Shown here: positions 1-64,000 of the stretch, piece after piece
How positions within the stretch are numbered: position 1 is the first letter of the stretch
How the letters are laid out: every line of letters begins with the position of its first letter
DNA from: Candidatus Dadabacteria bacterium
GTDB lineage: Bacteria; Desulfobacterota_D; UBA1144; Nemesobacterales; Nemesobacteraceae
Length of the DNA: 64,000 nt
Direction of reading: 5' to 3'
Assembly (NCBI GenBank): GCA_022819805.1
Contig: JAJEGO010000014.1
Coordinates: forward strand, 6,521 to 70,520
Made by a program: the position numbers and the translations under genes
Notes under the pieces: generated by a model
Told to the model about the DNA's origin: nothing
The model's database searches: none
What the model saw: the letters and a program-made list of their open reading frames with translations, nothing else

Positions 1-134
1 AAACGACATCGTGGAGGAAGACCGGCAGAGAATAAGGAAACATGGTTCAGGAATTTTCTGGATTTCTTTACTCCTTGCGGCATGGTAAAGAACATGCTAT
101 CTTTACTGTTATCAATTTTGTAAAGAGGTGCAGA

Positions 135-353
135 ATGCCGAAAGTCAGCAGTAAAAGACAAATCACGCTCCCGGCCAGCCAGTGCGATCAGCTTGGTATT
201 AAGCCTGGTGATAATATTGAAACTTTTGTCGCTGATGGCCGCTTAACCATCGTCAGGAAGGTAGAAGGGGCCGCCCAGAGCCTGCTGCAGCACGTTAAGG
301 GCGATCCTTCAGTGACGGATCAGGAATCCCTGGAAGATGCGCTGGCTCCATGA
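135..353 (+). CDS. AbrB/MazE(SpoVT)-fold antitoxin, VapB-like
   Basis: Small ORF. RBS agaggtg precedes ATG at 135. The start MPKVSSKRQITLPASQCDQLGIKPGDNIE is typical of the swapped-hairpin AbrB/MazE antitoxin fold. Its 4-bp ATGA overlap with the downstream PIN gene is the classic VapBC layout. Confidence 0.6.
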   Translation: MPKVSSKRQITLPASQCDQLGIKPGDNIETFVADGRLTIVRKVEGAAQSLLQHVKGDPSVTDQESLEDALAP

Positions 354-757
354 TTGCGGTCGACACCAACGTGCTGTTGCGTTATCTGCTGAATGACGAT
401 GCGGTGCAGGCCGGTATAGCGGCCAGTCTGATCAAAGGTGGCGATACGGTTCTGATAACTGATGTGGTGCTGGTAGAAACCCTCTGGACGTTAAGCGGGA
501 AGAAGTACCGACTCAACAGAGATCAAATGGCCGCGGTGGTTCACGCATTATTTGAGGAACCGAACATACGCTTTGAAGACGGGCCGGCCGTGTGGATGGC
601 TTTAAATGACTATCTGGAATCTGACGGGGCTGATTTTGCCGATGCTCTGATCATAAACAAGGCCCGCGCGGTAGCCAAAGCGCAGGGCGGGACATTTTCC
701 GGCTCCTACACATTTGATAAAGCCGCCCAGAAGCTGCGAGGAGCCAGAATACCATAG
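350..757 (+). CDS. PIN-domain ribonuclease toxin VapC
   Basis: MIAVDTNVLLRYL...D N-terminus with conserved acidic residues (DTNV, LITD, D...DAL). About 135 aa. Translationally coupled to the upstream antitoxin. Confidence 0.7.
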   Translation: MIAVDTNVLLRYLLNDDAVQAGIAASLIKGGDTVLITDVVLVETLWTLSGKKYRLNRDQMAAVVHALFEEPNIRFEDGPAVWMALNDYLESDGADFADALIINKARAVAKAQGGTFSGSYTFDKAAQKLRGARIP

Positions 758-983
758 AACTCCGATCTTAATGCGCCAGAATCCTTGAATAAAAAAAGCA
801 AAGACAAAAACGTTGAGAGACTGCCCGACATTTCTTTGCGTTTCGCAAGGCGGCGCTGGGTATGAATTAGGTTTTTTCCGGTTTTCTCAGTAAATTTTTA
901 CCCCACATCCGGAGAGGATGATGAAGGGTCCGGGCCGGGGCCCGAAACGCCGGGGGCCGGTTCCAACGCAACGGAGCATCTCG

Positions 984-2546
984 ATGTCAAAACGCTTTAA
1001 TATCTTTCTGGTTTTTGCCGCGTGTTTTCTTTTCGCCCCGGTCGGGGCTGATGCCCTTACGCTTACGCAGGCAAAGATAATGGCCCTTGAGAAAAACCAC
1101 GACATAAGGGTCTGGATGCTCGGCGTCGACGCCGCCCGCGGGGAGCACAAGAGCAGGAAGGGACTCTACGATCCCGAGATAAGCTTCATGGCTTCCTACG
1201 CCGACACAAAAACCCCCGTTTCCAGTTCCTTCATAGAGGACGGAATAACAAACGCGGAGGTCTTCTCCTTCGGAAGCGAACTCTCGGGCAGGCTTCCCAC
1301 AGGAACCTTCTACAAGCTCTACGATCTTGAGGTGTCGAGGACCGAGACCGATTCCCCGATCGATAGCCTCAGCCCTTCGTGGGCCGCGAGCCTCGGTTTC
1401 AGCGTGGGACAGGAGCTTCTCCGCGGCTTCGATATAGCCTCCCACAGGGTGTCCGTGGTGCTCTCGAGAAAAGACAAGAACATATCCGTTTATGAGTTCG
1501 AGCGCGTGGTGGCTAAGACGCTTTTTGATCTTGAGAGAAGCTACTGGGGAGTCGTGGCCGCGGCCCGCGACCGAGACCTTGAGAAAAAAGCCTATGATTT
1601 GGCGCTTGATCTTGAGAGGAGAACCGGAATACAGGTGGAGGTCGGGGTTCTGCCGAGGGTGGCCCTCACCCAAGCGCGCTCAGAGAGCGCCGCCAGGAAG
1701 GTGAGGATGATAAACTCAGAGAACGCCTACGAGGCGTCTATGGACGCACTTAAAAACCTCCTTGTTATCCCCTTGGAGGAAACCGTAGAGCTGCTTGAGA
1801 TAACCGATTCCATGCCGGTTGCGTATGACCCGGTCTCAGAGCTTGAGGCGGTGCTCCAGGCCTTTGAGAAACGTCCCGAGATGCGCCGGGCGGAGCAGGA
1901 GATGGAAAAGGCCCAAGCGCTTAAGACTTTTTACTCCCGCCAGAGGTTGCCGCGTCTCACGGTCGAGGGCCGTCTCGAGTATCTGGGCCTCGGGGGCTCC
2001 GAGAACCCCGACAGGCTCGTCTTCGGGGGGCTTGACAGCGTGTCCCCGCCCTTTGCCGACTCCTCGCATGCCTACGACAGCATCATTGACCGGGATTTTC
2101 CAAGCTGGAGTGTGACGGGGAAACTCAGCTTTCCCGTCTTCGGAAGAAAGGCCGGGGGAGACTACGCGAAGGCCCGCGCCGACTATGACCGTAGCGTCAT
2201 AAGTTACCAGAAGCAGAAAGACGTCGTGCGCCTTGACGTGAGAAACGCCATAAGAGAGATTGCAAGCAGCCGGAAGAAAATGGAGGCCGCCCAGCTTTCC
2301 ACCAACCTCGCCAGGGAAGTGCTCGGAAACGAGGAAGAAAAGTTCAAGGCGGGGCTTTCCACCACCAGAGAGATCCTCGAGGCGCAGAGGGACCTAATAA
2401 GCGCAGAGGCCGGCTACATAAGCGCCTTCGCAAGCTACCGGATTGCCCTGGCCGATCTTGAACGTGCAAGGGGAACCATGATAGAGAGCAACTCCTTTCT
2501 CATAGAGAACCACTCGGACATCGCGCCTTATCTTGAAGTTGACTGA
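984..2546 (+). CDS. TolC-like outer membrane efflux protein (OMF/OEP family)
   Basis: Signal peptide MSKRFNIFLVFAACFLFAPVGADA. Two OEP-like repeats with coiled-coil stretches (LTLTQAKIMALEKNHDIR ... LEAQRDLISAEAGYISAFASYRIALADLERARG). About 520 aa. No adjacent MFP, RND or ABC partner genes. Confidence 0.65.
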   Translation: MSKRFNIFLVFAACFLFAPVGADALTLTQAKIMALEKNHDIRVWMLGVDAARGEHKSRKGLYDPEISFMASYADTKTPVSSSFIEDGITNAEVFSFGSELSGRLPTGTFYKLYDLEVSRTETDSPIDSLSPSWAASLGFSVGQELLRGFDIASHRVSVVLSRKDKNISVYEFERVVAKTLFDLERSYWGVVAAARDRDLEKKAYDLALDLERRTGIQVEVGVLPRVALTQARSESAARKVRMINSENAYEASMDALKNLLVIPLEETVELLEITDSMPVAYDPVSELEAVLQAFEKRPEMRRAEQEMEKAQALKTFYSRQRLPRLTVEGRLEYLGLGGSENPDRLVFGGLDSVSPPFADSSHAYDSIIDRDFPSWSVTGKLSFPVFGRKAGGDYAKARADYDRSVISYQKQKDVVRLDVRNAIREIASSRKKMEAAQLSTNLAREVLGNEEEKFKAGLSTTREILEAQRDLISAEAGYISAFASYRIALADLERARGTMIESNSFLIENHSDIAPYLEVD

Positions 2547-2650
2547 TTCGCCCAGACGGTCGGGCCTGTGTCCTTTCGCTCTGTGGGCTCTTCGTACATT
2601 CTTGATAATCAGATTCTCCGGTATACACTGTTTCGTAAGGGGAAAGCGCC

Positions 2651-2875
2651 ATGGCGGACAAACTAATTGACAGAAATCCCGATATTTTGGGTGGGACTCC
2701 GGTGTTCTCTGGAACCAGAGTTCCCGTACGAATACTGATGGAACACTTGGAAGCGGGAGACAGACTCGACGAGTTCTTGGAAGATTACCCTACGGTAACG
2801 CGCGATCAGGCGGTTGCTGTGCTTGAACGCGCAAAGGCAATGCTCGTGGATAAAGTGGATGAAGCTACTGCTTGA
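2651..2875 (+). CDS. DUF433-family small protein, putative antitoxin
   Basis: 74 aa. The motif IDRNPDILGGTPVFSGTRVPVRILMEHLEAGDRLDEFLEDYPTVTRDQAVAVLERA matches the DUF433 pattern. It overlaps the downstream DUF5615 gene. Confidence 0.6.
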   Translation: MADKLIDRNPDILGGTPVFSGTRVPVRILMEHLEAGDRLDEFLEDYPTVTRDQAVAVLERAKAMLVDKVDEATA

Positions 2876-3185
2876 CGAATCCGTTCCAAAGAGACTTGGT
2901 TCGTTTTTTCCCGATGAGTTTGAAGTGCGCACGGTCCAGCAGATGGGATGGACTGGCAGCAGCAACGGCGATCTGCTGCGCCTCGCCTCCGCCCATGGAT
3001 TTTATGTCCTGATCACGGTAGACCGGGGTATTGAGTATCAGCAGAACTTGGCTTACCTGACAATCCCTGTCATCATCATGATTGCGCATCAAAACCGTTT
3101 ACAGGAATTAAGGCCGCTTATCCCCGAAGTTGTTGCTACTGTTTCCGGTAATCTGCAAAAGCGGATTTATCTTATTTCAGGTTAA
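2859..3185 (+). CDS. DUF5615-family (PIN-like) protein, putative toxin partner of DUF433
   Basis: MKLLLDESVPKRL... N-terminus and about 108 aa match the DUF5615 pattern. The gene overlaps the 3' end of the DUF433 ORF by 17 bp. Confidence 0.55.
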   Translation: MKLLLDESVPKRLGSFFPDEFEVRTVQQMGWTGSSNGDLLRLASAHGFYVLITVDRGIEYQQNLAYLTIPVIIMIAHQNRLQELRPLIPEVVATVSGNLQKRIYLISG

Positions 3186-3217
3186 GTCAGTGTGGATTGT
3201 ATTTATAGGAGATTGCC

Positions 3218-3484
3218 ATGACTGAAAATCTTGATCGATTTGAACCGAAATGGCTGTTGCCGCCGCCTGGAGATACGATTCTTGACATCTTGGAAGAGAA
3301 GAACTGGACTCAGTCTGAATTCGCTGTCCGCATGGACTACACGACGAAACACGTAAGCCAGCTTGTACAAGGCGAGGCGGTGATTGCGGAGGATACAGCG
3401 CTTCGACTGGAACAGGTGCTGGGTGGCGGTGCGGAGTTCTGGCTGTCAAGAGAGGCGAGATATCGCGAGGCTATTAAACGCTAA
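3218..3484 (+). CDS. HigA-family XRE-type HTH antitoxin-like protein
   Basis: 88 aa. PGDTILDILEEKNWTQSEFAVRMDYTTKHVSQLVQGEAVIAEDTALRLEQVLGGGAEFWLSREARY matches the HigA addiction-module antidote architecture. RBS ggagattgccATG. No HigB/RelE-like ORF lies upstream. Confidence 0.6.
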   Translation: MTENLDRFEPKWLLPPPGDTILDILEEKNWTQSEFAVRMDYTTKHVSQLVQGEAVIAEDTALRLEQVLGGGAEFWLSREARYREAIKR

Positions 3485-3526
3485 ATGCCTTCCGTTGTTT
3501 ATCTCTCGGAAGCATGCTTTCCCTGG

Positions 3527-3640
3527 AAATTTCCTTAAGAAAGAAAACCCTGAAAACCTTTCTTTAGCCGAGTTTTAAGGAAAGCTTCTTTAATTTAGAG
3601 TTTCCTTAAAGAAAGGATACCCCCAAATCTTTTCCTTAGC
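3527..3640. repeat. Array of about 4-5 degenerate copies of a 14-bp palindromic motif (TTTCCTTAAGAAAG / CTTTCTTAAGGAAA) between convergent genes
   Basis: tttccttaagaaag at 3530-3543. ttaaggaaa at 3575-3583 is inverted relative to tttccttaa at 3601-3609, a perfect 9-bp inverted repeat with a 17-nt loop. Partial copies ctttctttag at 3559-3568 and ttttccttag at 3630-3639. Confidence 0.4.
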
Positions 3641-3650
3641 TGGGTGGCGT

Positions 3651-5216
3651 TTAGTGCTTAAAGTGTCTTTTGCCGGTAAAGACCATCGCCATCGAGTGTT
3701 CGTCCGCGGCGGCGATGATTTCCTCGTCCCTTACCGATCCCCCGGGCTGCGCTATTGCCGTGATTCCCGCCCGCGCCGCTTCGTCAACGCCGTCTCTGAA
3801 AGGAAAAAACGCGTCTGAGGCGAGAACCGAACCGTCTGTCGGTGTACGGGCCTTCATCCCCGCGATCCTTACGGAATCGACCCTGCTCATCTGCCCCGCT
3901 CCTATGCCCACCGTCCGCAGGTCCCTCGCGTAGACAATGGCGTTTGACTTGGTGTGCCGGCAGACTTTCCAGGCAAACCGGAGATCCGCCATCTCCTCGG
4001 GGGTGGGTTTTCTTTCGGTCGGGATCTTTATCTCTGAAAAATCATCCCCCCATCCCCTGTCGCTTTGCTGTATAAGCGCCCCGCCCGTCACTTTCTTTAT
4101 GTCGAAGGCGCCCGCCCCGCCGATGTCCATGCCCCCCGAGAGAAGCACCCGGAGGTTTTTCCTTGCCGATAGCAGCATAAGCGCCTTCTCCGAGAAACCC
4201 GGAGCTATCAGGACCTCGGCGAACATCTCCGCTATTTCCTCGGCCGCGGTCTCGTCAACTTCCCTGTTAAAGGCGATTATCCCGCCGAAAGCGCTTTCCG
4301 GGTCGCATTCCCTCGCCCGGGAGAATGCCTCTGCGGGAGTGGCACCGAGCGCCGCGCCGCAGGGGTTGTTGTGCTTCACTATCACGCAGGCGGTATCCCC
4401 AAACTCCCTCACTAGCTCGAAGGCGGAGTCGGTGTCGTATATGTTGTTAAGCGAAAGCTCCTTTCCCTGAAGCTGCCTTGCGTTCGCCACGCAGTGCGCC
4501 CCGGCGATATTGCTTTCCGCGTAGAAGGCGCCAAGCTGGTGAGGATTTTCCCCGTAGCGGAGATCAAGCTTTTTCTCAAGATACAGGGTGTAGGTTGCCG
4601 GGAGGGGATTTCTCGCCCCTCCGGGTTCCACGGACGATAGGTAGTTCGATATGGCCGCGTCGTATCTCGAAACGTAGGAAAAGGCCTTTGCCGAGAGGCG
4701 GAAATTGGTCTCGGGGGAGATTCTCCCCTTGTTTTTCCGAAGCTCCCTGAGTACTGTCCCGTAGTCGGCCGGATCCGTGAGCACGGTCACCGACGCGTGG
4801 TTTTTGGCGGCGGCCCGAAGCATAGCGGGCCCACCTATGTCTATGTTCTCTATCGCTTCGGAAAACGTGGTTTTCTCTTTTGCGACCACTTCCTCAAACG
4901 GATAGAAGTTGACCACGAGCATGTCTATGGGCTCTATGGAGTTCGCCGCCATTTCCTCTGCGTGGCGCTTATCGTCCCTTATTCCGAGAAGGCCCCCGTG
5001 GATCCTCGGATGAAGTGTTTTCACCCTTCCGCCGAGTATTTCCGGGAAGCCCGTGTAATCCGAGATTTCCGTTACCTTCGCTCCGCCGTCGCGAAGCCTC
5101 TTGGCGGTTCCCCCGGTTGAGAGCATCTCGACGCCCAGCTCCCCGAGACCCTTCGCGAGCTTGGCTATCCCCTTTTTATCGTAAACGCTTATTACCGCTC
5201 TTCTTATCTTTGTCAT
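3651..5216 (-). CDS. purH: Bifunctional AICAR transformylase / IMP cyclohydrolase PurH
   Basis: 521 aa. N-terminal MGS-like domain (RRAVISVYDKKGIAKLAKGL..LSTGGTAK) and a C-terminal AICARFT domain. Confidence 0.9.
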   Translation of the reverse strand: MTKIRRAVISVYDKKGIAKLAKGLGELGVEMLSTGGTAKRLRDGGAKVTEISDYTGFPEILGGRVKTLHPRIHGGLLGIRDDKRHAEEMAANSIEPIDMLVVNFYPFEEVVAKEKTTFSEAIENIDIGGPAMLRAAAKNHASVTVLTDPADYGTVLRELRKNKGRISPETNFRLSAKAFSYVSRYDAAISNYLSSVEPGGARNPLPATYTLYLEKKLDLRYGENPHQLGAFYAESNIAGAHCVANARQLQGKELSLNNIYDTDSAFELVREFGDTACVIVKHNNPCGAALGATPAEAFSRARECDPESAFGGIIAFNREVDETAAEEIAEMFAEVLIAPGFSEKALMLLSARKNLRVLLSGGMDIGGAGAFDIKKVTGGALIQQSDRGWGDDFSEIKIPTERKPTPEEMADLRFAWKVCRHTKSNAIVYARDLRTVGIGAGQMSRVDSVRIAGMKARTPTDGSVLASDAFFPFRDGVDEAARAGITAIAQPGGSVRDEEIIAAADEHSMAMVFTGKRHFKH

Positions 5217-5376
5217 GAATGAAATCTCCTTTTCGGAATCGGGGCGCGCCTCAGGTGGAATCGGATAATTGAGATTATCACAGCCGCCCGGATTTTCAAT
5301 TCCCGGCTTACATATAATCCGGTTTTTCGGTACAATATCAGAGATAAAGCGCAGCAGTTGCGCCGGAGAAGCGCAG

Positions 5377-6153
5377 ATGGGAAAAGAGAGATCCGCTCAG
5401 CTAAAAGTAGGGATTTTCGTTCTGGTGTCAATCGCTATTTTCGTTTACGGAGTTTTCACGATAAGCGGCCAGGAGGAACTCTTTGAGAAGGAGTACACGG
5501 TAAAGACTTACTTTGATAACACCGCGGGGCTCCTTGAAGGTGCCTACGTGCGCCTCTCGGGCGTTGGAGTGGGGTCGGTTTCCTCCATCCGCTTTTCTGA
5601 TGACCCCTCCCTGGGGAAAGTTCAGGTAGTGATGGAGATAAACAAGCGGGCACTTGCCAGGGTCTCGACTGACTCTCACGCCACGATCAAGACAGAAGGG
5701 CTTTTGGGAGCGAAATTCGTCGAGATAGTTCCCGGCCGGGGAGAGAGCATAGGGAAAGCTCGCGACGGAATCGTTATAAGGGGCTACACGTCGCCCGAGA
5801 TGCAGGAGATAATAAGCCAGTCAGAGGAGTTCGTCACGAACCTTACGGCTATCTCGAGGAACCTGGACAAGATAGTGGCGGCGTTTGCGGATGAGAATCA
5901 GGAGGGTTTCCTGCACACCCTGATCTACGATGAGCAGTTCGCTACGGACATGAAAAGCTTCTCCTCCAACCTGGCCGAGGTTTCACGGATGATCAGGGAA
6001 GGGGAGGGCTCGATCGGGGGGCTTGTAGTCGATCCGTCGGTTCACGATGCGCTTAAAGGAGTGCTCGGGGAGGCCGAGAGAAACAGGTTCGTGCGTTCCG
6101 CCGTGAGGTATATGATAGAAGAAAAGGAGAAAAGGGCGTCGGAAGAGCATTAG
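5377..6153 (+). CDS. MCE/MlaD-domain protein (periplasmic substrate-binding component of an Mla-like system)
   Basis: N-terminal TM helix (LKVGIFVLVSIAIFVYGVF) followed by an MCE domain (YTVKTYFDNTAGLLEGAYVRLSGVGVGSV...). No mlaE/mlaF neighbours. Confidence 0.6.
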   Translation: MGKERSAQLKVGIFVLVSIAIFVYGVFTISGQEELFEKEYTVKTYFDNTAGLLEGAYVRLSGVGVGSVSSIRFSDDPSLGKVQVVMEINKRALARVSTDSHATIKTEGLLGAKFVEIVPGRGESIGKARDGIVIRGYTSPEMQEIISQSEEFVTNLTAISRNLDKIVAAFADENQEGFLHTLIYDEQFATDMKSFSSNLAEVSRMIREGEGSIGGLVVDPSVHDALKGVLGEAERNRFVRSAVRYMIEEKEKRASEEH

Positions 6154-6229
6154 AATTTCCGCGAAAAGCGGGCTTTGCTCCTGGCGGCGCTTTAATATCA
6201 AGTCAGAGAATTTTAAGGAGGTAATAGAA

Positions 6230-7009
6230 ATGTTAACTAGAAGATTTTTGGTTTTTTTAATTGCACTTGTTTTCTGCGCCGTCCCGCTCACGGCGACGCA
6301 CGCGGATCAGTGCTCGACCAAGGCGGCGGGCAGCTCCACTTCGCTTCCGGGTCCCCAGCTCGTAACCGGCGCGTGGATGTTCATCGCGGCCTACAAGGCC
6401 GATCCGGAAGTATTGAAATCGATGCTTCCGGCGGGCCTAAAGCCGCATCCGAACAATCACATAGTCATCAACATGTACACGGTTCCCGACAAGAACCAGA
6501 CCTCGGGATTCGGGGCGTACACGCTCACCTATCTCACGGTCGAGCTTGACGGAAACGACTCGTACGTTATGGATTCGGACATAACCTACCCGGGAAGGTA
6601 TTTCGTCCAGTACTACAACAGCTCTCCCAGGATGAGGGAATTCACGAAGGCTGTCGGCATTCCCGCACAGGAGGGAATGACTACCACGGTGGTAAAGGAC
6701 GGCGTGCTTACGGCAAAGCTTGAAGTCGGCGGCAAGACGATGATCAAGGCAACGGCCGAGGTCGGGAGCGAGCTCGGAGGTTTCGGCGGAGGGCACCTCA
6801 ACTACTTCGGCTATCTGAAGGAGAAGGGGAAAGTGGTCAAGTACCCGATTCCGTGGAACGGGGGAACGGTGTCCATGGCCAACCCGAAAATAATGATCAA
6901 GGCCCCCAAGGACCATACGCTCAGCAAGCTCAAGCCGCTTGGAGACCCCACCTGGGCCATCTGGACCAAGGGAAGCTTCGTCTACCCCCAGTACCAGGTA
7001 ATGAACTGA
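6230..7009 (+). CDS. Secreted hypothetical protein (signal peptide, about 235-aa mature domain)
   Basis: Strong RBS aaggaggtaatagaaATG. Signal peptide MLTRRFLVFLIALVFCAVPLTATHA. No motif recognised with confidence. Confidence 0.4.
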   Translation: MLTRRFLVFLIALVFCAVPLTATHADQCSTKAAGSSTSLPGPQLVTGAWMFIAAYKADPEVLKSMLPAGLKPHPNNHIVINMYTVPDKNQTSGFGAYTLTYLTVELDGNDSYVMDSDITYPGRYFVQYYNSSPRMREFTKAVGIPAQEGMTTTVVKDGVLTAKLEVGGKTMIKATAEVGSELGGFGGGHLNYFGYLKEKGKVVKYPIPWNGGTVSMANPKIMIKAPKDHTLSKLKPLGDPTWAIWTKGSFVYPQYQVMN

Positions 7010-7039
7010 ACTTAAAGTAACCATAATTTTCAGGGGTTG

Positions 7040-7080
7040 CGCTCCGAAGCCTCCCGCTTCGGGGGGCGCCCCTTTTTTTC
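7040..7080 (+). terminator. Rho-independent terminator after the 6230-7009 gene
   Basis: GC-rich hairpin ctccgaagc-ctcc-gcttcgggg followed by the run cccctttttttc. Confidence 0.6.
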
Positions 7081-7090
7081 TCTTGCCGAC

Positions 7091-7705
7091 ATGACCAGAT
7101 CGGATTACCCCGTTTTATTTGTAATAAGCGAGATAAACGCGTTTTTCGTGCTGCTTCTCTTCTTCACGCTCCGCGCGGAGATGCCCGGCGTGTACTCCAC
7201 GCTTGCGGGGGTGCAGTGGGGGCTTTTCATACTGAGTCCCGTGATCCACTTTCTTTTTCTCCGGTTTTTCTCCCAGTGGTCCTCGCTTGTCCAGTTCGCG
7301 AAGTTCTGTATGATAAGCTTTTCAAACCTCGTGATCGACTTCGGGATACTCAACCTGCTCATCTATTACTCCGGGGTGGCCGAGGGGATTCTCTACTCGG
7401 TTTTCAAGGCGGCTTCCTTTATCCTGGCGAACGTTAATGGGTATGCGTGGAACAAGTTCTGGACGTTTCAAAGCAATGGGGCCGAGGGGTGGATGAACCA
7501 GCTAATAAAATTCTTCGCCGTAGTGGGCGTGGGGCTTGTGATAAACGTTGCGGTCGCTTCCTACGTGGTCGCCGAGTTCGGCGGTTCGGGAGGGTCCATC
7601 TCCTCCACGGTGTGGGCGAACATAGGAGCCGCGGTGTCTTTGATATTCACGCTTTTCTGGAATTTTTTCGGCCTTAAGTATCTGGTTTTCGAGAAAAAGT
7701 CGTGA
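7091..7705 (+). CDS. GtrA-family integral membrane protein
   Basis: Four predicted TM helices. GtrA-like motifs FAKFCMISFSNLVIDFGILNLL and NVNGYAWNKFWTFQ. Confidence 0.55.
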   Translation: MTRSDYPVLFVISEINAFFVLLLFFTLRAEMPGVYSTLAGVQWGLFILSPVIHFLFLRFFSQWSSLVQFAKFCMISFSNLVIDFGILNLLIYYSGVAEGILYSVFKAASFILANVNGYAWNKFWTFQSNGAEGWMNQLIKFFAVVGVGLVINVAVASYVVAEFGGSGGSISSTVWANIGAAVSLIFTLFWNFFGLKYLVFEKKS

Positions 7706-7907
7706 AGAAATAACGTCAAGCACTTTGCCGAGACACGACAATTAACCTGGTTGGGAGTTATATATAATCCTAACCAAGAGAGAATAGATGGAGACGTTTA
7801 AATCTCTTAATCGTCAAAGTCTCTTATAATTTTTTCGGGATACCATTTTACGCCGTCAAACGTTATCAGGTAATATCCACTATCCGAAAAGCCCGAGGGG
7901 TGTTCAA

Positions 7908-8144
7908 TTGAGCATGGACTCGAAAAAACTAGCAAAGACAGGAACCGAAAACCTCAATGTCGCAATCTTGAGTGTCCTGCGTACAAACGGCTGGCTTACA
8001 GTTAGAGAAATTTCAGAAAAACTCGCTATACCTTATAGGTGTGGTTGTAGAAACTTGATTAGACCCTTTTTGTGGGAATTACGCAGAGAGGGTCGGGTCG
8101 TCAAAGAGAAAAAACACGGTTGGAAATGGGGTTTGCCTGTCTGA
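7908..8144 (+). CDS. Small hypothetical protein, possibly winged-helix DNA-binding, in the AT-rich islet
   Basis: 78-aa ORF in a region of about 33-40% GC. The stretch ILSVLRTNGWLTVREISEKL resembles a recognition helix. Weak call. Confidence 0.3.
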   Translation: MSMDSKKLAKTGTENLNVAILSVLRTNGWLTVREISEKLAIPYRCGCRNLIRPFLWELRREGRVVKEKKHGWKWGLPV

Positions 8145-8217
8145 GTCTCGGGGATGTCCAGTCAAGAATGTAATTGAACCGATTGATGCAACGCCGGAAC
8201 AGATATAGAAGGTTGCT

Positions 8218-8493
8218 ATGAAAAGAGCAATTTTCTTGTTGTTAGTTTGTTGCATCCTGTTTTTACCAGTTGATGTAAAAGCCGGTTGCAACGATACAGA
8301 ACTCGCTCTATACAGAGAGTGCATGATTGTATCTGAACTGGCAGAAAATATACTAACTTCGCCAGGGTCGTATGAATGGGAAGAGATGGAACGGATAGCA
8401 GACTATATGGAAATATGTGCCAAATTTTTTAGTAGCGACATAGGCAGAATCAACGATTGTAAGAGGCGAGCGTTAGGGAAGCCAAACCCATAA
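8218..8493 (+). CDS. Small secreted Cys-containing hypothetical protein in the AT-rich islet
   Basis: Signal-peptide-like N-terminus MKRAIFLLLVCCILFLPVDVKA. Four further Cys. About 30% GC. Confidence 0.3.
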   Translation: MKRAIFLLLVCCILFLPVDVKAGCNDTELALYRECMIVSELAENILTSPGSYEWEEMERIADYMEICAKFFSSDIGRINDCKRRALGKPNP

Positions 8494-8672
8494 CTACTTA
8501 TTGCGGATTAAAGAACATTGGGAAAAGCAAGAATTTTCCAATGGAAAGCTCAAATATTGCCGAAGAGAGGGTGAATTTATCAATAAAACGGTGGCGGATT
8601 TGTCAATAGGAATCGGGCACATTTGATATTAGCGTGACAACCAGAATTCAAATACGGCCTGTGGAGAGTGAG

Positions 8673-8746
8673 AGCGGGCGACGGGATTCGAACCCGCGAC
8701 CCTTGGCTTGGGAAGCCAATGCTCTGGCCAGCTGAGCTACACCCGC
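8673..8746 (-). tRNA. tRNA-Gly (anticodon CCC)
   Basis: Manual fold of the reverse complement GCGGGTG-TA-GCTC-AGCTGGCCA-GAGC-A-TTGGC-TTCCCAA-GCCAA-GGGTC-GCGGG-TTCGAAT-CCCGT-CGCCCGC-T. The 7-bp acceptor stem includes one G-U pair. The T-loop is TTCGAAT. The anticodon loop TTCCCAA gives anticodon CCC. CCA is not encoded. Confidence 0.8.
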
Positions 8747-8838
8747 AATACCCAGAGGACTTTATACGGATATCGCCTACAAATCAAACCCGTGATTGGG
8801 GATGGTTCTCCAGATAACCGACCCGCGTTTCAGATATA

Positions 8839-9771
8839 ATGTTCTCCGTGGATAAGACTCGCCGGACAGGACACCTGCTCACAGAAAAAGTAAACCCGAG
8901 AACGGTCAATATTGACGAACTTTCGTGTTCGGAAATCATCGATCTTATAGGTGGTGAGGACCGGGAGGCTTTTGAGGCCGTCTCCAGAGAAAAGGGCTCC
9001 ATTTCACGGGCGGCGGAAATGGTTTTCCGCTCACTTGAATGCGGCGGCAGAATTTTTCTCGTCGGGGCGGGAACAAGCGGGCGCCTCGGGGTGATGGAAG
9101 CCGCCGAATGTCCGCCGACTTTCGGGACGGATCCCGAAAGGGTGCAGGCGGTTATGGCGGGAGGGCGAGACGCGGTATGGAATTCGGTTGAGGGTGCTGA
9201 GGATTCCGCAACGGCTTCGGTGGAGACTCTTCGGGGCAAAAAACTCTCAGAGGACGACGTGACTTTGGGAATCGCGGCAAGCTCCGGGACGCCGTTTGTG
9301 ATATCGGCCCTTGAATACGCGCGGACAGTCGGCTGCGCTACCATACTTATAAGCTGCAGCGAGCCGGAGAACGCCCCGGCCGACCTGGTCATACCCCTTC
9401 TCGTCGGTCCGGAAGTGATAGTGGGCTCAACGAGGCTCAAGGCCGCGACCGCGACCAAGATGGCACTTAACATGATTACGACGGCCGCCATGGTGCTCCT
9501 CGGAAAAACTTACGGGAACCTGATGGTTGACCTTAAACCCACGTCCTCAAAACTTGCCGACAGGGCAAGGAGAATCATAATGGAGATATGCGGTGTGGGG
9601 GAAGAAGAAGCCGCCTCGCTTTTCAGGGAAGCAGGCGGGAACCTCAAAGTTGCCGTGGTAATGAAACTCGGGGGTCTCTCGCCTGAAGAATCTGTCAGTT
9701 TGCTAAGAGAGAACGGCGAATCCTTAAAGAAAACCCTTGCAACCATATCCCCCAGAATGGGAAATCCGTAA
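8839..9771 (+). CDS. murQ: N-acetylmuramic acid 6-phosphate etherase MurQ (SIS domain)
   Basis: The N-terminus LTEKVNPRTVNIDEL and the SIS motif IFLVGAGTSGRLG are typical of MurQ. About 300 aa. Confidence 0.85.
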   Translation: MFSVDKTRRTGHLLTEKVNPRTVNIDELSCSEIIDLIGGEDREAFEAVSREKGSISRAAEMVFRSLECGGRIFLVGAGTSGRLGVMEAAECPPTFGTDPERVQAVMAGGRDAVWNSVEGAEDSATASVETLRGKKLSEDDVTLGIAASSGTPFVISALEYARTVGCATILISCSEPENAPADLVIPLLVGPEVIVGSTRLKAATATKMALNMITTAAMVLLGKTYGNLMVDLKPTSSKLADRARRIIMEICGVGEEEAASLFREAGGNLKVAVVMKLGGLSPEESVSLLRENGESLKKTLATISPRMGNP

Positions 9772-9887
9772 TCTGGACGCTTGTCAAACCGCAAATCGAC
9801 CGCTAAGACGATTCCCCATGGTTTCCGTACAATCATTCATTCCAAGGTTGCTGGCTCCAACTATCCAGGCTGCGTTAGAGGATACAG

Positions 9888-9990
9888 AAGTGCAGATCGA
9901 GGACTTTATCTGAGTTTGTGCTTTTTCGGTTGCGGCGTTGAAAGAGACCTCGGTCAGCGGGTCTCGGGAGCGACCCTTTCCCTTTGCTAC
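9888..9990 (+). pseudogene. Chimeric remnant: a roughly 25-37 bp anmK-like fragment fused to a roughly 65-bp nagZ-like fragment
   Basis: The core 9891-9912 (gatacagaagtgcagatcgaggactttatctg) matches anmK 10155-10186 (gataccgaagtgcggatcgaagactttatctg); including flanking bases the match extends to about 9885-9912. 9923-9990 (ttttcggttgcggcgttgaaagagacctcggtcagcgggtctcgggagcgaccctttccctttgc) matches nagZ 11445-11510. Both matches have only a few mismatches. Confidence 0.5.
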
Positions 9991-10036
9991 GGAATGTTCC
10001 TGCCCAAGACCAGTTTCATCAGGTAGCTTTCTCTCC

Positions 10037-11224
10037 GTGAACTGGCTTCGTCCGATAATTTCAAAAAAGGAAAAACTCATCATCGGACTCATTTCCGGGA
10101 CTTCAATGGACGGTATTGACGCGGCGCTGGTGAGAATTCGCGGCTCGGGAGAAGATACCGAAGTGCGGATCGAAGACTTTATCTGCCGGGAGTATTCCGA
10201 TGCCGCGAGGAGGCTTCTTCTCTCAATCGGTTCCCTAAACGCCGGTTCCCTTTCCGACCTCAATTTCCTCCTCGGCCGGGAGTTTGCCGCCGCAGTCTTT
10301 GATCTTCTCAGCAAAGCATCCCTGAAAACGACCGACGTGGATCTTGTGGGCACCCACGGCCAGACGGTTTTTCACAATCCGCCCTCTCTCGGGGGGGATA
10401 TTTCTTCAACTCTTCAGCTCGGCGAAGCTGACGTTATATGCGAGGCAACGGGAATTACCACCGTGGGAGATTTCAGGACGAGGGACATGGCGGCTGGCGG
10501 AGAAGGTGCTCCCCTTATGCCCTACGTGGATTACCTGCTGTTCTCTGGAACCGGGAAGAACATAATCGCCCAGAACATAGGGGGTATTTCCAACTGCACT
10601 TTGGTTGCGGGGAAACCCAGGGAGCTTCTGGCGTTCGATACGGGCCCCGGCAATTCCCTGATCGATTCGGTGGCGCGCCTTGCATCGGGAGGCGAGAAGA
10701 GCTTTGACGAGGACGGTGCGATGGCAAAGCAAGGTTCGGTTAAAGAAGATCTCCTGCGCAGCCTCATGAAAAATCCTTACTTCGACATAGAGCCCCCTAA
10801 ATCGACCGGCAAGGAGCTTTTTGGAGAGGAAATGGTCACAAGGCTTTTTCTGCTTGTAGAAAAAAAGGACATCTCCCTGCCCGATCTTCTGCGCACGCTT
10901 GTCGAATTTACCGTCTGTTCCATAGTCTCGGCCTACGAAAGATTCATCTATCCTCGCGCGGATGTGGAGGAAGTGATACTGAGCGGAGGTGGTGCCCGAA
11001 ACCCTCTCATGGTTTCCAGGCTTCGCGAAAAACTCGCTCCGACGCGGCTTCGGCTTTCGGATGAATACGGTATTCCCGCGGATGCCAAGGAAGCCGTGGG
11101 ATTCGCGGTACTCGCGAATGAGACCGTGTGCGGGAACCGGGCCAACGTGCCGGAAGTCACGGGAGCCCGAGACTCCACGGTTCTGGGGAAAATCTCAATC
11201 GGGAAGAATATAGTAAATGTATGA
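10037..11224 (+). CDS. anmK: Anhydro-N-acetylmuramic acid kinase AnmK
   Basis: GLISGTSMDGIDAALV N-terminal signature. The start is probably GTG at 10037 (VNWLRPIISKKEKLIIG), because no ATG lies in frame upstream of the signature. About 395 aa. Confidence 0.85.
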   Translation: MNWLRPIISKKEKLIIGLISGTSMDGIDAALVRIRGSGEDTEVRIEDFICREYSDAARRLLLSIGSLNAGSLSDLNFLLGREFAAAVFDLLSKASLKTTDVDLVGTHGQTVFHNPPSLGGDISSTLQLGEADVICEATGITTVGDFRTRDMAAGGEGAPLMPYVDYLLFSGTGKNIIAQNIGGISNCTLVAGKPRELLAFDTGPGNSLIDSVARLASGGEKSFDEDGAMAKQGSVKEDLLRSLMKNPYFDIEPPKSTGKELFGEEMVTRLFLLVEKKDISLPDLLRTLVEFTVCSIVSAYERFIYPRADVEEVILSGGGARNPLMVSRLREKLAPTRLRLSDEYGIPADAKEAVGFAVLANETVCGNRANVPEVTGARDSTVLGKISIGKNIVNV

Positions 11225-11285
11225 GAATCCGGCAGTTTTCTCGTCAAAAGATCTCACCGCGCCCCGTCGCTCGGCGCAGTTTATT

Positions 11286-12734
11286 ATGCCGAGGATCGAT
11301 TTTCGAGATCCCGATTCCGTCAGGAGGGCGGAACTCCTCGTGCGGGATTTCTGCGTCTGCGGTTTCATAGTATTCAACGGGGAAGTTGAGCAGGTGAGGG
11401 AAACCACCGGTAGGCTTGCGTCCTTGTCCGAGTTCCCGCTTCTCTTCGGTTGCGACGTTGAAAGGGGCCTCGGTCAGCGGGTCTCGGGAGCGACCCTTTT
11501 TCCCTTCGCGATGGCCCAGGGGGCGATGGACGACGAGGAGGCCCTGAGACGCCAGGCCGTTATAACCGCCCGGGAGATGAAGTACTGCGGCCTTAACCTT
11601 GGTTTTGCCCCCGTTCTTGACATAAATACCGAGCCCAAAAACCCGATAATAAACGTGAGGGCGTTCTCAGATGACCCCGCGGTCGTTTCAAGACTGGGAA
11701 GCGTCTTCGCGGAGACCCTGCAGAAAGAGGGAGTGCTTGCCTGCGCAAAGCATTTTCCCGGCCACGGCGCCGCCCTGGAGGATTCCCATGCCCGGCTCCC
11801 AAGCGTCGAAAGATCCTTAGAGCGTCTTATGGAATCGGATATTGCGCCTTTTAGAGAAGCGATTGCGAAAAGGCTTCACTGCGTGATGCCGGCTCATGTC
11901 TGTTTTCCCTCTCTTGACCCGCTCGGTGCCCCGGCCACCCTGTCAAAGCCGGTCCTGCACGGCCTCCTGCGGGAAAAACTGGGATTCAGCGGCTTGGTTG
12001 TTTCTGACTCCTTCAGGATGGACGCCTTGGGGGGAGAGGAGCGGGAAGAGGAAAACATTCTGGCCGCCATTGCAAGCGGGGTTGATATTGTTTTGGATCC
12101 CAGAGATCCCGAGGGCTTCCTTAAAAGATGCGCGGAGGAGGATTTTTTTCAGGATCCCGCCCGGGCAGAGTCTCTTTCCAGGATATTCTACGCGAAAAAG
12201 CTTTTCGCCTCGGGCGGCGAAGAAGAGAGCACGCCCGATTTTGAGAGAAACGCCGGAGAGGCAAGGGAAATTACCCGCCGCTCGGTCTGCGTTTTGCGAG
12301 GAGAAGCTCTTCGCGGCAGGAAAGTCTCAGTTTTGCATTTCGGTACGGAAGACACAGAAGAGCTTCTCGGCGGACTTTGCGGGGGGCTCTCCGAGGGGGG
12401 AGTGGCGGTGGAGAAGAGTTTTTCCTGGTCCGAGGCACCGGAGCTTCGCGACGATCGCCCGCTTGTATGCGTTTTATCAACCGCTCCGGCGGGCTGGACG
12501 GAAAACAGCGTTGTTCCCCGGGCTGTAATGGATCGCATAAAGGATTTCTCCTCTTTCTCGGGTGAAAAAGTCCTGATTACCTTCGGTTCCCCGTATCCTG
12601 CCGCCGGGTTTCCTTTTTTCGATACTGTTGTCTCGCTTTTTGATTCCTCGCCCACGGCGGGCCGGGCGGCTGCGGAGGTTCTCACGGGAGAGAGGTCTTC
12701 TGCGGCAAGGCTTCCGGTGAAAATAACGCTATGA
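11286..12734 (+). CDS. nagZ: Beta-N-acetylhexosaminidase NagZ (GH3) with a C-terminal extension
   Basis: GH3 motifs KHFPGHG, VMPAHVCFP and GLVVSDSFRMDALGG. The alternative in-frame start at 11217 overlaps the anmK stop. Confidence 0.85.
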   Translation: MPRIDFRDPDSVRRAELLVRDFCVCGFIVFNGEVEQVRETTGRLASLSEFPLLFGCDVERGLGQRVSGATLFPFAMAQGAMDDEEALRRQAVITAREMKYCGLNLGFAPVLDINTEPKNPIINVRAFSDDPAVVSRLGSVFAETLQKEGVLACAKHFPGHGAALEDSHARLPSVERSLERLMESDIAPFREAIAKRLHCVMPAHVCFPSLDPLGAPATLSKPVLHGLLREKLGFSGLVVSDSFRMDALGGEEREEENILAAIASGVDIVLDPRDPEGFLKRCAEEDFFQDPARAESLSRIFYAKKLFASGGEEESTPDFERNAGEAREITRRSVCVLRGEALRGRKVSVLHFGTEDTEELLGGLCGGLSEGGVAVEKSFSWSEAPELRDDRPLVCVLSTAPAGWTENSVVPRAVMDRIKDFSSFSGEKVLITFGSPYPAAGFPFFDTVVSLFDSSPTAGRAAAEVLTGERSSAARLPVKITL

Positions 12735-14473
12735 AGCTCTACGCCATAGACTGGATGCTTGTTGGTCTCTATCTGGTTTTTTCCCTGGGCGTGGGCTTTT
12801 ATTTTTCAAGAAGGGCGTCGGGGAGTCTTTCTGACTATTTCGTTTCGGGACGCGGGCTTCCCTGGTGGCTTCTTGGAACCTCCATGGTCGCCACCACTTT
12901 CGCCGCCGACACTCCCCTTGCCATAACGGGGTGGATAAGAACCGAGGGAATATGGAAGAACTGGTTCTGGTGGAACTACATCTTCAGCCACGCGCTCGTG
13001 ATAGTGGTTTTCTCAAGGCTCTGGAGAAGGGCGGAGGTGATAACCGACAACGAGCTCATAGAGCTTCGCTACGGGGGCCGCCCCGCGGCGTTTCTCCGCG
13101 GCTTCAAGGCGTTTTATTTCTCGACGATTTTCAATTTCATAGTCATGGGGTGGGTGATCACCGCCATGACCAAGGTGTTTGAGGTCTTTTTCGGAGTCGG
13201 GCAGATATACGCCGTTTCGCTCTGCGTCGGAATCGTGCTCGTCTACACGGTTTTCTCCGGGCTCTGGGGAGTCGTGATAACGGATTTCGTGCAGTACGCA
13301 ATAGCGCTGGGCGGCACGATCATACTCGCCGTTGTGGTCATAAATTCTGACGCGGTCGGAGGGTACAGTCAGTTCGTAAGCAAAATAGCGGAACTTCCCC
13401 CGGAGCAGACTTCCATGTTCATCACGCAGCCCACAGGCGGCGAAGAGTTTTTCTCTTCTGATTTTTTCACCTTCCTTGTCTTCATGACCGTCGTCTGGTG
13501 GTCTTCCCACAACGCGGACGGGGGAGGCTATTTCATACAGCGCCTGTGCTCCGCGAAGAACGAGAGACACGCGCTTGCGGGCACCGCCTGGTTCGCGGTT
13601 AACCATTACGTGCTCCGCCTCTGGCCCTGGGTCCTGGTCGCCTTGGCCTCGGTCGTGATCTTTCCCGAAGCGGCGGGGGTGACGGGCGGGGACGACGAGT
13701 CGATGTACCTTGTGATGATAAGGGATTTTCTCCCTCCGGGCCTTCGGGGCCTTCTGCTGGTTTCCTTTCTCGCGGCGTTTATGTCCACGGTCTCCACCCA
13801 CCTTAACTGGGGCGCGTCGTACCTCGTGAACGACCTCTACAGAAGATTCGTGCGCCAAAGCGCCCCGCAGGGTCATTACGTGCGGGTCTCAAGGATCGCG
13901 ACCGTCGTGCTTGCCGTCATCGCGGGCGTGGTGGCGCTTCAGATAAAGAACATAGGGGACGCATGGATATTTCTCTGGGCAATGAGTTCGGGAATCGGCC
14001 TCGTGCTGATACTGAGGTGGTTCTGGTGGAGGATAAACGCCTGGAGCGAGATAGTGGCGCTTGCCTCGTCGCTTGCGACCATACTGGTTTTGATTCTCTA
14101 CACAGAAGCGAAGGGAGTTCCGCTGGAACTGCGCCACCAGATACTTGTTGTTCCCGTCTCGATAACCTGCTGGGTTGTGGCTACTTTCGTTACCTCTCCC
14201 GAGTCCTGGGAAAAACTCTCGGCATTCTACTCGAGGGTAAGGCCCCCGGGCCTCTGGTCGCCTGTCCGGAAGAGGGCGGGGGTTGCGCCGCAGCGGGGAG
14301 TTTTTTCTTCGGTTTTTCTTAACTGGTCGCTTGTGGTGTCTTTCCTCCTCTGTTTCATGATAGGCGCGGGCAAGCTCGTTCTTGGAGACGGCGAAAGCGC
14401 GCTCTGGCTTCTTTCGGTCTCGGCGGTTGCGTTTCTCCTCATCCTGCGCCGTCGCCACAGTTTTTTCCGCTAA
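12731..14473 (+). CDS. Sodium:solute symporter (SSS/SSF) family permease
   Basis: 580 aa with about 13 TM helices. Start overlaps the nagZ stop (ATGA coupling). Confidence 0.8.
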   Translation: MKLYAIDWMLVGLYLVFSLGVGFYFSRRASGSLSDYFVSGRGLPWWLLGTSMVATTFAADTPLAITGWIRTEGIWKNWFWWNYIFSHALVIVVFSRLWRRAEVITDNELIELRYGGRPAAFLRGFKAFYFSTIFNFIVMGWVITAMTKVFEVFFGVGQIYAVSLCVGIVLVYTVFSGLWGVVITDFVQYAIALGGTIILAVVVINSDAVGGYSQFVSKIAELPPEQTSMFITQPTGGEEFFSSDFFTFLVFMTVVWWSSHNADGGGYFIQRLCSAKNERHALAGTAWFAVNHYVLRLWPWVLVALASVVIFPEAAGVTGGDDESMYLVMIRDFLPPGLRGLLLVSFLAAFMSTVSTHLNWGASYLVNDLYRRFVRQSAPQGHYVRVSRIATVVLAVIAGVVALQIKNIGDAWIFLWAMSSGIGLVLILRWFWWRINAWSEIVALASSLATILVLILYTEAKGVPLELRHQILVVPVSITCWVVATFVTSPESWEKLSAFYSRVRPPGLWSPVRKRAGVAPQRGVFSSVFLNWSLVVSFLLCFMIGAGKLVLGDGESALWLLSVSAVAFLLILRRRHSFFR

Positions 14474-14507
14474 GGGGTTCAGTATTTTCCTTTTCTGTGG
14501 TATATAG

Positions 14508-15128
14508 ATGGTTGCTATGGCGATTAACGTAAAAGTGCTCAAGCGGCCGCAACTCTCCTTCTGGGAAAAACTCTATATTCCCCAGGTGCTGAGGGGTCTT
14601 ATGATCACCATAAGGCATATAACGCATTTTCAGCCGATAACCGTAAAGTACCCCGAGGAAGTAAAGGCTCTTCCCGAGAACTACCGGGGACTTCACGTGA
14701 TGCCGGGCGATGACGAGGGGGAGATAAGATGCGTTGCGTGCAAGCTCTGCGAAATCGCCTGCCCCACCCAGGCCATCTCCATAGTCTCTGAACCTGCCGA
14801 CGACTACGGCATCGAGAGAAGGCCCAAGGTCTACAACATAGATTTCATGCGCTGCGTTTTCTGCGGCTTCTGCGTCGAGGCCTGCCCGTGCGACGCGCTT
14901 AGGATGGGTATGAAATACGAGCTTTCCTCCTACAACCGCGCGGGGCTCGTTCACACAAAAGAGGTTTTCTTCGACCCCAACATAAAAAGCGAGGCCCCTA
15001 GGGACAACGCGAACTTCCTTTACAAGATGCACAAGGGGGAGATACTCGATTCTCCAGAGGAAATCTCAAGAATAATGGGGCTAGACGGCACCTACTCAGA
15101 GAAACCCGACCCGCCTGCAGCCACCTGA
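14508..15128 (+). CDS. NuoI-like 2x[4Fe-4S] ferredoxin subunit (complex I subunit I family), stand-alone
   Basis: The N-terminus FWEKLYIPQVLRGLMITIRHI...PITVKYPEE and two CxxCxxCxxxCP motifs (CVACKLCEIACP; CVFCGFCVEACP) match NuoI. No other nuo genes are nearby. Confidence 0.7.
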   Translation: MVAMAINVKVLKRPQLSFWEKLYIPQVLRGLMITIRHITHFQPITVKYPEEVKALPENYRGLHVMPGDDEGEIRCVACKLCEIACPTQAISIVSEPADDYGIERRPKVYNIDFMRCVFCGFCVEACPCDALRMGMKYELSSYNRAGLVHTKEVFFDPNIKSEAPRDNANFLYKMHKGEILDSPEEISRIMGLDGTYSEKPDPPAAT

Positions 15129-15258
15129 TCAACTGTATTTTCTGCCGTTTTCTCACATGTCCCTTTAAGCGAGCCTTCCATCGTATGCGGAAATTGTGTC
15201 TTTGGGCCCCGTTTTTTGCCCGGTTCGTGACGTAAATATTCGAATTTACATGAATATA

Positions 15259-15287
15259 TTGACATTACCCCCTCATTAAACTACAAT
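15259..15287 (+). promoter_or_regulatory. Near-consensus sigma70-type promoter
   Basis: TTGACA at 15259-15264, 17-nt spacer, TACAAT at 15282-15287. It sits in an AT-rich stretch about 170 nt upstream of the giant autotransporter ORF. Confidence 0.5.
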
Positions 15288-15459
15288 ATGTTGTGTATGG
15301 AGGGGCGATTCAACCGGAGTTTCCCCTTAACGGATTAAATCGGAAGGGTTCTTTTCGTCTCAGGCATGCGTGTGTGTGCCGCGAGACCTAAATTATTGAA
15401 GAAAAGTCGGGTCGTCTTTTTTCGGATCCCCCGCATTCTTCATATAAAGACCGGCTAAC

Positions 15460-18400
15460 ATGGTGGAACATAAGCGGCTTGTCTCTCGGGTAGAGTGCCA
15501 GCGAAAACCCCTCTTGTCCCCGCATCCAGGCAAGGAAAGGGCCAAGCCAGTCCCGAACCGGGCGGATTTTGGGTTACTTGAAACCTTACTGACGCTCTTT
15601 TGCCTAAAGGCCCTGCGTTCCTCATCTTTTATTAGAAAAACAGCAATCCTGAAAAGCAGGATCTGCCTCCTGCTGGCGGTGCTTTTGCCGCTAGCGGTTC
15701 TTTCCGTAACCGCACACGCTGCCAACGGGGATCTTCGATTGTGCGATACCACGGTCACGAACAGCTGTACGGTTACGACTGACATAGGCAGGCTCGAAGT
15801 TGAGTATAACGGGATGTGGAAGGGGGTGTGCGATGACTATTTCACGAGTCACGAGGCAAGAGTCGCGTGCGGGCAATTAAATTACCCCAATTCACGATAC
15901 GCTAAGACTCTGTTGAGGCTGGACGGACCGACGAGAGCGCATCGTCATAACGGCGAATTCTGGCTTGATGATCTGCTCTGTGGCCAAGGTGATAATACTG
16001 TGGACAACAAGCTGATGGATTGTGCTAGGGCTGGTTCTGGTGCAGGTAATGAAATTGAACCCGGAGAGTCTGGTTATTGGGGGGAGCATAACTGCAAAAG
16101 CAATGAATATGCGGGGGTTGTATGCGTTATCACCGCTCCGGCTAAGCCTACGAACCTGGAAGCGGAAGCTAAGGGGCAGAGCATGATAGTGCTTAATTGG
16201 CGTGCTCCCAACTCCTATGTGGAAGGCTACAAAATCGAGGTCTCAGAGAATGGTGGCAACGACTGGGATGATCTTGAGTCCGACACTGGCAATGCGGACA
16301 CGACATATACCCATAGCGGCCTCCCTCCCAGCGCCACGCGACACTACCAGGTTTCGGCTATTAACTCAGAGGGCACAAGCGATCCTTCAAACATAGCAAG
16401 CGCCACGACAGAAGGCGTACCTCCTCCTTCGGATCAACCTGGAACGGTGGCCCTGTCTTTTTCGCAGCTCGAGATCGGGACGGCGTTAACTGCGACTTTA
16501 ACTGATCCTGACGGTTCTATAGCGAATGTCGAGTGGACATGGTACAGGTCAGCTGACAAAAGCAACTGGAATCCGATCTCCGGCGCCACGAGCAGCGGTT
16601 CTGCGACCGCGACCTACACGCCGGTTGCCGACGGCGATCCGAATGTTGAAGATGACGAGGATAAATACCTGCGGGCGGTGGCCTCTTATGACGATGGCCA
16701 CGGTCCCAATAAAAGCGCGGAGGCGGAATCCGCCAGCAAGGTTCCTGCAGTAAACTGGGCGCCCTCCTTTGATCCTGATCCGCCACCGAGCACCTTTTCT
16801 GTTGACGAGAACACGGGGACTGGAGTAAACATCGGGACGCCGATCGGGGTTACGGATCCGGAAGGTGAACCGCTCACCTACTCGCTTGACGATGGGGACG
16901 GCGATTCGTTCGCCATTGATTCCTCCGGGCAGATAAAGACCAAGTCGGCGCTTGACTACGAAGTCAAAAGTTCTTACACGGTCGAAGTTAAAGTCACGGA
17001 CGGAACCACGGAGATTACGACCACCGTGACCATTAACGTAACCAATGTTGAGGAAGATGGGACCGTGACCCTGTCTAGTTATTCTCCGAATGTGGGAATA
17101 GAGCTGACCGCTGAATTGGAGGATCCTGACGACGGTGTAACGGGTATCACATGGCAGTGGCAGCGCAAGTCATCCGGCGGGACTTTCACGAATATCCCCG
17201 GCGCCACGAGCAGCGGTTCTGCGACCGCAACCTACACGCCGTCCACAGGAGATCTGAATCATCTTCTGCGGGCAAAGGCATCCTACACGGACGGGCACGG
17301 TTCCAACACCGACATGGCGTATGCGGATTCAAACGAAGCGGTAACGGACACATGCCCTCCAAACCACCAAAACGAGGCGCCCGAGTTCAAAATCTCACCA
17401 CCCACGTTTTCTGTGGCTGAGAACACGAGGTCCGGAGTAAATGTCGGGACGCCGGTTACGGCTGAGGATGGAGACGCCGGTCAGCAAATCAGGCTCACCT
17501 ACTCGCTTGACGATGGGGACGGCGATTCGTTTTCCATTGAGAATGACAATTCTCCCGGGCAGATAAAGACCAAGTCGGCGCTTGACTACGATACGCAAGA
17601 TTCTTATACGGTCACGGTTTCCGTAACGGATCCGTGCGGCGAGGAAGATACCATCGACGTAACAATCAACGTTACCGAGCCCGCACCTCCGTCTTCAAAC
17701 ACGAGGGCACCCAACTCCGAGGTGACGAAGTCCGCCCCGGCTCCAACGGCAAAGGTTCCGCAGGCTCCCGCGAATTTAACTGCGGGGCGCGGTGACGGCG
17801 AGGTAACGCTTAGCTGGAGGGTCCCGAATGACGGCGGAAGCGTTATTAAGTACTACGAATACATGATTGATGATGGCCCGTGGATCTCGACCAAGGGAAA
17901 ATCCACTACCCACACTGTCGCCGGGCTTACCAACGGAGAGACCTATAAATTCAAGGTGCACGCGGTGAACGTCATCGGTCCCGGTCCCGGGTCAAGACCG
18001 GTGAAAGCCACGCCTGCCACCGTGCCCGGCCCCCCGCGCAATCTGACGGTGGCTCCGGGCGATCAGCGCGCGACGCTTATGTGGGAGCGGCCTGCGGATA
18101 ACGGCGGTCTTCCGATCACCAGTTACGAGTACGTCCAGAAGGAGGGAAGCGGCTCGTTCGGCAGCTGGATATCCATAGATAACAGCGGTCCCATGGAGAC
18201 AAATGAAACGAGCTATGTGGTCACGGGACTTAAAGACGGCACCGTTTATTCTTTCAAGGTGCGCGCGGTGAACGCCGTGGGTCCGGGAGACGCCTCGGCC
18301 GAGGCCACGGCCGAGACGAGCACTTCCGCCTCCCGGCGCCTGAGGCGCGTCAGCCTCAGCATTCTTCCCGAGTTCGGGAGGACCCTGGCGAGGAATTCCC

Positions 18401-19887
18401 TTGACGCGCTTGCCTGGCGTCTTGACAGCGTCCTTTCGGGATCCTTTGAGCGTACGGGGATGTTCAGGCTTATGGATCAGCACGCGGGGCTCCACGATGT
18501 CATCGGAATTGATATATGGGATGATCCGGAACTGTCGGAAGAGCTCAGCCTCGAGGAGTTGCTCTACGGGTCTTCATTCATAATCGAGGCCGGAGGGATG
18601 CCTAGGAAACCAAAGCAATATCCAACAAAACAGCGGCCTAAGGAAGCTCCCAAGAAGCATGCCGGGGAACATTCGAAAGAATTACCGGAAGAATTACGGA
18701 GGGAATATCCTCAGGATGAGGATATGTGGATTGACGAGGGCGGAAAACCGAATCTCATCGAGAGGCGGGGCGATATGGCGTTTTGGGGCAAGGCGGACTA
18801 CAGCGCCCTCTCGGTCGGCAGAAGCGGCGAAAACCTGAGCTGGGATGGCGGCATAACAAGCGGTTATCTCGGGGTCGACAGACGGTTAACCGAGAATGTG
18901 CTGACGGGAATTTCCGTCGCTTTGACGAAGGGAGATTTCGATTACACGGACTCCACCCCGGGGGAGGGAGGAAGCGGAGATTACCATGTGAAGATGCTCA
19001 GCGTGTCTCCGTACATCGCGTGGCTTATGTCCGAGGATGCTTACCTCTGGGGCGCAATCGGCTATGGACGCGGGGAAATAGACATAGACGACGAAGAAGT
19101 CCAGAGCGTCGCTTCAGGCGACCTCAGCTACAAGTCGGTGGCCGCGGGAGGAAGTGGCAGAGTGTTTGACTTGGGAGACACTACCTTCTCGCTTAAAGGT
19201 GAAGCGTTTAAGGTATGGATGGACGTGGAGGGCGAAGATTACCTGATTGATGACTCATCCGTGGGTGTACACCAGCTGCGCCTCGGCATGGAGGGAAGCT
19301 ACGAGTACCGCTTCGCGTCCGGAGCCTGGTTCAATCCCCTTGTGGAGGTCGCTCTTCGCCACGACGGGGGAGACGGGGAGACGGGCACCGGGGTTGAAAT
19401 CGGAGGCGGTTTCCTCTTCGAAGACCCGGATATGGGTCTTAGCATTGCGGGCAGGGGGCGCTGGCTGGCGGTGCACAGTTCCGATGAGTTCAGTCAATGG
19501 GGAGTTGGAGGAACCGTGATCTTCGATACGGGAGCGGACAAAGAAGGCGCGCTGTTCAGCGTGGCTCCCGGATGGGGAGACACTTCAAGCGGGATTGAGA
19601 ATCTCTGGGAGCGCGGAGCGGAAGGGGTGTCGTCAGAATACGGCAGAGACAACAGTCTGCATCTTGACGCGGAGTTCGGATACGGACTCCCGGCTCTCGG
19701 CGGGGACGGGATTCTCACTCCCTACAGCGGACTCAGGATGAGAGCAGACGGGTGGCGACAGTACCGCCTCGGCAGTCGTCTGGATCTCGGGCGTTCTACG
19801 AGTCTGAGCCTTGAAACCGAGCGAAGGCAGAGCGATGCGAAGAAGCCTGAGCACGGAATCATGCTGAGAGGAAAGCTTAATTTCTGA
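15460..19887 (+). CDS. Giant surface protein, predicted type V autotransporter adhesin with SRCR-like, FN3 (x3), cadherin (x2) and unclassified repeat (x2) passenger modules
   Basis: 1475-aa ORF. A signal-peptide-like segment (ILKSRICLLLAVLLPLAVLSVTAHA) follows a roughly 60-aa N-terminal extension. The SRCR-like domain spans residues about 91-223 (EVEYNGMWKGVCDD, ARVACGQL, FWLDDLLC, WGEHNC, AGVVCV). Two cadherin repeats carry F-S-V-D/A-E-N, LTYSLDDGDGDSF, QIKTKSALDYE/D and TVTINVT motifs. FN3 modules have W..P..GG..I..Y.Y and Y.F.V.AVN motifs. A helical linker precedes a roughly 370-aa C-terminal beta-domain ending ...GIMLRGKLNF, i.e. a terminal Phe. Confidence 0.8.
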   Translation: MVEHKRLVSRVECQRKPLLSPHPGKERAKPVPNRADFGLLETLLTLFCLKALRSSSFIRKTAILKSRICLLLAVLLPLAVLSVTAHAANGDLRLCDTTVTNSCTVTTDIGRLEVEYNGMWKGVCDDYFTSHEARVACGQLNYPNSRYAKTLLRLDGPTRAHRHNGEFWLDDLLCGQGDNTVDNKLMDCARAGSGAGNEIEPGESGYWGEHNCKSNEYAGVVCVITAPAKPTNLEAEAKGQSMIVLNWRAPNSYVEGYKIEVSENGGNDWDDLESDTGNADTTYTHSGLPPSATRHYQVSAINSEGTSDPSNIASATTEGVPPPSDQPGTVALSFSQLEIGTALTATLTDPDGSIANVEWTWYRSADKSNWNPISGATSSGSATATYTPVADGDPNVEDDEDKYLRAVASYDDGHGPNKSAEAESASKVPAVNWAPSFDPDPPPSTFSVDENTGTGVNIGTPIGVTDPEGEPLTYSLDDGDGDSFAIDSSGQIKTKSALDYEVKSSYTVEVKVTDGTTEITTTVTINVTNVEEDGTVTLSSYSPNVGIELTAELEDPDDGVTGITWQWQRKSSGGTFTNIPGATSSGSATATYTPSTGDLNHLLRAKASYTDGHGSNTDMAYADSNEAVTDTCPPNHQNEAPEFKISPPTFSVAENTRSGVNVGTPVTAEDGDAGQQIRLTYSLDDGDGDSFSIENDNSPGQIKTKSALDYDTQDSYTVTVSVTDPCGEEDTIDVTINVTEPAPPSSNTRAPNSEVTKSAPAPTAKVPQAPANLTAGRGDGEVTLSWRVPNDGGSVIKYYEYMIDDGPWISTKGKSTTHTVAGLTNGETYKFKVHAVNVIGPGPGSRPVKATPATVPGPPRNLTVAPGDQRATLMWERPADNGGLPITSYEYVQKEGSGSFGSWISIDNSGPMETNETSYVVTGLKDGTVYSFKVRAVNAVGPGDASAEATAETSTSASRRLRRVSLSILPEFGRTLARNSLDALAWRLDSVLSGSFERTGMFRLMDQHAGLHDVIGIDIWDDPELSEELSLEELLYGSSFIIEAGGMPRKPKQYPTKQRPKEAPKKHAGEHSKELPEELRREYPQDEDMWIDEGGKPNLIERRGDMAFWGKADYSALSVGRSGENLSWDGGITSGYLGVDRRLTENVLTGISVALTKGDFDYTDSTPGEGGSGDYHVKMLSVSPYIAWLMSEDAYLWGAIGYGRGEIDIDDEEVQSVASGDLSYKSVAAGGSGRVFDLGDTTFSLKGEAFKVWMDVEGEDYLIDDSSVGVHQLRLGMEGSYEYRFASGAWFNPLVEVALRHDGGDGETGTGVEIGGGFLFEDPDMGLSIAGRGRWLAVHSSDEFSQWGVGGTVIFDTGADKEGALFSVAPGWGDTSSGIENLWERGAEGVSSEYGRDNSLHLDAEFGYGLPALGGDGILTPYSGLRMRADGWRQYRLGSRLDLGRSTSLSLETERRQSDAKKPEHGIMLRGKLNF

Positions 19888-19902
19888 TCGGTTTCCCTGG
19901 TT

Positions 19903-19919
19903 CCGAAAAAGGTTTTCGG
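19903..19919. terminator. Short inverted repeat between convergent genes, a possible bidirectional terminator hairpin
   Basis: ccgaaaa-agg-ttttcgg forms a perfect 7-bp stem. Confidence 0.35.
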
Positions 19920-19944
19920 GCAAGCGTCCGCTCTTTTGCGGCGG

Positions 19945-21792
19945 CTAAAGCCAGTCGTCCTCAAACGTGTCGTTCGGGCGCTGGTGAAAAGCTCCCGTGT
20001 CCAAGCTGTTTTTAAACCCGCGGAACTTAAGCAGGCCCGAAATCGCGGGTTTTATCTGGCTTCTTTCAACCACCAGGTGAACTCCTCCGTGTTCCTCGTA
20101 GAATTCAGAGGACATTATTTTCGGGTCGACCCCTCGGCCGCCGCTTGTGAGTTTCACGACGCGGTCTCCCGCAAAAGCTATGGTCGCTTTTTTCTCTGCT
20201 ATCAGGAAGTCTCCCTGAACTGCGTAGCTCGCGAGAGCCCCTCCCGTTGTCGGGTGGCCGAGTATGGAGATGTTCGGAAGCCCGTGCTCCTTGAGCCTCA
20301 TTATCGCGGATATGGTCTTCGCCATCTGGTAGAGCGCCACGGTTCCTTCCTGCATCCGCGCGCCTCCGCTTACCGTCACGGTTACCAAGGGAAGCCTGTT
20401 CTCTATGGCGTAGCTTACGACTCTGTTCATTTTCTCGCCGAAGACTGAACTCATTGACCCTCCCATGAACCGGAAATCGCAAGTAGCCACCGCAACGGGT
20501 ATGCCGAACATGGTTCCGTAACCGGTTACCAGGGAATCTTTCGAGTCGGTTTTCCCGGCAAGCTTCTGCCTGGAAGACGAATAGTTAAAGAACTTGTAGA
20601 CGGAATCCACGTCTTCAAGAGAGAGCGCGGGTTCTATTTCGTGGAAGGACGCCTCGTCGAGAAGAAAGTCCAGATAGTCATCGGAACTAAGTGCTTCGGG
20701 GCGGCCGCAGTAAGGACACGAAGAATTGTTCGCGTGCAGTTCCTTTTTCGTAAGCTGTTTCTTGCAGCCGGGGCGTATGATTTTGCCCTGGCCGTCCTTC
20801 TCGTCGTTGCAGAAATGGGGTTCCGCCCCGTAGATGGCTATCTGCATTTCCGAAATGTCGGGATTCTCCTTTTTTCCGCTGAAGTAGTTGGGAAGCCAGG
20901 CCTTTATTTTCTTTGAGATTCCCTCGTAGATTTTCTGCTGCTTTTTTATCCGTCCGCAGCGCTCGATCTTCCTTCGCAGTTCCTCTCGCAGGTGCCTCAC
21001 GTCGTAGCGGTCAAGTTCCTTCGAGGCGGCGGTGAGGGAGGCCTGCAGGTTCTTTAGGGTCGCGGCGATATAATTGTTTTTTCCAAGAGGGGGTTCTTTA
21101 ACTACCTCGTCTATTATTCCGTATTTCTTCATGTGATTTGCCGTGGGCTGCAGCACTTCTAGGGCTTCCGCCACCTTGTCCGCGCTTCTGAAAAGAATGG
21201 CGGAGCAGCCTTCGGCGGTTATCACGGAATATTCGGCTCGGGAGAGCATCAGTCTCTTGTGTCCAAGCTGTATTGCGATCGCGCCCCCGCTCCCCCCGAG
21301 CCCGAGCACGGTGGTTATCGTTTTCGTTCTTAAGGAAATCATTTTCGACTGGCAGTAGGAAATGAGCCAGGACTGGAGTTTTTCGGCTGAGTACTCGTAG
21401 GGGTCTCCGCCGACGGTGTCGATGAAGGTGAAGAGCTTGAGACGGTTCTGCTCGGCGTATTCCATCATGCAAAACGAGAGCCCGTAACCGTCGGCCTTTA
21501 CCATTCCGAAGTTAAGCTTCGTTCTTTCCTTTTCGCTTGAAGGGGTCTGCTGGGCTATTACGGCCACTTCCTCTCCGGTGGCCTTGAACACGGCGGTGCC
21601 TACTATTACGGCCGGGTCGTTAGCGAATTCAACCTTCTTGCCCGAGGGGGCGTGGAGAAAGTTCCTGAACCCCGAGAGCTTGTTCCAGGGAGTAAAGTCG
21701 GTAAAGAGGGTTCCGATCAGGTGCTTTGACTTTATCCTGTCAAAGCTCTTTGCTTCCTCGTGGGCCTGAAGTGTTTTTGCCGTCGATGCCAT
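19945..21792 (-). CDS. Acetyl-CoA carboxylase carboxyltransferase, fused alpha (AccA-like, N-terminal) and beta (AccD-like, C-terminal) subunits
   Basis: The N-terminal half carries AccA motifs (NFGMVKADGYG, FIDTVGGDPY, GLGGSGGAIAIQLGHKRLMLSRAEYSVITAEGCSAIL). The C-terminal half begins with a 4-Cys zinc-ribbon region (FCNDE...GC...SCPYCGRPE). It then carries AccD motifs (FRFMGGSMSSVFGEK, SGGARMQEG, GHPTTGGALASYA, IAFAGDRVV). Confidence 0.8.
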   Translation of the reverse strand: MASTAKTLQAHEEAKSFDRIKSKHLIGTLFTDFTPWNKLSGFRNFLHAPSGKKVEFANDPAVIVGTAVFKATGEEVAVIAQQTPSSEKERTKLNFGMVKADGYGLSFCMMEYAEQNRLKLFTFIDTVGGDPYEYSAEKLQSWLISYCQSKMISLRTKTITTVLGLGGSGGAIAIQLGHKRLMLSRAEYSVITAEGCSAILFRSADKVAEALEVLQPTANHMKKYGIIDEVVKEPPLGKNNYIAATLKNLQASLTAASKELDRYDVRHLREELRRKIERCGRIKKQQKIYEGISKKIKAWLPNYFSGKKENPDISEMQIAIYGAEPHFCNDEKDGQGKIIRPGCKKQLTKKELHANNSSCPYCGRPEALSSDDYLDFLLDEASFHEIEPALSLEDVDSVYKFFNYSSSRQKLAGKTDSKDSLVTGYGTMFGIPVAVATCDFRFMGGSMSSVFGEKMNRVVSYAIENRLPLVTVTVSGGARMQEGTVALYQMAKTISAIMRLKEHGLPNISILGHPTTGGALASYAVQGDFLIAEKKATIAFAGDRVVKLTSGGRGVDPKIMSSEFYEEHGGVHLVVERSQIKPAISGLLKFRGFKNSLDTGAFHQRPNDTFEDDWL

Positions 21793-21813
21793 GGTATGTT
21801 CTGTAGGTAACCG

Positions 21814-21831
21814 TTTAGCGAATCCGCTAAA
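21814..21831. promoter_or_regulatory. Perfect palindrome TTTAGCG-AATC-CGCTAAA in the accAD leader
   Basis: 7-bp inverted repeat with a 4-nt spacer, 22-39 nt upstream of the accAD start codon on the minus strand. An AT-rich -10-like sequence lies just upstream of it. Confidence 0.35.
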
Positions 21832-22004
21832 TATAATTATATAATCAAATTCGTTTTCCCGAAAACCATGACTTGTTACCCGTAAACTGGCTAAGAAGTC
21901 CGTTTTTCCGGCCTGCCAGCCCTAAATGAATCCTCCGCGCGAAGATTCCCTACGGTACTTGGCAAGGGTTTTGTGGGGGAAAGTCTGAATATTGTGGATT
22001 TTTT

Positions 22005-22328
22005 CTATGCGGTGAAAGACTGTCCGCAGCCGCAGGAACCGGTCGCGTGCGGGTTTTCGATCGCAAAGCCCGTTCCGTTGAGACCATCCTTGAAGTCCAG
22101 AACCGCTCCGTCGAGATAGGTATAGCTGATCTCGTCAATGGCGACTTTTATGCCTCCGGATTCAATCATGTTGTCTCCTTCATCGGTCTCGTCATCAAAT
22201 CCCATCTCGTAAGAAAACCCGGAACATCCGCCGGGCACTATCCTCACCCGAAGAAACGCGTTCTCAATATCATCTTCGGCAAGAAGCCTTTTTATTTCAT
22301 CTACGGCTTTGGGAGTTACGGAAAACAT
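22005..22328 (-). CDS. Fe-S cluster insertion protein, IscA/ErpA (HesB) family
   Basis: 107 aa. C-terminal SCGCGQSF motif and a conserved Cys in the stretch GGCSGFSY. Confidence 0.85.
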   Translation of the reverse strand: MFSVTPKAVDEIKRLLAEDDIENAFLRVRIVPGGCSGFSYEMGFDDETDEGDNMIESGGIKVAIDEISYTYLDGAVLDFKDGLNGTGFAIENPHATGSCGCGQSFTA

Positions 22329-22483
22329 ATTTCCTCTGCCTCCTCGCAGTGTAAATTTCTTTTACCACTCCACCTAACAAAATACATCCGCGGGCAACAA
22401 TTGTCAAAGCGGGACCGCTTGTGCGGCCACGGACATTCATCTCGGTTTGCCCGCCCGCCCGGGTTTGCTGTATAGTTTTCGGC

Positions 22484-23614
22484 GTGAGCAGAACAGCCTA
22501 CCTGATAATCGATTCGAGCGAGCGCAACTCGGACCTTTTCCACCGAACCGGTTTTTTCGTTCCGGATCCCGTTATCTTTTTCGAGCACGACGGAGAGGGA
22601 ACCCTGGTTCTTAGCGATCTTGAACTTGAACGGGGAAAAAAAGAGGCAAAGGTGGAACGGGTTGTTTCCCTGAGGGAATGCGTCGGCAGGATTAGCGGCG
22701 GGAGAAGGAAAAGTCCCGGCATCGTGGAGGTGGCCGCGGCTCTTCTTAAGGAAAGGGGAATAAGGAGCCTGATTGTTCAGAGGCGCTTTCCGGTTTTCTA
22801 TGCCGACGCGCTGCGGAGAGCCGGTTTTTTCGTCAAGACCGCGAAGACAGATTTTCTTTTTCCTGAGCGTCTCAGAAAATCCCCGGCGGAAGTCCTACTC
22901 ATAAGGAAGGCGCTTTCCGCTACGGCATGGGCCATGAGGATTGCTGTTTCAATTATATCGGGTTCAGTGGTGAAGGGTTCCGTGCTTTACCATGACGGCA
23001 AGCCCCTTACCTCCGAGATAGTGCGCTCCGCCGTAAGCTCCTATCTTGCCGCACGGGGGTATCTGGCTTCGAACACCATAGTGGCCGGAGGGGTTCAGGG
23101 CTCTATGCCCCACGAGAAGGGTTCGGGCCCTCTTAAGGCCGGGTGGCCTGTGGTGATCGATATTTTCCCGAGATCCCAGGAGAACGGCTACTTTGGCGAT
23201 ATGACGAGAACGGTTGTTAAGGGTGAGCCTTCGGCGGAACTTTTAAGGATGTACGATACCGTTTTGCGCGGCCAGAAAATCGCACTTTCCATGATAAAAG
23301 ATGGCGTGAGATCAAAAGATGTGCACAACGCGGTAGTGGATTTTTTCACCGAACGCGGATTTGCGACCACGGCTTCGGGTTCTGGAAGCCCCGAGGGCTT
23401 CATACATTCCACGGGACACGGCCTCGGGCTTGACATACATGAGCCGCCGCGGATCGGATTCGGGAAGGAGATTTTAAGGGAGGGAAACGTTGTTACGGTC
23501 GAGCCTGGTCTTTACTACGAGCATCTCGGTGGAGTCAGGATAGAGGATGTGGTTCTGGTGACGCGCGACGGAAACGAAAACCTGACTCGATGCTCCAAGA
23601 GGTTTCGGGTCTAG
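22484..23614 (+). CDS. M24-family Xaa-Pro aminopeptidase/dipeptidase
   Basis: Creatinase-like N-terminal domain plus an M24 metal-binding domain (DIFP...DMTRT, HSTGHGLGLDIHEPP, VVTVEPGLY, EDVVLVT). Probable GTG start at 22484. Confidence 0.8.
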   Translation: MSRTAYLIIDSSERNSDLFHRTGFFVPDPVIFFEHDGEGTLVLSDLELERGKKEAKVERVVSLRECVGRISGGRRKSPGIVEVAAALLKERGIRSLIVQRRFPVFYADALRRAGFFVKTAKTDFLFPERLRKSPAEVLLIRKALSATAWAMRIAVSIISGSVVKGSVLYHDGKPLTSEIVRSAVSSYLAARGYLASNTIVAGGVQGSMPHEKGSGPLKAGWPVVIDIFPRSQENGYFGDMTRTVVKGEPSAELLRMYDTVLRGQKIALSMIKDGVRSKDVHNAVVDFFTERGFATTASGSGSPEGFIHSTGHGLGLDIHEPPRIGFGKEILREGNVVTVEPGLYYEHLGGVRIEDVVLVTRDGNENLTRCSKRFRV

Positions 23615-23628
23615 TTGCTCCAGGAACT

Positions 23629-24399
23629 ATGGAAGAGAAAAAGACTTTCGAGGATATAGTTTCACTTGCGAGGCGTCTTCGCGCTCCGGGAGGCTGCCCA
23701 TGGGACAGAGAGCAGACGCTCGAGTCGCTTCGGGCGTACGTTCTTGAAGAGGCCTACGAGGTGATACAGGCAATAGAACTTCAGGACACGGACGGACTCA
23801 TGGAGGAGCTAGGAGATTTTCTCTTCCAGGTTGTTTTTATTTCCCAGATAGCGAACGAGGAGGGGAGGTTCGACATAGGCGACGTCACCCAGAGGCTCCA
23901 TGACAAACTTATAAGAAGGCACCCTCACGTGTTCGGGGCGAAAAAGGCCAAGGACGCTGAAGAGGCCTTAAGGACCTGGAACGCCGAGAAACTCAAGGAG
24001 AAAAAAGGGAAACCCGATCTGGAGGAAATACCGAGAGCCATGCCCTCTTTGATGAGGGCGCAGAGAGTCGGCGAGAAGGCGGCCCGCTCTGGATTTGACT
24101 GGAGCGATGTTTCCTCGGCTCTTGCGAAGGTAAAAGAGGAGTTGGCCGAGCTTGAGCGTGAGATTGAGGCCGGCGAGAAAGACAGGTGCCGGGAGGAGTG
24201 GGGGGACCTCGTTTTCTCCGTCGTGAACATCGCAAGACACCTCGACATCGACGCCGAGACCGCGTCTCACGGGGCCACTGAGAAGTTCATAGAGAGATTC
24301 TCCCGGTTCGAGGAGAAAGCACAGACCGCAGAGAAAGAGATAACCGCTCTTTCCGCAGAGCAAATGGACGAGATCTGGGAAGAGGTAAAAAAGAGATAG
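23629..24399 (+). CDS. mazG: Nucleoside triphosphate pyrophosphohydrolase MazG (tandem MazG domains)
   Basis: CPWDREQTLESLRAYVLEEAYEV plus a second EEWGDLVFSVVNIARHL repeat. Confidence 0.85.
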   Translation: MEEKKTFEDIVSLARRLRAPGGCPWDREQTLESLRAYVLEEAYEVIQAIELQDTDGLMEELGDFLFQVVFISQIANEEGRFDIGDVTQRLHDKLIRRHPHVFGAKKAKDAEEALRTWNAEKLKEKKGKPDLEEIPRAMPSLMRAQRVGEKAARSGFDWSDVSSALAKVKEELAELEREIEAGEKDRCREEWGDLVFSVVNIARHLDIDAETASHGATEKFIERFSRFEEKAQTAEKEITALSAEQMDEIWEEVKKR

Positions 24400-24457
24400 T
24401 TTTTTGGGTATTGTTTAGCGGGTTTGAAAAGGATTAACAGGCAAAGGAGAAGATAAC

Positions 24458-25363
24458 ATGAGATACACAGCGGCAAATGCGAGTTTTTGGCTTGTGGCGA
24501 TACTTTTGATTCTTGGTTCATCGCAGGCTTCGGCCGAGGATAAGTTCTATATCGGGCTTGAGGGGGGATTTTCAAAGTCGGGAGATCTGGGCATTTCCCA
24601 TTCTTTTGTAAATCACCCAACCCGGTGCGATTCGCTTCTTTATCCCTCGGGCGCGACTCCGCCGACTGACGCGGAATGTGTGGCCGATAAAACATCGACC
24701 GTCGCGAATGTGTTTAGCCCCGGCACGGGGTTTGTGGCCGGTGCGACTTTTGGTTATGCGCTCGGCAACGGGCTGCGCTTTGAAGCGGAGTACCTTAACC
24801 GCCGTCAGTCCTCCGAGAGAAGGCTCGTGCGTCTCGGTTCGGCGAGCGATGATCCGCTTGATCAGAAGAGCAGTGAATGGGATGAGAACGATCCTCCCTC
24901 AGAACGCGTGTATGACATCGGTGCACATCATCTCTTCCTGAACGCTTACTATGACTTGCGCAATGACTCGCCTATTACGCCTTATGTCGGAGCCGGTGTA
25001 GGCATGGGGTCGGTGGAAATGCGCTACTCGGCGAGATTCCTGCGCAGGAGCGATCTGGGAACGGAGCCATGGCAGGATGCCGCGGAAGGCACAACCAGCT
25101 CCATTAATCCTGCGCTTAAAAAAATCAGGTTCGGTTTTCAGGTGATAGGCGGAGTTGATTACGCGCTTGGCGACGATTTCTCAGTTGGCGCCAAGGTCCG
25201 CTGGACACGCCTCAGCGGTTTTGACCGCGACGACGTGCCCTGGACCGAAATCCGGGACCACGCACCTGTACGGGCCGACGGGGTTACGCCGCTTACTTCA
25301 GATTTTGAAGTGGATGACATGGATAACTGGACCGTTACGGTAGGGCTCAAGTATTATCTCTGA
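24458..25363 (+). CDS. Outer membrane beta-barrel protein (OmpA-like TM barrel family), paralog 1
   Basis: Signal peptide MRYTAANASFWLVAILLILGSSQASA. Amphipathic beta-strand pattern. Ends GLKYYL. RBS aaggaga. Confidence 0.7.
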   Translation: MRYTAANASFWLVAILLILGSSQASAEDKFYIGLEGGFSKSGDLGISHSFVNHPTRCDSLLYPSGATPPTDAECVADKTSTVANVFSPGTGFVAGATFGYALGNGLRFEAEYLNRRQSSERRLVRLGSASDDPLDQKSSEWDENDPPSERVYDIGAHHLFLNAYYDLRNDSPITPYVGAGVGMGSVEMRYSARFLRRSDLGTEPWQDAAEGTTSSINPALKKIRFGFQVIGGVDYALGDDFSVGAKVRWTRLSGFDRDDVPWTEIRDHAPVRADGVTPLTSDFEVDDMDNWTVTVGLKYYL

Positions 25364-25510
25364 ACGCTCTACTTTCCGACAAGCGTTCCCATGAGTTTCC
25401 AGTCTTCTTCCACTAAGGTTCCACTTGCGGCGGCGCAGTCCTTTTTCGTTTCGGCTGGTATTGTTTGACCGTGAACGGTTCTTGAGTTGAGAGATACAAG
25501 GAGAAAATAC

Positions 25511-26419
25511 ATGAGACATTTTGCTGGCAACGGGTGTTATTGGTTTGTGGCAGTTCTTTTGGCGTCCGCCTTGTCGGTGACGGATTCCGCGGCGGAAGGT
25601 TTCTATATCGGGCTTGAAGGGGGATTTTCAAAGTCGGGAGACTTGAACGTTTCCCAGTCTTTCATTGATCATCCGACCCGGTGCGATTCGTTTCTCTATC
25701 CTTCCGGCACGACTCCGCCGACCGACCCGGAATGCACCACCGATAGAATATCTACCATTGCAAACGTTTTTGTCCCCGGCGCGGGGTTTATGGGTGGCGC
25801 AACTCTTGGATACGCGCTCGGCAACGGGCTGCGTTTTGAGGCGGAGTATCTAAACCGCCGCCAGGGTTCGCAGAGAAAGCTCGTGCGCCTCGGTTCCGGC
25901 GGCGGCGAAACGTTCGATCAAAAGCAGAGCGAATGGGACGAGAACGATCCTCCCTCAGAACACGTGTATGACTTAAGGGCCCATCATTTCTTCCTGAATG
26001 TCTACTACGACCTGCGCAACGACTCGCCCTTTACGCCCTATATCGGAGGAGGCGCGGGTTTGGGTTCGACGGAAATGCGCTACTCGGCCAGATTCCTGCG
26101 CGGGAGCGCCCTGGGTACGGAACCGTGGCAGGTGGCCGTGGCGGGCACGCTCAGCGACATAGACACGGAACTGGGAAAAACCAGGTTCGGTTTTCAGGTG
26201 ATAGGCGGAGTTGATTACGCGCTTGGCGACGATTTCTCAGTTGGCGCCAAGGTCCGCTGGACACGCCTCAGCGGTTTTGACCGCGACGAGGTGTCCTGGA
26301 CGCGGGTCAGAGGCCACGAATCCATACGCGTCGACGGCGTTACGCCGCTTACGGCCGATTTCGAGGTGGATGACACAGACATCTGGACCTTTACGGTCGG
26401 GCTTAAGTATTATCTCTGA
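25511..26419 (+). CDS. Outer membrane beta-barrel protein, paralog 2 (tandem duplicate)
   Basis: About 75-80% identical to paralog 1, with the same Cys pair (RCDS...PPTD.EC) and the same ...GLKYYL terminus. Start at ATG 25511 after aaggagaaaatac. Confidence 0.7.
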   Translation: MRHFAGNGCYWFVAVLLASALSVTDSAAEGFYIGLEGGFSKSGDLNVSQSFIDHPTRCDSFLYPSGTTPPTDPECTTDRISTIANVFVPGAGFMGGATLGYALGNGLRFEAEYLNRRQGSQRKLVRLGSGGGETFDQKQSEWDENDPPSEHVYDLRAHHFFLNVYYDLRNDSPFTPYIGGGAGLGSTEMRYSARFLRGSALGTEPWQVAVAGTLSDIDTELGKTRFGFQVIGGVDYALGDDFSVGAKVRWTRLSGFDRDEVSWTRVRGHESIRVDGVTPLTADFEVDDTDIWTFTVGLKYYL

Positions 26420-26425
26420 ACGCCT

Positions 26426-27631
26426 CTACTTCCGGACAAGAGTTCCCATGAGCTTCCAGCCTTGCTCGACGAAGATTCCGCTTGAGGCGGCGCTGTCCTC
26501 GGTGTAGACAAGCGAGGCATTTTTTACCAAGCGGTTCGCGGAATCAAGTATGGCGAAGGGAACGGGCTCGTTCGAGTGGGTTCTGAGGTCTATGGGGGTG
26601 GGGTGGTCCGAGAGCACAAGCACCCTGTATTCGCCGAACTGCTCCATCCCCGCAAGCGCAGGCCCCACTACCTTCTGGTCGAAATCCTCGATCGCCCGTA
26701 TCTTGAGGCGGGCGTCTCCCACATGCCCCGTTTCGTCAGGCGCCTCTATGTGGATCATCGCGAGGTCGACCCGGCGCAGCGAGTCAAGAGCGCCGCTTAC
26801 CTTTCCCGCGTAGTTCGTGTCAAGGTACCCGGTCGCTCCCGGAACCTCGATCACTTCCATCGCGGCGAATACGCCTATTCCCTTTACGAGATCGACCGCC
26901 GATATAACGGATCCGGTGATTCCGTAAAGCTCCTGAAGGGACGGCATGTCGGGTCTTGTTCCCTCGCCCCAGAGCCATATGGAGTCGGCGGTGTTTTCCC
27001 CCTCGGCCCTTCTTTTTGCGTTCACGGGGTGATCCTTCAGTATCCCGCGGGATTTCTCCATGAGGCCGAGGAGTTTTTCCGCCCCGTCTCCTGAGGGAAA
27101 CCAGGGGGCGATTTCCTTTCCGGAAATGTCATGAGGCGGAGTTGTTCGGATACCGCTGTTTCCTCCGCGCCAGAGGAGAAGATGCCTGTAGCTTACCCCC
27201 TGGCTCAGCGAAAACTCCTCCCCGTCGAACTCTTTTTTCAGGTCCTCGATTATCCCGGCGGCGTCTTCGTCCGTTATGTGCCCGGCGCTGTAGTCCTCCA
27301 TGACCGTCCGTCCGTCTCTCTCCGCGAGGGTTACGAGGTTGCAGCGGACCGTGACGTCCCTGTCCCCGAGCGAAACCCCGATGCTCGCGGCTTCAAGGGG
27401 GGATCTTCCCGTGTAGTATTTCGTCGGGTTGTAGCCCAGCACCGCCAGGTTTCCCACGTCGCTTCCCGGGGGGAGAGGATCTGGAATGGTCTTCGCGGTC
27501 CCGAAAATCTCCGCCCGCTTCGCTATCGCATCAAGATTCGGGGTGTCGGCCACTTCAAGCGGAGTCCTGCCATCGAGCTCGGAAAGCTTGTGGTCGGGCA
27601 TGCCGTCGCCTTGGAGGATGAGGTATTTCAC
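26426..27631 (-). CDS. 2,3-bisphosphoglycerate-independent phosphoglycerate mutase, archaeal-type (ApgM family; alkaline phosphatase superfamily)
   Basis: 401 aa. N-terminus MKYLILQGDGMPD...TPLEVADTPNLDAIA and metal-binding His/Asp motifs typical of the apgM family. Family-level call only. Confidence 0.7.
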   Translation of the reverse strand: MKYLILQGDGMPDHKLSELDGRTPLEVADTPNLDAIAKRAEIFGTAKTIPDPLPPGSDVGNLAVLGYNPTKYYTGRSPLEAASIGVSLGDRDVTVRCNLVTLAERDGRTVMEDYSAGHITDEDAAGIIEDLKKEFDGEEFSLSQGVSYRHLLLWRGGNSGIRTTPPHDISGKEIAPWFPSGDGAEKLLGLMEKSRGILKDHPVNAKRRAEGENTADSIWLWGEGTRPDMPSLQELYGITGSVISAVDLVKGIGVFAAMEVIEVPGATGYLDTNYAGKVSGALDSLRRVDLAMIHIEAPDETGHVGDARLKIRAIEDFDQKVVGPALAGMEQFGEYRVLVLSDHPTPIDLRTHSNEPVPFAILDSANRLVKNASLVYTEDSAASSGIFVEQGWKLMGTLVRK

Positions 27632-27671
27632 GGTGAGAAGAGGGTATATGTAAATTCAGGGGAATCAAGGC

Positions 27672-28046
27672 TCAGGATATGTCGACCGCGTGCTTTTTAA
27701 GATCGGAGAGATTTATGATCTTGAGTACAGCTTCATGGGTTGACTGAAGAAAAACCGGCGGAGCCACGCCGCTGTCAAGCGCCTCTTTCCAGCGAAGCGC
27801 GCAAAGACACCACCTGTCTCCGGGCTTTAGCCCCTCGAAACCAAACTCGGGGCGGGGGGTTACAAGATCGTTCCCCTTGGATTTCGAAAACGCCAGGAAC
27901 TCCTCGGTCATCTCCGCGCAAACCAGATGAAGCCCCACGTCCTCAACCGCAGCCCTGCAGCAGCCGTCTCTGAAAAATCCGGTCATCGGATCCGTGCTGC
28001 ATTCTTTTAACTCTTCGCCGAATATATTTTTTTCTTCAGTTTTCAT
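27672..28046 (-). CDS. DUF2237-family protein
   Basis: Conserved pattern GFFRDGCC...DVGLHLVCAEMTEEFLAFSKSKGNDLVTP...GLKPGDRWCLCALRWKEA. Confidence 0.5.
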   Translation of the reverse strand: MKTEEKNIFGEELKECSTDPMTGFFRDGCCRAAVEDVGLHLVCAEMTEEFLAFSKSKGNDLVTPRPEFGFEGLKPGDRWCLCALRWKEALDSGVAPPVFLQSTHEAVLKIINLSDLKKHAVDIS

Positions 28047-28141
28047 CCCGTGCGTAGGCAAGATAGGCTCCGGCAGGTCTTCCTTGCTTGAGTATTATAT
28101 ATTGTTTTGCCGAGTATAAGTATATAATTTTCACTCTGAAG

Positions 28142-29431
28142 ATGGCCGATTTCATACTTAAGGGAAAATCCAGAACGTTCAGAGGAGAGATAACCCCTCC
28201 GGGAGATAAATCCATTTCCCACAGGGCTGTTATCCTTGGTTCGCTCGCGCGGGGAAAAACCAGGGCAAGCGGGTTTCTCGTCTCCCGGGACACCCTCGCT
28301 ACGGCAAACGCCTTCAGAAGCATGGGGATCGGGGTGGAAGTAAACGCTGGAGAAGTGGAAATTTCGGGCAATGGGCTTTTCGGCCTCGAAGCGCCCCGGG
28401 AGATAATAGACGCGGAAAATTCGGGAACAACGGCCAGGCTGCTCGCGGGTTTGCTGAGCGCCCAGAGCTTCCCCTCCACAATTACCGGGGACTCCTCGCT
28501 TCGCAGCCGCCCCATGTCGAGAGTGACCGTTCCGCTTCGCATGATGGGGGCCGTGATCTCGGGAGAGGGAGACACCCTCCCGCTTCGCATAACGGGCTCG
28601 GAACTTCGGGGAATTGATTACGGGACTCCCGTGGCGAGCGCGCAGGTGAAATCTGCGCTTCTGCTCGCGGGGCTCTACGCCGCGGGGAGGACCAGCGTAA
28701 CGGAACCTGAAAGAACCCGGGATCACACTGAAAGAATGCTCCGCTACTTCGGAGTTCCGGTTGAAGCGATCGGGAACTGCGTTTCGGTAGGCCCGGGCGT
28801 TGAGTTTTCCGGAAACGAGCTTGAAATCCCCTCGGATATCTCCTCGGCGGCTTTTTTCATTGTTGCTGCGCTTGTAAACCCGGGATCCGAGATCATTGCG
28901 AGAAACGTGGGGCTTAACCCTCTTAGAACTGGAGCGCTTGATATCCTGCGGGAGATGGGTGCCGATATCTCGGTTGAGAACCGCCGCGAGTGCTGCGGAG
29001 AACCGGTCGGAGACATAGTTGCCCGCCACTGCCCGCTGCGCGCCGTGCGGATAGAGGGAGAGTCCGTGTCCCGGGCCATAGACGAGCTTCCCGTTATTTC
29101 CGTGGCTGCGTGTTTTGCCGAGGGTGAGACAGTGATAAGCGGGGCCGGGGAACTTCGGGTAAAGGAAACTGACAGAATAAGCGCCATGGCCGGGGAACTT
29201 TCAAAACTCGGCGCGGACATACGGGAAACACGGGACGGGATGGTTATAAACGGCACAGAGGAGCTTCGTGGCGCGCGCTGCGAGAGCCGCGGGGACCACC
29301 GCGTCGCAATGTCTCTCGCCGTTGCGGCCACGCGGGCCCAGGGGGAGACGGTGATCGGGGACGCCGGATGCGTTTCCATATCGTTTCCCGAGTTCTTCTC
29401 GCTTTTCGAGGCGCTTGGGGACGGGAAATGA
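28142..29431 (+). CDS. aroA: 3-phosphoshikimate 1-carboxyvinyltransferase (EPSP synthase) AroA
   Basis: PGDKSISHRA, NSGTTARLL and LRVKETDRI motifs. About 430 aa. Confidence 0.9.
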   Translation: MADFILKGKSRTFRGEITPPGDKSISHRAVILGSLARGKTRASGFLVSRDTLATANAFRSMGIGVEVNAGEVEISGNGLFGLEAPREIIDAENSGTTARLLAGLLSAQSFPSTITGDSSLRSRPMSRVTVPLRMMGAVISGEGDTLPLRITGSELRGIDYGTPVASAQVKSALLLAGLYAAGRTSVTEPERTRDHTERMLRYFGVPVEAIGNCVSVGPGVEFSGNELEIPSDISSAAFFIVAALVNPGSEIIARNVGLNPLRTGALDILREMGADISVENRRECCGEPVGDIVARHCPLRAVRIEGESVSRAIDELPVISVAACFAEGETVISGAGELRVKETDRISAMAGELSKLGADIRETRDGMVINGTEELRGARCESRGDHRVAMSLAVAATRAQGETVIGDAGCVSISFPEFFSLFEALGDGK

Positions 29432-30102
29432 AGCGAAACAGCGATAATATCGTTACCATAGACGGACCTTCCGGAGTCGGCAAGAGCACCGTCGCGAGAC
29501 GGGTTGCCGAGCTGCTCGGTTTTTCGTTTCTCGAAACGGGGGCGATGTACAGGGCCGTTGCGCTTAAGGTGGAAGAGGCGGGAGTGGACCCGTCCGACAC
29601 CGCTTCGCTCACCCGGCTGCTTTCCGAAACGACCGTGGGGTTTGACGCGGCGGGTCGCGTTCTTCTTGACGGGCGCAATGCTTCAGAACTTATAAGGACG
29701 GAGCAAATATCCTCTCTTTCATCCGAGCTTGCGGAACTAGGCGAAGTAAGGGAGTTTCTCATTGCGATCCAGAGAAAGATCGGGGAGGGCGGAAACATAG
29801 TGGCTGAGGGAAGGGACATGGGAACTTATGTTTTCCCCCGGGCGAAGCACAAGTTCTACCTTGACGCCACGGTTGCCGAGAGAGCGAAAAGAAGATTTCA
29901 TCAGAGCGGGCAAGAGGACACCTCTCTTCTGGATGTTGAAAGCGAGCTTCAAAGAAGGGATCGCCGCGACACGCTTCGCGCGGAGAACCCCCTTCACCCC
30001 GCTTCTGACGCCGTGATAATGGATACGACCCACATGAGCGCAGAAGAGGTGGTTTCAGCAATAGCGCTTCGCGCAAAGGATATTTCCCTTATACCAAACT
30101 GA
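29428..30102 (+). CDS. cmk: Cytidylate kinase Cmk
   Basis: P-loop IVTIDGPSGVGKST. The ATGA overlap with aroA matches the conserved aroA-cmk-rpsA order. Confidence 0.9.
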   Translation: MKRNSDNIVTIDGPSGVGKSTVARRVAELLGFSFLETGAMYRAVALKVEEAGVDPSDTASLTRLLSETTVGFDAAGRVLLDGRNASELIRTEQISSLSSELAELGEVREFLIAIQRKIGEGGNIVAEGRDMGTYVFPRAKHKFYLDATVAERAKRRFHQSGQEDTSLLDVESELQRRDRRDTLRAENPLHPASDAVIMDTTHMSAEEVVSAIALRAKDISLIPN

Positions 30103-30201
30103 AAATAAATTCTCCTCACAACCACTCTTTCCATTTTAGACAGTTTTCGTGTAATCTTGCCTTTATTAGTAAAAGACTGACGGCTAAGGCGGCTAAACAA
30201 A

Positions 30202-31911
30202 ATGACTCAGGATAATGATATTACGGATTCAAATGAAAAAAGCTTTGAGGAGTTGCTTGATGAAAGCATGGAATCGCGCTTGAGCGAACCCGAGAACGGG
30301 GAAATAGCGAAGGGGAGGGTCATAAGGGTTGACTCTGACGCTGTTTTCATAGACCTTGGGTTCAAGTTCGAGTGCATAGTTCCCATAAACCAGTTTCAAA
30401 CCAAGGACGGCGAATATGAAGTCTCGGTAGGCTCGGAGATAGAGGTGATGGTTGAAAGGCCGAACCCGAACACAGTGAGGGCCTCCAAGCAGAAAGCGGA
30501 TCAGATCAGGGAAAAAAAGGCGATTGAGGAGAAGTTCAGAAACAAGGAACCCGTTTCCACAAGAATTCTAAACAGAGTGAAGGGCGGCTTTAACTGCGAT
30601 ATAGGGCAGGGCAGCCCCTTTAAGGTTTTTCTTCCCGGTTCCCAGGTTGCCTTGCGGCCGGTTGCGGATTTTGACGAAATGGTTGGCCAGACGATCGAAA
30701 CCCGCATTATCCAGAACAACGATAACGGCATAGTCGTGTCGAGAAGGGTGATTCTGGAAGAGGAAAGAGAGGAGAAGAAAAAAGAAACGCTCGCAAACAT
30801 CTCGGAAGGTCAGATCATTTCGGGAAACGTCGTGAAGATAATCGATGCCGGCGCCTTCGTGGACATAGGAGGCATAGAGGGCTTTGTTCCGATAGAGGAA
30901 CTTTCCTGGGGAAGGGTAAGGCACCCGGGGGACGTTCTCAAGGAGGGCGAGGACGTGCAGGTCAAGATTCTTCGCCTTGAGATCGAAAACGGAAAAATAA
31001 CCCTGGGAGTGAAGCAGACCACGGAGGATCCGTGGGAGACCATACAGCAGAGATACGAGGTAGGGGGCAGGATCAAGGGGAGAGTGGTTTTCGCCGCGGA
31101 GTTCGGCGTGTTTGTCGAGCTTGAACCCGGGATAGAGGGGCTTGTGCACGTGAGCGAGCTTTCGTGGGTTAAGAATTTCCGCCACCCCAACGAAGTTGTC
31201 TCCGTAGGAAGCGAGATAGAGGTTGCCGTTCTGGGGGTAAAGCCCAAGGAAAGAAGAATTTCGCTTAGCCTCAAGCAGGTACAGGAGAATCCGTGGGATG
31301 AGTTCAAGCGGAACAACCCTCCGAATACCAGGCTGACGGGAACCATAAGAAACGTCACGGAACTCGGAGTCTTCGTCGAGGTCGCCCCTGACATGGTCGG
31401 GCTCGTGCGTCCCGAAAACCTCAGGTGGGAGGGAGAGGCAAGCCCCCTTGAGGTTTTCTCAAGCGAGGATGTCGGGAAGGAAATAGATCTCGTGGTGCTC
31501 AACGTCATCCCGAGGCAGAGGAAAATCGGGCTTGGAGTAAAGCAGCTTACCCCGGACCCCTGGAACAAGGTGCTTCGGGACTACAAGGTGAACGAGACTG
31601 TGGTCACTTCCAATATAGAAGAGATCCTTGATAACGGAGTCACCGTGGCGCTTGCCGACAACGTGAGTGGTTTTTACGCGATCCGCGAATTTCAGGATGA
31701 TGAGCTAAGCCGTGAATCGATTAAGGTTGGAGACGAGATAAGCGGCCTTGTTACGGGTTTTAACAAACCCAAGCACCAGGTGAACCTCAGCCGCAAAAGA
31801 CTTGAGAAAAAGCAGGAGAAAGACACGATGAGAGACTTCGTGTCGTCCCAGCAGGAAGGCTCCTCGAAGCTGGGTGACATCCTGAATGAAAAACTCAAGG
31901 CCCTTGACTGA
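30202..31911 (+). CDS. rpsA: 30S ribosomal protein S1 (six S1 domains)
   Basis: 569 aa with repeated S1-domain motifs (G.V.G.V..I...GAFVDIGG). Confidence 0.9.
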   Translation: MTQDNDITDSNEKSFEELLDESMESRLSEPENGEIAKGRVIRVDSDAVFIDLGFKFECIVPINQFQTKDGEYEVSVGSEIEVMVERPNPNTVRASKQKADQIREKKAIEEKFRNKEPVSTRILNRVKGGFNCDIGQGSPFKVFLPGSQVALRPVADFDEMVGQTIETRIIQNNDNGIVVSRRVILEEEREEKKKETLANISEGQIISGNVVKIIDAGAFVDIGGIEGFVPIEELSWGRVRHPGDVLKEGEDVQVKILRLEIENGKITLGVKQTTEDPWETIQQRYEVGGRIKGRVVFAAEFGVFVELEPGIEGLVHVSELSWVKNFRHPNEVVSVGSEIEVAVLGVKPKERRISLSLKQVQENPWDEFKRNNPPNTRLTGTIRNVTELGVFVEVAPDMVGLVRPENLRWEGEASPLEVFSSEDVGKEIDLVVLNVIPRQRKIGLGVKQLTPDPWNKVLRDYKVNETVVTSNIEEILDNGVTVALADNVSGFYAIREFQDDELSRESIKVGDEISGLVTGFNKPKHQVNLSRKRLEKKQEKDTMRDFVSSQQEGSSKLGDILNEKLKALD

Positions 31912-31922
31912 CGGGTGGTAAA

Positions 31923-32822
31923 GTGAAAGTCCCCGATTTGAATTTCTTTCTTAAGACTTTCCTCTCCCTTCTGGTCATCTTTATTATCTGTTTCGTGGGG
32001 ATCCTTATAGGAGTGCTGATCTCCGATCAGTCCCGGAGCCCCGGCGGGGACGGCGTCGCGGTAATAAACGTAGACGGCGTAATAATCGATTCTGATCCTT
32101 ACATTAAAAGCATAAGGAAAATACGCGAGACCGATTCCGTAAAGGCCGTTGTGGTGAGGATAAATTCCCCCGGAGGGGCCGTTGCCACTTCCCAGGAAGT
32201 GTACGAGGAACTGAAAAGTCTCGGCGAAGCGATGCCGGTTATAGCAAGCATGGGAACGGTTGCCGCCTCTGGTGGCTACTATATCGCCTGCGCGGCCGCC
32301 ACGATTTACGCGAATCCCGGCACCATAACCGGGAGCATCGGCGTGATAGCGCAGTTTGCAAGTTACGAGCAGTTGCTTAAGTGGGCAAAGGTTGAAGTCG
32401 AGGTGATAAAGAGCGGGGAATTCAAGGATCTTGGCTCGCCGCTTCGCAAGATGCCCGAGACGGAGAAGGCCTACCTGCAGACGCTGATAGACAGCGTCCA
32501 CTCCCAGTTCGAGGCCACGGTTTCTGAAAGAAGAAATCTTTCCGCTGAGAAAGTCACCTTGCTTTCCGACGGAAAGATATTCACCGGGAGTCGCGCCAAG
32601 GAACTTGGCTTGGTTGACAGAATCGGGACTCTTGAAACTGCAATTGCGGAGGCGAGAAAACTGGGTGGCCTGGATGAGGATTCGTGGATCAGTGAATATC
32701 CCGTGAAGAGAAAGACGCTGGTTGATTTTGTTTTCCCTGAGACTTTGGCTGAGCGTGCGATTTTTGCCTCTCCCGTAAAAACCGGGTTCGGTCTTTACTA
32801 CATAGCTGACGTGATTTACTAA
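31923..32822 (+). CDS. sppA: Signal peptide peptidase SppA (36K type)
   Basis: N-terminal TM helix, VVRINSPGGAVATSQE and MGTVAASGGYYIACAA motifs. Confidence 0.8.
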   Translation: MKVPDLNFFLKTFLSLLVIFIICFVGILIGVLISDQSRSPGGDGVAVINVDGVIIDSDPYIKSIRKIRETDSVKAVVVRINSPGGAVATSQEVYEELKSLGEAMPVIASMGTVAASGGYYIACAAATIYANPGTITGSIGVIAQFASYEQLLKWAKVEVEVIKSGEFKDLGSPLRKMPETEKAYLQTLIDSVHSQFEATVSERRNLSAEKVTLLSDGKIFTGSRAKELGLVDRIGTLETAIAEARKLGGLDEDSWISEYPVKRKTLVDFVFPETLAERAIFASPVKTGFGLYYIADVIY

Positions 32823-32934
32823 CGCAGCATCGTGCAATGCAACTGGTATTTTCTCAAAAAACCGATATTCTAAGCATTGTTGTCGCTGGATGGGTTGCAC
32901 AGGTGTAGCGAAACCGTTTTTCAAACAACTGATG

Positions 32935-33297
32935 AAACACGTAAAAAGATTTCTTCTCCTGGTCATATGCTGTTTCGTAGCCCTTTTCTTCATCCAGAAC
33001 CTCGAAATAGCCACGCATGTGTTCAGGATCGAGCTTGGCTTTTTCTCCTATAAGTACACCTGGGCAGTCTACAGCGCCGGGATAATGGGGATCTCGTTTA
33101 TTCTGGGCGCGTTTATTTTTTTCCTGCTCAGTCTTTCCAGGGGGTATTCCAGAAAATCTGAATTGAAACGGAGCAGGGAAACCGTAAAGAGCCTGGAGGA
33201 AAAAGTCGGAAAACTAGAGGTGGAGCTTCTCCAGAACAAGTCTGCCGGCTATCGGGAGCAATCTTCCCCCCATGAGATTTTCAGGACGCCGAAATGA
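32935..33297 (+). CDS. Small inner-membrane protein, LapA-like (DUF1049): two TM helices plus a C-terminal coiled coil
   Basis: Hydrophobic segments LLLVICCFVALFFI and AGIMGISFILGAFIFFLL. Coiled coil EEKVGKLEVELLQNK. Confidence 0.4.
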   Translation, partial: KHVKRFLLLVICCFVALFFIQNLEIATHVFRIELGFFSYKYTWAVYSAGIMGISFILGAFIFFLLSLSRGYSRKSELKRSRETVKSLEEKVGKLEVELLQNKSAGYREQSSPHEIFRTPK

Positions 33298-34268
33298 GAT
33301 CTGTCATCACTGAAAGCCGGACGCCTGCCCAAATGGGCATTCGCAAGAAACCCGGATGGATAAAGGCCAAAATCCCGAGCGGTCAGAATTACACCAGACT
33401 CAGGGGCCTTGTGCGCGAACTTGGTCTTCACACAGTGTGCGAGGAGGCGAAGTGTCCCAACATAGGCGAGTGCTGGGGAGCCGGCACTCTTACCTTCATG
33501 ATTCTGGGGGACGTCTGCACGAGAAGCTGCGGTTTCTGCCATGTCAAGACTGGAAAGGGCGGCGAGCTTGACTGGGATGAACCTGCCAGAGTGGCAAAGG
33601 CGGTTGGAGAGCTTCAGAAAAACAACGCGCAGGTGACTCACGTAGTCATAACTTCTGTGAACAGGGATGACAGGAATTATGAAAGCGCATGTATATTCGC
33701 GCAGACCGTTAATGAAGTGAGAACCAGGGTTCCGGGCATAAAGATTGAAGTTCTTATCCCTGATTTTAAAGGGGAGGAAGAAGCGATTGAAAAAGTGATA
33801 GAATCGTCTCCCGACGTTCTGAATCACAATATTGAAACCGTCCCGAGACTTTACTCCCTGCCGCAGAAAACCCAGTCGGGAAGAACAAGGTCCGTAAGGC
33901 CCCAGGCGGTTTACCGAAGGTCTCTTGAGCTTCTTTCGATGTCCTCAAGCGGGGGAAATCCCGCAATGCTTACCAAATCGGGCATCATGGTCGGTCTTGG
34001 AGAGAGCTACGAGGAGATTGTCGAAACGCTCGGCGACCTCAAGCGTGCAGGATGCGACATAGTCACCATAGGCCAGTACCTTCAGCCCACGGTTGACCAT
34101 ATACCCGTATCAAGGTTCTATCATCCCGTTGAGTTCGAATCTCTTAAAAGCTACGGGGAAAAGATAGTCGGCATCCCGCATGTGGAGGCCGGGCCTCTTG
34201 TGAGAAGTTCCTATCACGCGGAAAAGCAGGTTTTCGAACTTTCCCGCAATATTATGACTGGAACTTGA
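33294..34268 (+). CDS. lipA: Lipoyl synthase LipA (radical SAM)
   Basis: CPNIGECW auxiliary cluster motif and the CTRSCGFC radical-SAM motif. Confidence 0.9.
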   Translation: MRSVITESRTPAQMGIRKKPGWIKAKIPSGQNYTRLRGLVRELGLHTVCEEAKCPNIGECWGAGTLTFMILGDVCTRSCGFCHVKTGKGGELDWDEPARVAKAVGELQKNNAQVTHVVITSVNRDDRNYESACIFAQTVNEVRTRVPGIKIEVLIPDFKGEEEAIEKVIESSPDVLNHNIETVPRLYSLPQKTQSGRTRSVRPQAVYRRSLELLSMSSSGGNPAMLTKSGIMVGLGESYEEIVETLGDLKRAGCDIVTIGQYLQPTVDHIPVSRFYHPVEFESLKSYGEKIVGIPHVEAGPLVRSSYHAEKQVFELSRNIMTGT

Positions 34269-34334
34269 AAATATATTTCCGCTTCCTGTCATAAAACCGG
34301 AGTCTGGGCTTGCTCCCAGTGGGGGATTCGCCGT

Positions 34335-35456
34335 TTAGTTGACGAGCTTTCTGAACTCTTCTGCGATCGCTTCCAGTTTTTCCTCGGAAATCCCGTAGTC
34401 CTCGGAAATCCTCTTTATTTCCTTGGAGGATATCTGCGGTTTTGTGGTTTTTTCCGTTACGGGTTCCCTTTTTTCCCTGTCAATGAGTAGCTTCGCCACG
34501 TCCCACCTTGAGTAGTGGCCCAGAGAATCAAAAACCGCTTTTACCGCCTTTATCTGGTTAGCGTAACAGTCGGCGTAGAGTATGGCGTCTTTTTCGAAAT
34601 GGGGAGGGAACAGATACCTGCCGGCGGGATTGACAATTGAGCTTCCTCCCCGGGCCCAGTCGTAGTTCATGTGGTTGCCGTCGCGCACGTAATGCCATCT
34701 TTCGGGAAAATCGTCATCGTCGAGGTAGCCGCATGCGCTCAGCACGAACGCCCCTGATTCAAACGCGTGAACCCTTATGAGCGGCTGCACGGTACATCCC
34801 GCTCCTGGATCCTCCGTTTCGGCGGCTAGCAGTTTCTCGTCCCCTCTCCTCCAGTTCCCCGGCCACACCGCCACGTGGAAATCCTGCCCGCTGTAAACCA
34901 TGGCTGCTCTCACGAGCACCATGTGGTTCTCCCAGCAGACCAGCCCCCCTATTCTTCCTATGTCTGTGTCGTAGGTGGCTATGTCGCTTCCATCCCCCTG
35001 GCCCCAGTAGGTCCTCTCGGTGTAGGTTGGCATGAGCTTTCTGTGTTTGCCTAGTATCTTGCCTTCGCGCGATATGAAAAGAAGAGAGTTGTAAACGGTG
35101 CGGCTTCCCTTGCGGTCGTCAAGCTCATTGCAGCCTATCACCACGTGGGCGTCGGCCGCGCGTGCGGCTTCCGCGAGCATCTCGGTGTCGTCTCCGGGAA
35201 TAACTATTGAGTTATCCTGGAGGGCGATCATGAAGTCCGTCCAGTCATGCGGCGGAGTTTCGTAACCGACCGTGTAGTAGGCAGGGTAGCCGGGTATGAA
35301 GGCTTCGGGAAAAGCGATGAGCTCTGCCCCGTTGTCCCCCGCTTCCTTTATAACGCGACAGGCTTTCTCAAGGGTCCGCTCCTTGTCCATGAATACGGGA
35401 GCCGTCTGAGCGACCGCGATTTTTACTTTTTCCCTACCGCCTAGAACTTTTCTCAT
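34335..35456 (-). CDS. Nitrilase-superfamily enzyme (nitrilase/cyanide hydratase branch) with a roughly 90-aa C-terminal extension
   Basis: Catalytic triad context AFPEAF (Glu), HRKL (Lys), GGLVCWENHM (Cys). The tail PQISSKEIKRISEDYGISEEKLEAIAEEFRKLVN is not found in canonical nitrilases. Confidence 0.7.
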   Translation of the reverse strand: MRKVLGGREKVKIAVAQTAPVFMDKERTLEKACRVIKEAGDNGAELIAFPEAFIPGYPAYYTVGYETPPHDWTDFMIALQDNSIVIPGDDTEMLAEAARAADAHVVIGCNELDDRKGSRTVYNSLLFISREGKILGKHRKLMPTYTERTYWGQGDGSDIATYDTDIGRIGGLVCWENHMVLVRAAMVYSGQDFHVAVWPGNWRRGDEKLLAAETEDPGAGCTVQPLIRVHAFESGAFVLSACGYLDDDDFPERWHYVRDGNHMNYDWARGGSSIVNPAGRYLFPPHFEKDAILYADCYANQIKAVKAVFDSLGHYSRWDVAKLLIDREKREPVTEKTTKPQISSKEIKRISEDYGISEEKLEAIAEEFRKLVN

Positions 35457-35478
35457 GAGTCTTGGGCTGCGGGTGGGC

Positions 35479-35883
35479 TCAGGTTATTATCCTGCTTCCG
35501 CCCGGGGATTCTCCCCCTTCGGCTTGCCTCTGCTGGTTCTCCCTGGCCCTCGCGTAGATGAGATCGAACAGTCTCTGCTTGAAATCGTTATCGAAAGCGC
35601 ACACTCCTGGGATTATGTATCCCATAAGGGCTATCTGGAGAAAATATTCAGTGTTTGCCTTGAGAAAGGACTCGTTTATCTCGCCGCCGTATGCCTGTGC
35701 GAAATTCTGGTATATCTGGTTGCCGAGTTCGGTCGCTATCTCGACGACGCTTTTTGACTGACCTGACGACTGATGGGCCGCTACTCCAAGGTTAAAAGCC
35801 ATGTTTATGGAGTTCATGAAGTTGTCCGCGACCGATTCTTCCGGGTTTGTCTCCTCTTGCGGCTTTGTTTCTTCTTCTGACAT
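35479..35883 (-). CDS. Hypothetical protein (acidic N-terminus), directly upstream of and co-oriented with the nitrilase gene
   Basis: 134-aa ORF with normal codon usage. No motif recognised. Confidence 0.3.
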   Translation of the reverse strand: MSEEETKPQEETNPEESVADNFMNSINMAFNLGVAAHQSSGQSKSVVEIATELGNQIYQNFAQAYGGEINESFLKANTEYFLQIALMGYIIPGVCAFDNDFKQRLFDLIYARARENQQRQAEGGESPGGSRIIT

Positions 35884-35975
35884 TTGTACTCTCCCGTTAT
35901 TTGTATGGTTAAATCATCCTGCCGTATTATACTATATTGCTGCTTTGATTTTAACAATCTTGCTGGAGGAAAATT

Positions 35976-36449
35976 ATGAAAGCTGACCACCTTATACAGA
36001 GACTCGGGCTGAAAAAGCTTCCTGGGGAAGGGGGATACTACAAGGAGACTTACAGAAGCGACGAGATGGCAGGAGACGACCGCGATCTCTCAACCGCTAT
36101 CTACTACCTCATAACTTCCGAGGAGAATTCCAAGATGCACAGGGTGAGTTCGGACGAGATTTTCCATTTTTACTTCGGCGACCCGGTCCAGATACTGCTT
36201 CTCTATCCTACGGGAGAGTCAAGAGTATTGGTTATGGGTGACAATCTCCCCTCGGGGCAGAAACCCCAGCTTGTCGTCCCTAAGGGAACCTGGCGGGGCG
36301 CCATGGTGGTTGAGGGAGATTGCGGATACGCTTTTATGGGAACTACAATGGCTCCGGGGTTTGAGTTCGAGGACTTTGAACTCGGCGCGCAGGAGAGCCT
36401 CCTGCTGCGGTTTCCCCAGCATGAAATCCTGATACGGGAGCTTACCTAA
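35976..36449 (+). CDS. Cupin-fold protein, DUF985 family
   Basis: LPGEGGYYKETYRS...TAIYYLITS...HRVSSDEIFHFYFGDP...PGFEFEDFEL pattern. Confidence 0.55.
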   Translation: MKADHLIQRLGLKKLPGEGGYYKETYRSDEMAGDDRDLSTAIYYLITSEENSKMHRVSSDEIFHFYFGDPVQILLLYPTGESRVLVMGDNLPSGQKPQLVVPKGTWRGAMVVEGDCGYAFMGTTMAPGFEFEDFELGAQESLLLRFPQHEILIRELT

Positions 36450-36483
36450 ACGGGGGAGAGAGATTTCAGGGTCGGAAAAACCG

Positions 36484-36867
36484 GTCATTTTTTTTGACGG
36501 CGTGTGCGGAGGCTGCAACAGGTTCGTCGATTTCGTCATGTGGGCGGATAGTCATGCGGAAATATTTTTTTCCCCGCTGCAGGGCGAGACCGCCGCTGAG
36601 TTTTCCCTGTATCGAAACGAGTCTCCACGCGAGTGGATGATTGCCTACGTTGACGAAAAGGGGATTTACGAGGGCGCCGATGCCGTTTTGCTCATCCTCA
36701 GAAGGCTTGGGGGGCTCTGGATGCTTCCCGCGCTCCTCCTGTATATCCCCCGGCCGGTAAAGGATTATTTTTACGGAATCGTATCGAGGAACCGCTATAG
36801 GATTTTCGGCAAGAGGGAGACCTGCCGCGTGCCCTCTCCCGAGGAGAGGGACAGATTTCTGCCCTAG
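36484..36867 (+). CDS. DCC1-like thiol-disulfide oxidoreductase family protein (DUF393)
   Basis: (V)IFFDGVCGGCNRFVDFV CxxC N-terminus. C-terminus P..VKDYFYGIVSRNRYRIFGKRETCRVPSPEERDRFL. The start codon is uncertain; ATT/GTC lie in frame at 36484-36489 and GTG at 36502. Confidence 0.5.
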   Translation, partial: VIFFDGVCGGCNRFVDFVMWADSHAEIFFSPLQGETAAEFSLYRNESPREWMIAYVDEKGIYEGADAVLLILRRLGGLWMLPALLLYIPRPVKDYFYGIVSRNRYRIFGKRETCRVPSPEERDRFLP

Positions 36868-36930
36868 AGAGGTTTTTTGATAAATTTTTCCGTATATGTA
36901 TATTGAAGCGGAGGAGGATTTTCATCCGAG

Positions 36931-37563
36931 ATGCCTTCACTTGAAGAACTTGTTTCAGCCGACGAAACCGCAAGCGAGATAGCCCGCGCGAGCGAAATCG
37001 CCCGTGAGGAGTGGGAGAAAATACGGGTTTCCCTGGCCCTCTGCGGCGATACGGGAGATTTCCGCGGGGATGATTTCATGCTCGGGACAATTTCGGGGGA
37101 AACCATAGCGCGCGAGCCGCTTGGAAGTCCCACAAAATCCGTTTCGCTTTACTCTCCCACCTACTATCCGATGTATCTGGTGGAGAACCTGCGCGAGTTC
37201 CGGGAGAAGTTCCCGGAGAAAAACTACCGGACGACGGAGGCCCTGTACGTTTACGTCGAGCTTGTGAACGCGGCCGCCCTGAGGCTCGGCCTTGAGGGAA
37301 CCCTGGCGATGGGGTTTGCCAGTGGCTACGCGAACGTCAGAACGGGATGGATAGCGGAGAAGGGGCTTGCGGAGGAAAGCGCCGTATTCTCCGAAATGTT
37401 TTTTTCCGACAGGCCGAAGAAATACGACTGGGATTTTCACTGGACCTCGGTCAGGCAGAGATTCGGGGAAATATACGAAAAATTCATTGCATGGCAGGAC
37501 TCCCCAGCCCTCTACCTCAGCGAGTCGAAGTCCAAGGCGGTCGTAAAGCCCTTCATCGTCTAG
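36931..37563 (+). CDS. Hypothetical protein
   Basis: 210-aa ORF, no recognised motif. It converges on dnaB with a 4-bp overlap. Confidence 0.3.
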   Translation: MPSLEELVSADETASEIARASEIAREEWEKIRVSLALCGDTGDFRGDDFMLGTISGETIAREPLGSPTKSVSLYSPTYYPMYLVENLREFREKFPEKNYRTTEALYVYVELVNAAALRLGLEGTLAMGFASGYANVRTGWIAEKGLAEESAVFSEMFFSDRPKKYDWDFHWTSVRQRFGEIYEKFIAWQDSPALYLSESKSKAVVKPFIV

Positions 37564-38915
37564 ACGAATCCCTCTTCGAATTCGTCGGAGGGGTTCTCGA
37601 AGCTCGGAACCCCGTTTTGCTCCAGAAACACAAGTTTCACGGTGCCCGTGGGGCCGTTTCTCTGTTTTCCGATTATGAGTTCCGCCATGCCGTCTTTTTC
37701 CTCGGGGTTTTTCCTGTATATGTCCTGGCGGTGAATGAAAAGCACGACATCTGCGTCCTGCTCTATGGCGCCGCTTTCCCTCAGGTCCGAGAGCTGGGGG
37801 CGGCGGTCGGTTCTCGCCTCGGTCTGGCGGCTTAGCTGCGAGATTCCTATTACCGGAACTTCTAGCTCCTTGGCGAGCGCCTTAAGCGCGCCCGAGATCT
37901 CGGCTATCTCTCTTTCCCGGGTTTCATTTCTCGAACTGCCCTTCATGAGCTGCAGGTAGTCGACCACGATCAGGTCGAGACGGTTGTCTTTTTTGAGCCG
38001 CCTGGCCTTAGCCCTTATCTCAAGCACCGTGAGCGCCGGGGTGTCGTCTATGAATATGTTCGCGCTTGCGTACCTTTCGGCCGAATCAAACAGCCTCTGA
38101 AGGTCGTCGTCCCTTATGTACCCGCTTCTCATCGCCGAAAAGCTGACTTTCGAGTTTATGGAGAGAAGCCTGAGCATGAGCTGTTCCTTGGTCATCTCAA
38201 GGGAGAACATGGCGACTGAGAGCTCCTCGTTCACTGCGGCGTTGCTTATTATATTGAGGCAAAGCGAAGTTTTTCCGGCGCCGGGACGGGCGGCAATTAT
38301 GACGAGATCTGATTTCTGAAGGCCCGACGTGAGGTGGTCGAGTCTCTCAAAGCCGGTTCTTATGCCGGTAATGAGCTCTTTTTTCTCGTGGAGCCGCTCG
38401 ATGTTCTCCAGCGCCACCGGCGCAAGGTCCCTTGAATGCCAGAAGCTCGGCTTTATCTTGTTCTGGGCGATATCGAGGATTGACTGCTCCGCCCTGTCGA
38501 TAAACTCGTCGACCTCTATGTCGGGTCCGTACCCGCGGTGTGCTATGTCGGTTGCGGTGAGTACCAGCCTTCTCAGGACCGACTTGTCTTTGACTATCCT
38601 GGCGTAATGGGCGACGTTCTCCGCCGTGGGAACGGTCGAGGTGAGGTAGGTGAGGTAGGCGGCTCCCCCGATTTCCTCTATGATTCCCTTCGAGCTCATC
38701 CACTCATACAGGGTAAGAACGTCGATGGCGTTGCCTTCCCTGTCGAGGTCTATCATGCAGCTCATTATCTTGGAGTGGTTCTCGTTGTAGAAGTCCTCGG
38801 CTATCAGGATTTCAAGAACCTGGTTTATCGAGCTGTTTTCAATGAGAATGGAACCCAGTACCGCGCGTTCCGCTTCCTCGTTGCTTGGAAGAGGGGATTT
38901 CGTTAAATTCTCCAT
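37560..38915 (-). CDS. dnaB: Replicative DNA helicase DnaB
   Basis: N-terminal EAERAVLGSIL. Walker A GARPGAGKTS. RecA-like C-terminal domain. Confidence 0.9.
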   Translation of the reverse strand: MENLTKSPLPSNEEAERAVLGSILIENSSINQVLEILIAEDFYNENHSKIMSCMIDLDREGNAIDVLTLYEWMSSKGIIEEIGGAAYLTYLTSTVPTAENVAHYARIVKDKSVLRRLVLTATDIAHRGYGPDIEVDEFIDRAEQSILDIAQNKIKPSFWHSRDLAPVALENIERLHEKKELITGIRTGFERLDHLTSGLQKSDLVIIAARPGAGKTSLCLNIISNAAVNEELSVAMFSLEMTKEQLMLRLLSINSKVSFSAMRSGYIRDDDLQRLFDSAERYASANIFIDDTPALTVLEIRAKARRLKKDNRLDLIVVDYLQLMKGSSRNETREREIAEISGALKALAKELEVPVIGISQLSRQTEARTDRRPQLSDLRESGAIEQDADVVLFIHRQDIYRKNPEEKDGMAELIIGKQRNGPTGTVKLVFLEQNGVPSFENPSDEFEEGFV

Positions 38916-38956
38916 CGTTTGAGGTTACCTTATGTTCCGCCTGTCCGATGGTTTTT

Positions 38957-40285
38957 TCATTCCTCTATCAGAACCACTCCCACGTCCATTACGTTTGTTC
39001 CGGTGCTCCCGGTTTTTATAAGATCTCCAAGGGTTTCAAAAAAAGAGTACGAATCATTGTCGGCGAGGTGGTCTCTCGCGCTTATGCCCATCGATCTCGC
39101 TATCAGGCGCGACTGTCCGTCGCATATCGCCCCGGCGGCGTCGGTGGGACCGTCTATTCCGTCGGTTCCGGCGAAAAGCCCCACGATTCCCTTGCTTCCT
39201 ATTATCTCAAAGCAGAAGGAGAGAGCGGTTTCGGTGTTGCGTCCGCCCCGTCCCCTTCCCGTCACGTTCACGGTTGTCTCTCCCCCGAAAAGTATGCAGG
39301 CGGGTTTTTTGACTGGCCTGCCGAACCTCTTTACGTCAAAGGAGATTCCCGCAAGCACCTTGGCCACCTCCCTAGCCTCTCCCGATATCTGGGAGGAAAG
39401 GAAAAGCGTGTTGTACCCCATTTCCTTCGCCTTCTTCTCCATGGAGGCTATGGCCTTGTGATTGTTTCCGACGACAACCGTGGTGGCTCCGCTGTGCTCG
39501 TACTGCTCGCGGTCCATGGTTGGGGGGACGGTATTGCTTCTTCCCTTCTCAAGCTGCACCACCACCCTCGGGGGGATTCTGTGCTCAAGTTCAAGCGCTT
39601 CTATGACTCGCCACGCGTCTTCATGGGTCGTGGTGTCGGGAACCGTGGGTCCCGAGGCTATGAATTCGAGCCGGTCGCCCACGACATCCGAGAGAATCAG
39701 GGTGATGACCTGCGATGGAAGGGCTTTTTTAAGAAGTCCTCCTCCTTTTATCTGCGACATCTTCTTTCTCACGGTGTTAAGGCCGTAGGTGTCGACCCCG
39801 CTTAGCATCAGTCTCTGGGTCACCGCCCTTTTATCCTCTATGGTGAGTCCTTCGCTCGGCATAGCGAGTATCGAGCTTCCGCCTCCCGATATAAGGAAGA
39901 TAACGAGATCCCGCTCCCCCGATCTCTCGAGAAGCGAAACCACCTCTTTTGCCGCCTCGACGCTTTTTTCATCCGGCACCGGGTGAGAGGAGAGATGAAA
40001 ATTCATTTTCTGAAATACCTGCTCCGAGCGGACGTTCGATACCACTATCCCTTCGGTTATCCGGTCGCCGAGAAGCCCCTCAAGCGCCGCGGCCATCGAA
40101 GACGCGGCCTTTCCGAAGGCCACTAGGTAGAGCGATTCGAAACCGGAGAGATCGAAGCTCTTCCCTCCGACCCTGAGCCGCTTCCCTCTGAGCTTAATGT
40201 GCTCCAGGACGCATTTCCCCGGGTCGGCCTCCCTGAGCGCCTGATCAAAAAGCTCCCTTGCGTCTTTTCTCAGTTTTTCACTCAT
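38957..40285 (-). CDS. Glycerate 2-kinase, MOFRL family (GckA/TtuD-like)
   Basis: 442 aa. The N-terminus RELFDQALREADPGKCVLEHI and a C-terminal MOFRL-like domain are typical of the hydroxypyruvate reductase/glycerate kinase family. Confidence 0.7.
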   Translation of the reverse strand: MSEKLRKDARELFDQALREADPGKCVLEHIKLRGKRLRVGGKSFDLSGFESLYLVAFGKAASSMAAALEGLLGDRITEGIVVSNVRSEQVFQKMNFHLSSHPVPDEKSVEAAKEVVSLLERSGERDLVIFLISGGGSSILAMPSEGLTIEDKRAVTQRLMLSGVDTYGLNTVRKKMSQIKGGGLLKKALPSQVITLILSDVVGDRLEFIASGPTVPDTTTHEDAWRVIEALELEHRIPPRVVVQLEKGRSNTVPPTMDREQYEHSGATTVVVGNNHKAIASMEKKAKEMGYNTLFLSSQISGEAREVAKVLAGISFDVKRFGRPVKKPACILFGGETTVNVTGRGRGGRNTETALSFCFEIIGSKGIVGLFAGTDGIDGPTDAAGAICDGQSRLIARSMGISARDHLADNDSYSFFETLGDLIKTGSTGTNVMDVGVVLIEE

Positions 40286-40758
40286 CCGCTTCTCTTGATT
40301 TTATCGACTATTCTGTCAACTTCTGTTTCCGTAAGATTCTCGTAAAGGGTGTCGTCCACAAGCATGGCGGGAGCCGTTCCGCAGGAGGCAAGACACTCCG
40401 CCTCGAGAAGGGTTATTTTTCCGTCTGCGGTCGTTTCCCCGGTTTTTACCCCGAGGCGCCTGCAGAGGTGATGCTCCAGGCCCTCGGCTCCGCGAAGGGC
40501 GCAGGAAAGTGTTCTGCAAAGCCACATTACGTGGGTTCCGACCGGCTCCGTGAAGAACATGGTGTAAAACGACGCTACGTTCTGAACCGAGGAGGGGGGG
40601 ATATCAAGCGCCTCGGCGACCTCCTCCATGGATTCGTTGGAGAGCCAGCCGAATTCGTTCTGCACTTCCCGCAGGACGGGAATAAGCGCTGAGAGCCTGG
40701 TTTCGTGGTCATCAGCTATCTCTTGTATCTTATCTCTGAGTCTGGGGGGAAAGGGCAC
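40282..40758 (-). CDS. NuoE-like [2Fe-2S] thioredoxin-fold ferredoxin (complex I 24-kDa subunit family), stand-alone
   Basis: Four Cys in NuoE spacing (WLCRTLSC...EAECLASCGTAP). It overlaps the downstream glycerate kinase start by 4 bp. Confidence 0.65.
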   Translation of the reverse strand: MPFPPRLRDKIQEIADDHETRLSALIPVLREVQNEFGWLSNESMEEVAEALDIPPSSVQNVASFYTMFFTEPVGTHVMWLCRTLSCALRGAEGLEHHLCRRLGVKTGETTADGKITLLEAECLASCGTAPAMLVDDTLYENLTETEVDRIVDKIKRSG

Positions 40759-40891
40759 TCCGAACCTCCTTGCGACTTAAAGCCGGGAATTAAAAATTAA
40801 CATGATTTGCCATGACGGGCAAGGCGCGCGCCGGCGGGTTGAAGTTTAAATCGCAATTGAAGCTCGCAGGGGGGCGGTTAAAATTTCTCAC

Positions 40892-41467
40892 GTGTCGAAA
40901 AAAAGGATAACCAGCGTTTACACCGGCCTTGGAGATGACGGGAAAACTTCGCTTCTCGGCGGAAAGAGGGTAAGAAAATCCTCCCTGAGAGTGGAGGCGT
41001 ACGGCGAGGTGGATGAGCTTAACTCGGTCATTGGAGTTGCCTGCGGCAAAGCGGCCGATCCCAGGGTGAGGGATCTTCTGCGGGGAATACAGAACGCCCT
41101 TTTCACCGTGGGAAGCGATCTCGCAACCCCGCAGGATTCAACTTTTTCTCCGCCGAGAGTCACCGCTCAAATGGCGGAAAAACTTGAGGAGCAGATAGAC
41201 GCATTTCTGCCCGAGGTCGGGGAACTTCGGGAGTTTGTTTTGCCCGGAGGGGCTGAGGGCGCCGCTTACCTTCATCTCGCCCGCGCGGTCTGCAGGAGGG
41301 CCGAGAGAAGAGTTGAGGCGCTTTTTGAGGGATCAGAGGAGGGAAGGGAGACTCTGGTTTACCTTAACCGCCTCTCGGATCTTCTTTTCGTTCTTGCAAG
41401 GGTTGAGAACAAAGCCGCGGGGACGGGGGAGATCTTCGTCGATTTCGGGCGGGACGAGGATGGATGA
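40892..41467 (+). CDS. ATP:cob(I)alamin adenosyltransferase, PduO-type
   Basis: Family signatures TGLGDDGKTSL and RVEAYGEVDELNSVIGVA. Confidence 0.8.
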   Translation: MSKKRITSVYTGLGDDGKTSLLGGKRVRKSSLRVEAYGEVDELNSVIGVACGKAADPRVRDLLRGIQNALFTVGSDLATPQDSTFSPPRVTAQMAEKLEEQIDAFLPEVGELREFVLPGGAEGAAYLHLARAVCRRAERRVEALFEGSEEGRETLVYLNRLSDLLFVLARVENKAAGTGEIFVDFGRDEDG

Positions 41468-42105
41468 TGGACGAAGGCGCAGCCATAACAAACCCTGAAA
41501 TTGAGAACTACATCCGCTCTCTTTACCCCCGAGTCCACGAGGTTTTCTATGAAATGGAGAAACGGGCTGAGGGAAGCGACGTGAAAATAGTGGGTCCCAT
41601 TGTGGGAAGGTTCCTCTCCCAGATATGCCTTCTGCAAAAGCCGCGGAGCGTTTTCGAGATGGGTTCGGGGTTCGGGTACTCGGCCCTCTGGTTCTCCCTT
41701 TTCTTGGGCGACGAAGACCAGGTAATCTGCACGGACTGGCTTGAGGAAAACGGGGAGGCGGCGCGCGATTACTTCACGCGGGCCGGGCAGATTCACAAAC
41801 TCCGCTTTGTCTGCGGAGATGCTCTCGATATACTGGCGAATTCGGACCGTAAATTTGATATGATATTCAATGATATAGATAAGGAGAGCTACCCGCAGGT
41901 TATAGAACTTGCGCGGGAGAAGCTTAATCCCGGGGGAATGCTCATTACCGATAACGTGCTCTGGGGAGGAAGGGTCCTGGAGGGCGCAGGTTCTGAGAGC
42001 ACCGAGGGGGTTTTGGAATTTAACCGGCTTTTGTTCTCGGACCCGGAGTTTTTCTCCACGGTGGTTCCCCTTCGCGACGGGGTGGCGCTAAGCGTCAGGA
42101 TTTAA
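41464..42105 (+). CDS. Class I SAM-dependent O-methyltransferase (family 3, caffeoyl-CoA OMT-like)
   Basis: SAM motif VFEMGSGFGYSALW and acidic DMIFNDIDKESY. Confidence 0.7.
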   Translation: MMDEGAAITNPEIENYIRSLYPRVHEVFYEMEKRAEGSDVKIVGPIVGRFLSQICLLQKPRSVFEMGSGFGYSALWFSLFLGDEDQVICTDWLEENGEAARDYFTRAGQIHKLRFVCGDALDILANSDRKFDMIFNDIDKESYPQVIELAREKLNPGGMLITDNVLWGGRVLEGAGSESTEGVLEFNRLLFSDPEFFSTVVPLRDGVALSVRI

Positions 42106-42123
42106 CGGATATTTTGTTTCCCA

Positions 42124-44739
42124 GTGAGAAAGCTTGAAACCACAGAAAATGATCTTCTGAGTTTTTTTACCGATTCCTACGAGCATATACGCAGGCGCCA
42201 TTACGCGAGGACCAGGAAAAACAAGGCCCTCATAGGCTATGAGCTTGCCCGCGAGAGGACTGAGGTTGTGGACAGCCTCATCAAGCGGGCCCTTCTGCAG
42301 TACGGTTATCCGGAGCTTAAAGGTGTCTCCATAGTGGCTCTCGGGGGCTACGGCAGGGAGGAGCTTTCTCCGTATTCCGACATAGACCTTCTTTTTCTTC
42401 ATAAAAAAGGCTCAAAGGGCCTTGCCGAGGAGATAATAGAGCAGCTTCTTTACCTTCTTTGGGACACGAAGATGGATATAGGAAACTGCACGAGAAGCGT
42501 TGAGGAATGCAGGGAACTCTCAATGGACAGAAACGACGTCACCATCCTGAGCTCGCTTCTCGATTCGAGGTTTATCTGCGGGGACAGGGCTCTTTACGAC
42601 GAGCTTGAGAACGAAATTTACGGCGAGGTGCTCCCCAAGATTTCACATGATTTCATAAAGAGAAAGATAGACGAAAGAGACGCCAGGGGCGAGAGATACG
42701 GAAAGACCCTGTACATCCTCGAGCCTAACGTTAAGGAGGGAAGGGGAGGGCTGAGGGAATTCCAGACGGCGATGTGGATAGCCCAGGCGAGCTACAAGGC
42801 CAAAAGCTTCGAGGAAGTGCTCCAGAGAGGCTTCGTTTCGGAAAAGGAATACAGGGTGATGCGAAAATGCCTCAACTTCCTTCTGCTTGTGCGCGCGCAG
42901 CTGCATTACCAGGCGAAAAGAAGAGAGGACAACCTGAGCTTCGAGTTCCAGTCCCAGGCGGCTAAATCCTTCGGCTACAGGGACGGGAAGCTCCGCGATG
43001 TGGAGAAGTTCATGAGGATCTACTACCTGCGCGCTGCGGTGGTGGTGCAGCAGTCCCGCAGGCTGACGGAAAAGTGCACGAGGGCCTACACGCGCAGAAG
43101 GCTCACCAGAAAGGCCGTTCATCTTGACCACGGGTTTACGATACAGGGCAAGTATCTCTCTGTGACGAGCAGAAATGTTTTCAGCGAGGATTTCTGCAAC
43201 TTCCTGCGCGCGTTTGAGTACGCTGACCGCTACTCGGTCGAATTCAGCGAATACCTTGAAATTCTCATGAGCGAACAGGTCTTCCGCGTAGACGAAAAAG
43301 TGAGAAACGACCCGGAGTTCAACAGGATATTCATGAGGCTTCTGCGTTTCGGAAAGGATGTTTCGAAGATGCTGCTGAAGATGAACGAGATACGCCTTCT
43401 GGGTCGCCTCATACCGGAGTTCGGAAAGATAGTCTGTATGGTGCAGTTCGATTCCTATCACGTCTATACAGTCGACATACACTCCATATTCATGGTCAGG
43501 GAAATCGAAAGGCTTATAAATTACGAGTACGAAGAGAAATTCCGCTTTCTCACCAAGGTTGCCGAGACTCTGGTGAAAAAGCATGTTCTTTTCCTTGCGT
43601 GCCTTTTCCACGACATGGGGAAGGGTCAGGGGGGGAGCCATGCCCAGAAGGGGGCCGCCATGATCCCGAAGGTGGCCAAGAGGCTGGGTCTTAACGCTTC
43701 TGATACGGAACAACTTGAATTCTTGGTGAGACATCATCTGGCCATGGTTCATTTCTCCCAGAGAAGGGATCTTGACGACCCGGTGGTGCTCAATCGGCTG
43801 GCCAAATCCATCCCGGACGAAGAAACCCTCTCACTTCTCTACCTGCTGACTTTTGCGGACATAAGATCGGTCGGTCCTGACGTATGGAAGGACTGGACGG
43901 GGATGCTGCTTCAGGAACTCTACGTTAAGACGCTTCGGCAGATGTCTTCGGGTACGTACCGGCGCAAAACCGATGAGGAATGGATGGAGAAGATGACCTC
44001 GGACATAGTGCGCGACGCGGAGGGGGAGATTCCCAAGCAGAAGGTGAGAAAGATGCTGAAGAAAATGCCCGTCTCCTACTTCGGCCAGTTCTCGAGGCAG
44101 AATATCTTCCGCCACGTTAAGTTCCTGAACTCCATGGAGGGAAAGTTCGCGACGGAGGTGATCCGCTACGAGGAATACGACGAGTTTACGGTCTGCGCCC
44201 CTGACAAAAAAGGGATATTTTCCGTGTTCTGCGGGGTCCTGAGCGCGAACGGGCTCAATATCTTGGGGGCGAGAATCGTGACCACGCTCGACAAGAAGGC
44301 GTTTGATGTCTTCTATGTGGACAGGACCGACCACCTGACCGAAGAGGAGTATGGAGAGGTGTGGAAAAAGGTCGAGAAAAACCTCGGGGGGGTGCTTGAC
44401 GGAGATATTGAGGTTGACGAGTTGGTTGAGAGGAGGAAGAGAAATTATTCCTCCTACGGAAGAAAGGTTCCCGAGTATCCTCCGGAAATCGTGTTTGACA
44501 ACGAGTCTTCGGACAAGGCGACCGTGATAGAGGTTTACGCCCACGACCGGGAAGGGCTTCTCTACAGCATCACCAAAGCGATCGCCGAGCTGGGTCTCTC
44601 GGTTGACTACGCGAAAATCTCGACCAGGGCGGATCAGGGTGCGGATACGTTTTACGTGCGTGATTCTAGGGGACGCAAGATAAGCAGCGCAAAAAGACTC
44701 AAGAAGATAGAGGATTCTCTTATATCCGCAGTGAGTTAG
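42124..44739 (+). CDS. glnD: [Protein-PII] uridylyltransferase/uridylyl-removing enzyme GlnD
   Basis: 871 aa. Nucleotidyltransferase domain GGYGREELSPYSDIDLLFL, HD domain (HDMGKG) and two C-terminal ACT domains. Confidence 0.85.
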   Translation: MRKLETTENDLLSFFTDSYEHIRRRHYARTRKNKALIGYELARERTEVVDSLIKRALLQYGYPELKGVSIVALGGYGREELSPYSDIDLLFLHKKGSKGLAEEIIEQLLYLLWDTKMDIGNCTRSVEECRELSMDRNDVTILSSLLDSRFICGDRALYDELENEIYGEVLPKISHDFIKRKIDERDARGERYGKTLYILEPNVKEGRGGLREFQTAMWIAQASYKAKSFEEVLQRGFVSEKEYRVMRKCLNFLLLVRAQLHYQAKRREDNLSFEFQSQAAKSFGYRDGKLRDVEKFMRIYYLRAAVVVQQSRRLTEKCTRAYTRRRLTRKAVHLDHGFTIQGKYLSVTSRNVFSEDFCNFLRAFEYADRYSVEFSEYLEILMSEQVFRVDEKVRNDPEFNRIFMRLLRFGKDVSKMLLKMNEIRLLGRLIPEFGKIVCMVQFDSYHVYTVDIHSIFMVREIERLINYEYEEKFRFLTKVAETLVKKHVLFLACLFHDMGKGQGGSHAQKGAAMIPKVAKRLGLNASDTEQLEFLVRHHLAMVHFSQRRDLDDPVVLNRLAKSIPDEETLSLLYLLTFADIRSVGPDVWKDWTGMLLQELYVKTLRQMSSGTYRRKTDEEWMEKMTSDIVRDAEGEIPKQKVRKMLKKMPVSYFGQFSRQNIFRHVKFLNSMEGKFATEVIRYEEYDEFTVCAPDKKGIFSVFCGVLSANGLNILGARIVTTLDKKAFDVFYVDRTDHLTEEEYGEVWKKVEKNLGGVLDGDIEVDELVERRKRNYSSYGRKVPEYPPEIVFDNESSDKATVIEVYAHDREGLLYSITKAIAELGLSVDYAKISTRADQGADTFYVRDSRGRKISSAKRLKKIEDSLISAVS

Positions 44740-44757
44740 AGAGAGAAGGCGGTTTTA

Positions 44758-46338
44758 ATGAGCGGAAAAATTATTGACGTCGAGTGCGATTTTCTCGTTG
44801 TGGGCGGAGGGCTTGCGGGTCTTTACGCCGCCGTGTGCGCGTCGTCTCTTGGCCGGTGTGTGGTAGTGACCAAGCAGACCCTTGTGCAGAGCAACTCGTA
44901 CTGGGCCCAGGGGGGAATAGCGGCCGCTGTGGATCCCGAGGATTCTCCAGTTTTTCACAAAGAGGACACTGTTACCGCCGGAAGAGGGCTTTGTGACTCC
45001 CGCGCCGTGCAGATTCTTGTTGAGGAGGGAAGGGAGAGGGTTACGGACCTTATAAACCTCGGCATGAAATTCGATTCCGACGACAGCGGTCTCCTGCTCG
45101 GTCTTGAAGGCGGTCACTCGAAAAGAAGGGTTCTTCACGCGGGAGGGGATTCCACGGGAAAGGAGATGATCGATTTTCTGATCTCCTATGTGAGCTCAAG
45201 CGAATCGGTAACCATTCTGGAACTTGTAACGGTCACCGACATAATCTCGGACGGGGAAAGATGCTACGGCGTCTGGGGTTACGACGAGGGGAGGGAAAGC
45301 TACGTGAGTATAGCCTCTCCTTCCACCATACTCGCCACCGGCGGCGCAAGCGCTCTTTACAGAAGGACCACCAATCCGGAAGGAGCCTCGGGAGAGGGCA
45401 TATCGCTTGCCTGGAGGGCGGGAGCCGAGATCTCCGACATGGAGTTCGTGCAGTTCCATCCCACGGTTTTCAGCGGCAAAAAAGGCGACGCTTTTCTCCT
45501 GACCGAGGCTATAAGAGGAGAGGGCGCCTACCTGCTGAACGCCTGGGGAACGAGATTCATGGAACGCTACAGCCCCCTCCTTGAGCTTGCCCCGAGAGAC
45601 GTGGTTTCAAAGGCGATTCACAGCGAGATGAGATCCTGCGGGGAGGATTATGTCTACCTCGACCTCTCCCATATGGATCCTGAATTCGTCAGAAAAAGGT
45701 TCTCCACCATAGAGAGACTCTGCAGGGACTCGGGTTTTGACCTCACAAGAGACCACATCCCGGTGGCTCCCGCCGCCCATTACACCATAGGGGGAGTGAG
45801 AACCGGTCTCATGGGGGAAACCAGCATAGAAGGGCTTTACGCCTGCGGCGAGGTTTCAAACACCGGCGTGCACGGGGCCAACCGCCTTGCGAGCAACTCG
45901 CTTCTTGAGTGCATGGTGTTTGCCAAAAGATGCGTCGACGGCGCGGCGGGCGGGCGGAATCCGGGCGGCGCCGGCGGAGATTTCGGGGGTTTCATGCTTG
46001 CCGACACAAGGGAAGCTGACGCTGAGTTCTTCAACGAGGCCCGCGACGCGATAATCAGGGGAATGAGCGCTTATCTCGGTATAGTCAGGGAGCGGAAGGG
46101 AGTGGAGCGATTCATCACGCAGCTTGAGGAAATTTCCTCGGCGAGCGAGGGTGTTACCGGGTGGTTCGGCTTTAAGCTCGGGACGATGCTTGATGTTTGC
46201 CTGCTCGTCGCGCGGGCCGCTCTTTTGAGAAAGGAGTCGCGGGGAGCCCATATGAGATCCGATTATCCGGAAGAGGACTCAGGTTATGAGAAGCATCTGG
46301 TTTTCAGGAAAGGCGTAGAAGCCTACGGAGACAACTGA
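44758..46338 (+). CDS. nadB: L-aspartate oxidase NadB
   Basis: FAD-binding DFLVVGGGLAGL and RLASNSLLE motifs. Confidence 0.9.
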   Translation: MSGKIIDVECDFLVVGGGLAGLYAAVCASSLGRCVVVTKQTLVQSNSYWAQGGIAAAVDPEDSPVFHKEDTVTAGRGLCDSRAVQILVEEGRERVTDLINLGMKFDSDDSGLLLGLEGGHSKRRVLHAGGDSTGKEMIDFLISYVSSSESVTILELVTVTDIISDGERCYGVWGYDEGRESYVSIASPSTILATGGASALYRRTTNPEGASGEGISLAWRAGAEISDMEFVQFHPTVFSGKKGDAFLLTEAIRGEGAYLLNAWGTRFMERYSPLLELAPRDVVSKAIHSEMRSCGEDYVYLDLSHMDPEFVRKRFSTIERLCRDSGFDLTRDHIPVAPAAHYTIGGVRTGLMGETSIEGLYACGEVSNTGVHGANRLASNSLLECMVFAKRCVDGAAGGRNPGGAGGDFGGFMLADTREADAEFFNEARDAIIRGMSAYLGIVRERKGVERFITQLEEISSASEGVTGWFGFKLGTMLDVCLLVARAALLRKESRGAHMRSDYPEEDSGYEKHLVFRKGVEAYGDN

Positions 46339-47186
46339 TGAAAGTCTGCGAAAATTACCCCCCGGAAGTGGATACCGTTTTGGAACTTGCCCTTCGGGAA
46401 GATATAGGAAGCGGGGACGTTACGACAGAGAGCATAGTTCCCGAAGATGCCGTTTTAACAGGAGAGATACTCGCGAAGGGGGCCGGGGTGGTTTCGGGGA
46501 TCGGGCTTTGCGGCGCGGTTTTTCGTAAACTTGACCCTGACTGCGAGTGGGAGGAGACGGTTTGCGACGGAGACAAGGTTTCGCCTGGAGACACCCTCGC
46601 TCGCGTTAAGGGCAGGAGCAGGGCGATTCTTTCGGCTGAGCGGACAGCCCTTAACATCCTTCAGAAGATGAGCGGCATCTCGACTCTCACTTCTGCTTTC
46701 ATCGAAGCTGCGGGCGGATCTGAAGTCAAGATAAAGGATACGAGAAAGACGCTTCCGGGACTCAGGTGGATCAGCAAGTACTCCGTGGCCGCGGGCGGGG
46801 GGCACAATCACCGCGCCGGACTTTACGACGGAGTGCTCATAAAGGACAATCACATAAAGGCCGCGGGGGGTATAGCGGCAGCCGTCGGGAGGGCAAGAGA
46901 AGGTGTCGGAGAAGATTTCTCGGTAGAGGTCGAGGCTAAAACCCTGAAGCAGGTAAAAGAGGCGGTTTCCTGCGGCGCCGACGTCATAATGCTTGACAAC
47001 ATGGACATTGCGGAAATCAGGGAAGCCGTGCGTTTCATAGACCGCCGCGCCCTTGTGGAGGCGTCCGGCGGAGTCGCCCTTGAGAACGTAGGAGAGATAG
47101 CCCGAAGCGGTGTCGATTTCATATCGGTCGGCGCCCTCACGCACTCGGCTCCGTGTTTAGATATTTCCTTTGATGTGTTAGACTGA
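46338..47186 (+). CDS. nadC: Nicotinate-nucleotide pyrophosphorylase [carboxylating] NadC
   Basis: QPRTase fold motifs (TRKT.PGLR, HR.GLYD, IMLDNM). Start overlaps the nadB stop. Confidence 0.9.
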   Translation: MKVCENYPPEVDTVLELALREDIGSGDVTTESIVPEDAVLTGEILAKGAGVVSGIGLCGAVFRKLDPDCEWEETVCDGDKVSPGDTLARVKGRSRAILSAERTALNILQKMSGISTLTSAFIEAAGGSEVKIKDTRKTLPGLRWISKYSVAAGGGHNHRAGLYDGVLIKDNHIKAAGGIAAAVGRAREGVGEDFSVEVEAKTLKQVKEAVSCGADVIMLDNMDIAEIREAVRFIDRRALVEASGGVALENVGEIARSGVDFISVGALTHSAPCLDISFDVLD

Positions 47187-47223
47187 AAGTTGCGGGACAT
47201 ATGATGGATGTCCGGCTGTTACG

Positions 47224-48177
47224 ATGGACAGTTTACGTGACGTTTCAGAAGAAATAGACAGGCTGAGGAAGGAAAAAAACGCGGTAATTCTGGCCCACAA
47301 CTACCAGATACCCGAAATCCAGGATCTTGCGGACTATACGGGAGACTCCCTAGGTCTCTCGCAGAAGGCTTCTGAAACCGACGCGGAAATCATTGTCTTC
47401 TGCGGAGTCCACTTCATGGCCGAAACCGCGTCCATTATCTCTCCCGAAAAAAAGGTGCTTATTCCGGACCCCGGGGCGGGCTGCTCCCTTGACGAGACCA
47501 TAAACCTCGATCAGCTTAAGGAATGGAAATCGGAGCATCCAGACGCACTTGTGGTTTCCTACGTCAACACCTCGGCTGCCGTTAAGTCGGAGACCGACTA
47601 CTGCGTTACTTCCTCAAACGCAGTCAAGATAGTGGAGTCCATTCCCAAGGACAGGGAGATACTTTTTCTGCCGGACCTGTTTCTGGGCGCATTCGTCTCC
47701 AAGGTTACGGGCAGAAAGATTCACATCTGGCCCGGGGAATGCCACGTGCACGCGGGAATAAGGCCCAGGGACATAAGGAAGATAAAGGAATCCTATCCGA
47801 ATGCGGAAATGGTAGTTCACCCCGAATGCGGCTGCACCACATCTTTTCTTCATTCCGCAGCCGGGGATGATGAGCTTGCAAAGGAGATAAAGTTTTTCTC
47901 TACAGGAAAGATGATTGACTACACGCGCAATTCCGACACTCCGGAGTTCGTGGTAGCGACTGAAACCGGCATACTCCACACGCTCAGGAAGCAAAGCCCT
48001 GAAAAAAAATTCTACCCCGCCAAGGATGACGCGATCTGCGAGTACATGAAGATGATAACGGTCGATAAGGTGCTGAATTCGCTAAGGGAAGAGGTGTATG
48101 AGGTCAGGGTTCCGGAGGATATTGCCCGCAAGGCCAAAAAATCGATAGACAGGATGCTTTACATCTCGGCTCAATAA
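47224..48177 (+). CDS. nadA: Quinolinate synthase NadA
   Basis: AVILAHNYQ N-terminus and three conserved Cys ligands. Confidence 0.9.
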   Translation: MDSLRDVSEEIDRLRKEKNAVILAHNYQIPEIQDLADYTGDSLGLSQKASETDAEIIVFCGVHFMAETASIISPEKKVLIPDPGAGCSLDETINLDQLKEWKSEHPDALVVSYVNTSAAVKSETDYCVTSSNAVKIVESIPKDREILFLPDLFLGAFVSKVTGRKIHIWPGECHVHAGIRPRDIRKIKESYPNAEMVVHPECGCTTSFLHSAAGDDELAKEIKFFSTGKMIDYTRNSDTPEFVVATETGILHTLRKQSPEKKFYPAKDDAICEYMKMITVDKVLNSLREEVYEVRVPEDIARKAKKSIDRMLYISAQ

Positions 48178-48234
48178 CTGCCTGCGGGTTGCGTTTCGAA
48201 TTGTCGCCTGCTTGCAGGCTGAGGTCCCCTCTTT

Positions 48235-50124
48235 CTAGAATGTAATGCGTGCTCCGAGACTGAACTCGTGATTGAGTTTAGGGCCGTTGCCGAAGCGCCC
48301 CGAGTAACCGATGAAAGTTTTTATCCGGCTGCTGATGTCGGCGGTAAGACCGCCGCCGGCGTTTACCCATTGGCTCGGCGGTTCGAAACCCGAGAGAGTA
48401 AAGCGGCCGGACATGGTGTTCGATCCCGCGGTGACTGAAACTGGATCGTCGTTAAGCTCTCTCTCATAAGAGAAGCGGACATATGGGAGCAGCCTTTCGC
48501 TTAGACCCAGATTTCCTTTGAACTGATACCCCGCCCTGGCGATCAGGGAGTCGCGTTCAAAGTCCGAGAAGTTCATTGAGGTGGACGTGCTGCCGTTTTC
48601 CCTGTAGCCGTCGATTTTCTGATTTAACCACCCGAGCCCAAAAAACAGATTGTGTCTGTAACTCTCGGATGCGCCCAGAACCCAGCCCGCTTCAACATCG
48701 GTTCCGAACTGGTAAGAGCTTGTGGAACCCTGCTCCGTGCGCAACGCTGATCCAAGCCGGATCGAACGGTCGATGTCAATGGATGCTCCGCCCGCGTTAA
48801 AGGCGCCGCTTAGGTAAAAAACGTCGTAAATAAGGGTGCCGTGCAACGAGCCTGTAACAACAATGCTGTCGATGCTTGCGCCCGAGACATCATTGTCGTG
48901 GTTCCCGAGACTCAGTGCCGCGCCCAGATAGAACGCATCCCCGATGCGGTAGTCGGTACCCAAAGTGAGTACCCGCGTTTCGGCCTTCATTTCACCCAGA
49001 TGTGACAGGGATTCGAGTTCATATTTGCCCAGGTGCCCCCTCGCGTAGCTATGCCATTTTCCGGCCGGGCGATTAGACCCGAGATCAAGCATCCGCTCCG
49101 TAAATACGGCGTCGCGGTGCACCCTGGCAACTTCTACTGCCCCCTCCCCTCCAAGCGATACCTGAACCGGGGCCGTGAGGGTGGAAATTACTGTATTTGC
49201 GACCGCCGCGTGAACCGCTCCGCTGGGATGGGAACCATCCGCAAAAAGATAAGTCTCATCGGTTTTGGGAGGCGAGAGATAGCCTGAGTCGGTCGGGCCG
49301 CACACAAGCGACTCTATTCCCCCACCGGGGCGCAGGGGATTGGAACCGGGAGTACAAGCTATTTCATCAGTGTTGGTGAATCCGTAGTTCGCAGGATCTT
49401 CAAATATCTCGTTCATCAGGGCGAAGGCATTTACGGGAATGATTCCGTGTTCAAGAGAACCGAGACCCGTGTCCAGTGCTTCATTGTAGGCGCTGGCTAG
49501 AGCGGAGAGCCCGGCCGCGGCTGTAGCTCCGGCGTGCTGGGCGTTTAAGGTTTTGCCGGCATCGGGCAAGTTGAGCACCACGACGTAACGCGCGCCGGCG
49601 TCTTGAAGACCTCGGATCTGATCTACGTACGCTCCCGCCGCATTCAGGGTGCCTTCAAGAGCGCCTTGGGGATCAGACTGATTTTCCCCGACTACGGCGC
49701 TTATATCGTTTACTCCGCCCCAGATCATATAAAGCGTGTCCGGGTCTGCGCTTGCGCCCGAGAGATGCTGGTCAATCTGCTGCTGCGTTGTGGGCACCGT
49801 GTTCTCACAGGTGACGTTTGGGTCTACGCAGGCTCCGCCCCAGGAATAGTTTGTTCCGCCAGCGAGCGAATTGATTGCCGACGCTCCAAAGGCTTCGGCC
49901 ACGATTTCCGCCCAGATCGGGTCGGGATTCGTTGTGAAGCTCGTGCCGTCTGGAACTGTTAATCCGAGAGGCTGGACCAGAGGTTTATAGGACTCGGCGG
50001 TATTTCCAGAGTCAGTCAAGCTGTCGCCGAACACGACGACCGAGCTAAACGTTTGAGATCGAACATTGCCGGCAAGTGCGAACAGGATTGCAATCGCAAG
50101 GAAAAAACGCAGATGTCTGAACAT
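48235..50124 (-). CDS. GDSL-family lipase/esterase autotransporter (EstA-like)
   Basis: Signal peptide. SGNH block I VVFGDSLTDSGN. C-terminal roughly 300-aa beta-domain ending ...SLGARITF. Confidence 0.8.
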   Translation of the reverse strand: MFRHLRFFLAIAILFALAGNVRSQTFSSVVVFGDSLTDSGNTAESYKPLVQPLGLTVPDGTSFTTNPDPIWAEIVAEAFGASAINSLAGGTNYSWGGACVDPNVTCENTVPTTQQQIDQHLSGASADPDTLYMIWGGVNDISAVVGENQSDPQGALEGTLNAAGAYVDQIRGLQDAGARYVVVLNLPDAGKTLNAQHAGATAAAGLSALASAYNEALDTGLGSLEHGIIPVNAFALMNEIFEDPANYGFTNTDEIACTPGSNPLRPGGGIESLVCGPTDSGYLSPPKTDETYLFADGSHPSGAVHAAVANTVISTLTAPVQVSLGGEGAVEVARVHRDAVFTERMLDLGSNRPAGKWHSYARGHLGKYELESLSHLGEMKAETRVLTLGTDYRIGDAFYLGAALSLGNHDNDVSGASIDSIVVTGSLHGTLIYDVFYLSGAFNAGGASIDIDRSIRLGSALRTEQGSTSSYQFGTDVEAGWVLGASESYRHNLFFGLGWLNQKIDGYRENGSTSTSMNFSDFERDSLIARAGYQFKGNLGLSERLLPYVRFSYERELNDDPVSVTAGSNTMSGRFTLSGFEPPSQWVNAGGGLTADISSRIKTFIGYSGRFGNGPKLNHEFSLGARITF

Positions 50125-50410
50125 TAAAAAGGCAACTACTCCTATAACTGGCCACTTACCCCATCATATTCTTAAGGAATTATTCTCTCAGGTTGACATA
50201 TTACCGACGTCAACCGAACATCACAGGCTGTGAAAGCTCCATACGGTCTAGTAGGAATTTTATTCTCCTGCTCAACTGCTTGTTAAGTAAAGATTAAGTT
50301 ATCTTAGGGTGATACGGAACCCTTAGTCCTAACGAGCCACCCCTTGCTCCACTCGGATGAATAGAATTCTCAAACCTCTCCCACATGAATTCGCGGCAAT
50401 TTGCCTTCCT

Positions 50411-52138
50411 TCAGTACCCATGTGCCAATCCTCCCGGATGCCTGGGATCAGCCGCTCCGTGAAAGAACCCACGGACCCTGGTTACGCTCTGCGTGCTTCC
50501 CATCGAGCCGGTTTTCTTTACTTCGTATCCTTTTTTCCGCAGTTTGATTTCAAGATCTTCTCCCGCATTTTTCTCCACGTACAAGATGTCGGGGAGCCAC
50601 TGGTGATGTATCCTCGGTGCCCCCACGGCTTCGCGGATGCTCATTTTGTGGTCGATCACGTTCAGGATGACCTGGAGCACGGACGTTATTATTCTGCTTC
50701 CCCCGGGGCTTCCCGTCGCCAGGAGAAATTCCTCGTCCTTCAGCACTATGGTCGGGGTCATGGAGCTTAGCATCCTCTTGCCGGGGGCGATGGAGTTTTT
50801 TTCGCCGCCGATAAGGCCGTAAGCGTTAGGCGCTCCGGGTTTTGCCGAAAAATCGTCCATTTCGTTATTTAGCAGTATCCCGGTTCCTGCCACGGCCAGC
50901 CCCGAGCCGTAGGAGAAATTAAGCGTGTACGTGTTTGAAACCACGTTCCCGAACCTGTCGGCCACGGTGAAGTGGGTGGTGTCGGTGCCTTGTGCGGGGA
51001 CAGGCAAGCCGGGCTTTACGTATCTGCTCGGAGTTGGTTTCTGGGGATTGATCCGGTTTGCGAGGCGTTTTGCGTACTGCTTTGAGATCAACTGTTCTGT
51101 GGGAATCGGGGAGAAATCCGGGTCGCCCAGGTATTTTGACCTGTCGGCGTAGGCAAGCTTCATGGTCTCCGAGAGAATGTGCACGTATTGGGCGGAATTA
51201 TGCCCGTATCTCCCTAGCGGATAGCGCTCAAGGATGTTGAGCATCTCGATGAGATGAACCCCTCCCGAGCTTGGAGGCGGCATTGAATGGACCTCGTAGC
51301 CTCTGTAGCTTCCGCTCGCGGGTTCCCTAATAAGGGCTTCGTAGGACGCAAGGTCCCGTTCGGTTATAAGACCCCCTTCCTGTTTCATGTAGGCAGCGAT
51401 TTTCTTCGCTACGGCTCCCCTGTAAAACGCTCGGGGCCCAGTTCTGCTTATCTGCCTAAGGCTCCACGCCAGGTTCTTCTGCTTCAGGATTTCTCCTTCC
51501 CTGGGCGGCTCTCCGTTGTTTCTGAAAAAAACGTCCATGCTCTCGGCCGATTTTTTCATCCGGTCTTCCGCACGCAGAAGCGATTCTCTGAGGTCCGCCG
51601 AAACCGAAAATCCCTCTTCCGCAAGCTTTATCGCGGGCGCAATAACTTTTTCAAGCGGCATGGTTCCGTATTTCTCAAGCGCAAGCGATAGCCCCGCGAC
51701 CGTTCCCGGGATCCCAGAGGAATAGATGCTGTGCCGCGCGCGCTCCACGTCTACCTCTCCTTTTTTATCGAGAAACATGTTGCGCGTGGCTTTAAGCGGA
51801 GCTTTTTCTCTGTAATCTATGGCGACGGTCCGTCCCGTTTTGCCCAGATGAACCAGCATGAATCCGCCGCCCCCGAGATTTCCGGCCCTCGGGTAAGTGA
51901 CCGCAAGCGCGAATCCCATGGCGACCGCGGCATCAACCGCGTTTCCGCCCTCCTTGAGCACTGAGAGGCCGACAAGAGTCGCAATCCGGTCGTCGGATAC
52001 AACCATGCCGTTTCGAGAGGATGCGGGTTCAGTTGTGCTTTCGCTTAAGGATCCGGGTTCTGCGCGAGCGGACGTGACCAAGATAGATAAAACCAGTAAG
52101 AGTGTGACGGTGTGTTTAAGGATTGAATCCGCGGGCAT
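50411..52138 (-). CDS. ggt: Gamma-glutamyltranspeptidase Ggt
   Basis: 575 aa. Signal peptide. Autoprocessing Thr context (TTHFTVAD). GGNAVDAAVA N-terminal motif. Confidence 0.85.
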   Translation of the reverse strand: MPADSILKHTVTLLLVLSILVTSARAEPGSLSESTTEPASSRNGMVVSDDRIATLVGLSVLKEGGNAVDAAVAMGFALAVTYPRAGNLGGGGFMLVHLGKTGRTVAIDYREKAPLKATRNMFLDKKGEVDVERARHSIYSSGIPGTVAGLSLALEKYGTMPLEKVIAPAIKLAEEGFSVSADLRESLLRAEDRMKKSAESMDVFFRNNGEPPREGEILKQKNLAWSLRQISRTGPRAFYRGAVAKKIAAYMKQEGGLITERDLASYEALIREPASGSYRGYEVHSMPPPSSGGVHLIEMLNILERYPLGRYGHNSAQYVHILSETMKLAYADRSKYLGDPDFSPIPTEQLISKQYAKRLANRINPQKPTPSRYVKPGLPVPAQGTDTTHFTVADRFGNVVSNTYTLNFSYGSGLAVAGTGILLNNEMDDFSAKPGAPNAYGLIGGEKNSIAPGKRMLSSMTPTIVLKDEEFLLATGSPGGSRIITSVLQVILNVIDHKMSIREAVGAPRIHHQWLPDILYVEKNAGEDLEIKLRKKGYEVKKTGSMGSTQSVTRVRGFFHGAADPRHPGGLAHGY

Positions 52139-52158
52139 CTGGGGCGGCCGTGGAGCGT

Positions 52159-53463
52159 TCAGAAGGAAACTCCATATCTGTAGCGCTTCGACATGTTCAT
52201 TCTGTCTTCGCAGATCTTTATCTTTTTGGAATAGAACGCTTTTTCGAAGGTTCCTTCGGTAAGACCGATTGCGCGGTTGAAGTTCGATATAGCGTCTTCG
52301 TACCTGTGAAGCTGGAAATTAAGATTTCCAAGAGTCGAATAAAGAAGGTCGTGCGATGAAATCTCCTCGACTTTTCGTATCCCTTTTATCGCCTCAAGAC
52401 CTTCCTGCGGTCCCTGGGTCTTGGAAATGGCTATTGCCTTTTGAAGCTCTACGAGCGGACAGTAATTGCACGCCAGATACTTGTCGTAAAGGGAGATGAT
52501 CCGGTCCCAGTTTGTGTCCCCGTATTTTTTCGCCAGGGAATGCACGGCGTCGACGCCGGCCTTTAAGTGAATCTCCGTGACCTCTCCCCCTTCCTCAGTT
52601 GAAAGGGCAAGGTGCTCGAAGCCCTTTTTGATCATGTTTCTGTCCCAGAGTTCCCTGTTCTGCTCCTTTATCCCGAGCGGTTTTCCGGCACCGTCGTTCA
52701 TGGTGCGAAGCCTTGAGGCGTTTAGCAGCATGAAGGATACAAGGGCGTGAACCCCGGGTTTTTTCGTCGCCGGGAAATCAAGCAGCATTTCGCCCAGTCT
52801 TATAGCGGAAAAGCACAAAGAGGCAATGGGAGGTGTTCCTTTTCGCAGGCCGTTTTGGCCGAGACTGAAAATCTCGTATATGTTTCTGGTCACCGACCCG
52901 AGATTTTTCTCCATTTCGGCCCGTGTCAGCCGGACGGCTTCTTCGGTTATCTTCTTTTTCTCAGAAGCGAGATGCTCTTCGAGGGCTTTTTCGTTTTTCT
53001 CAAGTATCCTCGCAAGGGATGAACTCGAAAACCCGCAGAGCACGTTCAGTACGAGGTATTTCTGAAAGGAGCTTTCAATCCGGGGGGCGCACAGAGCGAA
53101 AAGCAGTTCGACCTGATTTTTCGCCACTTCCTCTTTTTCCGGGAAGTGAAGGTGAAATCCCGATACGTCAATTCTTTCCTCTCCCTCGTTTGCCTTGGAG
53201 AGGTAGTTTATTTTCCTACAGAAAAGCTTGTTTGAGTTCTCCGTTACGTCAGCCCACACCGCGCCCTGGGGATCCTGGGGAATTCCGTCTTTTCCCCATC
53301 TGGTTTTCATCTTCTCAAAAGAGTTGGCGCACACCCTCTGCACATGCTCAAGGCTCTCGTAGCCGAAAACCTTCGCGAGAGTTGAAACGATCGCTCCGTA
53401 GTCGTTTATAAGCTGTTTTGTAATCTGCCTGTTTACTTCAGGCCGGCTGTATTTTATTCCCAA
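52159..53463 (-). CDS. ECF-type sigma factor with a long C-terminal DUF6596/TPR-like extension
   Basis: Degenerate sigma-2 and sigma-4 regions (LALCAPRI...VLNVLCGFSSSSLARIL). C-terminal ...RELWDRNMIKKG...DTNWDRIISLYDKY pattern typical of ECF sigmas that carry DUF6596. Confidence 0.55.
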   Translation of the reverse strand: MGIKYSRPEVNRQITKQLINDYGAIVSTLAKVFGYESLEHVQRVCANSFEKMKTRWGKDGIPQDPQGAVWADVTENSNKLFCRKINYLSKANEGEERIDVSGFHLHFPEKEEVAKNQVELLFALCAPRIESSFQKYLVLNVLCGFSSSSLARILEKNEKALEEHLASEKKKITEEAVRLTRAEMEKNLGSVTRNIYEIFSLGQNGLRKGTPPIASLCFSAIRLGEMLLDFPATKKPGVHALVSFMLLNASRLRTMNDGAGKPLGIKEQNRELWDRNMIKKGFEHLALSTEEGGEVTEIHLKAGVDAVHSLAKKYGDTNWDRIISLYDKYLACNYCPLVELQKAIAISKTQGPQEGLEAIKGIRKVEEISSHDLLYSTLGNLNFQLHRYEDAISNFNRAIGLTEGTFEKAFYSKKIKICEDRMNMSKRYRYGVSF

Positions 53464-53564
53464 CTGTCTGTTTCCTTTTTCCTGAATGCGGAGAACAGCT
53501 TTAATCTGAAACCGAAATAAAATACATATCGGAGCCTGAAAGTAAAGATTTCAGGAGTTTTTGC

Positions 53565-54059
53565 TTATTCGCCTTCTCTGGAGGCAAGTTCCCTGTCAAG
53601 AATCAGAAGCGCTGCCGGGCTGTCCTCGGCGAGTTTTATCTGCTCAACTACCTCCTCGGCGCTTTTTTCCTCCTCGACCTGCTCTTCTATGAACCAGTGG
53701 AGCATTACCAGAGTAGCCTGATCGTTTTTCGAGGTGGCGAGATCGTAAATATTGTTTATCATCCCCGTTACCTCCCTTTCGTGCTCAAGAACCTCCTCGA
53801 ACATTTCAAGGAACGCTCCGAACTCCGAAGCGGGCTGCTCTATCGAGTCGAGAACTACCCTGCCGCCCCTGTCGATCAGGTAATCGAAAAACTTCATCGC
53901 GTGCACAAGCTCCTCTTCGCTCTGCTTGCGGAGCCAGCTGGCGAAACCGGAAAAGTTTTTGGATTCACAGTAGGCGGACATTGAAAGATAGAGATAGGAT
54001 GAATAGTATTCGTTTCTTATCTGCGTGTTTATCGCGTCTTGTATGTCGCTGTCAATCAT
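53565..54059 (-). CDS. Ferritin-like protein (bacterial non-haem ferritin family)
   Basis: 164 aa. Di-iron ligand pattern (E..Y....E..H). Confidence 0.8.
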   Translation of the reverse strand: MIDSDIQDAINTQIRNEYYSSYLYLSMSAYCESKNFSGFASWLRKQSEEELVHAMKFFDYLIDRGGRVVLDSIEQPASEFGAFLEMFEEVLEHEREVTGMINNIYDLATSKNDQATLVMLHWFIEEQVEEEKSAEEVVEQIKLAEDSPAALLILDRELASREGE

Positions 54060-54260
54060 TTTGATTCCTCCTTGGTGTCCTGTTTTGCATTATTAATGAT
54101 AACCTGCTTGTTAAAAATTACTACTAAATGGTAATAATTTCCAACAAGAGTTTCTGCTCCGGATTATGCCTGACCCGATGCATGCTGTATAATAACGGGT
54201 TGTAAATATTCGGATCTGTATTATATACTCTAAATAGGCTTGTGTATCGAGGAGGAGAAA

Positions 54261-56672
54261 ATGTCAGATTCCGTGAACGCTAATGAGAAAGTCCTTCCGC
54301 TCCTTCCGCTTCGCGACGTAGTAATTTACCCCTACATGCTGGCTCCGCTTTTCGTGGGCAGGGAAAAATCCATAAAGGCACTTGAAGAAGCGGCGAAGGG
54401 GAACAAGGAAATATTTCTTTCTGCGCAGAAAGACGCCAAGGTAAACGAACCCGGAAACGAGGACATGTACAGAATCGGGACCATCGGGACCATAGTTCAG
54501 ATGCTCAGGCTTCCCGACGGCACGGTGAAGGTTCTTGTCGAGGGCAAAAAAAGGGCGTCCATATCGGGCTTCGTTCCCCACAAGGACATGTTTGTCGTGG
54601 AGGTAAAGGAGATAGAGGAGCCTTCGGGAGAGAGCGTGGAGGTTGAGGCGCTCATGCGCTCGGCCACCAAGCTTTTCGAGGATTACGTCAAGCTGAACAC
54701 CAAGATCCCCTCGGAGACTCTCGTCACTTTCATGTCCATTGAAGAGCCGGGCAAGCTCGGCGACACGGTCGCTTCGCATCTTAACATGAAACTTCCGGAC
54801 AAGCAGGAGATTCTGGAGGTGATACATCCGCTTGAGAGGCTTGAGAAGCTCTGCGAGAAGATGCAGTCGGAGCTTGAGATACTCCAGATGGAGAAGCGGA
54901 TAGGGAAAAGGGTCAAAAAGCAGATGGAAAAGGCCCAGAGGGAGTACTACCTGAACGAGCAGATGAAGGCCATCCAGAAGGAGCTCGGCACGAGCGACGA
55001 CCTTAAAAGCGAAATAGACGAGTTTGAAGAGAAACTGAAAGAAAAGGAGCTTCCCGAGGACGTGGAGCAGCGGGTTAAGAGGGAGATAGGCAAGCTTCGC
55101 ATGATGTCCTCCATGTCGGCCGAGGCGACAGTTGTGAGAAACTACATCGACTGGCTTCTGGATCTGCCGTGGATAGAGGAGAAAACCGAAGACCGCCTCG
55201 ATCTTGTGGAAGCCGCGACGATCCTCGATGAGGATCACTACGGCCTTGAAAAGCCCAAGGAGAGGATACTTGAGTATCTGGCGGTGCGCGTTCTCACGGA
55301 GAAGCTCAAGGGACCGATACTCTGCTTCGTCGGACCTCCGGGGGTCGGAAAGACCTCTTTGGCCAAGTCCATAGCCCGCGCCATGGGCCGCAAGTTCGTA
55401 AGGACGTCTCTAGGCGGGGTGCGCGACGAGGCCGAGATAAGGGGACACCGCAGAACCTACATAGGAGCTCTCCCTGGGAAGATCATACAGGGAATGAAAA
55501 AGGCCGGAACAGTGAACCCGGTTTTTCTCCTTGACGAGATTGACAAGCTGGGAATGGATTTCAGGGGAGACCCTGCTTCGGCGCTTCTCGAGGCCCTTGA
55601 TCCCGAGCAGAACTCGAGCTTCAACGATCATTACATTGAGGCCGACTATGACCTGTCAAGTGTAATGTTCATAATGACGGCCAACGTTCTGCACACGATT
55701 CCCTGGGCGCTTCAGGACCGCATGGAAATAATCCGTCTTCCGGGCTACACAGAGCAGGAGAAGCTCCAGATAGCCAGAAAGTTTCTTATAGGGAAGCAGC
55801 AGGAAAACCACGGTCTCAAGGAACACAAGGTGTCCATAAAGAACGAGGCTCTTCTGCAGATTATAAGAAGGTACACGAAGGAAAGCGGCGTGAGGAACCT
55901 TGAGAGGGAGATAGCGGCGCTTTGCAGGAAAGTGGCGAGGGAGATCGTCGAGAAGAAGAAAACCAAGGGGGTCAACATTACCGCCAAGAGCGTTAACAAG
56001 TATCTCGGCACTCCCAAGTACGAGTACGGAGAGATCGAGCAGACCGATCAGGTGGGAGCTGCTACGGGGCTCGCGTGGACGGAGCTCGGAGGAGAGCTTC
56101 TTACCATAGAAGTCTCGATCGTCCCCGGCAAGGGGAATTTCACCGTCACCGGCAAGCTCGGGGAGGTAATGCAGGAATCCGCGCGCGCGGCGATGAGCTA
56201 CGTAAGGAGCAGGGCGCAGCGCCTGGGGCTTGAAAGGCTCTTCTATCAGAACGTGGACATACACATTCACGTTCCCGAGGGGGCTACTCCGAAGGACGGA
56301 CCGAGTGCCGGCATAGCGATAGCGAGCGCCATAGCGAGCGCCATTACGAGAAAGCCCATAAACAGGGAAATCGCCATGACGGGAGAGATCACGCTTCGGG
56401 GAAGGGTGCTTACGATTGGAGGGCTCAAGGAAAAAATACTGGCGGCCCACAGGGGCAGGGTAAAGGAAGTCCTGATTCCGATGGACAACAAAAAGGACAT
56501 TGAGGACATACCGGAGAACGTGAGGAAAGAGGTGAAGGTAACCACCGTGGAGCATATGGACGAGGTGATCGACAAGGTAATCCTCTCCGATGAGCCGGTG
56601 CTTAAAAACTTTGTTGTTCCCAAGGCCGGTTATCCTCTTGAGGCCGACCCGGTGCCGAAGAACATAAACTGA
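54261..56672 (+). CDS. lon: ATP-dependent protease Lon
   Basis: LON N-domain ([15 protein letters not shown]). AAA+ Walker [11 protein letters not shown]-terminal Ser-Lys dyad (PKDGPSAG). Confidence 0.9.
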
Positions 56673-56698
56673 GAGTAGAGGTTATTCAGTGTTTTAAG

Positions 56699-56733
56699 AG
56701 CCCCGAGGCGGCCGCTGCCGCTTTGGGGCTTTT
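56699..56733 (+). terminator. Rho-independent terminator downstream of lon
   Basis: 13-bp stem gccccgaggcggc / gccgctttggggc (with G-U pairs) followed by ttttt. Confidence 0.6.
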
Positions 56734-56754
56734 TAGTTTAGGGAGACTCAAGAA

Positions 56755-57801
56755 GTGAAACCCGCAATAAAAGGAAGAGGATCCCCGGAGAACCCTGCGG
56801 GAAGGTTCGAGCGGATCGATTTTGTCGCGGATGAGGATGCGCCTGTCGCTGACGGCGCCCCCAAGACCGTCTACTACAGTGACCGGACAAAGACGATAAT
56901 CTCTTACAACCAGAGCCCCGACGTTTCATTTGACGCGAGCATCAATCCCTACAGGGGCTGCGAGCACGGATGCGTTTACTGCTATGCGAGGCCCACTCAT
57001 GAATACCTGGGGCTTTCCGCGGGGCTTGATTTCGAAACGAAAATATTCGTCAAGCAAAACGCTCCGGAGCTTCTGAGAAGGGAGCTTCAGTCGGTGAAAT
57101 GGGTTCCGAAGCCAATAGCGATGAGCGGGGTCACGGACTGCTACCAGCCGGCGGAAAAGCATTTCCGGATAACGAGAAAATGCCTTGAAGTTCTGCGCGA
57201 ATTCCAAAACCCGGTCGGGATAGTGACCAAAAATTATCTCGTGACCCGCGATATTGATATCCTCTCCGACATGGCTCGAATCGGCTGCGCGGGCGCGGTC
57301 ATCTCCGTTACGACCCTTGACGGCGAACTCTCAAGGAAAATGGAGCCCAGGGCTTCGCAGCCCGAGTACAGGCTCAAGGCCATAGCCAGGCTTGCAGATG
57401 CCGGCATTCCCGTGACGGTGCTCATAGCCCCGGTGATTCCGGGGCTGACGGACCATGAGGTTCCGGCCATAATGAAAGAGGCTTCTGCCCGAGGGGCGGT
57501 TGACGCCGGTTACGTTATGCTCAGGCTTCCCTACGGCGTGGGCGACATATTTTCCGATTGGCTCAAGCGCCACTACCCCGACAGAAGGAAAAAGATCTTG
57601 GGGAGAATCGAGTCGATGAGGGACGGGACCCTCAACTCTTCTGAGTACCGCGTCCGGATGAAGGGAAAGGGAATTTTTGCGGAGCAGATAGAAAGAATCT
57701 TTCGCGTGGCTTACGGGAAATTCGGCTTTTCGGGGAGGAAGGCGCCCCTTGATGCTTCCCGTTTCAAAAGAAGCGGGGCTGCCCAGCTTGAGCTTTTCTG
57801 A
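56755..57801 (+). CDS. Radical SAM protein, PA0069/SplB-like family
   Basis: CEHGCVYCYAR radical-SAM motif. About 348 aa. GTG start at 56755. Confidence 0.7.
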   Translation: MKPAIKGRGSPENPAGRFERIDFVADEDAPVADGAPKTVYYSDRTKTIISYNQSPDVSFDASINPYRGCEHGCVYCYARPTHEYLGLSAGLDFETKIFVKQNAPELLRRELQSVKWVPKPIAMSGVTDCYQPAEKHFRITRKCLEVLREFQNPVGIVTKNYLVTRDIDILSDMARIGCAGAVISVTTLDGELSRKMEPRASQPEYRLKAIARLADAGIPVTVLIAPVIPGLTDHEVPAIMKEASARGAVDAGYVMLRLPYGVGDIFSDWLKRHYPDRRKKILGRIESMRDGTLNSSEYRVRMKGKGIFAEQIERIFRVAYGKFGFSGRKAPLDASRFKRSGAAQLELF

Positions 57802-57816
57802 TTCAAAAAAGGCGGT

Positions 57817-58470
57817 CTATCTCGCCTCTTCAAGCCTTACAAGCAGTTCCTTTATTTCCTTTGACTTTATTTTCATGCTCACCTTGTTGACTACGAACTT
57901 AGCGCTTATTTCCGCTACCACTTCCACTATCTCAAGATCGTTTTTCTTGAGGGTCTCTCCAGTTGCCGTGAGATCCACTATGGCGTCGCAAAGGCCTATT
58001 ATGGGCGCCAGCTCAACCGAGCCGTAGAGTTTTATGACTTCCGTGCTTATGCCTTTTTTGTTGTAGAAATCACTTGCTATCTTCGGATACTTGCTCGCGA
58101 TCCGCAAAGAGGACTTGCCCGATTTCTCAAACCCTTTCGGGGCGGCGACCACCATCTTGCATTCTCCTATTCCGAGGTCAAGAGGCTCGTAAAGATTGCA
58201 CTCCTGCTCCATAAGGGTGTCCTTGCCGACTATCCCGCAGTCCGCAGCTCCGTACTCAACGTAGGAGGCGACATCCGTAGGTCTCACTATAAGCAGTTTG
58301 ATCCTAGTCTCTTCAAACTCGAATATGAGCCTTCTCGAATCCTCGATTATCTCCGTTATGTCTATCGAGGCTCTTTTGAAAAGCTCGACGGTTTCCTTAA
58401 GAAGTCTCCCCCTGGGCGTCGCTATCGTTATCACTCTTTTTCCCTCCAGATGCTGGCTCCGACGGAGCAA
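57817..58470 (-). CDS. hisG: ATP phosphoribosyltransferase HisG (short form)
   Basis: ITIATPRGRLLKE N-terminus and PRPP-binding region. The annotated start overlaps the murA 3' end by 40 nt, so the true start may be internal. Confidence 0.8.
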   Translation of the reverse strand: MLRRSQHLEGKRVITIATPRGRLLKETVELFKRASIDITEIIEDSRRLIFEFEETRIKLLIVRPTDVASYVEYGAADCGIVGKDTLMEQECNLYEPLDLGIGECKMVVAAPKGFEKSGKSSLRIASKYPKIASDFYNKKGISTEVIKLYGSVELAPIIGLCDAIVDLTATGETLKKNDLEIVEVVAEISAKFVVNKVSMKIKSKEIKELLVRLEEAR

Positions 58471-59687
58471 AGCTTTTCATCAAGTTTCTCATATCCGCGG
58501 TCAAGATGATAGATTCTCGACACTTCCGTTCTCCCCGTGCCGCAAAGCCCGGCCAGTACGAGCGAGGCGCTTGCACGAAGATCACTTGCCATGATTGGAG
58601 CTCCCCTAATCTCGGTTACTCCCCTTACAACGGCGCTGTTTCCCACAAGTTTGATGTCCGCGCCCATCCTCCGCAGTTCGGCGGTGTGCATGAACCTCTG
58701 CGGAAATATGTTCTCCGTTATCACGCTCATTCCGTCGGCAACGCACATGAGTATCATCATCTGGGCCTGCATGTCGGTCGGGAATCCGGGGTAGGGAAGG
58801 GTGGAGAAATCTATGCTTCTTACCTCCCCTGAGCCCCGCACCCTGATGGAGTTTCCGTTTTTCTCTATTTCAGTTCCCGTCTGAAGCAGTTTTCCCGTAA
58901 GCGCTCCCAAGTGCTCGAACCTGCAGTTCCTTATCACGAGATCGCTCTCGTTAAGGGCGCCGGCTATCATCAGGGTTCCCGCCTCTATCCTGTCGGGCAT
59001 CACCCTGTAATCTCTGAGCGGACCGAGCGAGCTTACCCCTGTTATCGTTATTATGTCCGTCCCGGCCCCTTCTATCTTGGCTCCCATGAGATTGAGCGCG
59101 TTTGCGAGATCCACCACTTCGGGTTCGCAGGCGGCGTTTAGTATAACGGTTTCTCCTTCAGAGAGGCTTGCCAGCAGCATTATGTTTTCAGTTCCCGTGA
59201 CGGTCGAGAGATCAAAAGGCACTGTGGTCCCTTCAAGTTTTTTCGCGGCGGCGCTTACGTAGCCGTCTTCAAGCTGCACTGAAGCCCCAAGAATGCGGAG
59301 TCCCTTTATGTGCTGATCTATGGGTCTCTCCCCTATCGCGCATCCTCCGGGAAGCGAGACCTCCGCTTTTTTGAACCTGGCCACAAGCGGTCCCAGGACC
59401 AGAACCGAAGCTCTCATCGTCTTCACCAGCTCGTAGGGGGCCTTGTAGCGGTCAATTGTCTTTGAGTTGACACGCAGTTCTCCATCTGCGTATTCGCATT
59501 TCGCGCCCAGAGTTTCAAGGAGCTCCATCATCGTCCGGACATCCGCCAGATCCGGAACGTTCGAGATGGTGTTCTCCCCGTCGTTCAGTATGCAGGCGGC
59601 TATTATCGGGAGCACGGCGTTTTTCGCTCCGCCGACCGCCACTTCTCCCGAAAGCCTCTTTTTTCCTTCTATTACTATTTTTTCCAA
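58431..59687 (-). CDS. murA: UDP-N-acetylglucosamine 1-carboxyvinyltransferase MurA
   Basis: 418 aa. GGAKNAVLP N-terminus and active-site Cys region. Confidence 0.9.
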   Translation of the reverse strand: MEKIVIEGKKRLSGEVAVGGAKNAVLPIIAACILNDGENTISNVPDLADVRTMMELLETLGAKCEYADGELRVNSKTIDRYKAPYELVKTMRASVLVLGPLVARFKKAEVSLPGGCAIGERPIDQHIKGLRILGASVQLEDGYVSAAAKKLEGTTVPFDLSTVTGTENIMLLASLSEGETVILNAACEPEVVDLANALNLMGAKIEGAGTDIITITGVSSLGPLRDYRVMPDRIEAGTLMIAGALNESDLVIRNCRFEHLGALTGKLLQTGTEIEKNGNSIRVRGSGEVRSIDFSTLPYPGFPTDMQAQMMILMCVADGMSVITENIFPQRFMHTAELRRMGADIKLVGNSAVVRGVTEIRGAPIMASDLRASASLVLAGLCGTGRTEVSRIYHLDRGYEKLDEKLCSVGASIWREKE

Positions 59688-60517
59688 GTCGCTTTCACTA
59701 CCCTTTTTACGCCGCCGATATCGGTTTTGAGGCGTATATCTGAAAAACCGTTTCCGCGGATTATCCTCTCCGCGCTTTCCGCCTGCCCGGCTCCGATTTC
59801 AAGGAGCAGAAAGCCTCCTTCCCGGAGCACCCTCCCTGCCGCAGCAGCTATTTTCCTTATGTACTCAAGTCCGTCCTCTCCGCCGAGAAGCGCTGCGTGG
59901 GGCTCATGGTGCCTTATCTGCGCGGAAAGCTCCGCGTATTGCGCTTCCGAGACGTAAGGCGGATTGGAAATTATCATGTCAAATGAAGATTTTGCAAAGC
60001 AGCCGAGAAGATCCGAGCTTACAAACCGCACGCAAGCACCGTTTGCCCGGGCGTTTCCCTCCGCCACCGAAAGCGCCGCGGCGGATACGTCCGAGGCAAA
60101 AACCTCGCAGTCGCGTACCTCAAGAAAGAGGGTTACGGCGAGGCATCCGCTTCCCGTCCCGAGATCCAGGATGCGGGGATTTTTCATCCGCCCCACGGTT
60201 TCTATCCCGAGTTCCACAAGCGTTTCGGTTTCCGGTCTCGGTATCAGAACGTCCGGGGTCACGACAAAGGGCCTTGAGTAGAATTCCCGTTTGCCGACCA
60301 CATACGCGAGAGGTTCTCCCCCGAGACGTCGGCTAAGGAGCTTTTCAAACGCCGCCGTGCGCTCCGGACCCACGCGTCTTTCCGGATGCGCGTAGAGTTC
60401 AAGCGGGTCCGTGTCGAGGCTTTTTGCGAGTATTGCCCTGGTTTCGATTCCCGGACACTCGAAACTGTTTTCCTCGAAGCTTTTTCTGCCTTTCAGGTAA
60501 AGTTGTTTAAGTTCCAT
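59675..60517 (-). CDS. prmC: Release factor glutamine N5-methyltransferase PrmC (HemK)
   Basis: ILDLGTGSGC SAM motif and NPPY motif (IISNPPYV). Confidence 0.8.
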   Translation of the reverse strand: MELKQLYLKGRKSFEENSFECPGIETRAILAKSLDTDPLELYAHPERRVGPERTAAFEKLLSRRLGGEPLAYVVGKREFYSRPFVVTPDVLIPRPETETLVELGIETVGRMKNPRILDLGTGSGCLAVTLFLEVRDCEVFASDVSAAALSVAEGNARANGACVRFVSSDLLGCFAKSSFDMIISNPPYVSEAQYAELSAQIRHHEPHAALLGGEDGLEYIRKIAAAAGRVLREGGFLLLEIGAGQAESAERIIRGNGFSDIRLKTDIGGVKRVVKATWKK

Positions 60518-60597
60518 CTGAGCTTGAAAAGATGAAGTGTATACGCGGAAGACGCGTTTTCAAGTTCCGGATCCTTGCCCGGAGGGTTTTTCCCCGA

Positions 60598-61188
60598 ATG
60601 CTTAAAAGCAGAAGTTTCATACTTGCGTCCTCTTCCCCGAGAAGAAGGGAACTGCTCGCGAATGTGGGCCTTGATTTCGAAGTGATTGAGCCCCGGGTGC
60701 GCGAGAGCGCCCGGGAGGGAGAAGCGCCGCTTGATTTCGCAAAGCGCATGGCCAGGGAGAAAGCGCTCAGCGTCTCGGGGAATGTGCCGCGGGGGCGAAT
60801 CGTCGTGGGCGGCGACACGATAGTATCTGTTTCCGGAGAGATTCTCGGCAAGCCGAGAGATGAGGAAGACGCGTTTTCGATGCTGCGGAAACTCTCCGGG
60901 AAAACCCATGAAGTCATAACCGGCTTCTGCGTTGCGAGATCCCCCGGAGAGGTTCTTCACCTTGGGGCCACCAGCACTGAGGTGCGGATCAGGTCCCTTG
61001 ATAGCGAAGGGATGCGTCGGTACATTAAAACCGGGGAGCCTATGGATAAGGCCGGCGCTTATGCCATTCAGGGTGCCGGGTCGTGTCTTGTCGAGTGGAT
61101 AAGGGGTTCCTACACGGGTGTCGTCGGACTTCCGCTTTCCGAACTCGTTTCCGTACTCTCGGATATAGGTGTCGTGGAATCCGGATGA
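60598..61188 (+). CDS. maf: Maf-family nucleotide pyrophosphatase
   Basis: ILASSSPRRRELL N-terminus. About 196 aa. Confidence 0.8.
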   Translation: MLKSRSFILASSSPRRRELLANVGLDFEVIEPRVRESAREGEAPLDFAKRMAREKALSVSGNVPRGRIVVGGDTIVSVSGEILGKPRDEEDAFSMLRKLSGKTHEVITGFCVARSPGEVLHLGATSTEVRIRSLDSEGMRRYIKTGEPMDKAGAYAIQGAGSCLVEWIRGSYTGVVGLPLSELVSVLSDIGVVESG

Positions 61189-61874
61189 ACTTGAAGGACA
61201 GAATAGACGGGGTAGAACGGAGAATCGAGGAGGCGTGCCGAAAATCCGGGAGAGGCAGGGACGAAGTGCGGCTGGTTGCGGTCTCTAAGAAGTTTGCTCT
61301 TCCCGTGATTCTCGAGGCCAACCGGCTGGGGCTCCAGGATTTCGGGGAGAACTACGCCCAGGAGCTTCGCGACAAGCAGAGAGAGGCTGGAGAGGGCACT
61401 GCCGGCACGCTTCGCTGGCACTTTATCGGGGCCCTGCAGAGAAACAAGGTTAAGTACGTGGTGGGCAAGGCGGATCTTGTACACGCGGTTGACAACATGG
61501 CCCTCGTTACGGAACTTGATAAGAGGGCTGCGGCTTCCGGAACCCGTGTCCGGGCGCTTGTGGAGATAAACGGCGGGGAGCAGAGCAAAAACGGGATTCG
61601 AGGGGATGACCTTCGAGAGTTTCTCGAGGGCTCTTCCCGGTTCCAAAACGTTTTACTTGAGGGGCTAATGATAATGCCTCCTTACTTCGAGGACCCCGAG
61701 ATGAGCAGGCCGTGGTTCTCAGGACTCAGAGAGATGAGGGACAAGATGGTGGGGGAGTTTCCCGGGATGCGGGAGCTTTCAATGGGCATGAGCAATGATT
61801 TTGAGGTGGCGATTGAAGAGGGGGCCACGATTCTCAGGGTAGGTTCGGCGCTTTTCGGTCCGAGGCCCGAGTGA
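61185..61874 (+). CDS. yggS: YggS-family PLP-binding protein (PLP homeostasis)
   Basis: VRLVAVSKKF with the PLP-binding Lys. ATGA overlap with maf. Confidence 0.85.
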   Translation: MNLKDRIDGVERRIEEACRKSGRGRDEVRLVAVSKKFALPVILEANRLGLQDFGENYAQELRDKQREAGEGTAGTLRWHFIGALQRNKVKYVVGKADLVHAVDNMALVTELDKRAAASGTRVRALVEINGGEQSKNGIRGDDLREFLEGSSRFQNVLLEGLMIMPPYFEDPEMSRPWFSGLREMRDKMVGEFPGMRELSMGMSNDFEVAIEEGATILRVGSALFGPRPE

Positions 61875-61882
61875 GTTTGAAA

Positions 61883-62698
61883 ATGAAAAAAGCAGGTTTC
61901 ATAGGAGCGGGAAACATGGCCGAGGCGATGGTAAGGGGACTTCTCGCTTCTGGAAGCTTTAAGAAAAAAGACATAACGCTTTCGGACATAGAGCCCGCCA
62001 GGCTCTCTTACCTGTCGTCGCAGTACGGAGTTACGACCACCTCTGACAACAAGGAGGCGGTAAAGACATCCGACATGGTGATTTTTTCCGTTAAGCCCCA
62101 GGTGATCCCCTCGGTCTGCGAAGAAGTGCGAAATGTTGCCACCAGAGACAAGCTCTACGTGTCAATCGCGGCCGGGGTTAAGCACTCTTTTATAAAAAGG
62201 CTTATCGGCAGGGAGATAAAGCTCGCGCGGGTTATGCCAAACACCCCGAGTCTCGTGCTTGAGGGAGCATCCTGCGTTTATTTCGGCGAGGGGTTCTCCG
62301 GGGAAGAGGAAGACCTGATTCTCGAGATTCTCGGGTCTTTGGGAAAGGCCTTTCGGGTTGAGAGCGAGAACCTTATGGACGCCGTTACGGCCCTTTCCGG
62401 AAGCGGTCCGGCTTTTGTGTCGATTTTCATTGAGGCGCTTTGCGACGGGGCGGTTAAAATGGGGCTTTCAAGGAAGCTTGCCACGGAACTTGCCGCACAG
62501 ACCGTCCTGGGCACCTCGAAAATGATTCAGGAGGGCGCCGGGCACCCTGCCGAAATAAAAGATATGGTTACATCGCCCGGGGGAACCACGGCAAGCGGGA
62601 TTCACTCGCTTGAGCAGGGCGGTTTTAGGGCCGCGGTGATATCCGCCATCGAAGCTGCGGCAAGACGTTCCGCGGAACTTTCAGGAGAGGAGGACTGA
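61883..62698 (+). CDS. proC: Pyrroline-5-carboxylate reductase ProC
   Basis: Rossmann motif GFIGAGNMAEAM and a ProC C-terminal dimerisation domain. Confidence 0.85.
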   Translation: MKKAGFIGAGNMAEAMVRGLLASGSFKKKDITLSDIEPARLSYLSSQYGVTTTSDNKEAVKTSDMVIFSVKPQVIPSVCEEVRNVATRDKLYVSIAAGVKHSFIKRLIGREIKLARVMPNTPSLVLEGASCVYFGEGFSGEEEDLILEILGSLGKAFRVESENLMDAVTALSGSGPAFVSIFIEALCDGAVKMGLSRKLATELAAQTVLGTSKMIQEGAGHPAEIKDMVTSPGGTTASGIHSLEQGGFRAAVISAIEAAARRSAELSGEED

Positions 62699-62699
62699 C

Positions 62700-62999
62700 A
62701 TGGAAATATTAGGAGGCAATTTCTTAAGAGCCATAGCGGAAGTTGTGGACATACTTCTTAGCGTATACATATGGCTCATAGTGGGACGGGCTATACTCTC
62801 GTGGGTGAACCCCGACCCTTATAATCCGATAGTGAGATTTCTTTACTCGGCCACGGAACCGGTTCTGGGTTTTGCCAGGAGATACATTCCTCCCATCGGG
62901 GGCTCAATAGACCTAAGTCCCATAGTGGTTCTGCTTCTGATAGTTTTCATAAAGCGCGCCGTTGTTAACTCTCTTTTCCAGATGGCGGTCGGCTTGTGA
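62700..62999 (+). CDS. yggT: YggT-family membrane protein
   Basis: 99 aa with two TM helices. Part of the conserved yggS-proC-yggT gene order. Confidence 0.7.
   Translation: MEILGGNFLRAIAEVVDILLSVYIWLIVGRAILSWVNPDPYNPIVRFLYSATEPVLGFARRYIPPIGGSIDLSPIVVLLLIVFIKRAVVNSLFQMAVGL

Positions 63000-64000: not shown

What the first reader, a model, noticed from the sequence alone, without database searches (positions are those of the whole stretch)
8839..14473. Peptidoglycan-recycling operon murQ-anmK-nagZ ending in an SSS-family permease instead of AmpG
MurQ, AnmK and NagZ are tightly linked, and anmK/nagZ/permease overlap by ATGA-style coupling. MurQ is the MurNAc-6P etherase, AnmK the anhydro-MurNAc kinase and NagZ the beta-N-acetylglucosaminidase. 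The last gene is a 13-TM sodium:solute symporter-family transporter. It is not an MFS AmpG-type muropeptide permease, nor a MurP PTS component. Its position makes it a candidate Na+-coupled importer of anhydro-muropeptides, GlcNAc-anhMurNAc or MurNAc. I do not recognise that as a characterised function for this family. The cluster sits immediately next to a tRNA gene and an AT-rich islet.
Basis: inference. Interest (0 to 1): 0.55.

Follow-up and report, generated by a model that had tools for sequence, protein, structure and literature searches.

The report
Sodium symporter for cell-wall sugar salvage
A sodium-driven membrane transporter of an uncharacterised subfamily sits in an operon with three enzymes that break down recycled bacterial cell-wall sugars; because relatives in several phyla are repeatedly wired to cell-wall-degrading genes, it is a strong, untested candidate for a new route of cell-wall sugar uptake.

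Summary
murQ (8839-9771), anmK (true start GTG 10037, ends 11224), a cytoplasmic NagZ-type GH3 gene (11217-12734) and a 580-aa SSS-family permease (12731-14473) lie on one strand. The anmK/GH3 overlap (8 nt) and the GH3/permease overlap (ATGA) are confirmed. murQ is separated from anmK by a 265-bp spacer that holds gene fragments.

The permease is not a PutP, PanF or ActP orthologue. It belongs to a large, unnamed SSS subfamily: 896 clusters at 50% identity reach E<=1e-30. Its closest solved relatives are the sugar and sialic-acid symporters SGLT, vSGLT and SiaT. The residues that align with the vSGLT Na2 site are conserved.

The order murQ-anmK-GH3-SSS is kept in 55 of 80 related genome loci, and partly kept in 16 more. 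Relatives at 41-52% identity sit in differently built loci with GH3, GH3 fused to a beta-lactamase-fold domain, NamZ, MurQ, SpoIID/LytB, sugar kinases and NagX/MurT-like genes (37 of 91). No other neighbour theme recurs.

I conclude it is a Na+-coupled importer of MurNAc-type peptidoglycan sugars. Free (anhydro-)MurNAc is my favoured substrate and GlcNAc-anhMurNAc is the main alternative. I found no paper describing this role for the family. All evidence is comparative; nothing is biochemical.

The parts
7706..8570 (.). AT-rich, strain-specific islet abutting the 3' end of the tRNA gene. It is not part of the operon.
   Evidence: GC is 0.40-0.43. The segment is absent or replaced by 0.14-2.2 kb of other DNA in close relatives, while both flanks align at 80-90%. 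No integrase gene and no att-like repeat were found.
8672..8746 (-). tRNA-Gly (anticodon CCC), 92 bp upstream of murQ and divergent from it
   Evidence: ARAGORN and Rfam tRNA at 69 bits. The tRNA-murQ adjacency is kept even in relatives whose permease is only 63-65% identical, L029-L032.
8839..9771 (+). murQ, N-acetylmuramic acid 6-phosphate etherase
   Evidence: TIGR00274 equivalog, 324.6 bits against a cut-off of 302; also NF003915 at 352 bits.
9772..10036 (+). murQ-anmK spacer carrying gene fragments. 9877-9912 copies anmK 10150-10185 (89%). 9925-9979 copies the GH3 gene at 11445-11499 (95%).
   Evidence: Repeat search. No Rfam match in the spacer. In relatives the same gap holds 0.1-5.5 kb of insertions.
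10037..11224 (+). anmK, anhydro-N-acetylmuramic acid kinase. The GTG start is inferred.
   Evidence: NF007148 equivalog, 446 bits against a cut-off of 387; Pfam AnmK 318 bits. The start is set by alignment with the L029 orthologue.
11217..12734 (+). NagZ-type GH3 beta-N-acetylglucosaminidase, 505 aa, cytoplasmic, with an unassigned C-terminal region of about 200 aa
   Evidence: Pfam Glyco_hydro_3, 234 bits. The NagZ equivalog NF003740 scores 178.5, below its cut-off of 207. The motif KHFPGHGAALEDSH sits at residue 178 and there is no hydrophobic N-terminus. The C-terminal 205 aa have no significant Pfam hit.
12731..14473 (+). SSS-family (SLC5-like) permease, 580 aa; the candidate Na+/peptidoglycan-sugar symporter
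   Evidence: Pfam SSF 150 bits. AlphaFold model with pLDDT 93.5. The best structural matches are SGLT1/2, SiaT and vSGLT. Residues aligned to the vSGLT Na2 site are A54, F57, A349, S352 and T353. Synteny is shown.
14508..15128 (+). Stand-alone NuoI-like 2x[4Fe-4S] ferredoxin gene, 34 bp after the permease. It is a conserved neighbour and is probably not part of the pathway.
   Evidence: TIGR01971 NuoI, 130 bits. It follows the permease in about 60 Dadabacteria-clade loci but in none of the more distant loci.

Best explanation
The 580-aa protein is a Na+-coupled secondary importer of the SSS family. It is specialised for MurNAc-type sugars released from peptidoglycan.

**Proposed mechanism (all steps inferred).**
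1. Lytic transglycosylases and amidases in the periplasm release anhydro-muropeptide sugars.
2. The permease uses the sodium gradient to carry free 1,6-anhydro-MurNAc, and probably also MurNAc, into the cytoplasm. Both are N-acetylated sugar acids of about 275-295 Da, close in size and chemistry to the sialic acid carried by SiaT.
3. AnmK opens the anhydro ring and phosphorylates the sugar to MurNAc-6-P.
4. MurQ removes the D-lactyl ether to give GlcNAc-6-P.
5. The cytoplasmic NagZ-type enzyme in the same operon trims GlcNAc from any disaccharide that reaches the cytoplasm.

**What is shown.** The gene identities, the overlapping reading frames, the fold, the conserved residues aligned to the Na2 site, and the recurrent genomic association.

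**What is inferred.** The substrate, the direction of transport and the coupling ion.
For: **Enzyme identities.** MurQ and AnmK pass curated equivalog cut-offs. The GH3 protein carries the NagZ-type Asp-His motif.

**Operon structure.** anmK, the GH3 gene and the permease gene overlap by 8 and 4 nt.

**Synteny in close relatives.** Of 80 genome loci, 55 have the full murQ-anmK-GH3-SSS order. Sixteen more have part of it. Three have murQ-anmK-SSS with no GH3 gene, so the permease stays with the MurNAc enzymes even where GH3 is missing.

**Context of distant relatives.** Among 91 relatives at 41-52% identity, 37 have at least one peptidoglycan-linked neighbour. The figure is 22 of 44 where both flanks exceed 3 kb. 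The neighbours are GH3 or GH3/beta-lactamase-fold 31, NagX/MurT-like 15, SpoIID/LytB 13, NamZ 12, MurQ 10 and AnmK 5. The other 54 loci share no alternative theme.

**Loci that imply monosaccharide uptake.**
- The Calditrichaeota locus L171 encodes a BadF-type kinase, a lipoprotein GH3 fused to a beta-lactamase-fold domain (so periplasmic), two SSS genes, MurQ and peptide-catabolic genes.
- The Acidobacteriota locus L172 has the order SSS-MurQ-SIS.
- NamZ and the fusion enzymes carry signal peptides, so the monosaccharides would be produced outside the cytoplasm.

**Family placement.** The subfamily forms a separate clade from PutP, PanF and ActP, and peptidoglycan-linked neighbours are scattered through all its branches. 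Its nearest solved relatives carry sugars and sialic acid.

**Ion site.** A54, A349, S352 and T353 are invariant or at least 90% conserved.

**Precedent.** Characterised SSS substrates are small. They include the amino-sugar acid GlcNAc1A carried by OngIT and the sialic acids carried by SiaT and SiaX.
Against: - No transport data exist for any member of the subfamily.
- In this operon, and in the marine Fidelibacterota-like operon, the GH3 enzyme has no signal peptide. It therefore needs a disaccharide inside the cell. The operon encodes nothing that would make free anhMurNAc in the periplasm. That fits disaccharide import better.
- About 60% of the distant relatives have no recognisable peptidoglycan-linked neighbour.
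- Much of the 55/80 synteny is vertical inheritance within one lineage. The number of independent observations is therefore closer to four or five architectures than to 55.
- Some tblastn 'GH3' neighbours turned out to be proteins with only the beta-lactamase fold.
- The pocket residues were not inspected in three dimensions.
Confidence: 0.45

Rival explanations
1. AmpG analogue. The permease imports the disaccharide GlcNAc-1,6-anhydro-MurNAc (and/or GlcNAc-MurNAc), possibly still carrying peptides. Cytoplasmic NagZ then splits it, AnmK phosphorylates the anhMurNAc, and MurQ finishes the job. The four-gene operon would then be a self-contained recycling module.
For: - The GH3 enzyme has no signal peptide, and its gene overlaps the permease gene.
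- A cytoplasmic NagZ also sits in the same operon as the permease in the marine pelagic clade (L072, L074, L078, L080).
- The same is true of the Fidelibacterota-like operon, whose order is nagZ, ROK kinase, SpoIID-like, SSS, NagX-like.
- That operon resembles the Tannerella cluster lytB-ampG-namZ1-murT-murK-murQ, with the SSS gene beside the lytB-like gene (where Tannerella has ampG) and a MurT-like gene also present.
- No AmpG homologue was found in the window or in 164 loci.
- Disaccharides, not free anhMurNAc, are the turnover products reported to be released and taken up by Tannerella.
Against: - No SSS transporter is known to carry a disaccharide. The 2021 family review mentions none.
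- At 478 Da this substrate would be larger than any SSS substrate I know of (my own knowledge).
- Loci such as L171 and L162 put the GH3 fusion enzyme in the periplasm and show no cytoplasmic NagZ.
- Three Dadabacteria-clade loci lack the GH3 gene in the operon.
- An AmpG gene elsewhere in the genome could not be excluded.
Confidence: 0.3
2. The permease carries another small product of cell-wall breakdown. Candidates are GlcNAc, D-lactate (the MurQ by-product) or a stem-peptide amino acid.
For: - NagZ releases GlcNAc and MurQ releases D-lactate.
- SSS members include monocarboxylate carriers, with weak hits to MctC and ActP models.
- Fifteen to eighteen loci carry two different SSS genes side by side. 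That suggests a division of labour between two sugars.
Against: - The constant partners are the MurNAc-specific genes murQ, anmK and namZ, not nagA, nagB or nagK.
- The nearest structures are sugar and sialic-acid carriers, not SMCT or ActP.
- A Na+-driven symporter is a poor exporter of D-lactate (inference).
- In loci with two SSS genes, the shorter YidK-like paralogue is the more natural GlcNAc candidate.
Confidence: 0.1
3. The permease has an unrelated substrate, such as an osmolyte, amino acid or vitamin. Its position is then a frozen accident of gene order in one lineage.
For: - Most of the conserved synteny lies in one phylum-level lineage, where even the unrelated nuoI-like gene stays adjacent.
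- Fifty-four of 91 distant relatives have no peptidoglycan-linked neighbour.
- Public annotations call these proteins 'proline symporter'.
Against: - The association recurs in at least four differently arranged loci from different phyla.
- The nuoI adjacency does not recur outside the lineage.
- No other theme recurs among the neighbours.
- The PutP and PanF models are failed by wide margins.
Confidence: 0.1

Closest known systems
SiaT / SiaX, the Na+/sialic acid symporters (SSS family; SiaT of Proteus mirabilis, PDB 5NV9/5NVA)
   Same: Same fold and family (Foldseek E 2e-16, TM-score 0.68-0.82). Both are Na+-coupled. Their substrates are N-acetylated sugar acids of about 300 Da, scavenged from glycans and delivered to a dedicated cytoplasmic pathway.
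   Different: Only 19-20% identical. The new protein has about 80-100 extra C-terminal residues with two more helices. It has a Trp-rich TM2 motif, WKNWFWW, and a TM6 motif, WWSSHNADGGGYFIQR. It is linked to murQ/anmK rather than to nan genes.
OngIT, the SSS transporter for N-acetylglucosaminic acid (GlcNAc1A) in marine chitin oxidation
   Same: An SSS member shown genetically to import an acidic amino sugar. It is encoded in a catabolic cluster and groups with the sugar/sialic-acid branch of the family.
   Different: Different pathway (oxidised chitin). Its deletion mutant grew normally on MurNAc.
vSGLT and human SGLT1/2 (Na+/sugar cotransporters)
   Same: The best sequence and structure matches among solved proteins: phmmer E 2e-27 to vSGLT and Foldseek E 1e-19 to SGLT1. 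The positions aligned to the Na2 site match.
   Different: About 21% identity. The residues aligned with vSGLT N260, Y263 and W264 in the TM6 break (which I recall as galactose-contacting) are S259, A262 and D263 here. The genomic context also differs.
AmpG (MFS muropeptide:H+ symporter)
   Same: A possible functional analogue. It feeds NagZ, AnmK and MurQ with anhydro-muropeptide sugars.
   Different: Unrelated fold and family, and proton-coupled. There is no detectable similarity, and no AmpG homologue lies in the window or the related loci.
TfMurT of Tannerella forsythia (MurNAc importer encoded in murTKQ)
   Same: A PTS-independent MurNAc importer encoded next to a sugar kinase and MurQ.
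   Different: It is related to the NagX/HGSNAT-like family (PF07786/DUF5009), not to SSS. One paper loosely calls it 'sodium symporter superfamily' and, elsewhere in the same text, 'MFS'. NagX/MurT-like genes lie next to this SSS gene in 13-15 loci, so the two are partners rather than substitutes.

Membership tests
Solute:sodium symporter family (SSS, TC 2.A.21, Pfam PF00474) | Significant match to the family profile over the core | tested here: met
   PF00474 scores 150 bits against a cut-off of 22.8, covering residues 36-437. The stricter TIGR00813 superfamily model scores 160.6, below its cut-off of 184.
Solute:sodium symporter family (SSS, TC 2.A.21, Pfam PF00474) | LeuT-type fold with broken TM1 and TM6 helices | tested here: met
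   AlphaFold model with pLDDT 93.5 and pTM 0.92. Helix breaks fall at residues 57-59 and 254-266. The top 40 Foldseek PDB matches are all SSS proteins.
Solute:sodium symporter family (SSS, TC 2.A.21, Pfam PF00474) | Na2 site: two backbone positions in TM1, plus an Ala and a Ser-Ser/Thr pair in TM8 | tested here: met
   Aligned to vSGLT A62, I65, A361, S364 and S365 are A54, F57, A349, S352 and T353. The vSGLT residue list is from memory. A54 is invariant, and A349, S352 and T353 are at least 90% conserved in 37 diverse relatives. Actual Na+ dependence cannot be tested here.
PutP / PanF / ActP / MctC equivalogs (characterised SSS specificities) | Score above NCBIfam's curated equivalog cut-off | tested here: not met
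   PutP 124.5 vs 515.5. PanF 75 vs 328. YidK-like 62.7 vs 401. MctC 27.7 vs 670. The subfamily forms a separate clade in the NJ tree.
AmpG (MFS muropeptide permease) | Sequence homology to AmpG or an MFS fold | tested here: not met
   tblastn with E. coli AmpG at E<=1e-3 gave no hit in the window or in L001-L164. The permease has the SSS fold.
MurQ (MurNAc-6-P etherase) | Equivalog model above its cut-off | tested here: met
   TIGR00274 scores 324.6 against 302, covering 288 of 291 model positions.
AnmK (anhydro-MurNAc kinase) | Equivalog model above its cut-off | tested here: met
   NF007148 scores 446.4 against 387. Pfam AnmK scores 318 bits.
NagZ (GH3 beta-N-acetylglucosaminidase) | GH3 catalytic domain with the NagZ-type motif KH(F/I)PG(H/L)G-x4-D(S/T)H (motif recalled from the literature) | tested here: met
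   PF00933 scores 234 bits. KHFPGHGAALEDSH is found at residue 178.
NagZ (GH3 beta-N-acetylglucosaminidase) | Equivalog model above its cut-off | tested here: not met
   NF003740 scores 178.5 against a cut-off of 207. The protein is 505 aa and has an unassigned C-terminal region of about 200 aa. It should be filed as NagZ-type, not as an orthologue of E. coli NagZ.
Peptidoglycan-sugar importer (functional class) | Demonstrated uptake of MurNAc, anhMurNAc or a muropeptide | not testable with these tools
   Only genomic context is available.

The most novel reading that the evidence does not exclude
The permease is a sodium-driven replacement for AmpG. It imports the disaccharide GlcNAc-1,6-anhydro-MurNAc. 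That would be the first disaccharide substrate for the SSS/SLC5 family. It would also be a new, widespread route of cell-wall recycling in Dadabacteria, Fidelibacterota and other mostly uncultured phyla.
Probability: 0.3. Interest if true: 0.65.

Novelty: new variant of a known kind. Interest (0 to 1): 0.5.

Why it matters
Known importers of peptidoglycan sugars are AmpG (MFS), MurP (PTS), TfMurT (NagX-like) and the ABC systems Opp-MppA and YejBEF-YepA. The Tannerella work could name no transporter for free anhydro-MurNAc, and as far as I recall none has been identified elsewhere.

If this SSS subfamily carries MurNAc-type sugars, it would have four consequences:
- It adds another unrelated transporter family to cell-wall salvage.
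- It supplies a concrete candidate for the anhMurNAc importer.
- It gives a function to a large subfamily (896 clusters at 50% identity with E<=1e-30) that databases now label 'proline symporter'.
- It strengthens the proposal that Dadabacteria and marine Fidelibacterota feed on cell-wall debris.

The claim is cheap to test by complementation in E. coli.

Tried and rejected
- **My own frame error.** In one search I translated anmK from 10039, which is out of frame. This wrongly suggested that AnmK was fast-evolving or replaced in distant loci. Reading L029 exposed the error, and one search corrects it.
- **Regulatory RNA in the spacer.** Rfam at E<=1 found only the tRNA between 7500 and 15600.
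- **Promoters and terminators.** Counts were not above shuffled expectation: 4 vs 2.5 and 13 vs 10.3. The 'terminator' at 9959 is part of the duplicated GH3-gene fragment.
- **The idea that TfMurT is an SSS protein**, which would have made the finding already known. It is rejected on Price et al. 2022. The original Ruscitto 2016 paper could not be read.
- **Kinase in the marine operon.** The sugar kinase of 314-392 aa in the marine operon has no PDB sequence match. It is ROK-family by Pfam and was not pursued further.
- **Naming organisms.** Looking up large-genome homologues gave no names.
- **att-like repeats around the AT-rich islet.** None were found.
- **Other recycling genes in the rest of the window.** Only the 25 most frequent of 80 matched Pfam families were visible, and all were housekeeping.

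Full report
**What is in the window**

Four same-strand genes occupy 8839-14473.
- The first passes the curated MurQ equivalog model (TIGR00274, 324.6 vs 302 bits).
- The second passes an AnmK equivalog (NF007148, 446 vs 387).
- The third has the GH3 catalytic domain (234 bits). It falls short of the NagZ equivalog cut-off (178.5 vs 207).
- The fourth matches the Pfam sodium:solute symporter family (150 bits).

The GH3 protein carries the NagZ-type motif KHFPGHGAALEDSH. It has no hydrophobic N-terminus, so it should be cytoplasmic. Its C-terminal 205 residues match no Pfam family.

The anmK/GH3 overlap (ATGtaTGA) and the GH3/permease overlap (ATGA) are real.

The AnmK domain begins at residue 47 of the long TTG ORF. 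Orthologues start about 15 residues before the conserved IGLxSGTS motif. The real start is therefore most likely GTG 10037, which leaves a 265-bp murQ-anmK spacer.

That spacer holds a 36-nt copy of an anmK segment and a 55-nt, 95%-identical copy of a GH3-gene segment. It looks like a recombination scar.

tRNA-Gly(CCC) lies 92 bp upstream of murQ on the other strand. Next to its 3' end is an AT-rich stretch, 7706-8570, which close relatives lack or replace.

**What kind of transporter it is**

The permease scores far below the cut-offs of every characterised SSS equivalog (PutP 124 vs 515, PanF 75 vs 328, MctC 28 vs 670).

Its best solved relatives by sequence are vSGLT (E 2e-27), SGLT1/2 and SiaT.

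An AlphaFold model built on 37 diverse relatives is confident (pLDDT 93.5). It shows about 15 membrane helices, with the broken TM1 and TM6 typical of the fold. Foldseek ranks SGLT1/2, SiaT and vSGLT first.

Aligned to vSGLT, the Na2-site positions are A54, F57, A349, S352 and T353. A54 is invariant, and A349, S352 and T353 are at least 90% conserved across the subfamily. Sodium coupling is therefore plausible but unproven.

The subfamily is large. An exhaustive search found 3977 cluster representatives at E<=1e-10 and 896 at E<=1e-30. None carries more than a generic name.

**Synteny in the close lineage**

A genome scan returned 80 loci, mostly labelled Dadabacteria or Thermodesulfobacteriota.
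- With the correct anmK frame, 55 have murQ-anmK-GH3-SSS in that order.
- Sixteen have part of it, because of contig ends, insertions between murQ and anmK, or a missing GH3 gene.
- Nine have none of it, and two of those have almost no upstream sequence.

The same operon occurs in low-GC marine genomes whose permease is only 48-50% identical (L072, L074, L078, L080).

This is strong conservation, but it is largely vertical inheritance. The unrelated nuoI-like gene is equally conserved downstream within the Dadabacteria-clade loci.

**Independent architectures**

The more informative evidence comes from 91 relatives at 41-52% identity. tblastn with representative neighbour proteins found at least one peptidoglycan-linked gene in 37 of them, and in 22 of the 44 with more than 3 kb on both sides. 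Pfam and NCBIfam identified the recurrent neighbours as follows:
- GH3, often fused to a beta-lactamase-fold domain
- the exo-muramidase NamZ
- SpoIID/LytB
- MurQ
- a NagX-like membrane protein
- a ROK-type kinase
- a second, shorter SSS paralogue

I read the beta-lactamase-fold domain as resembling the B. subtilis MurNAc-L-Ala amidase AmiE. That reading comes from my own knowledge and was not tested.

Three arrangements stand out.
1. **A marine operon.** One locus (L073) is labelled Fidelibacterota. Its order is cytoplasmic nagZ, ROK kinase, SpoIID-like, SSS, NagX-like. The genes overlap, and a lipoprotein GH3/beta-lactamase fusion and NamZ are encoded divergently.
2. **A Calditrichaeota locus, L171.** It holds an AraC regulator, a BadF-type kinase, a lipoprotein GH3 fusion, two SSS genes and MurQ. 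These are followed by a Na+/alanine symporter, peptidase S13, a DAP-decarboxylase-like gene, NlpC/P60 and an MR_MLE enzyme. It reads as a complete cell-wall catabolic locus.
3. **An Acidobacteriota locus, L172.** Its order is SSS-MurQ-SIS.

The 54 loci without such neighbours share no other theme. Their neighbours are housekeeping genes such as dnaN, recF and gyrB, or glycogen genes.

In a neighbour-joining tree the subfamily is separate from E. coli PutP, PanF and ActP and from the shorter paralogue. Peptidoglycan-linked contexts occur in every major branch.

My rough estimate, not a computed control, is that a random gene would have such a neighbour within 8 kb only a few percent of the time.

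**Which substrate**

The constant partners are MurNAc-specific: MurQ together with AnmK or a sugar kinase, and NamZ. I therefore take the substrate to contain MurNAc or anhydro-MurNAc.

Arguments for a monosaccharide:
- Every characterised SSS substrate is small. The nearest analogues are the sugar acids carried by SiaT, SiaX and OngIT.
- Loci such as L171 and L162 place the glycosidases in the periplasm.
- Three loci keep murQ-anmK-SSS with no GH3 gene.
- Pocket-lining motifs are conserved across the whole subfamily, which suggests one substrate type.

Arguments for the disaccharide GlcNAc-anhMurNAc:
- The cytoplasmic NagZ gene sits in the same operon as the permease gene in three clades, overlapping it here and in the marine pelagic loci.
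- No AmpG homologue lies in any locus.
- The marine operon resembles the Tannerella lytB-ampG-namZ1-murT-murK-murQ cluster, with the SSS gene beside the lytB-like gene, where Tannerella has ampG.

I put about 0.45 on (anhydro-)MurNAc, 0.30 on the disaccharide, and 0.10 each on another wall-derived solute and on an unrelated substrate.

**Comparison with what is known**

TfMurT shows that non-PTS, non-AmpG MurNAc import exists. Price et al. relate it to NagX (PF07786), not to SSS. A 2018 paper calls it 'sodium symporter superfamily' in one place and 'MFS' in another.

Ten full-text searches found no paper connecting an SSS protein with murQ, anmK or AmpG. The 2021 review of prokaryotic SSS proteins does not mention muramic acid or peptidoglycan. 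The Dadabacteria genomics paper proposes peptidoglycan degradation but names no transporter.

I therefore rate the finding as a new variant of a known kind: a known transporter family and a known pathway, with a predicted new substrate class.

**Limits**
- No experiment supports the function.
- Whole genomes could not be searched for AmpG.
- The genes in the related loci were called with a simple longest-ORF rule, which performs poorly in GC-rich DNA.
- The three-dimensional pocket was not examined.

Noticed in passing
window 9772-10036 (fragments at 9877-9912 and 9925-9979): The murQ-anmK spacer contains a 36-nt copy of anmK 10150-10185 (89%) and a 55-nt copy of the GH3 gene at 11445-11499 (95%), only 12 nt apart. 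It looks like the scar of a deleted duplicate of anmK-nagZ. It also creates a misleading TTG-9938 extension of the anmK ORF.
   Followed up: partly
L004 1990-7300, L010 1740-7300; also L007, L027, L057 (gap between murQ and anmK): In close relatives the same spacer is an insertion hotspot of 0.1-5.5 kb. L010 carries IS transposases (DDE_3) and DUF4143. L004 carries a Fic protein and a methyltransferase. Four genomes have an enolase-superfamily (MR_MLE) plus GFO/IDH/MocA oxidoreductase pair just upstream of anmK. The same two families flank the SSS gene in the unrelated locus L161.
   Followed up: partly
window 7706-8570: This AT-rich islet at the 3' end of tRNA-Gly is strain-specific. Relatives have 0.14-2.2 kb of different DNA at the same site. 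It encodes a 91-aa ORF with a lipoprotein-like N-terminus (8218-8493). There is no integrase and no att repeat.
   Followed up: partly
window 14508-15128: A stand-alone NuoI-like 2x[4Fe-4S] gene lies 34 bp after the permease, with no other nuo genes beside it. The adjacency is kept in about 60 Dadabacteria-clade loci. The only other complex-I-like hit seen in the window is a NuoE-like 2Fe-2S thioredoxin-fold protein.
   Followed up: no
window 15460-19887: A 1475-aa protein combines SRCR, PKD, cadherin and three FN3 domains with a C-terminal autotransporter beta-domain. This is an unusual eukaryote-like adhesin architecture.
   Followed up: no
L070, L073, L084-L096 (e.g. L087 4644-10933): The marine operon has the order nagZ, ROK kinase, SpoIID/LytB-like, SSS, NagX/MurT-like, with overlapping genes. 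The SpoIID-like protein shows no signal peptide in any of 13 loci. That is odd for a lytic transglycosylase or amidase enhancer.
   Followed up: partly
L171 6394-7902, L162 6512-8011, L083 4248-5873 and about 15 other loci: A second, shorter SSS paralogue (about 500-540 aa) lies directly beside the long one in peptidoglycan loci. Its best curated-model hit is the YidK-like NF007790. It may be the GlcNAc partner of a two-symporter system.
   Followed up: partly
L070 3429-6458, L087 1661-4609, L162 3663-6512, L171 3195-6077: These are lipoprotein fusions of GH3 (N- and C-terminal domains) with a beta-lactamase-fold domain, 950-1010 aa long. They could be a fused NagZ-AmiE-type exo-glucosaminidase/amidase acting on muropeptides outside the cytoplasm.
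   Followed up: partly
literature (PMC5790795 vs PMC9007349): Published descriptions of TfMurT's family disagree. Within one paper it is called both 'sodium symporter superfamily' and 'major facilitator superfamily'. Elsewhere it is described as NagX/HGSNAT-related.
   Followed up: yes

What the first reader, a model, noticed from the sequence alone, without database searches (positions are those of the whole stretch)
9888..9990. Chimeric anmK'-'nagZ ghost immediately upstream of the intact anmK
A roughly 25-37 bp segment matches an internal piece of anmK about 260 bp downstream. In anmK it encodes ...EDTEVRIEDFIC. The ghost core is 9891-9912, or about 9885-9912 counting flanking bases. Eleven bp later comes a roughly 65-bp segment (9923-9990) matching an internal piece of nagZ, which in nagZ encodes FGCDVERGLGQRVSGATLFPFA. 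Both matches are 90% or more identical. In the intact genes these two pieces lie about 1.26 kb apart. The simplest reading is a relic of an older duplicate anmK-nagZ copy that suffered an internal deletion. The fact that the sequence is retained at the operon 5' end could instead mean the pieces were co-opted. Possibilities include a leader decoy or an antisense-complementary element.
Basis: seen in the sequence. Interest (0 to 1): 0.5.

Follow-up and report, generated by a model that had tools for sequence, protein, structure and literature searches.

The report
Patchwork scar of a deleted gene
The two "ghost" pieces of anmK and nagZ are real, but they are neutral filler DNA inside the scar left when an accessory ATPase gene was deleted upstream of anmK in one strain cluster of a Dadabacteria-like bacterium; this is a tidy natural example of microhomology-guided patch repair, not a regulatory element.

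Summary
9877-9912 matches anmK 10150-10185 (32/36). 9925-9979 matches nagZ 11445-11499 (52/55), and with gaps the match runs from about 9904 to 9987. The parent pieces lie 1,260 nt apart.

The whole 265-nt murQ-anmK spacer (9772-10036) is a mosaic:
- upstream repeats plus codons 1-23 of an AAA_14/DUF4143 ATPase gene, which is intact at this position in related genomes
- an anmK piece
- a nagZ piece
- a 25-nt piece of a Fic gene
- 23 nt of native anmK leader

The junctions sit on short shared sequences: AGAGGATAC, CTTTATCTG and about 12 nt of imperfect ACCCTTTCC..TTTGC.

The same mosaic occurs without gaps in three other metagenome assemblies (94.7-98.5% identical), so it is not an assembly artefact. 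It is absent from a sister strain whose anmK is 99% identical and from about 40 other related loci. Between strains it diverges at the synonymous rate of anmK. It has no Rfam match and no unusual RNA fold.

Best reading: a non-functional deletion scar. It most likely formed in one event by serial microhomology-mediated template switching. Co-option as a leader or antisense element is not supported.

The parts
9762..9804 (+). Two 19-20-nt direct repeats that precede the ATPase gene in relatives (consensus AAACCGTAAATTGGACGCT): unit 1 at 9762-9781 and unit 2 at 9786-9804. Unit 1 overlaps the murQ stop codon (9769-9771). This is junction J0, a deletion between 8-nt repeats CCGTAATC.
   Evidence: 2-4 such units lie upstream of the ATPase ATG in L009, L004, L027, L017 and L002; in L144 the murQ end (..GAATCCGTAATCACC) and the repeat unit (..AAACCGTAATCTGG) are 777 nt apart with the MMP-A gene between them. 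The window has them fused.
9818..9885 (+). Relic of the first 23 codons of an AAA_14/DUF4143 ATPase gene. The ATG is at 9818. It now opens a chimeric 31-codon ORF, 9818-9913, encoding MVSVQSFIPRLLAPTIQAALEDTEVQIEDFI*.
   Evidence: 9774-9885 is 81-84% identical to the region upstream of and including the start of the 415-aa ORF of L009 (2694-3941). tblastn matches aa 1-25. Pfam gives DUF4143 at 3.5e-44 and AAA_14 at 5.2e-25 for the intact L009 protein. Translation.
9877..9912 (+). anmK-derived piece, parent 10150-10185. 9877-9885 (AGAGGATAC) is the sequence shared with the ATPase at junction J1. 9886-9903 is unique to anmK. 9904-9912 (CTTTATCTG) is shared with nagZ at junction J2.
   Evidence: 32/36, E=1.3e-5; all four differences from the resident anmK are states found in the functional anmK of relatives (34/36 to L003 and L007); imperfect homology between ATPase and anmK extends to 9868.
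9904..9987 (+). nagZ-derived piece, parent about 11423-11509. It carries one 1-nt and one 2-nt deletion, Asp->Gly at an invariant codon, and in this strain also 9919 C>T and 9947 G>A. 9974-9987 (CCCTTTCCCTTTGC) is the zone shared with the native spacer at junction J3.
   Evidence: the nagZ of relatives L081, L020 and L148 reads CTTTATC(T/C)GAGTTT, as the ghost does. L144, L145 and L147 carry C at 9919 and G at 9947; homology to the L143 spacer starts at 9974.
9989..10013 (+). 25-nt piece of a Fic ('mobile mystery protein B'-type) gene. It lies in the same DNA orientation as the Fic gene of relatives, whose coding sense is on the minus strand (WSWAGTFR). It is part of an older insertion of about 35 nt (about 9981-10015) in the native spacer.
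   Evidence: 22/24 to L019 3060-3083 and 22/25 to L007; the minus-strand translation is NWSWAGTFRSKGK. L143 carries the same insert together with an intact Fic gene 930 nt upstream (24/25 to its own Fic). L019 and L148 show the empty site CTGCTAAATC..TTTC|TCATCAGG.
10014..10036 (+). Native 23 nt immediately upstream of the anmK GTG start (TTTCATCAGGTAGCTTTCTCTCC). It is conserved in all close relatives.
   Evidence: Alignments.
10150..10185 (+). Parent segment in the intact anmK (codons for ..EDTEVRIEDFIC).
11423..11509 (+). Parent segment in the intact nagZ-like GH3 gene (..LSEFPLLFGCDVERGLGQRVSGATLFPFA).

Best explanation
The murQ-anmK spacer is a non-functional rearrangement scar.

Ancestral layout. 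An accessory cassette lay between murQ and anmK: Fic and HTH 'mobile mystery' genes on the minus strand, then an AAA_14/DUF4143 ATPase gene on the plus strand.

The event. In the ancestor of one strain cluster, the ATPase was lost from codon 24 to about 35 nt past its stop. The gap was bridged by two short stretches copied from the downstream genes. I think this most likely happened in one replication or repair event with three template switches, each primed on a short shared sequence:
1. The growing strand left the ATPase at AGAGGATAC and re-annealed to the same 9-mer in anmK, about 1.4 kb ahead. It copied 27 nt.
2. It left at CTTTATCTG and re-annealed in nagZ, 1.24 kb further on. It copied about 70 nt.
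3. It returned about 1.5 kb backwards to the native spacer, 63 nt upstream of anmK, at ACCCTTTCC..TTTGC, and continued normally.

Later. The window's sub-lineage also lost the HTH gene through a separate deletion between CCGTAATC repeats.

Status of each step. Shown here: the anatomy, the donors, the shared sequence at the junctions, the presence in several strains, and the neutral rate of change. Inferred: that the three junctions arose together by template switching.
For: - Anatomy and donors.
- Ancestral state: the intact ATPase sits at the orthologous site in L009, L004 and L027, with its stop about 60 nt upstream of anmK.
- Ongoing loss: the same ATPase has been removed independently by different deletions in L002 (aa 25/368), L017, L081 (codon 18 to the anmK leader) and L001/L146/L150 (promoter to the last codons). 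Loss of this gene is therefore the recurring process here.
- Shared sequence at all three junctions: 9 nt, 9 nt and about 12 nt imperfect.
- Real and heritable: the mosaic is gap-free in L144, L145 and L147, from other samples and another project, at 94.7-98.5% identity.
- Neutral: between-strain divergence of the mosaic is 0.015-0.053. anmK pS is 0.034-0.054 and pN is 0.001-0.007. The nagZ ghost has changes at invariant codons and frame-breaking indels.
- A second case at the same site: an independent insertion of about 35 nt copied from the Fic gene 930 nt upstream, with nothing deleted, is present in L143 alongside the intact Fic. Short templated patches therefore do arise here without a surviving duplicate.
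- No second anmK or nagZ copy in 33 close loci or 8 strain-level contigs.
Against: - A single event cannot be proven from sequence alone.
- All pieces are in direct orientation and there is only one backward junction. That is exactly what a tandem duplication followed by deletions predicts, whereas free template switching need not be so orderly.
- The 9-nt identities at J1 and J2 are exact only with alleles seen in relatives. The resident genes give 8/9 and 6/9.
- Most ghost-versus-parent differences lie at third codon positions and match other lineages' alleles. The donor allele therefore differed from today's resident genes, which adds an unresolved recombination step.
- I could not inspect sequencing reads.
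Confidence: 0.55

Rival explanations
1. Stepwise duplicate-then-erode. A tandem duplication of about 1.55 kb ran from 63 nt upstream of anmK to nagZ codon about 97 and created junction J3. The redundant upstream copy and the ATPase were then removed by two separate deletions between 9-nt direct repeats (J1 and J2). Only 27 + 70 nt were left behind.
For: - The order is collinear, all pieces are in direct orientation, and there is exactly one non-collinear junction.
- Deletions between short direct repeats clearly happen at this locus: J0 at CCGTAATC and four other independent ATPase deletions.
- Gene remnants in spacers are typical of decaying genomes (PMC3164680).
Against: - It needs three rare events, and the intermediate has 1.5 kb of perfect direct repeat. 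By general knowledge, homologous recombination normally collapses such a repeat quickly.
- No intermediate with a second copy was found in 41 related loci.
- The separate 35-nt Fic patch at the same site would need its own duplication of about 950 nt followed by a deletion of about 915 nt.
Confidence: 0.28
2. Import scar. DNA from a diverged, cassette-bearing relative entered by recombination. It was anchored by homology on the murQ side and joined illegitimately on the anmK side (homology-facilitated illegitimate recombination). The anmK and nagZ pieces would then come from the donor's genes, not the resident ones.
For: - The differences between the ghost pieces and the resident genes sit mostly at third codon positions. 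There the ghost carries alleles seen in other lineages such as L003, L007, L148 and L081.
- murQ is much more diverged between strains (pS about 0.19) than anmK-nagZ (pS 0.01-0.05). A recombination boundary therefore lies near the spacer.
- There is a cluster of mismatches at 11372-11414 between the window and L144.
Against: - The 3' half of the nagZ ghost (GGGTCTCGGGAGCGACCC) carries states specific to the resident lineage and L002.
- It still needs the same microhomology switches to explain three junctions.
- The mosaic diverges between strains like anmK, not like murQ.
Confidence: 0.1
3. Co-opted element. The pieces are kept because they act in the anmK leader, for example as a decoy, an attenuator, a small-protein ORF or the target of an antisense RNA.
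For: - The spacer probably lies inside the murQ-anmK-nagZ transcript.
- A 31-codon chimeric ORF with the ATPase start codon is intact in this strain.
- There is a weak terminator-like hairpin at 9959-9976.
Against: - The mosaic is found only in one strain cluster. It is absent from L143 (anmK 99% identical) and from all other species.
- It diverges at the synonymous rate.
- No Rfam family matches.
- It folds less stably than shuffles, z=+1.39.
- One terminator-like hit was found where 0.9 is expected, and no promoter-like site.
- Direct repeats cannot pair with their parents within one sense transcript.
Confidence: 0.04
4. Assembly or library artefact: a chimeric contig.
For: The source is a metagenome scaffold, ENA ERZ23491381 scaffold_274. 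I could not see reads.
Against: - The same 265-nt mosaic is assembled independently from three other datasets. It carries its own polymorphisms and has no gaps.
- The overlaps at the junctions are 12 nt or less. As general knowledge, this is too short for de Bruijn graph mis-joins at the usual k of 21 or more.
- The pieces differ from their parents in the same contig by substitutions and indels.
Confidence: 0.02

Closest known systems
Complex microhomology-mediated rearrangement junctions: long-distance template switching, FoSTeS or MMBIR (Hastings, Ira and Lupski 2009, PMC2621351; E. coli lac amplification junctions, Lin et al. 2011, PMC3161906)
   Same: Several novel junctions are clustered within about 110 nt. 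Each has a few to about 12 nt of shared sequence. Short stretches of nearby sequence (0.3-1.5 kb away) are inserted at the breakpoint of a deletion.
   Different: Those cases were caught as fresh events under selection or in patients, and they usually involve kilobase-to-megabase copy-number change and often inversions. This one is a small, old, neutral scar fixed in a wild strain cluster, and all pieces are in direct orientation. Single-event origin is inferred, not observed.
Pseudogene remnants in the intergenic spacers of genomes losing genes (for example Buchnera spacers, Degnan et al. 2011, PMC3164680; failed horizontal transfers, Liu et al. 2004, PMC522871)
   Same: An accessory, probably horizontally acquired gene (the AAA_14/DUF4143 ATPase beside Fic and HTH genes) is being erased by independent deletions in sister lineages. 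Short recognisable fragments are left in the spacer and drift neutrally.
   Different: Ordinary remnants derive only from the gene that used to be there. Here two of the fragments come from intact, still functional neighbouring genes.
Filler DNA or templated insertions at double-strand-break repair junctions (microhomology-mediated end joining; review PMC12426944; bacterial group II intron-like RT in MMEJ, bioRxiv 10.1101/2022.03.14.484287)
   Same: Short templated patches flanked by microhomology at a deletion junction.
   Different: By general knowledge, end-joining filler is usually copied from within tens of nucleotides of the break. Here the templates lie 0.3-1.5 kb away. No enzyme could be assigned.

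Membership tests
Template-switch (FoSTeS/MMBIR-type) complex junction | Two or more novel junctions clustered at one breakpoint | tested here: met
   J1 (9877-9885), J2 (9904-9912) and J3 (9974-9987) lie within 111 nt.
Template-switch (FoSTeS/MMBIR-type) complex junction | Microhomology at each junction | tested here: met
   J1: AGAGGATAC, 9/9 with relatives' anmK and 8/9 with the resident. J2: CTTTATCTG, 9/9 with L081 nagZ, 8/9 with L148 and 6/9 with the resident. J3: ACCCTTTCC..TTTGC, shared imperfectly between nagZ and the L143-type spacer.
Template-switch (FoSTeS/MMBIR-type) complex junction | Inserted segments templated from nearby sequence | tested here: met
   The donors are anmK 10150-10185 and nagZ 11423-11509, which lie 0.27 and 1.5 kb away on the same strand.
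Template-switch (FoSTeS/MMBIR-type) complex junction | All junctions formed in a single replication or repair event | not testable with these tools
   No strain with a subset of the junctions was found. L143 has none of J1-J3, while L144, L145, L147 and the window have all three. This is compatible with one event but is not proof.
Eroded tandem duplicate of anmK-nagZ | Fragments collinear with and in the same orientation as the parent genes, with a single non-collinear junction | tested here: met
   The order is ATPase 5' end, then anmK', then nagZ', then back to the spacer. All pieces are direct.
Eroded tandem duplicate of anmK-nagZ | Relatives that retain a fuller second copy (intermediates) | tested here: not met
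   Self-comparison of upstream regions against anmK-nagZ in 33 close loci gave only one borderline 21-nt hit. None of the 8 strain-level contigs has a second copy.
cis-regulatory RNA leader, riboswitch or sRNA | Conservation across lineages and constraint on the sequence | tested here: not met
   It is present only in 4 near-identical strains. Its divergence of 0.015-0.053 is about the pS of anmK.
cis-regulatory RNA leader, riboswitch or sRNA | Stable or known secondary structure | tested here: not met
   No credible Rfam match; the best is E=0.48 to a eukaryotic snoRNA. MFE z-score is +1.39, and 182 of 200 shuffles fold at least as well.
Pseudogene relic of an AAA_14/DUF4143 ATPase | Homology to an intact gene at the orthologous position in relatives, truncated here | tested here: met
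   9774-9885 is 81-84% identical to the promoter region plus codons 1-23 of the L009, L004 and L027 gene. Only aa 1-25 are detectable in the window.

The most novel reading that the evidence does not exclude
The roughly 60 nt upstream of anmK may be a recurrent hotspot for short templated patches. Two independent events are seen: first a 25-nt Fic piece, then the anmK and nagZ pieces. Every donor lies on one DNA strand of one probable transcription unit. This could mean the patches were copied from the operon's read-through RNA by a template-switching reverse transcriptase during break repair, rather than from DNA.
Probability: 0.06. Interest if true: 0.65.

Novelty: new member of a known kind. 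Interest (0 to 1): 0.3.

Why it matters
It has little bearing on cell-wall recycling biology, because the anmK operon itself is ordinary.

Its value is as a clean, dated natural example in an uncultured bacterium. The state before the event, the state after it, and a later deletion can all be seen in sister strains. The example shows that:
- accessory genes are erased repeatedly at one site by microhomology deletions
- such a deletion can be bridged by short copies of neighbouring genes

It is also a practical warning. Short high-identity 'ghosts' of adjacent genes in a spacer can be repair filler, not regulatory elements and not evidence of a lost paralogue. The ghost also preserves anmK and nagZ allele states that the resident genes no longer carry.

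Tried and rejected
1. An exact-protein look-up with the 395-aa AnmK found nothing, because public gene calls start at the internal ATG 10106. The 372-aa form and NagZ worked.
The follow-up protein-guided scan added only three close loci.
3. I first treated the Fic piece (9989-10013) as a fourth switch of the same event. L143 carries it without the other pieces, next to the native CTGCTAAAC motif that the mosaic lacks. It is therefore an earlier, separate insertion.
4. I first took the murQ-stop/repeat fusion (J0), which L001 also has, as inherited. L144 has the mosaic but not J0, so J0 is later and probably recurrent.
5. I considered placing J3 at the 8-nt GGGAGCGA shared by nagZ and the ATPase 3' end. 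I rejected this because the nagZ identity continues for 6+ nt beyond it and the ATPase 3' flank does not match.
6. The Rfam, promoter/terminator and folding checks gave nothing.
7. The small ORFs 9818-9913 and 9781-10026 have no Pfam hit.

Full report
**Observation**

The window carries murQ (8839-9771), anmK (10037-11224), a 505-aa GH3 nagZ-like gene (11217-12734) and a sodium:solute symporter (12731-14473) in one direction (NCBIfam).
- 9877-9912 matches anmK 10150-10185 (32/36).
- 9925-9979 matches nagZ 11445-11499 (52/55).
- E-values within the window are 1.3e-5 and 2.4e-19.
- With gaps, the nagZ match runs from 9906 to 9987 against 11424-11509 (73/86).
- The parent pieces are 1,260 nt apart.
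- A self-comparison of all 64 kb finds only five repeat pairs, and these are two of them.
- The encoded peptides are as stated.

**Source and relatives**

The window is identical to part of ENA assembly ERZ23491381, scaffold_274, 93.6 kb. AnmK-guided searches returned 79 genome loci and 61 metagenome loci. The close ones (72-91% AnmK identity) are MAGs labelled Candidatus Dadabacteria or Thermodesulfobacteriota. The nearest species-level relatives are only 82-88% identical in anmK and nagZ DNA.

**What the spacer is made of**

BLAST of 9772-10036 against these loci showed that the ghost pieces hit only the intact anmK and nagZ of relatives. In contrast, 9774-9885 hits something else, at varying distances upstream of anmK. 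That something is the upstream region and first 23-25 codons of a 415-aa gene lying between murQ and anmK in L009, L004 and L027. Pfam identifies it as AAA_14 + DUF4143.

In other relatives, murQ abuts anmK directly, or a minus-strand pair sits between them: a Fic gene and an HTH gene of the 'mobile mystery protein B/A' type.

The ATPase has been removed independently in several lineages:
- L002 fuses aa 25 to aa 368.
- L017 keeps aa 1-47 and 242-415.
- L081 joins codon 18 to the anmK leader.
- L001, L146 and L150 join the promoter to the last few codons.

The window keeps codons 1-23, followed by the two ghosts. The ghosts are therefore filler inside an ATPase-deletion scar.

**Junctions**

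- **J1.** The ATPase reads ..TTAGAGGATACGCC and anmK of many relatives reads ..GGAGAGGATAC(A/C)GAA. The scar switches from one to the other at AGAGGATAC (9877-9885). Imperfect similarity extends back to 9868.
- **J2.** anmK reads GACTTTATCTGCC. nagZ of L081 reads TCTTTATCTGAGTTT, and L148 reads TCTTTATCCGAGTTT. The scar switches at CTTTATCTG (9904-9912).
- **J3.** nagZ ..GCGACCCTTTTTCCCTTCGC meets the native spacer ..AAACCCCTTTCCTTTTGC, as preserved in L143. The two cannot be told apart over 9974-9987.

**The Fic piece is an older, separate event**

9989-10013 is 22/24 identical to the Fic gene of L019. On the minus strand it encodes the conserved WSWAGTFR. I first counted it as part of the same event.

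Strain-level relatives corrected this. They were found through the 90% protein clusters and exact-protein look-ups.
- L143 is 99% identical in anmK and nagZ. It has intact Fic and HTH genes and no ATPase, anmK or nagZ pieces.
- L143 nevertheless has the same Fic-like insert, next to the native CTGCTAAAC motif. The insert is 24/25 identical to its own Fic gene 930 nt upstream.
- L019 and L148 show the empty site.

The Fic patch is therefore an earlier insertion of about 35 nt, with nothing deleted.

**The mosaic is real, heritable and neutral**

The whole 265-nt mosaic aligns without gaps in three other assemblies:
- L145, from another project: 98.5% identical
- L147: 96.2% identical
- L144: 94.7% identical

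L144 still has the HTH gene and a further repeat unit upstream. The fusion of the murQ stop codon to the repeat (J0) in the window is therefore a later deletion. It removed 777 nt between CCGTAATC repeats. The same fusion in L001, L146 and L150 is probably a parallel event.

Divergence between strains:

| Comparison | Value |
|---|---|
| Mosaic divergence | 0.015-0.053 |
| anmK synonymous (pS) | 0.034-0.054 |
| Non-synonymous (pN) | 0.001-0.007 |

The nagZ ghost carries Asp->Gly at an invariant codon and two indels. In this strain it also has 9919 C>T and 9947 G>A. There is no Rfam match, no promoter-like site, one terminator-like hairpin where 0.9 is expected, and a fold less stable than shuffles. 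Nothing suggests function.

**Origin of the donor alleles**

All four differences between the anmK ghost and the resident anmK are states present in relatives' functional genes. Most ghost-versus-parent differences in both pieces fall at third codon positions. Random decay of the ghost would hit all codon positions equally. Much of the difference therefore reflects a donor allele unlike today's resident one. Either the resident genes were later replaced by recombination, or the template was foreign. Two further observations show that recombination is active here:
- murQ pS between strains is about 0.19, against 0.01-0.05 for anmK-nagZ.
- Mismatches between the window and L144 cluster at 11372-11414.

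**Mechanism**

Two routes fit the data.

- **(a) One event with three template switches at the shared motifs.** This is the kind of event proposed for complex microhomology junctions in E. coli and humans, where short lengths of nearby sequence are inserted at the novel junction (PMC3161906, PMC2621351).

Route (b) is favoured by the strict collinearity and direct orientation.

Route (a) is favoured by three things:
- No intermediate was found in 41 related loci.
- A 1.5-kb perfect tandem repeat is expected to be unstable (general knowledge).
- An independent short templated patch exists at the same site.

I put (a) at about 0.55, (b) at about 0.28, an import-scar variant at about 0.1, function at about 0.04 and artefact at about 0.02.

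**Verdict**

The feature is a neutral patchwork scar of accessory-gene loss, which makes it a new example of a known kind of event. It is of modest interest, mainly as a well-resolved natural case and as a caution against reading regulation into such ghosts.

Noticed in passing
window 9762-9804; L009 about 2620-2690; L004, L027, L002, L144: 19-20-nt direct repeats (AAACCGTAAATTGGACGCT, period about 22-24 nt) lie just upstream of the DUF4143 ATPase start. There are 2 copies in the window and 3-4 in loci with the intact gene. They look like operator or iteron sites. What binds them is unknown.
   Followed up: partly
window 9762-9773; L144 1875-1887 and 2656-2667; L001, L146, L150: The murQ stop codon is fused to a repeat unit by a 777-nt deletion between CCGTAATC repeats. 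The same fusion occurs in lineages that carry a different ATPase deletion. L144, the closer relative that has the mosaic, lacks it. The deletion therefore seems to have happened at least twice.
   Followed up: partly
window 9981-10015; L143 2876-2910 vs L143 1953-1977: A patch of about 35 nt containing 25 nt of the Fic gene is inserted into the anmK leader without any deletion. It is present in a strain that still has the intact Fic gene 930 nt upstream. It is a second, older templated insertion at the same site.
   Followed up: yes
L002 3734-3939; L017 1871-3923; L081 1735-1829; L001 3886-4000; L146; L150: There are at least four further independent, different deletions of the same ATPase gene in sister lineages. 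The murQ-anmK spacer is a hotspot of accessory-gene gain and loss: Fic/HTH pair, ATPase, and HigB/HigA-like genes next to murQ in L002.
   Followed up: partly
window 8839-9771 vs 10037-12734, compared with L143 and L144: Synonymous divergence between near-identical strains is about 0.19 in murQ but 0.01-0.05 in anmK and nagZ. There is also a cluster of 8 mismatches at 11372-11414 against L144. Recombination tracts appear to end near the spacer and inside nagZ.
   Followed up: partly
window 10037 vs 10106: Public gene calls start anmK at the internal ATG 10106 (372 aa). Alignment with about 30 orthologues supports the GTG at 10037 (395 aa, MNWLRPIISKKEK...). The longer in-frame TTG at 9938 runs into the ghost and is spurious.
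   Followed up: partly
window 15460-19887: A 1,475-aa ORF has internal DNA repeats (16576-16623/17194-17241 at 96%; 16791-16983/17403-17613 at 76%). Public precomputed Pfam hits on it are SRCR, fn3, cadherin, PKD and autotransporter, so it is a eukaryote-like surface protein.
   Followed up: no
window 24458-25363 and 25487-26419: Two adjacent same-strand genes (301 and 310 aa) share 81% nucleotide identity over about 900 nt (24545-25442 vs 25601-26499). They form a tandem paralogue pair that I did not identify.
   Followed up: no

Follow-up and report, generated by a model that had tools for sequence, protein, structure and literature searches.

The question raised by this locus is what a bacterium might do with a protein in which an SRCR domain, otherwise typical of animal immune receptors, is joined to FN3 and cadherin domains and an autotransporter unit. 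The gene lies in a stretch of 64,000 nucleotides from a Candidatus Dadabacteria bacterium (the window). It runs from 15460 to 19887 on the forward strand, begins with ATG and encodes 1475 residues ending ...LRGKLNF*, exactly as a first-pass annotation made from the sequence alone had placed it; that annotation had also called it the only very large gene in the window, which agrees with the lengths of the next largest reading frames (871 and 810 aa). The domains it had named (SRCR, three FN3, two cadherin repeats, autotransporter) all score above the curated Pfam gathering cut-off (GA): for the whole protein the matches are fn3 (5.5e-34, three stretches), Cadherin (2.6e-26, two stretches), SRCR (PF00530; 4.9e-12, 46.5 bits, GA 26.1) and Autotransporter (5.3e-12, 46.5 bits, GA 26), and the FN3, cadherin and Autotransporter domains also pass when scanned singly. 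The module order given was likewise exact from the SRCR domain onward (Table 1). It seems probable that the product is an autotransporter-like surface protein of type Va (the classical kind), made by a Dadabacteria lineage with small genomes that is itself probably associated with sponges.

Table 1 Features of the gene and its flanks, in window coordinates, with the basis for each assignment.
Feature	Coordinates	Strand	Basis
Sigma-70-type promoter	15259..15287	+	TTGACA 15259-15264, 17-nt spacer, TACAAT 15282-15287; 11/12 matches
Conserved 5' leader, ~170 nt, maybe structured	15288..15459	+	DNA alignment of orthologous loci
N-terminal extension, aa 1-62 (MVEHKRLVSRV...PNRA...LFCL...)	15460..15645	+	Frame conservation in orthologues
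Sec-type signal peptide, ~aa 63-87, ..KSRICLLLAVLLPLAVLSVTAHA before AN (cleavage between AHA and AN)	15646..15720	+	Read from translation
SRCR domain, aa 88-222 (Pfam match 109-222)	15721..16125	+	PF00530, E 4.9e-12
FN3 domain 1, aa 229-314	16144..16401	+	Pfam fn3, E 1.5e-12, 48 bits
Ig-like beta-sandwich module copy 1, aa 327-431	16438..16752	+	Family HMM
Cadherin repeat 1, aa 445-528	16792..17043	+	Pfam Cadherin, E 1.8e-12, 47.9 bits, model 2-93 of 93
Ig-like beta-sandwich module copy 2, aa 533-631	17056..17352	+	AlphaFold2 model
Cadherin repeat 2, aa 649-739	17404..17676	+	Pfam Cadherin, E 4.7e-16, 59.4 bits
FN3 domain 2, aa 769-850	17764..18009	+	Pfam fn3, E 4.8e-12
FN3 domain 3, aa 858-951	18031..18312	+	Pfam fn3, E 1.3e-13
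Long alpha-helix, aa 956-992, candidate linker or pore helix of autotransporter unit	18325..18435	+	AlphaFold2 model
Conserved insert between helix and barrel, aa 993-1105	18436..18774	+	Family identity 80%
C-terminal outer-membrane beta domain, autotransporter type, aa 1106-1475, end ...GIMLRGKLNF (beta-signal-like)	18775..19884	+	
Weak terminator-like hairpin, CGGGCAAGCGTCCG then CTCTTTTGCG	19917..19940	+	Pattern scan only

At the N-terminus the picture differs from that first drawn, in which the protein began with its signal peptide, as a conserved extension of about 62 residues precedes it. Judging from its reading frame this extension is probably translated: the frame is open in eight of nine orthologues, every indel is a multiple of 3, mean pairwise identity is 70%, and downstream of the ATG at 15460 there is no canonical in-frame start that would leave a charged n-region. 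What counts against translation is that substitutions show no excess at the third codon position (0.241/0.240/0.269). The extension has no Pfam or ESPR match. Within the signal peptide, A85 and A87 are kept in at least 90% of the family.

The cysteines of the SRCR domain follow a group-A-like six-Cys pattern, with an extra N-terminal pair (C95, C103) and loop insertions, and its sequence matches in the PDB include CD163, neurotrypsin (7e-9), DMBT1 (2e-7) and MARCO (3.4e-7). C124, C137, C174, C188, C212 and C222 are invariant in all 27 family members, and by the group-A pattern the predicted disulfides would be C124-C212, C137-C222 and C174-C188; past the SRCR domain the passenger is cysteine-free in most orthologues, and autotransporter passengers are usually without cysteine. 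Animal SRCRs have six cation- and ligand-binding residues, of which the family keeps five (D125, D126, D170, N211 and E216, again invariant in 27 of 27), the sixth, at position 171, being Asp or Asn. By alignment to the CD163 motif, combined with numbering offsets for the DMBT1 SRCR sequence, D125, D126 and E216 would correspond to D1019, D1020 and E1086 of site 2 in SALSA/DMBT1, and D170, D171 and N211 to D1058, D1059 and N1081 of site 3. In SALSA/DMBT1, mutation of D1019 or D1020 abolishes Ca2+-dependent ligand binding (PMC7043408).

Further along, two copies of a module of roughly 100 aa had been recognised from the translation and left unclassified. Both copies are present (aa 327-431 and 533-631), and the module is indeed without a Pfam match in the local copy of that database, but an AlphaFold2 model shows it to be an Ig-like beta-sandwich. 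The model, which is of copy 2 and was made with a 42-sequence alignment, is a seven-strand sandwich with a pLDDT of 93.6, for which Foldseek returns only generic Ig, FN3 and macroglobulin-domain matches in the PDB (E of at least 2e-3, TM 0.5-0.66). A faint match of the module to PF28399 Ig_CLSTN appears in precomputed tables. An HMM of the module family gives 383 matches in 90 of 234 retrieved proteins, where the module and cadherin repeats follow each other in turn with a period of about 200 aa, an arrangement present in many bacterial giant proteins; the number of Ig-cadherin units differs among orthologues, from 1 to 4. A Pro/Ser/Thr/Ala-rich linker, read from the translation, occupies aa 740-768, after cadherin repeat 2.

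The C-terminal region was modelled with AlphaFold2 as a helix followed by a beta domain (pTM 0.71), in which the helix (fragment residues 2-38, family identity 83%) has a pLDDT of about 90. The insert that follows carries the near-invariant motifs GMFRLMDQHAGLH and LYGSSFIIEA, and its GMFRLMDQ is one of the two most conserved peptides, used for finding loci; its Lys/Pro/Glu-rich stretch is an insertion relative to the wider beta-domain family and is missing from the alignment consensus. It has no Pfam match and is modelled with low confidence (pLDDT 31-60), so that about 110 low-confidence residues separate the helix from the first strand, a gap that canonical autotransporters do not have. The autotransporter barrel proposed earlier stands in so far as there is a Pfam match and a beta region of about 370 aa, but a canonical barrel of 12 strands is not borne out: DSSP gives 18 beta segments, the Autotransporter domain scanned alone (aa 1108-1310, 2.1e-13) covers only model positions 1-209 of 255, and the beta region exceeds a canonical autotransporter barrel by about 110 aa. 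The fold is autotransporter-like, its closest structural matches being EspP, Hbp and NalP, with no similarity to solved autotransporters at the level of sequence, and an OMP-like beta-signal ...LRGKLNF stands at the C-terminus in 25 of 27 relatives. The same window holds a second, canonical autotransporter, a GDSL esterase whose PF03797 match (1.5e-35) is full-length, which shows that this gene is not the only one of its secretion type in the organism.

Secretion and surface display are inferred from autotransporter biology, and the nature of the ligand and a part in host association are likewise proposals. Once exported by Sec, the protein would insert its C-terminal beta domain into the outer membrane and expose the passenger on the outside as a stalk. 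Eight beta-sandwich domains would make up this stalk, which from the head towards the cell reads FN3, Ig-like, cadherin, Ig-like, cadherin, Pro/Thr-rich linker, FN3 and FN3; with the passenger tethered C-terminally to the barrel, the SRCR domain at the N-terminus would lie farthest from the cell. The head keeps the dual-cation-site residues at which animal SRCRs bind polyanionic ligands in a Ca2+-dependent manner, and in seawater, where Ca2+ is about 10 mM, this site should be Ca2+-loaded. Type Va secretion reportedly tolerates disulfide-bonded folded elements poorly, according to secretion studies of Hbp and Pet, and since the SRCR fold needs three long-range disulfides, the domain would have to cross before oxidation, or else the translocator would be atypical. 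Within the family, identity rises from tip to anchor (SRCR 57%, Ig/cadherin 61-68%, FN3-2/FN3-3 76-79%, barrel 90%), and a variable tip, a variable stalk length and a constant anchor are what one would expect of an adhesin. The likeliest job would be to attach the bacterium, in a Ca2+-dependent manner, either to the sponge, through acidic or sulfated components of its matrix or cell surface, or to other cells; attachment, which the first-pass annotation had suggested, is supported as the most plausible function, and a surface adhesin with a Ca2+-dependent SRCR tip is our best reading, held with some confidence. An outer-membrane-anchored, adhesion-type stalk with such a tip makes a good candidate for attachment of a symbiont to its host, or for recognition by it.

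A different purpose for the same head, which we think unlikely although it could coexist with adhesion, would be mimicry or decoy: the SRCR domain would imitate the very large SRCR receptor repertoire of the sponge, and the symbiont, read as “self” or competing for the ligands of host pattern-recognition receptors, would escape phagocytosis by its filter-feeding host. Sponges have hundreds of SRCR genes (296 in Amphimedon; PMC10855680), which respond to microbes and symbionts (PMC6208332, PMC11229196), and the general view of eukaryote-like proteins in sponge symbionts is that they modulate recognition by the host (PMC8163846); moreover, the bacterial domain keeps the canonical ligand site at what, from the domain order, is the most exposed position of the protein. 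However, its best identity to any SRCR outside the family is 32-38%, and no animal SRCR, that of the sponge Oscarella included, exceeds 38%, so the domain does not closely copy a host protein. What appear to be free-living bacterial lipoproteins contain SRCR domains as well, and the domain therefore need not target a host. Two multi-SRCR proteins with bacterial lipoprotein signal peptides, likely myxobacterial (one also matches a myxobacterial cysteine-rich module), have per-domain scores as good as those of the best animal matches; the domain, described earlier as almost exclusively metazoan, is not confined to animals. As to the horizontal acquisition suggested at the same time, with identities this low and a G+C of 0.56-0.59 for the gene, close to the window range of 0.50-0.59, it is not shown, and no sign of a recent transfer is seen.

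Bacterium-bacterium aggregation or biofilm formation, by analogy with Ag43- or AIDA-type self-associating autotransporters, would instead place the function in homophilic Ca2+-dependent contacts of the cadherin and Ig domains, with the SRCR domain as an accessory, and we regard this as distinctly improbable. The two cadherin repeats have partly preserved Ca2+ motifs (xEN, LDYE/LDYD and DxG, read from the translation), other bacterial giant proteins repeat the Ig-cadherin unit up to 12-13 times, and for the cadherin and fn3 genes enriched in sponge MAGs a role in attachment to the host or between bacteria has been suggested (PMC8163846). Nevertheless, the DxNDN inter-repeat Ca2+ linker motif is degenerate after repeat 1 (NVEEDG) and absent after repeat 2, and an invariant distal SRCR domain with an intact ligand site points to the tip rather than the stalk as the business end. 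The chances seem slight that the passenger is cleaved off as a soluble SRCR-bearing factor: EspP, Hbp and NalP do shed their passengers, and the long, conserved, poorly modelled segment between helix and barrel could hold a processing site, but Pfam finds no protease domain in the 1475-aa protein, and the stalk, with its Ig, FN3 and cadherin domains, is best understood as holding an anchored head at a distance.

The adhesin reading presupposes a real gene, and this is a real, conserved gene of Dadabacteria. Nine Dadabacteria/Thermodesulfobacteriota genomes (1.5-1.9 Mb; seven chromosome-level, two contig-level) have an orthologue of 56-73% identity in the same Fer4-[gene]-accAD setting, where the gene is single-copy, collinear and full-length, and several metagenome contigs have it there too. 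The domain combination, which had been thought unknown in bacteria, recurs in at least 26 database clusters, and all nine named genome records among them are Dadabacteria/Thermodesulfobacteriota MAGs; a literature search found no published description of the combination. An assembly chimera, which the first-pass annotation had raised against itself, was rejected, as the synteny is conserved in at least 12 independent assemblies. That host DNA was joined to a bacterial contig is scarcely conceivable in view of the collinear orthologues in the same neighbourhood in independent metagenome assemblies, the uninterrupted frame, the conserved bacterial promoter and the unremarkable G+C, and no support for it was found. 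An identical protein is encoded on a contig tagged KELL22-1, which from the naming scheme would denote the Ircinia sponge metagenomes of Kelly et al. 2022 (PMC9531527), and a “Langseth” MAG encodes another orthologue. Sponges regularly harbour Dadabacteria as symbionts (PMC8163846), and the lineage with this gene is probably sponge-associated, as judged for most orthologues from names.

Some further features concern expression. The hairpin downstream lies 30 nt past the stop codon, inside the 57 nt that separate the gene from the convergent accA/accD fusion gene; it is a weak call, because it comes from a pattern scan that found 7 sites in the region, where shuffled sequence gave 4.6 +/- 2.2. 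The ATG has no obvious Shine-Dalgarno sequence in front of it, and the leader, which has no Rfam match, contains invariant DNA blocks such as TTAACGGATTAAATCGGAAGG and AAGACCGGCTAAYATGGTGGAACAT; RNAalifold gives it 49 pairs, 8 with compensatory changes, but as the covariation term is only -0.14 kcal/mol a structure is weakly supported. The strong promoter of its own with which the gene had been credited is well borne out by its 11 of 12 matches, and the block GAATATCTTGACA...ACTACAATAT is nearly invariant in a DNA alignment of 8 orthologous Dadabacteria loci.

The uninterrupted reading frame of the SRCR gene, which opens with ATG and closes with ...LRGKLNF, encodes what can be assigned on sequence grounds as a putative autotransporter adhesin whose head is unprecedented and whose anchor is atypical. 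In a Pfam scan of the whole protein four families (SRCR, Cadherin, fn3 and Autotransporter) all scored above their curated gathering scores, and the boundaries collected in the table below, which come from Pfam scans of separate pieces, agree with the module order that the first-pass annotation had read by eye; an NCBIfam scan of the whole protein gave nothing meaningful. That annotation was also right to call this the only very large gene in the window, the next longest reading frames being of 871 and 810 residues.

Features of the SRCR gene and its product, and of other loci mentioned in the text (nt, nucleotide positions in the window unless another record is named; aa, residues of the SRCR protein)
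Feature	Position	Strand	Basis or content
SRCR gene	nt 15460-19887	+	1475 aa
fn3, Pfam	whole protein, three stretches		E 5.5e-34
Cadherin, Pfam	whole protein, two stretches		E 2.6e-26
SRCR, PF00530	model positions 8-99 of 100		E 4.9e-12; 46.5 bits, cut-off 26.1
Autotransporter, PF03797	whole protein		E 5.3e-12; 46.5 bits, cut-off 26
SRCR domain	aa 88-222		phmmer matches to solved SRCR domains
FN3 domain 1	aa 229-314		Pfam, piece scanned alone
Ig-like module 1	aa 327-431
Cadherin repeat 1	aa 445-528		Pfam, piece scanned alone
Ig-like module 2	aa 533-631
Cadherin repeat 2	aa 649-739		Pfam, piece scanned alone
FN3 domain 2	aa 769-850		Pfam, piece scanned alone
FN3 domain 3	aa 858-951		Pfam, piece scanned alone
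Helix	aa 956-992		anchor model, 37 residues, pLDDT ~90
Beta segments	aa 1106-1473		anchor model, 18 by DSSP, mostly pLDDT >85
Autotransporter beta domain	aa 1108-1310		Pfam, piece scanned alone
Promoter	nt 15259-15287		TTGACA-17 nt-TACAAT
Leader	from nt 15288		~170 nt
Leader plus 62-codon extension	nt 15288-15645		no match in Rfam
tRNA-Gly (CCC)	nt 8672-8746	-	Rfam and ARAGORN
Gene cluster directly upstream	nt 8839-14473	+	SIS (MurQ-like), AnmK, GH3 (NagZ-like), sodium:solute symporter
Convergent neighbour	nt 19945-21792	-	single 615-aa ORF, ACCA + Carboxyl_trans domains
Outer-membrane protein gene 1	nt 24458-25363	+	OMP_b-brl/Opacity-like
Outer-membrane protein gene 2	nt 25487-26419	+	OMP_b-brl/Opacity-like
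Second autotransporter	nt 48235-50124	-	629 aa, EstA-like GDSL lipase/esterase passenger; full-length PF03797, 1.5e-35
Orthologous locus L003	OZ253668.1, nt 6001-12446		match spans 6.4 kb, against 4.4 kb in the window

The secretion type can be approached from the order of the parts. Signal peptide, passenger and C-terminal translocator lie in one polypeptide (as follows from the translation together with the Pfam coordinates), and the arrangement signal peptide, passenger, helix, beta domain, ending in an aromatic residue, is that of the classical type Va proteins NalP, EspP, Hbp, AIDA-I, BrkA and EstA. The short YadA-type C-terminal anchor that defines type Vc is not what is found here, and nor is the N-terminal barrel with C-terminal passenger of type Ve. 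The extreme C-terminus forms a beta-signal (...GIMLRGKLNF, with alternating hydrophobics) of which the final Phe had already been singled out at first reading, and the ...NF end is kept in 25 of the 27 aligned members of the family that shares the SRCR and autotransporter layout, the other two being incomplete.

PF03797 matches the C-terminus at 46.5-51.1 bits against a cut-off of 26 (E 5e-12 to 2e-13), over model positions 1-209 of 255. An AlphaFold2 model of the anchor (aa 955-1475; 61 homologues, 28-80% identity) has a mean pLDDT of 76 and a pTM of 0.71, the roughly 110 residues between helix and beta domain, for which Pfam has nothing, being poorly modelled. FhaC was the next structural match to this model, at 14.2, and a Foldseek search agreed, its top match being BrkA (1.1e-7) with TM-scores that are modest throughout (0.55-0.68). 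Nearly all of NalP superposes on the model, which favours a predicted core of canonical size carrying some 110 extra residues, although the incomplete Pfam coverage and the modest TM-scores leave a count of 12 strands putative. Sequence similarity to solved autotransporters was not detected: a phmmer search of the barrel against the PDB returned chance matches to antibody Fab chains only, while in a search of PDB sequences with the profile of alignment A3 the columns of a Calx-beta passenger dominate, making it uninformative on the barrel. Compared with classical type Va, then, the protein has a beta region of about 370 residues, the helix-barrel insert and an N-terminal extension of 62 residues that is not an ESPR motif, and its passenger, instead of being a beta-helix, strings together beta-sandwich domains behind a disulfide-rich SRCR head.

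Relatives of this anchor number about 100 metagenomic proteins (P0137-P0234 of those retrieved), at 30-45% identity and in one case from a Rhodospirillales MAG. Their passengers are arrays of Calx-beta, He_PIG, cadherin-like, LRR or FN3 domains, and taken together the sequences give the impression of an autotransporter subfamily of their own, devoted to passengers of the beads-on-a-string kind. A second autotransporter encoded in the window is EstA-like (see the table); an hhalign comparison of the beta-domain family with it was insignificant (probability 0.86%), so that the two translocators in the window are not close paralogues.

Classical autotransporters tolerate long-range disulfides poorly, as is known from the secretion of Hbp and Pet. 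In most orthologues of the SRCR protein cysteine is absent beyond the SRCR domain, and within that domain the group-A pattern predicts the long-range disulfides C124-C212 and C137-C222. Passage of a domain with three long-range disulfides through an autotransporter presents a puzzle for secretion, for which either the SRCR domain would be oxidised after export, or the translocator subfamily would be unusual.

As for the head itself, phmmer matches it to solved domains of CD163, neurotrypsin (7e-9), DMBT1 (2e-7), MARCO (3.4e-7), SR-A and Mac-2BP. Six cysteines (C124, C137, C174, C188, C212 and C222) are invariant in all 27 family members; they occupy group-A positions and align with C2, C3, C5, C6, C7 and C8 of CD163 domains, the cysteines of the group-B C1-C4 pair being absent. 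An additional N-terminal Cys pair is present in 17 of the 27, and loop insertions vary. Also invariant are D125, D126, D170, N211 and E216, position 171 being Asp or Asn, and the shared motifs CDD, LDD, HNC and E-x-AGV allow these residues to be mapped to the cation sites of SALSA/DMBT1. Their likely counterparts in SRCR8 of that protein we take to be D1019, D1020 and E1086 (site 2) and D1020, D1058, D1059 and N1081 (site 3). In SALSA/DMBT1 SRCR8 the Ca2+-dependent binding to hydroxyapatite, to heparin and to a bacterial ligand is lost with either D1019A or D1020A, and MARCO, CD6 and CD163 use the same SRCR surface for their ligands (PMC7043408). The matching residues suggest that the canonical predicted ligand-binding apparatus is kept in the bacterial domain. 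It therefore has in common with the animal SRCR superfamily (DMBT1/SALSA, MARCO, CD163, neurotrypsin, Mac-2BP) its domain family, the group-A six-Cys pattern and the residues of sites 2 and 3, and differs in its bacterial context, in being a single SRCR domain fused to an autotransporter, and in showing only 32-38% identity.

The spread of the domain was assessed by searching 1.84 billion representative proteins with the SRCR profile of the family (E <= 1e-3, ranked by summed score), which yielded 13,253 SRCR proteins; the matches listed are multi-SRCR proteins only, since single-SRCR bacterial proteins are not visible among them under a ranking by summed score. Among these matches the best single-domain scores reach about 75 bits, where family members score 150-165 bits, and at identities of 32-38% there is no close donor for the Dadabacteria domain. 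The named matches that were looked up are animal: DMBT1-like proteins of fish, limpet, gecko and soft coral, an amphioxus neurotrypsin-like protein and a protein of the sponge Oscarella. Used by itself as the query of a word-indexed homologue search, the SRCR domain brought up just three fragments of the same family. Two of the proteins with the highest scores, P0276 (IMG, 941 aa, seven SRCR domains) and P0366 (Logan, 695 aa, five), look bacterial from their sequences: both have lipoprotein-type signal peptides and cysteine-rich repeats at the N-terminus, and NF041328, a cysteine-rich model from myxobacteria, matches P0366 at 7.2e-16. They share the SRCR motif W(R/K)GVCDD.F...A.VAC..L with the window protein and score 75 and 73 bits per domain against the family profile, equal to the best animal matches, but unlike it they consist of 5-7 tandem SRCR domains without autotransporter, FN3 or cadherin domains. 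The earlier description of SRCR as almost exclusively metazoan is therefore in need of some adjustment, the domain being overwhelmingly, not exclusively, animal. Horizontal acquisition, which had also been proposed, is unsupported in the form of a recent transfer from the host: no animal SRCR domain is more than 38% identical, and the composition is without anomaly (G+C of 0.56-0.59 across the gene, within a range of 0.50-0.59 for the window).

Between head and anchor lies a stalk of Ig-like, cadherin and FN3 domains. The two modules of about 100 residues that had been left unclassified at first reading are Ig-like: the model is a seven-strand beta-sandwich (pLDDT 93.6), of which the structural neighbours are generic Ig, FN3 and macroglobulin-like folds only, and while Pfam has nothing for the module, precomputed tables carry a faint Ig_CLSTN label. 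A family HMM finds 383 occurrences in 90 of the 234 retrieved proteins, alternating with cadherin repeats at a period of about 200 residues up to 12-13 times per protein; the module is a standard partner of bacterial cadherin repeats. Orthologues contain from one to four Ig-cadherin units (two in the window protein), so that stalk length varies. The giant proteins P0024, P0030 and P0084 share the same unit of about 200 residues, at 40-47% identity there, but have 5-13 copies and no SRCR domain, and no autotransporter domain appears in their precomputed domain lists. Both cadherin repeats of the window protein match model positions 2-93 of 93 above the cut-off, and all three FN3 domains pass the cut-off of their own family (E 1.3e-13 to 4.8e-12, pieces scanned alone).

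An identical protein is present in a public collection, and about 26 further clusters at 56-73% identity have the same SRCR, cadherin and fn3 (and autotransporter) content; the sequences are thus already public, the database entries looked up being without names. The module combination is thus not confined to the window. Literature searches turned up no publication on an SRCR protein from a bacterium or symbiont, nor on an autotransporter that bears SRCR, and SRCR is absent from the text of the sponge-symbiont survey PMC8163846. When one genome per species was scanned, full-length matches came from nine loci, each carrying the label "MAG: Thermodesulfobacteriota bacterium" or "Candidatus Dadabacteria"; seven of these records are at chromosome level (1.5-1.9 Mb). 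Wherever its locus was examined, the gene lies between a small 4Fe-4S ferredoxin gene on one side and a convergent fused accA/accD gene on the other. This shared neighbourhood rules out both host contamination and the assembly chimera that had been raised as a possibility, and shows that the SRCR gene is a vertically inherited core gene of this Dadabacteria lineage.

In the window the convergent neighbour, separated from the SRCR gene by 57 nt, appears to be such a fused accA/accD acetyl-CoA carboxylase carboxyltransferase. The upstream cluster of SIS, AnmK, GH3 and symporter genes, which is kept in the orthologous loci, looks like one for peptidoglycan/anhydro-muropeptide recycling and fits the peptidoglycan-degrading lifestyle proposed for Dadabacteria (PMC8115339). 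At locus L003 the frame is closed at a point about 60 codons before the GVCDDYFT motif, the ORF opening at nt 7917, and no MVEHK start motif was found; additional repeat units, combined with a frameshift or an error of long-read assembly, could account for this.

Dadabacteria are regular sponge symbionts (PMC8163846), one of their clades including sponge-derived genomes and the pelagic clades having genomes of about 1.2 Mb (PMC8115339). The contig with the identical protein is tagged KELL22-1_SAMN22237340, which to judge from the naming scheme would refer to the Caribbean Ircinia sponge metagenomes of Kelly et al. 2022 (PMC9531527, BioProject PRJNA768976); another orthologue is from a "Langseth" MAG.

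The strong promoter noted at first reading is indeed present, near-consensus in sequence and almost invariant in eight orthologous loci, and the leader that follows it is also conserved. Folding of the leader alignment gave some compensatory pairs with a negligible covariation term, and the leader together with the start of the gene may constitute a regulatory RNA. The signal peptide, by contrast with its earlier placement at the very start, is preceded by a conserved extension of about 62 residues (MVEHKRLVSRV...PNRA...LFCL) for which Pfam has nothing; the Sec signal itself, KSRICLLLAVLLPLAVLSVTAHA/AN, is typical and was recognised by eye in the translation. The extension is probably translated, to judge from a frame that is open in eight of nine orthologues with three indels, all multiples of three, and from the alternatives downstream: codon 74 (GTG) and codon 76 (TTG) are the only canonical in-frame start candidates there, and a start at either would strip the charged n-region from the signal peptide. 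Counting against translation are the lack of any third-position excess among its substitutions and of any evident Shine-Dalgarno sequence before the ATG.

Function as an adhesin is something that we infer entirely. Identity within the family rises from tip to anchor (SRCR 57%, Ig/cadherin 61-68%, FN3-2 and FN3-3 76-79%, helix 83%, barrel 90%), and this gradient, the variable stalk, the constant anchor and the conserved strong promoter fit a displayed adhesin. The N-terminal SRCR domain, which in a type Va topology lies farthest from the membrane, would be its ligand-binding head; a dual cation site that is intact, together with seawater rich in Ca2+, would make polyanionic ligands likely, the obvious candidates being glycans, sulfated or acidic, on the cell surface or in the matrix of the sponge. 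Intimin and invasin, of type Ve, carry a small ligand-binding head that contains a disulfide on the distal end of an Ig-like rod, which in turn is joined to a membrane barrel. The window protein follows the same design logic with opposite topology, its barrel being C-terminal and its head N-terminal, and with SRCR in place of a C-type-lectin-like head.

The rival that survives best is mimicry of host SRCR receptors so as to evade phagocytosis, which is compatible with adhesion. Next comes Ca2+-dependent self-aggregation through the cadherin stalk: the Ca2+ motifs xEN, LDYE/LDYD and DxG are present in the cadherin repeats, while at the junctions DxNDN is represented by a degenerate NVEEDG behind repeat 1 and is missing behind repeat 2; what comes next in each case is an Ig-like module or a linker, never a second cadherin repeat. 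Release of the passenger is a third and improbable rival.

Sponge symbionts are rich in eukaryote-like proteins (ankyrin, LRR, fn3, cadherin), of which it is mostly unknown by what route they reach the host and which ones touch it. The window protein belongs to the same ecological setting and domain vocabulary: sponge MAGs, those recovered including Dadabacteria, are enriched in genes for cadherin and fn3, and Calx-beta has also been flagged (PMC8163846, PMC9531527). Few sponge-associated lineages encode recognisable secretion systems (PMC8163846), whereas this protein has a putative built-in export and anchoring device, is syntenic across the whole symbiont lineage and stands behind a near-consensus promoter. 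At its outermost tip it would present a domain of the receptor family most expanded in sponges, with the predicted ligand-binding residues intact; this makes the protein a candidate for symbiont attachment or recognition that can be tested directly, and it illustrates that SRCR domains are not confined to animals. One may go further and suppose both that the head is a functional counterpart of sponge SRCR receptors and that it is exported by a divergent autotransporter subfamily with an enlarged or modified barrel, but this conjunction is improbable. Were it true, the symbiont could use the head to dock to the matrix or cells of its host or to hide from them, giving a concrete molecule for how sponges tell symbionts from food bacteria, and the anchor subfamily of about 100 proteins would be adapted to beads-on-a-string, even disulfide-bonded, domains of a kind that classical autotransporters handle poorly.

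Two smaller observations concern the rest of the window. The tRNA-Gly gene is the sole RNA gene detected in it by Rfam and ARAGORN, and the two outer-membrane protein genes are tandem paralogues that look like a lineage-specific duplication, since the orthologous region of a related genome (L001) has one only.
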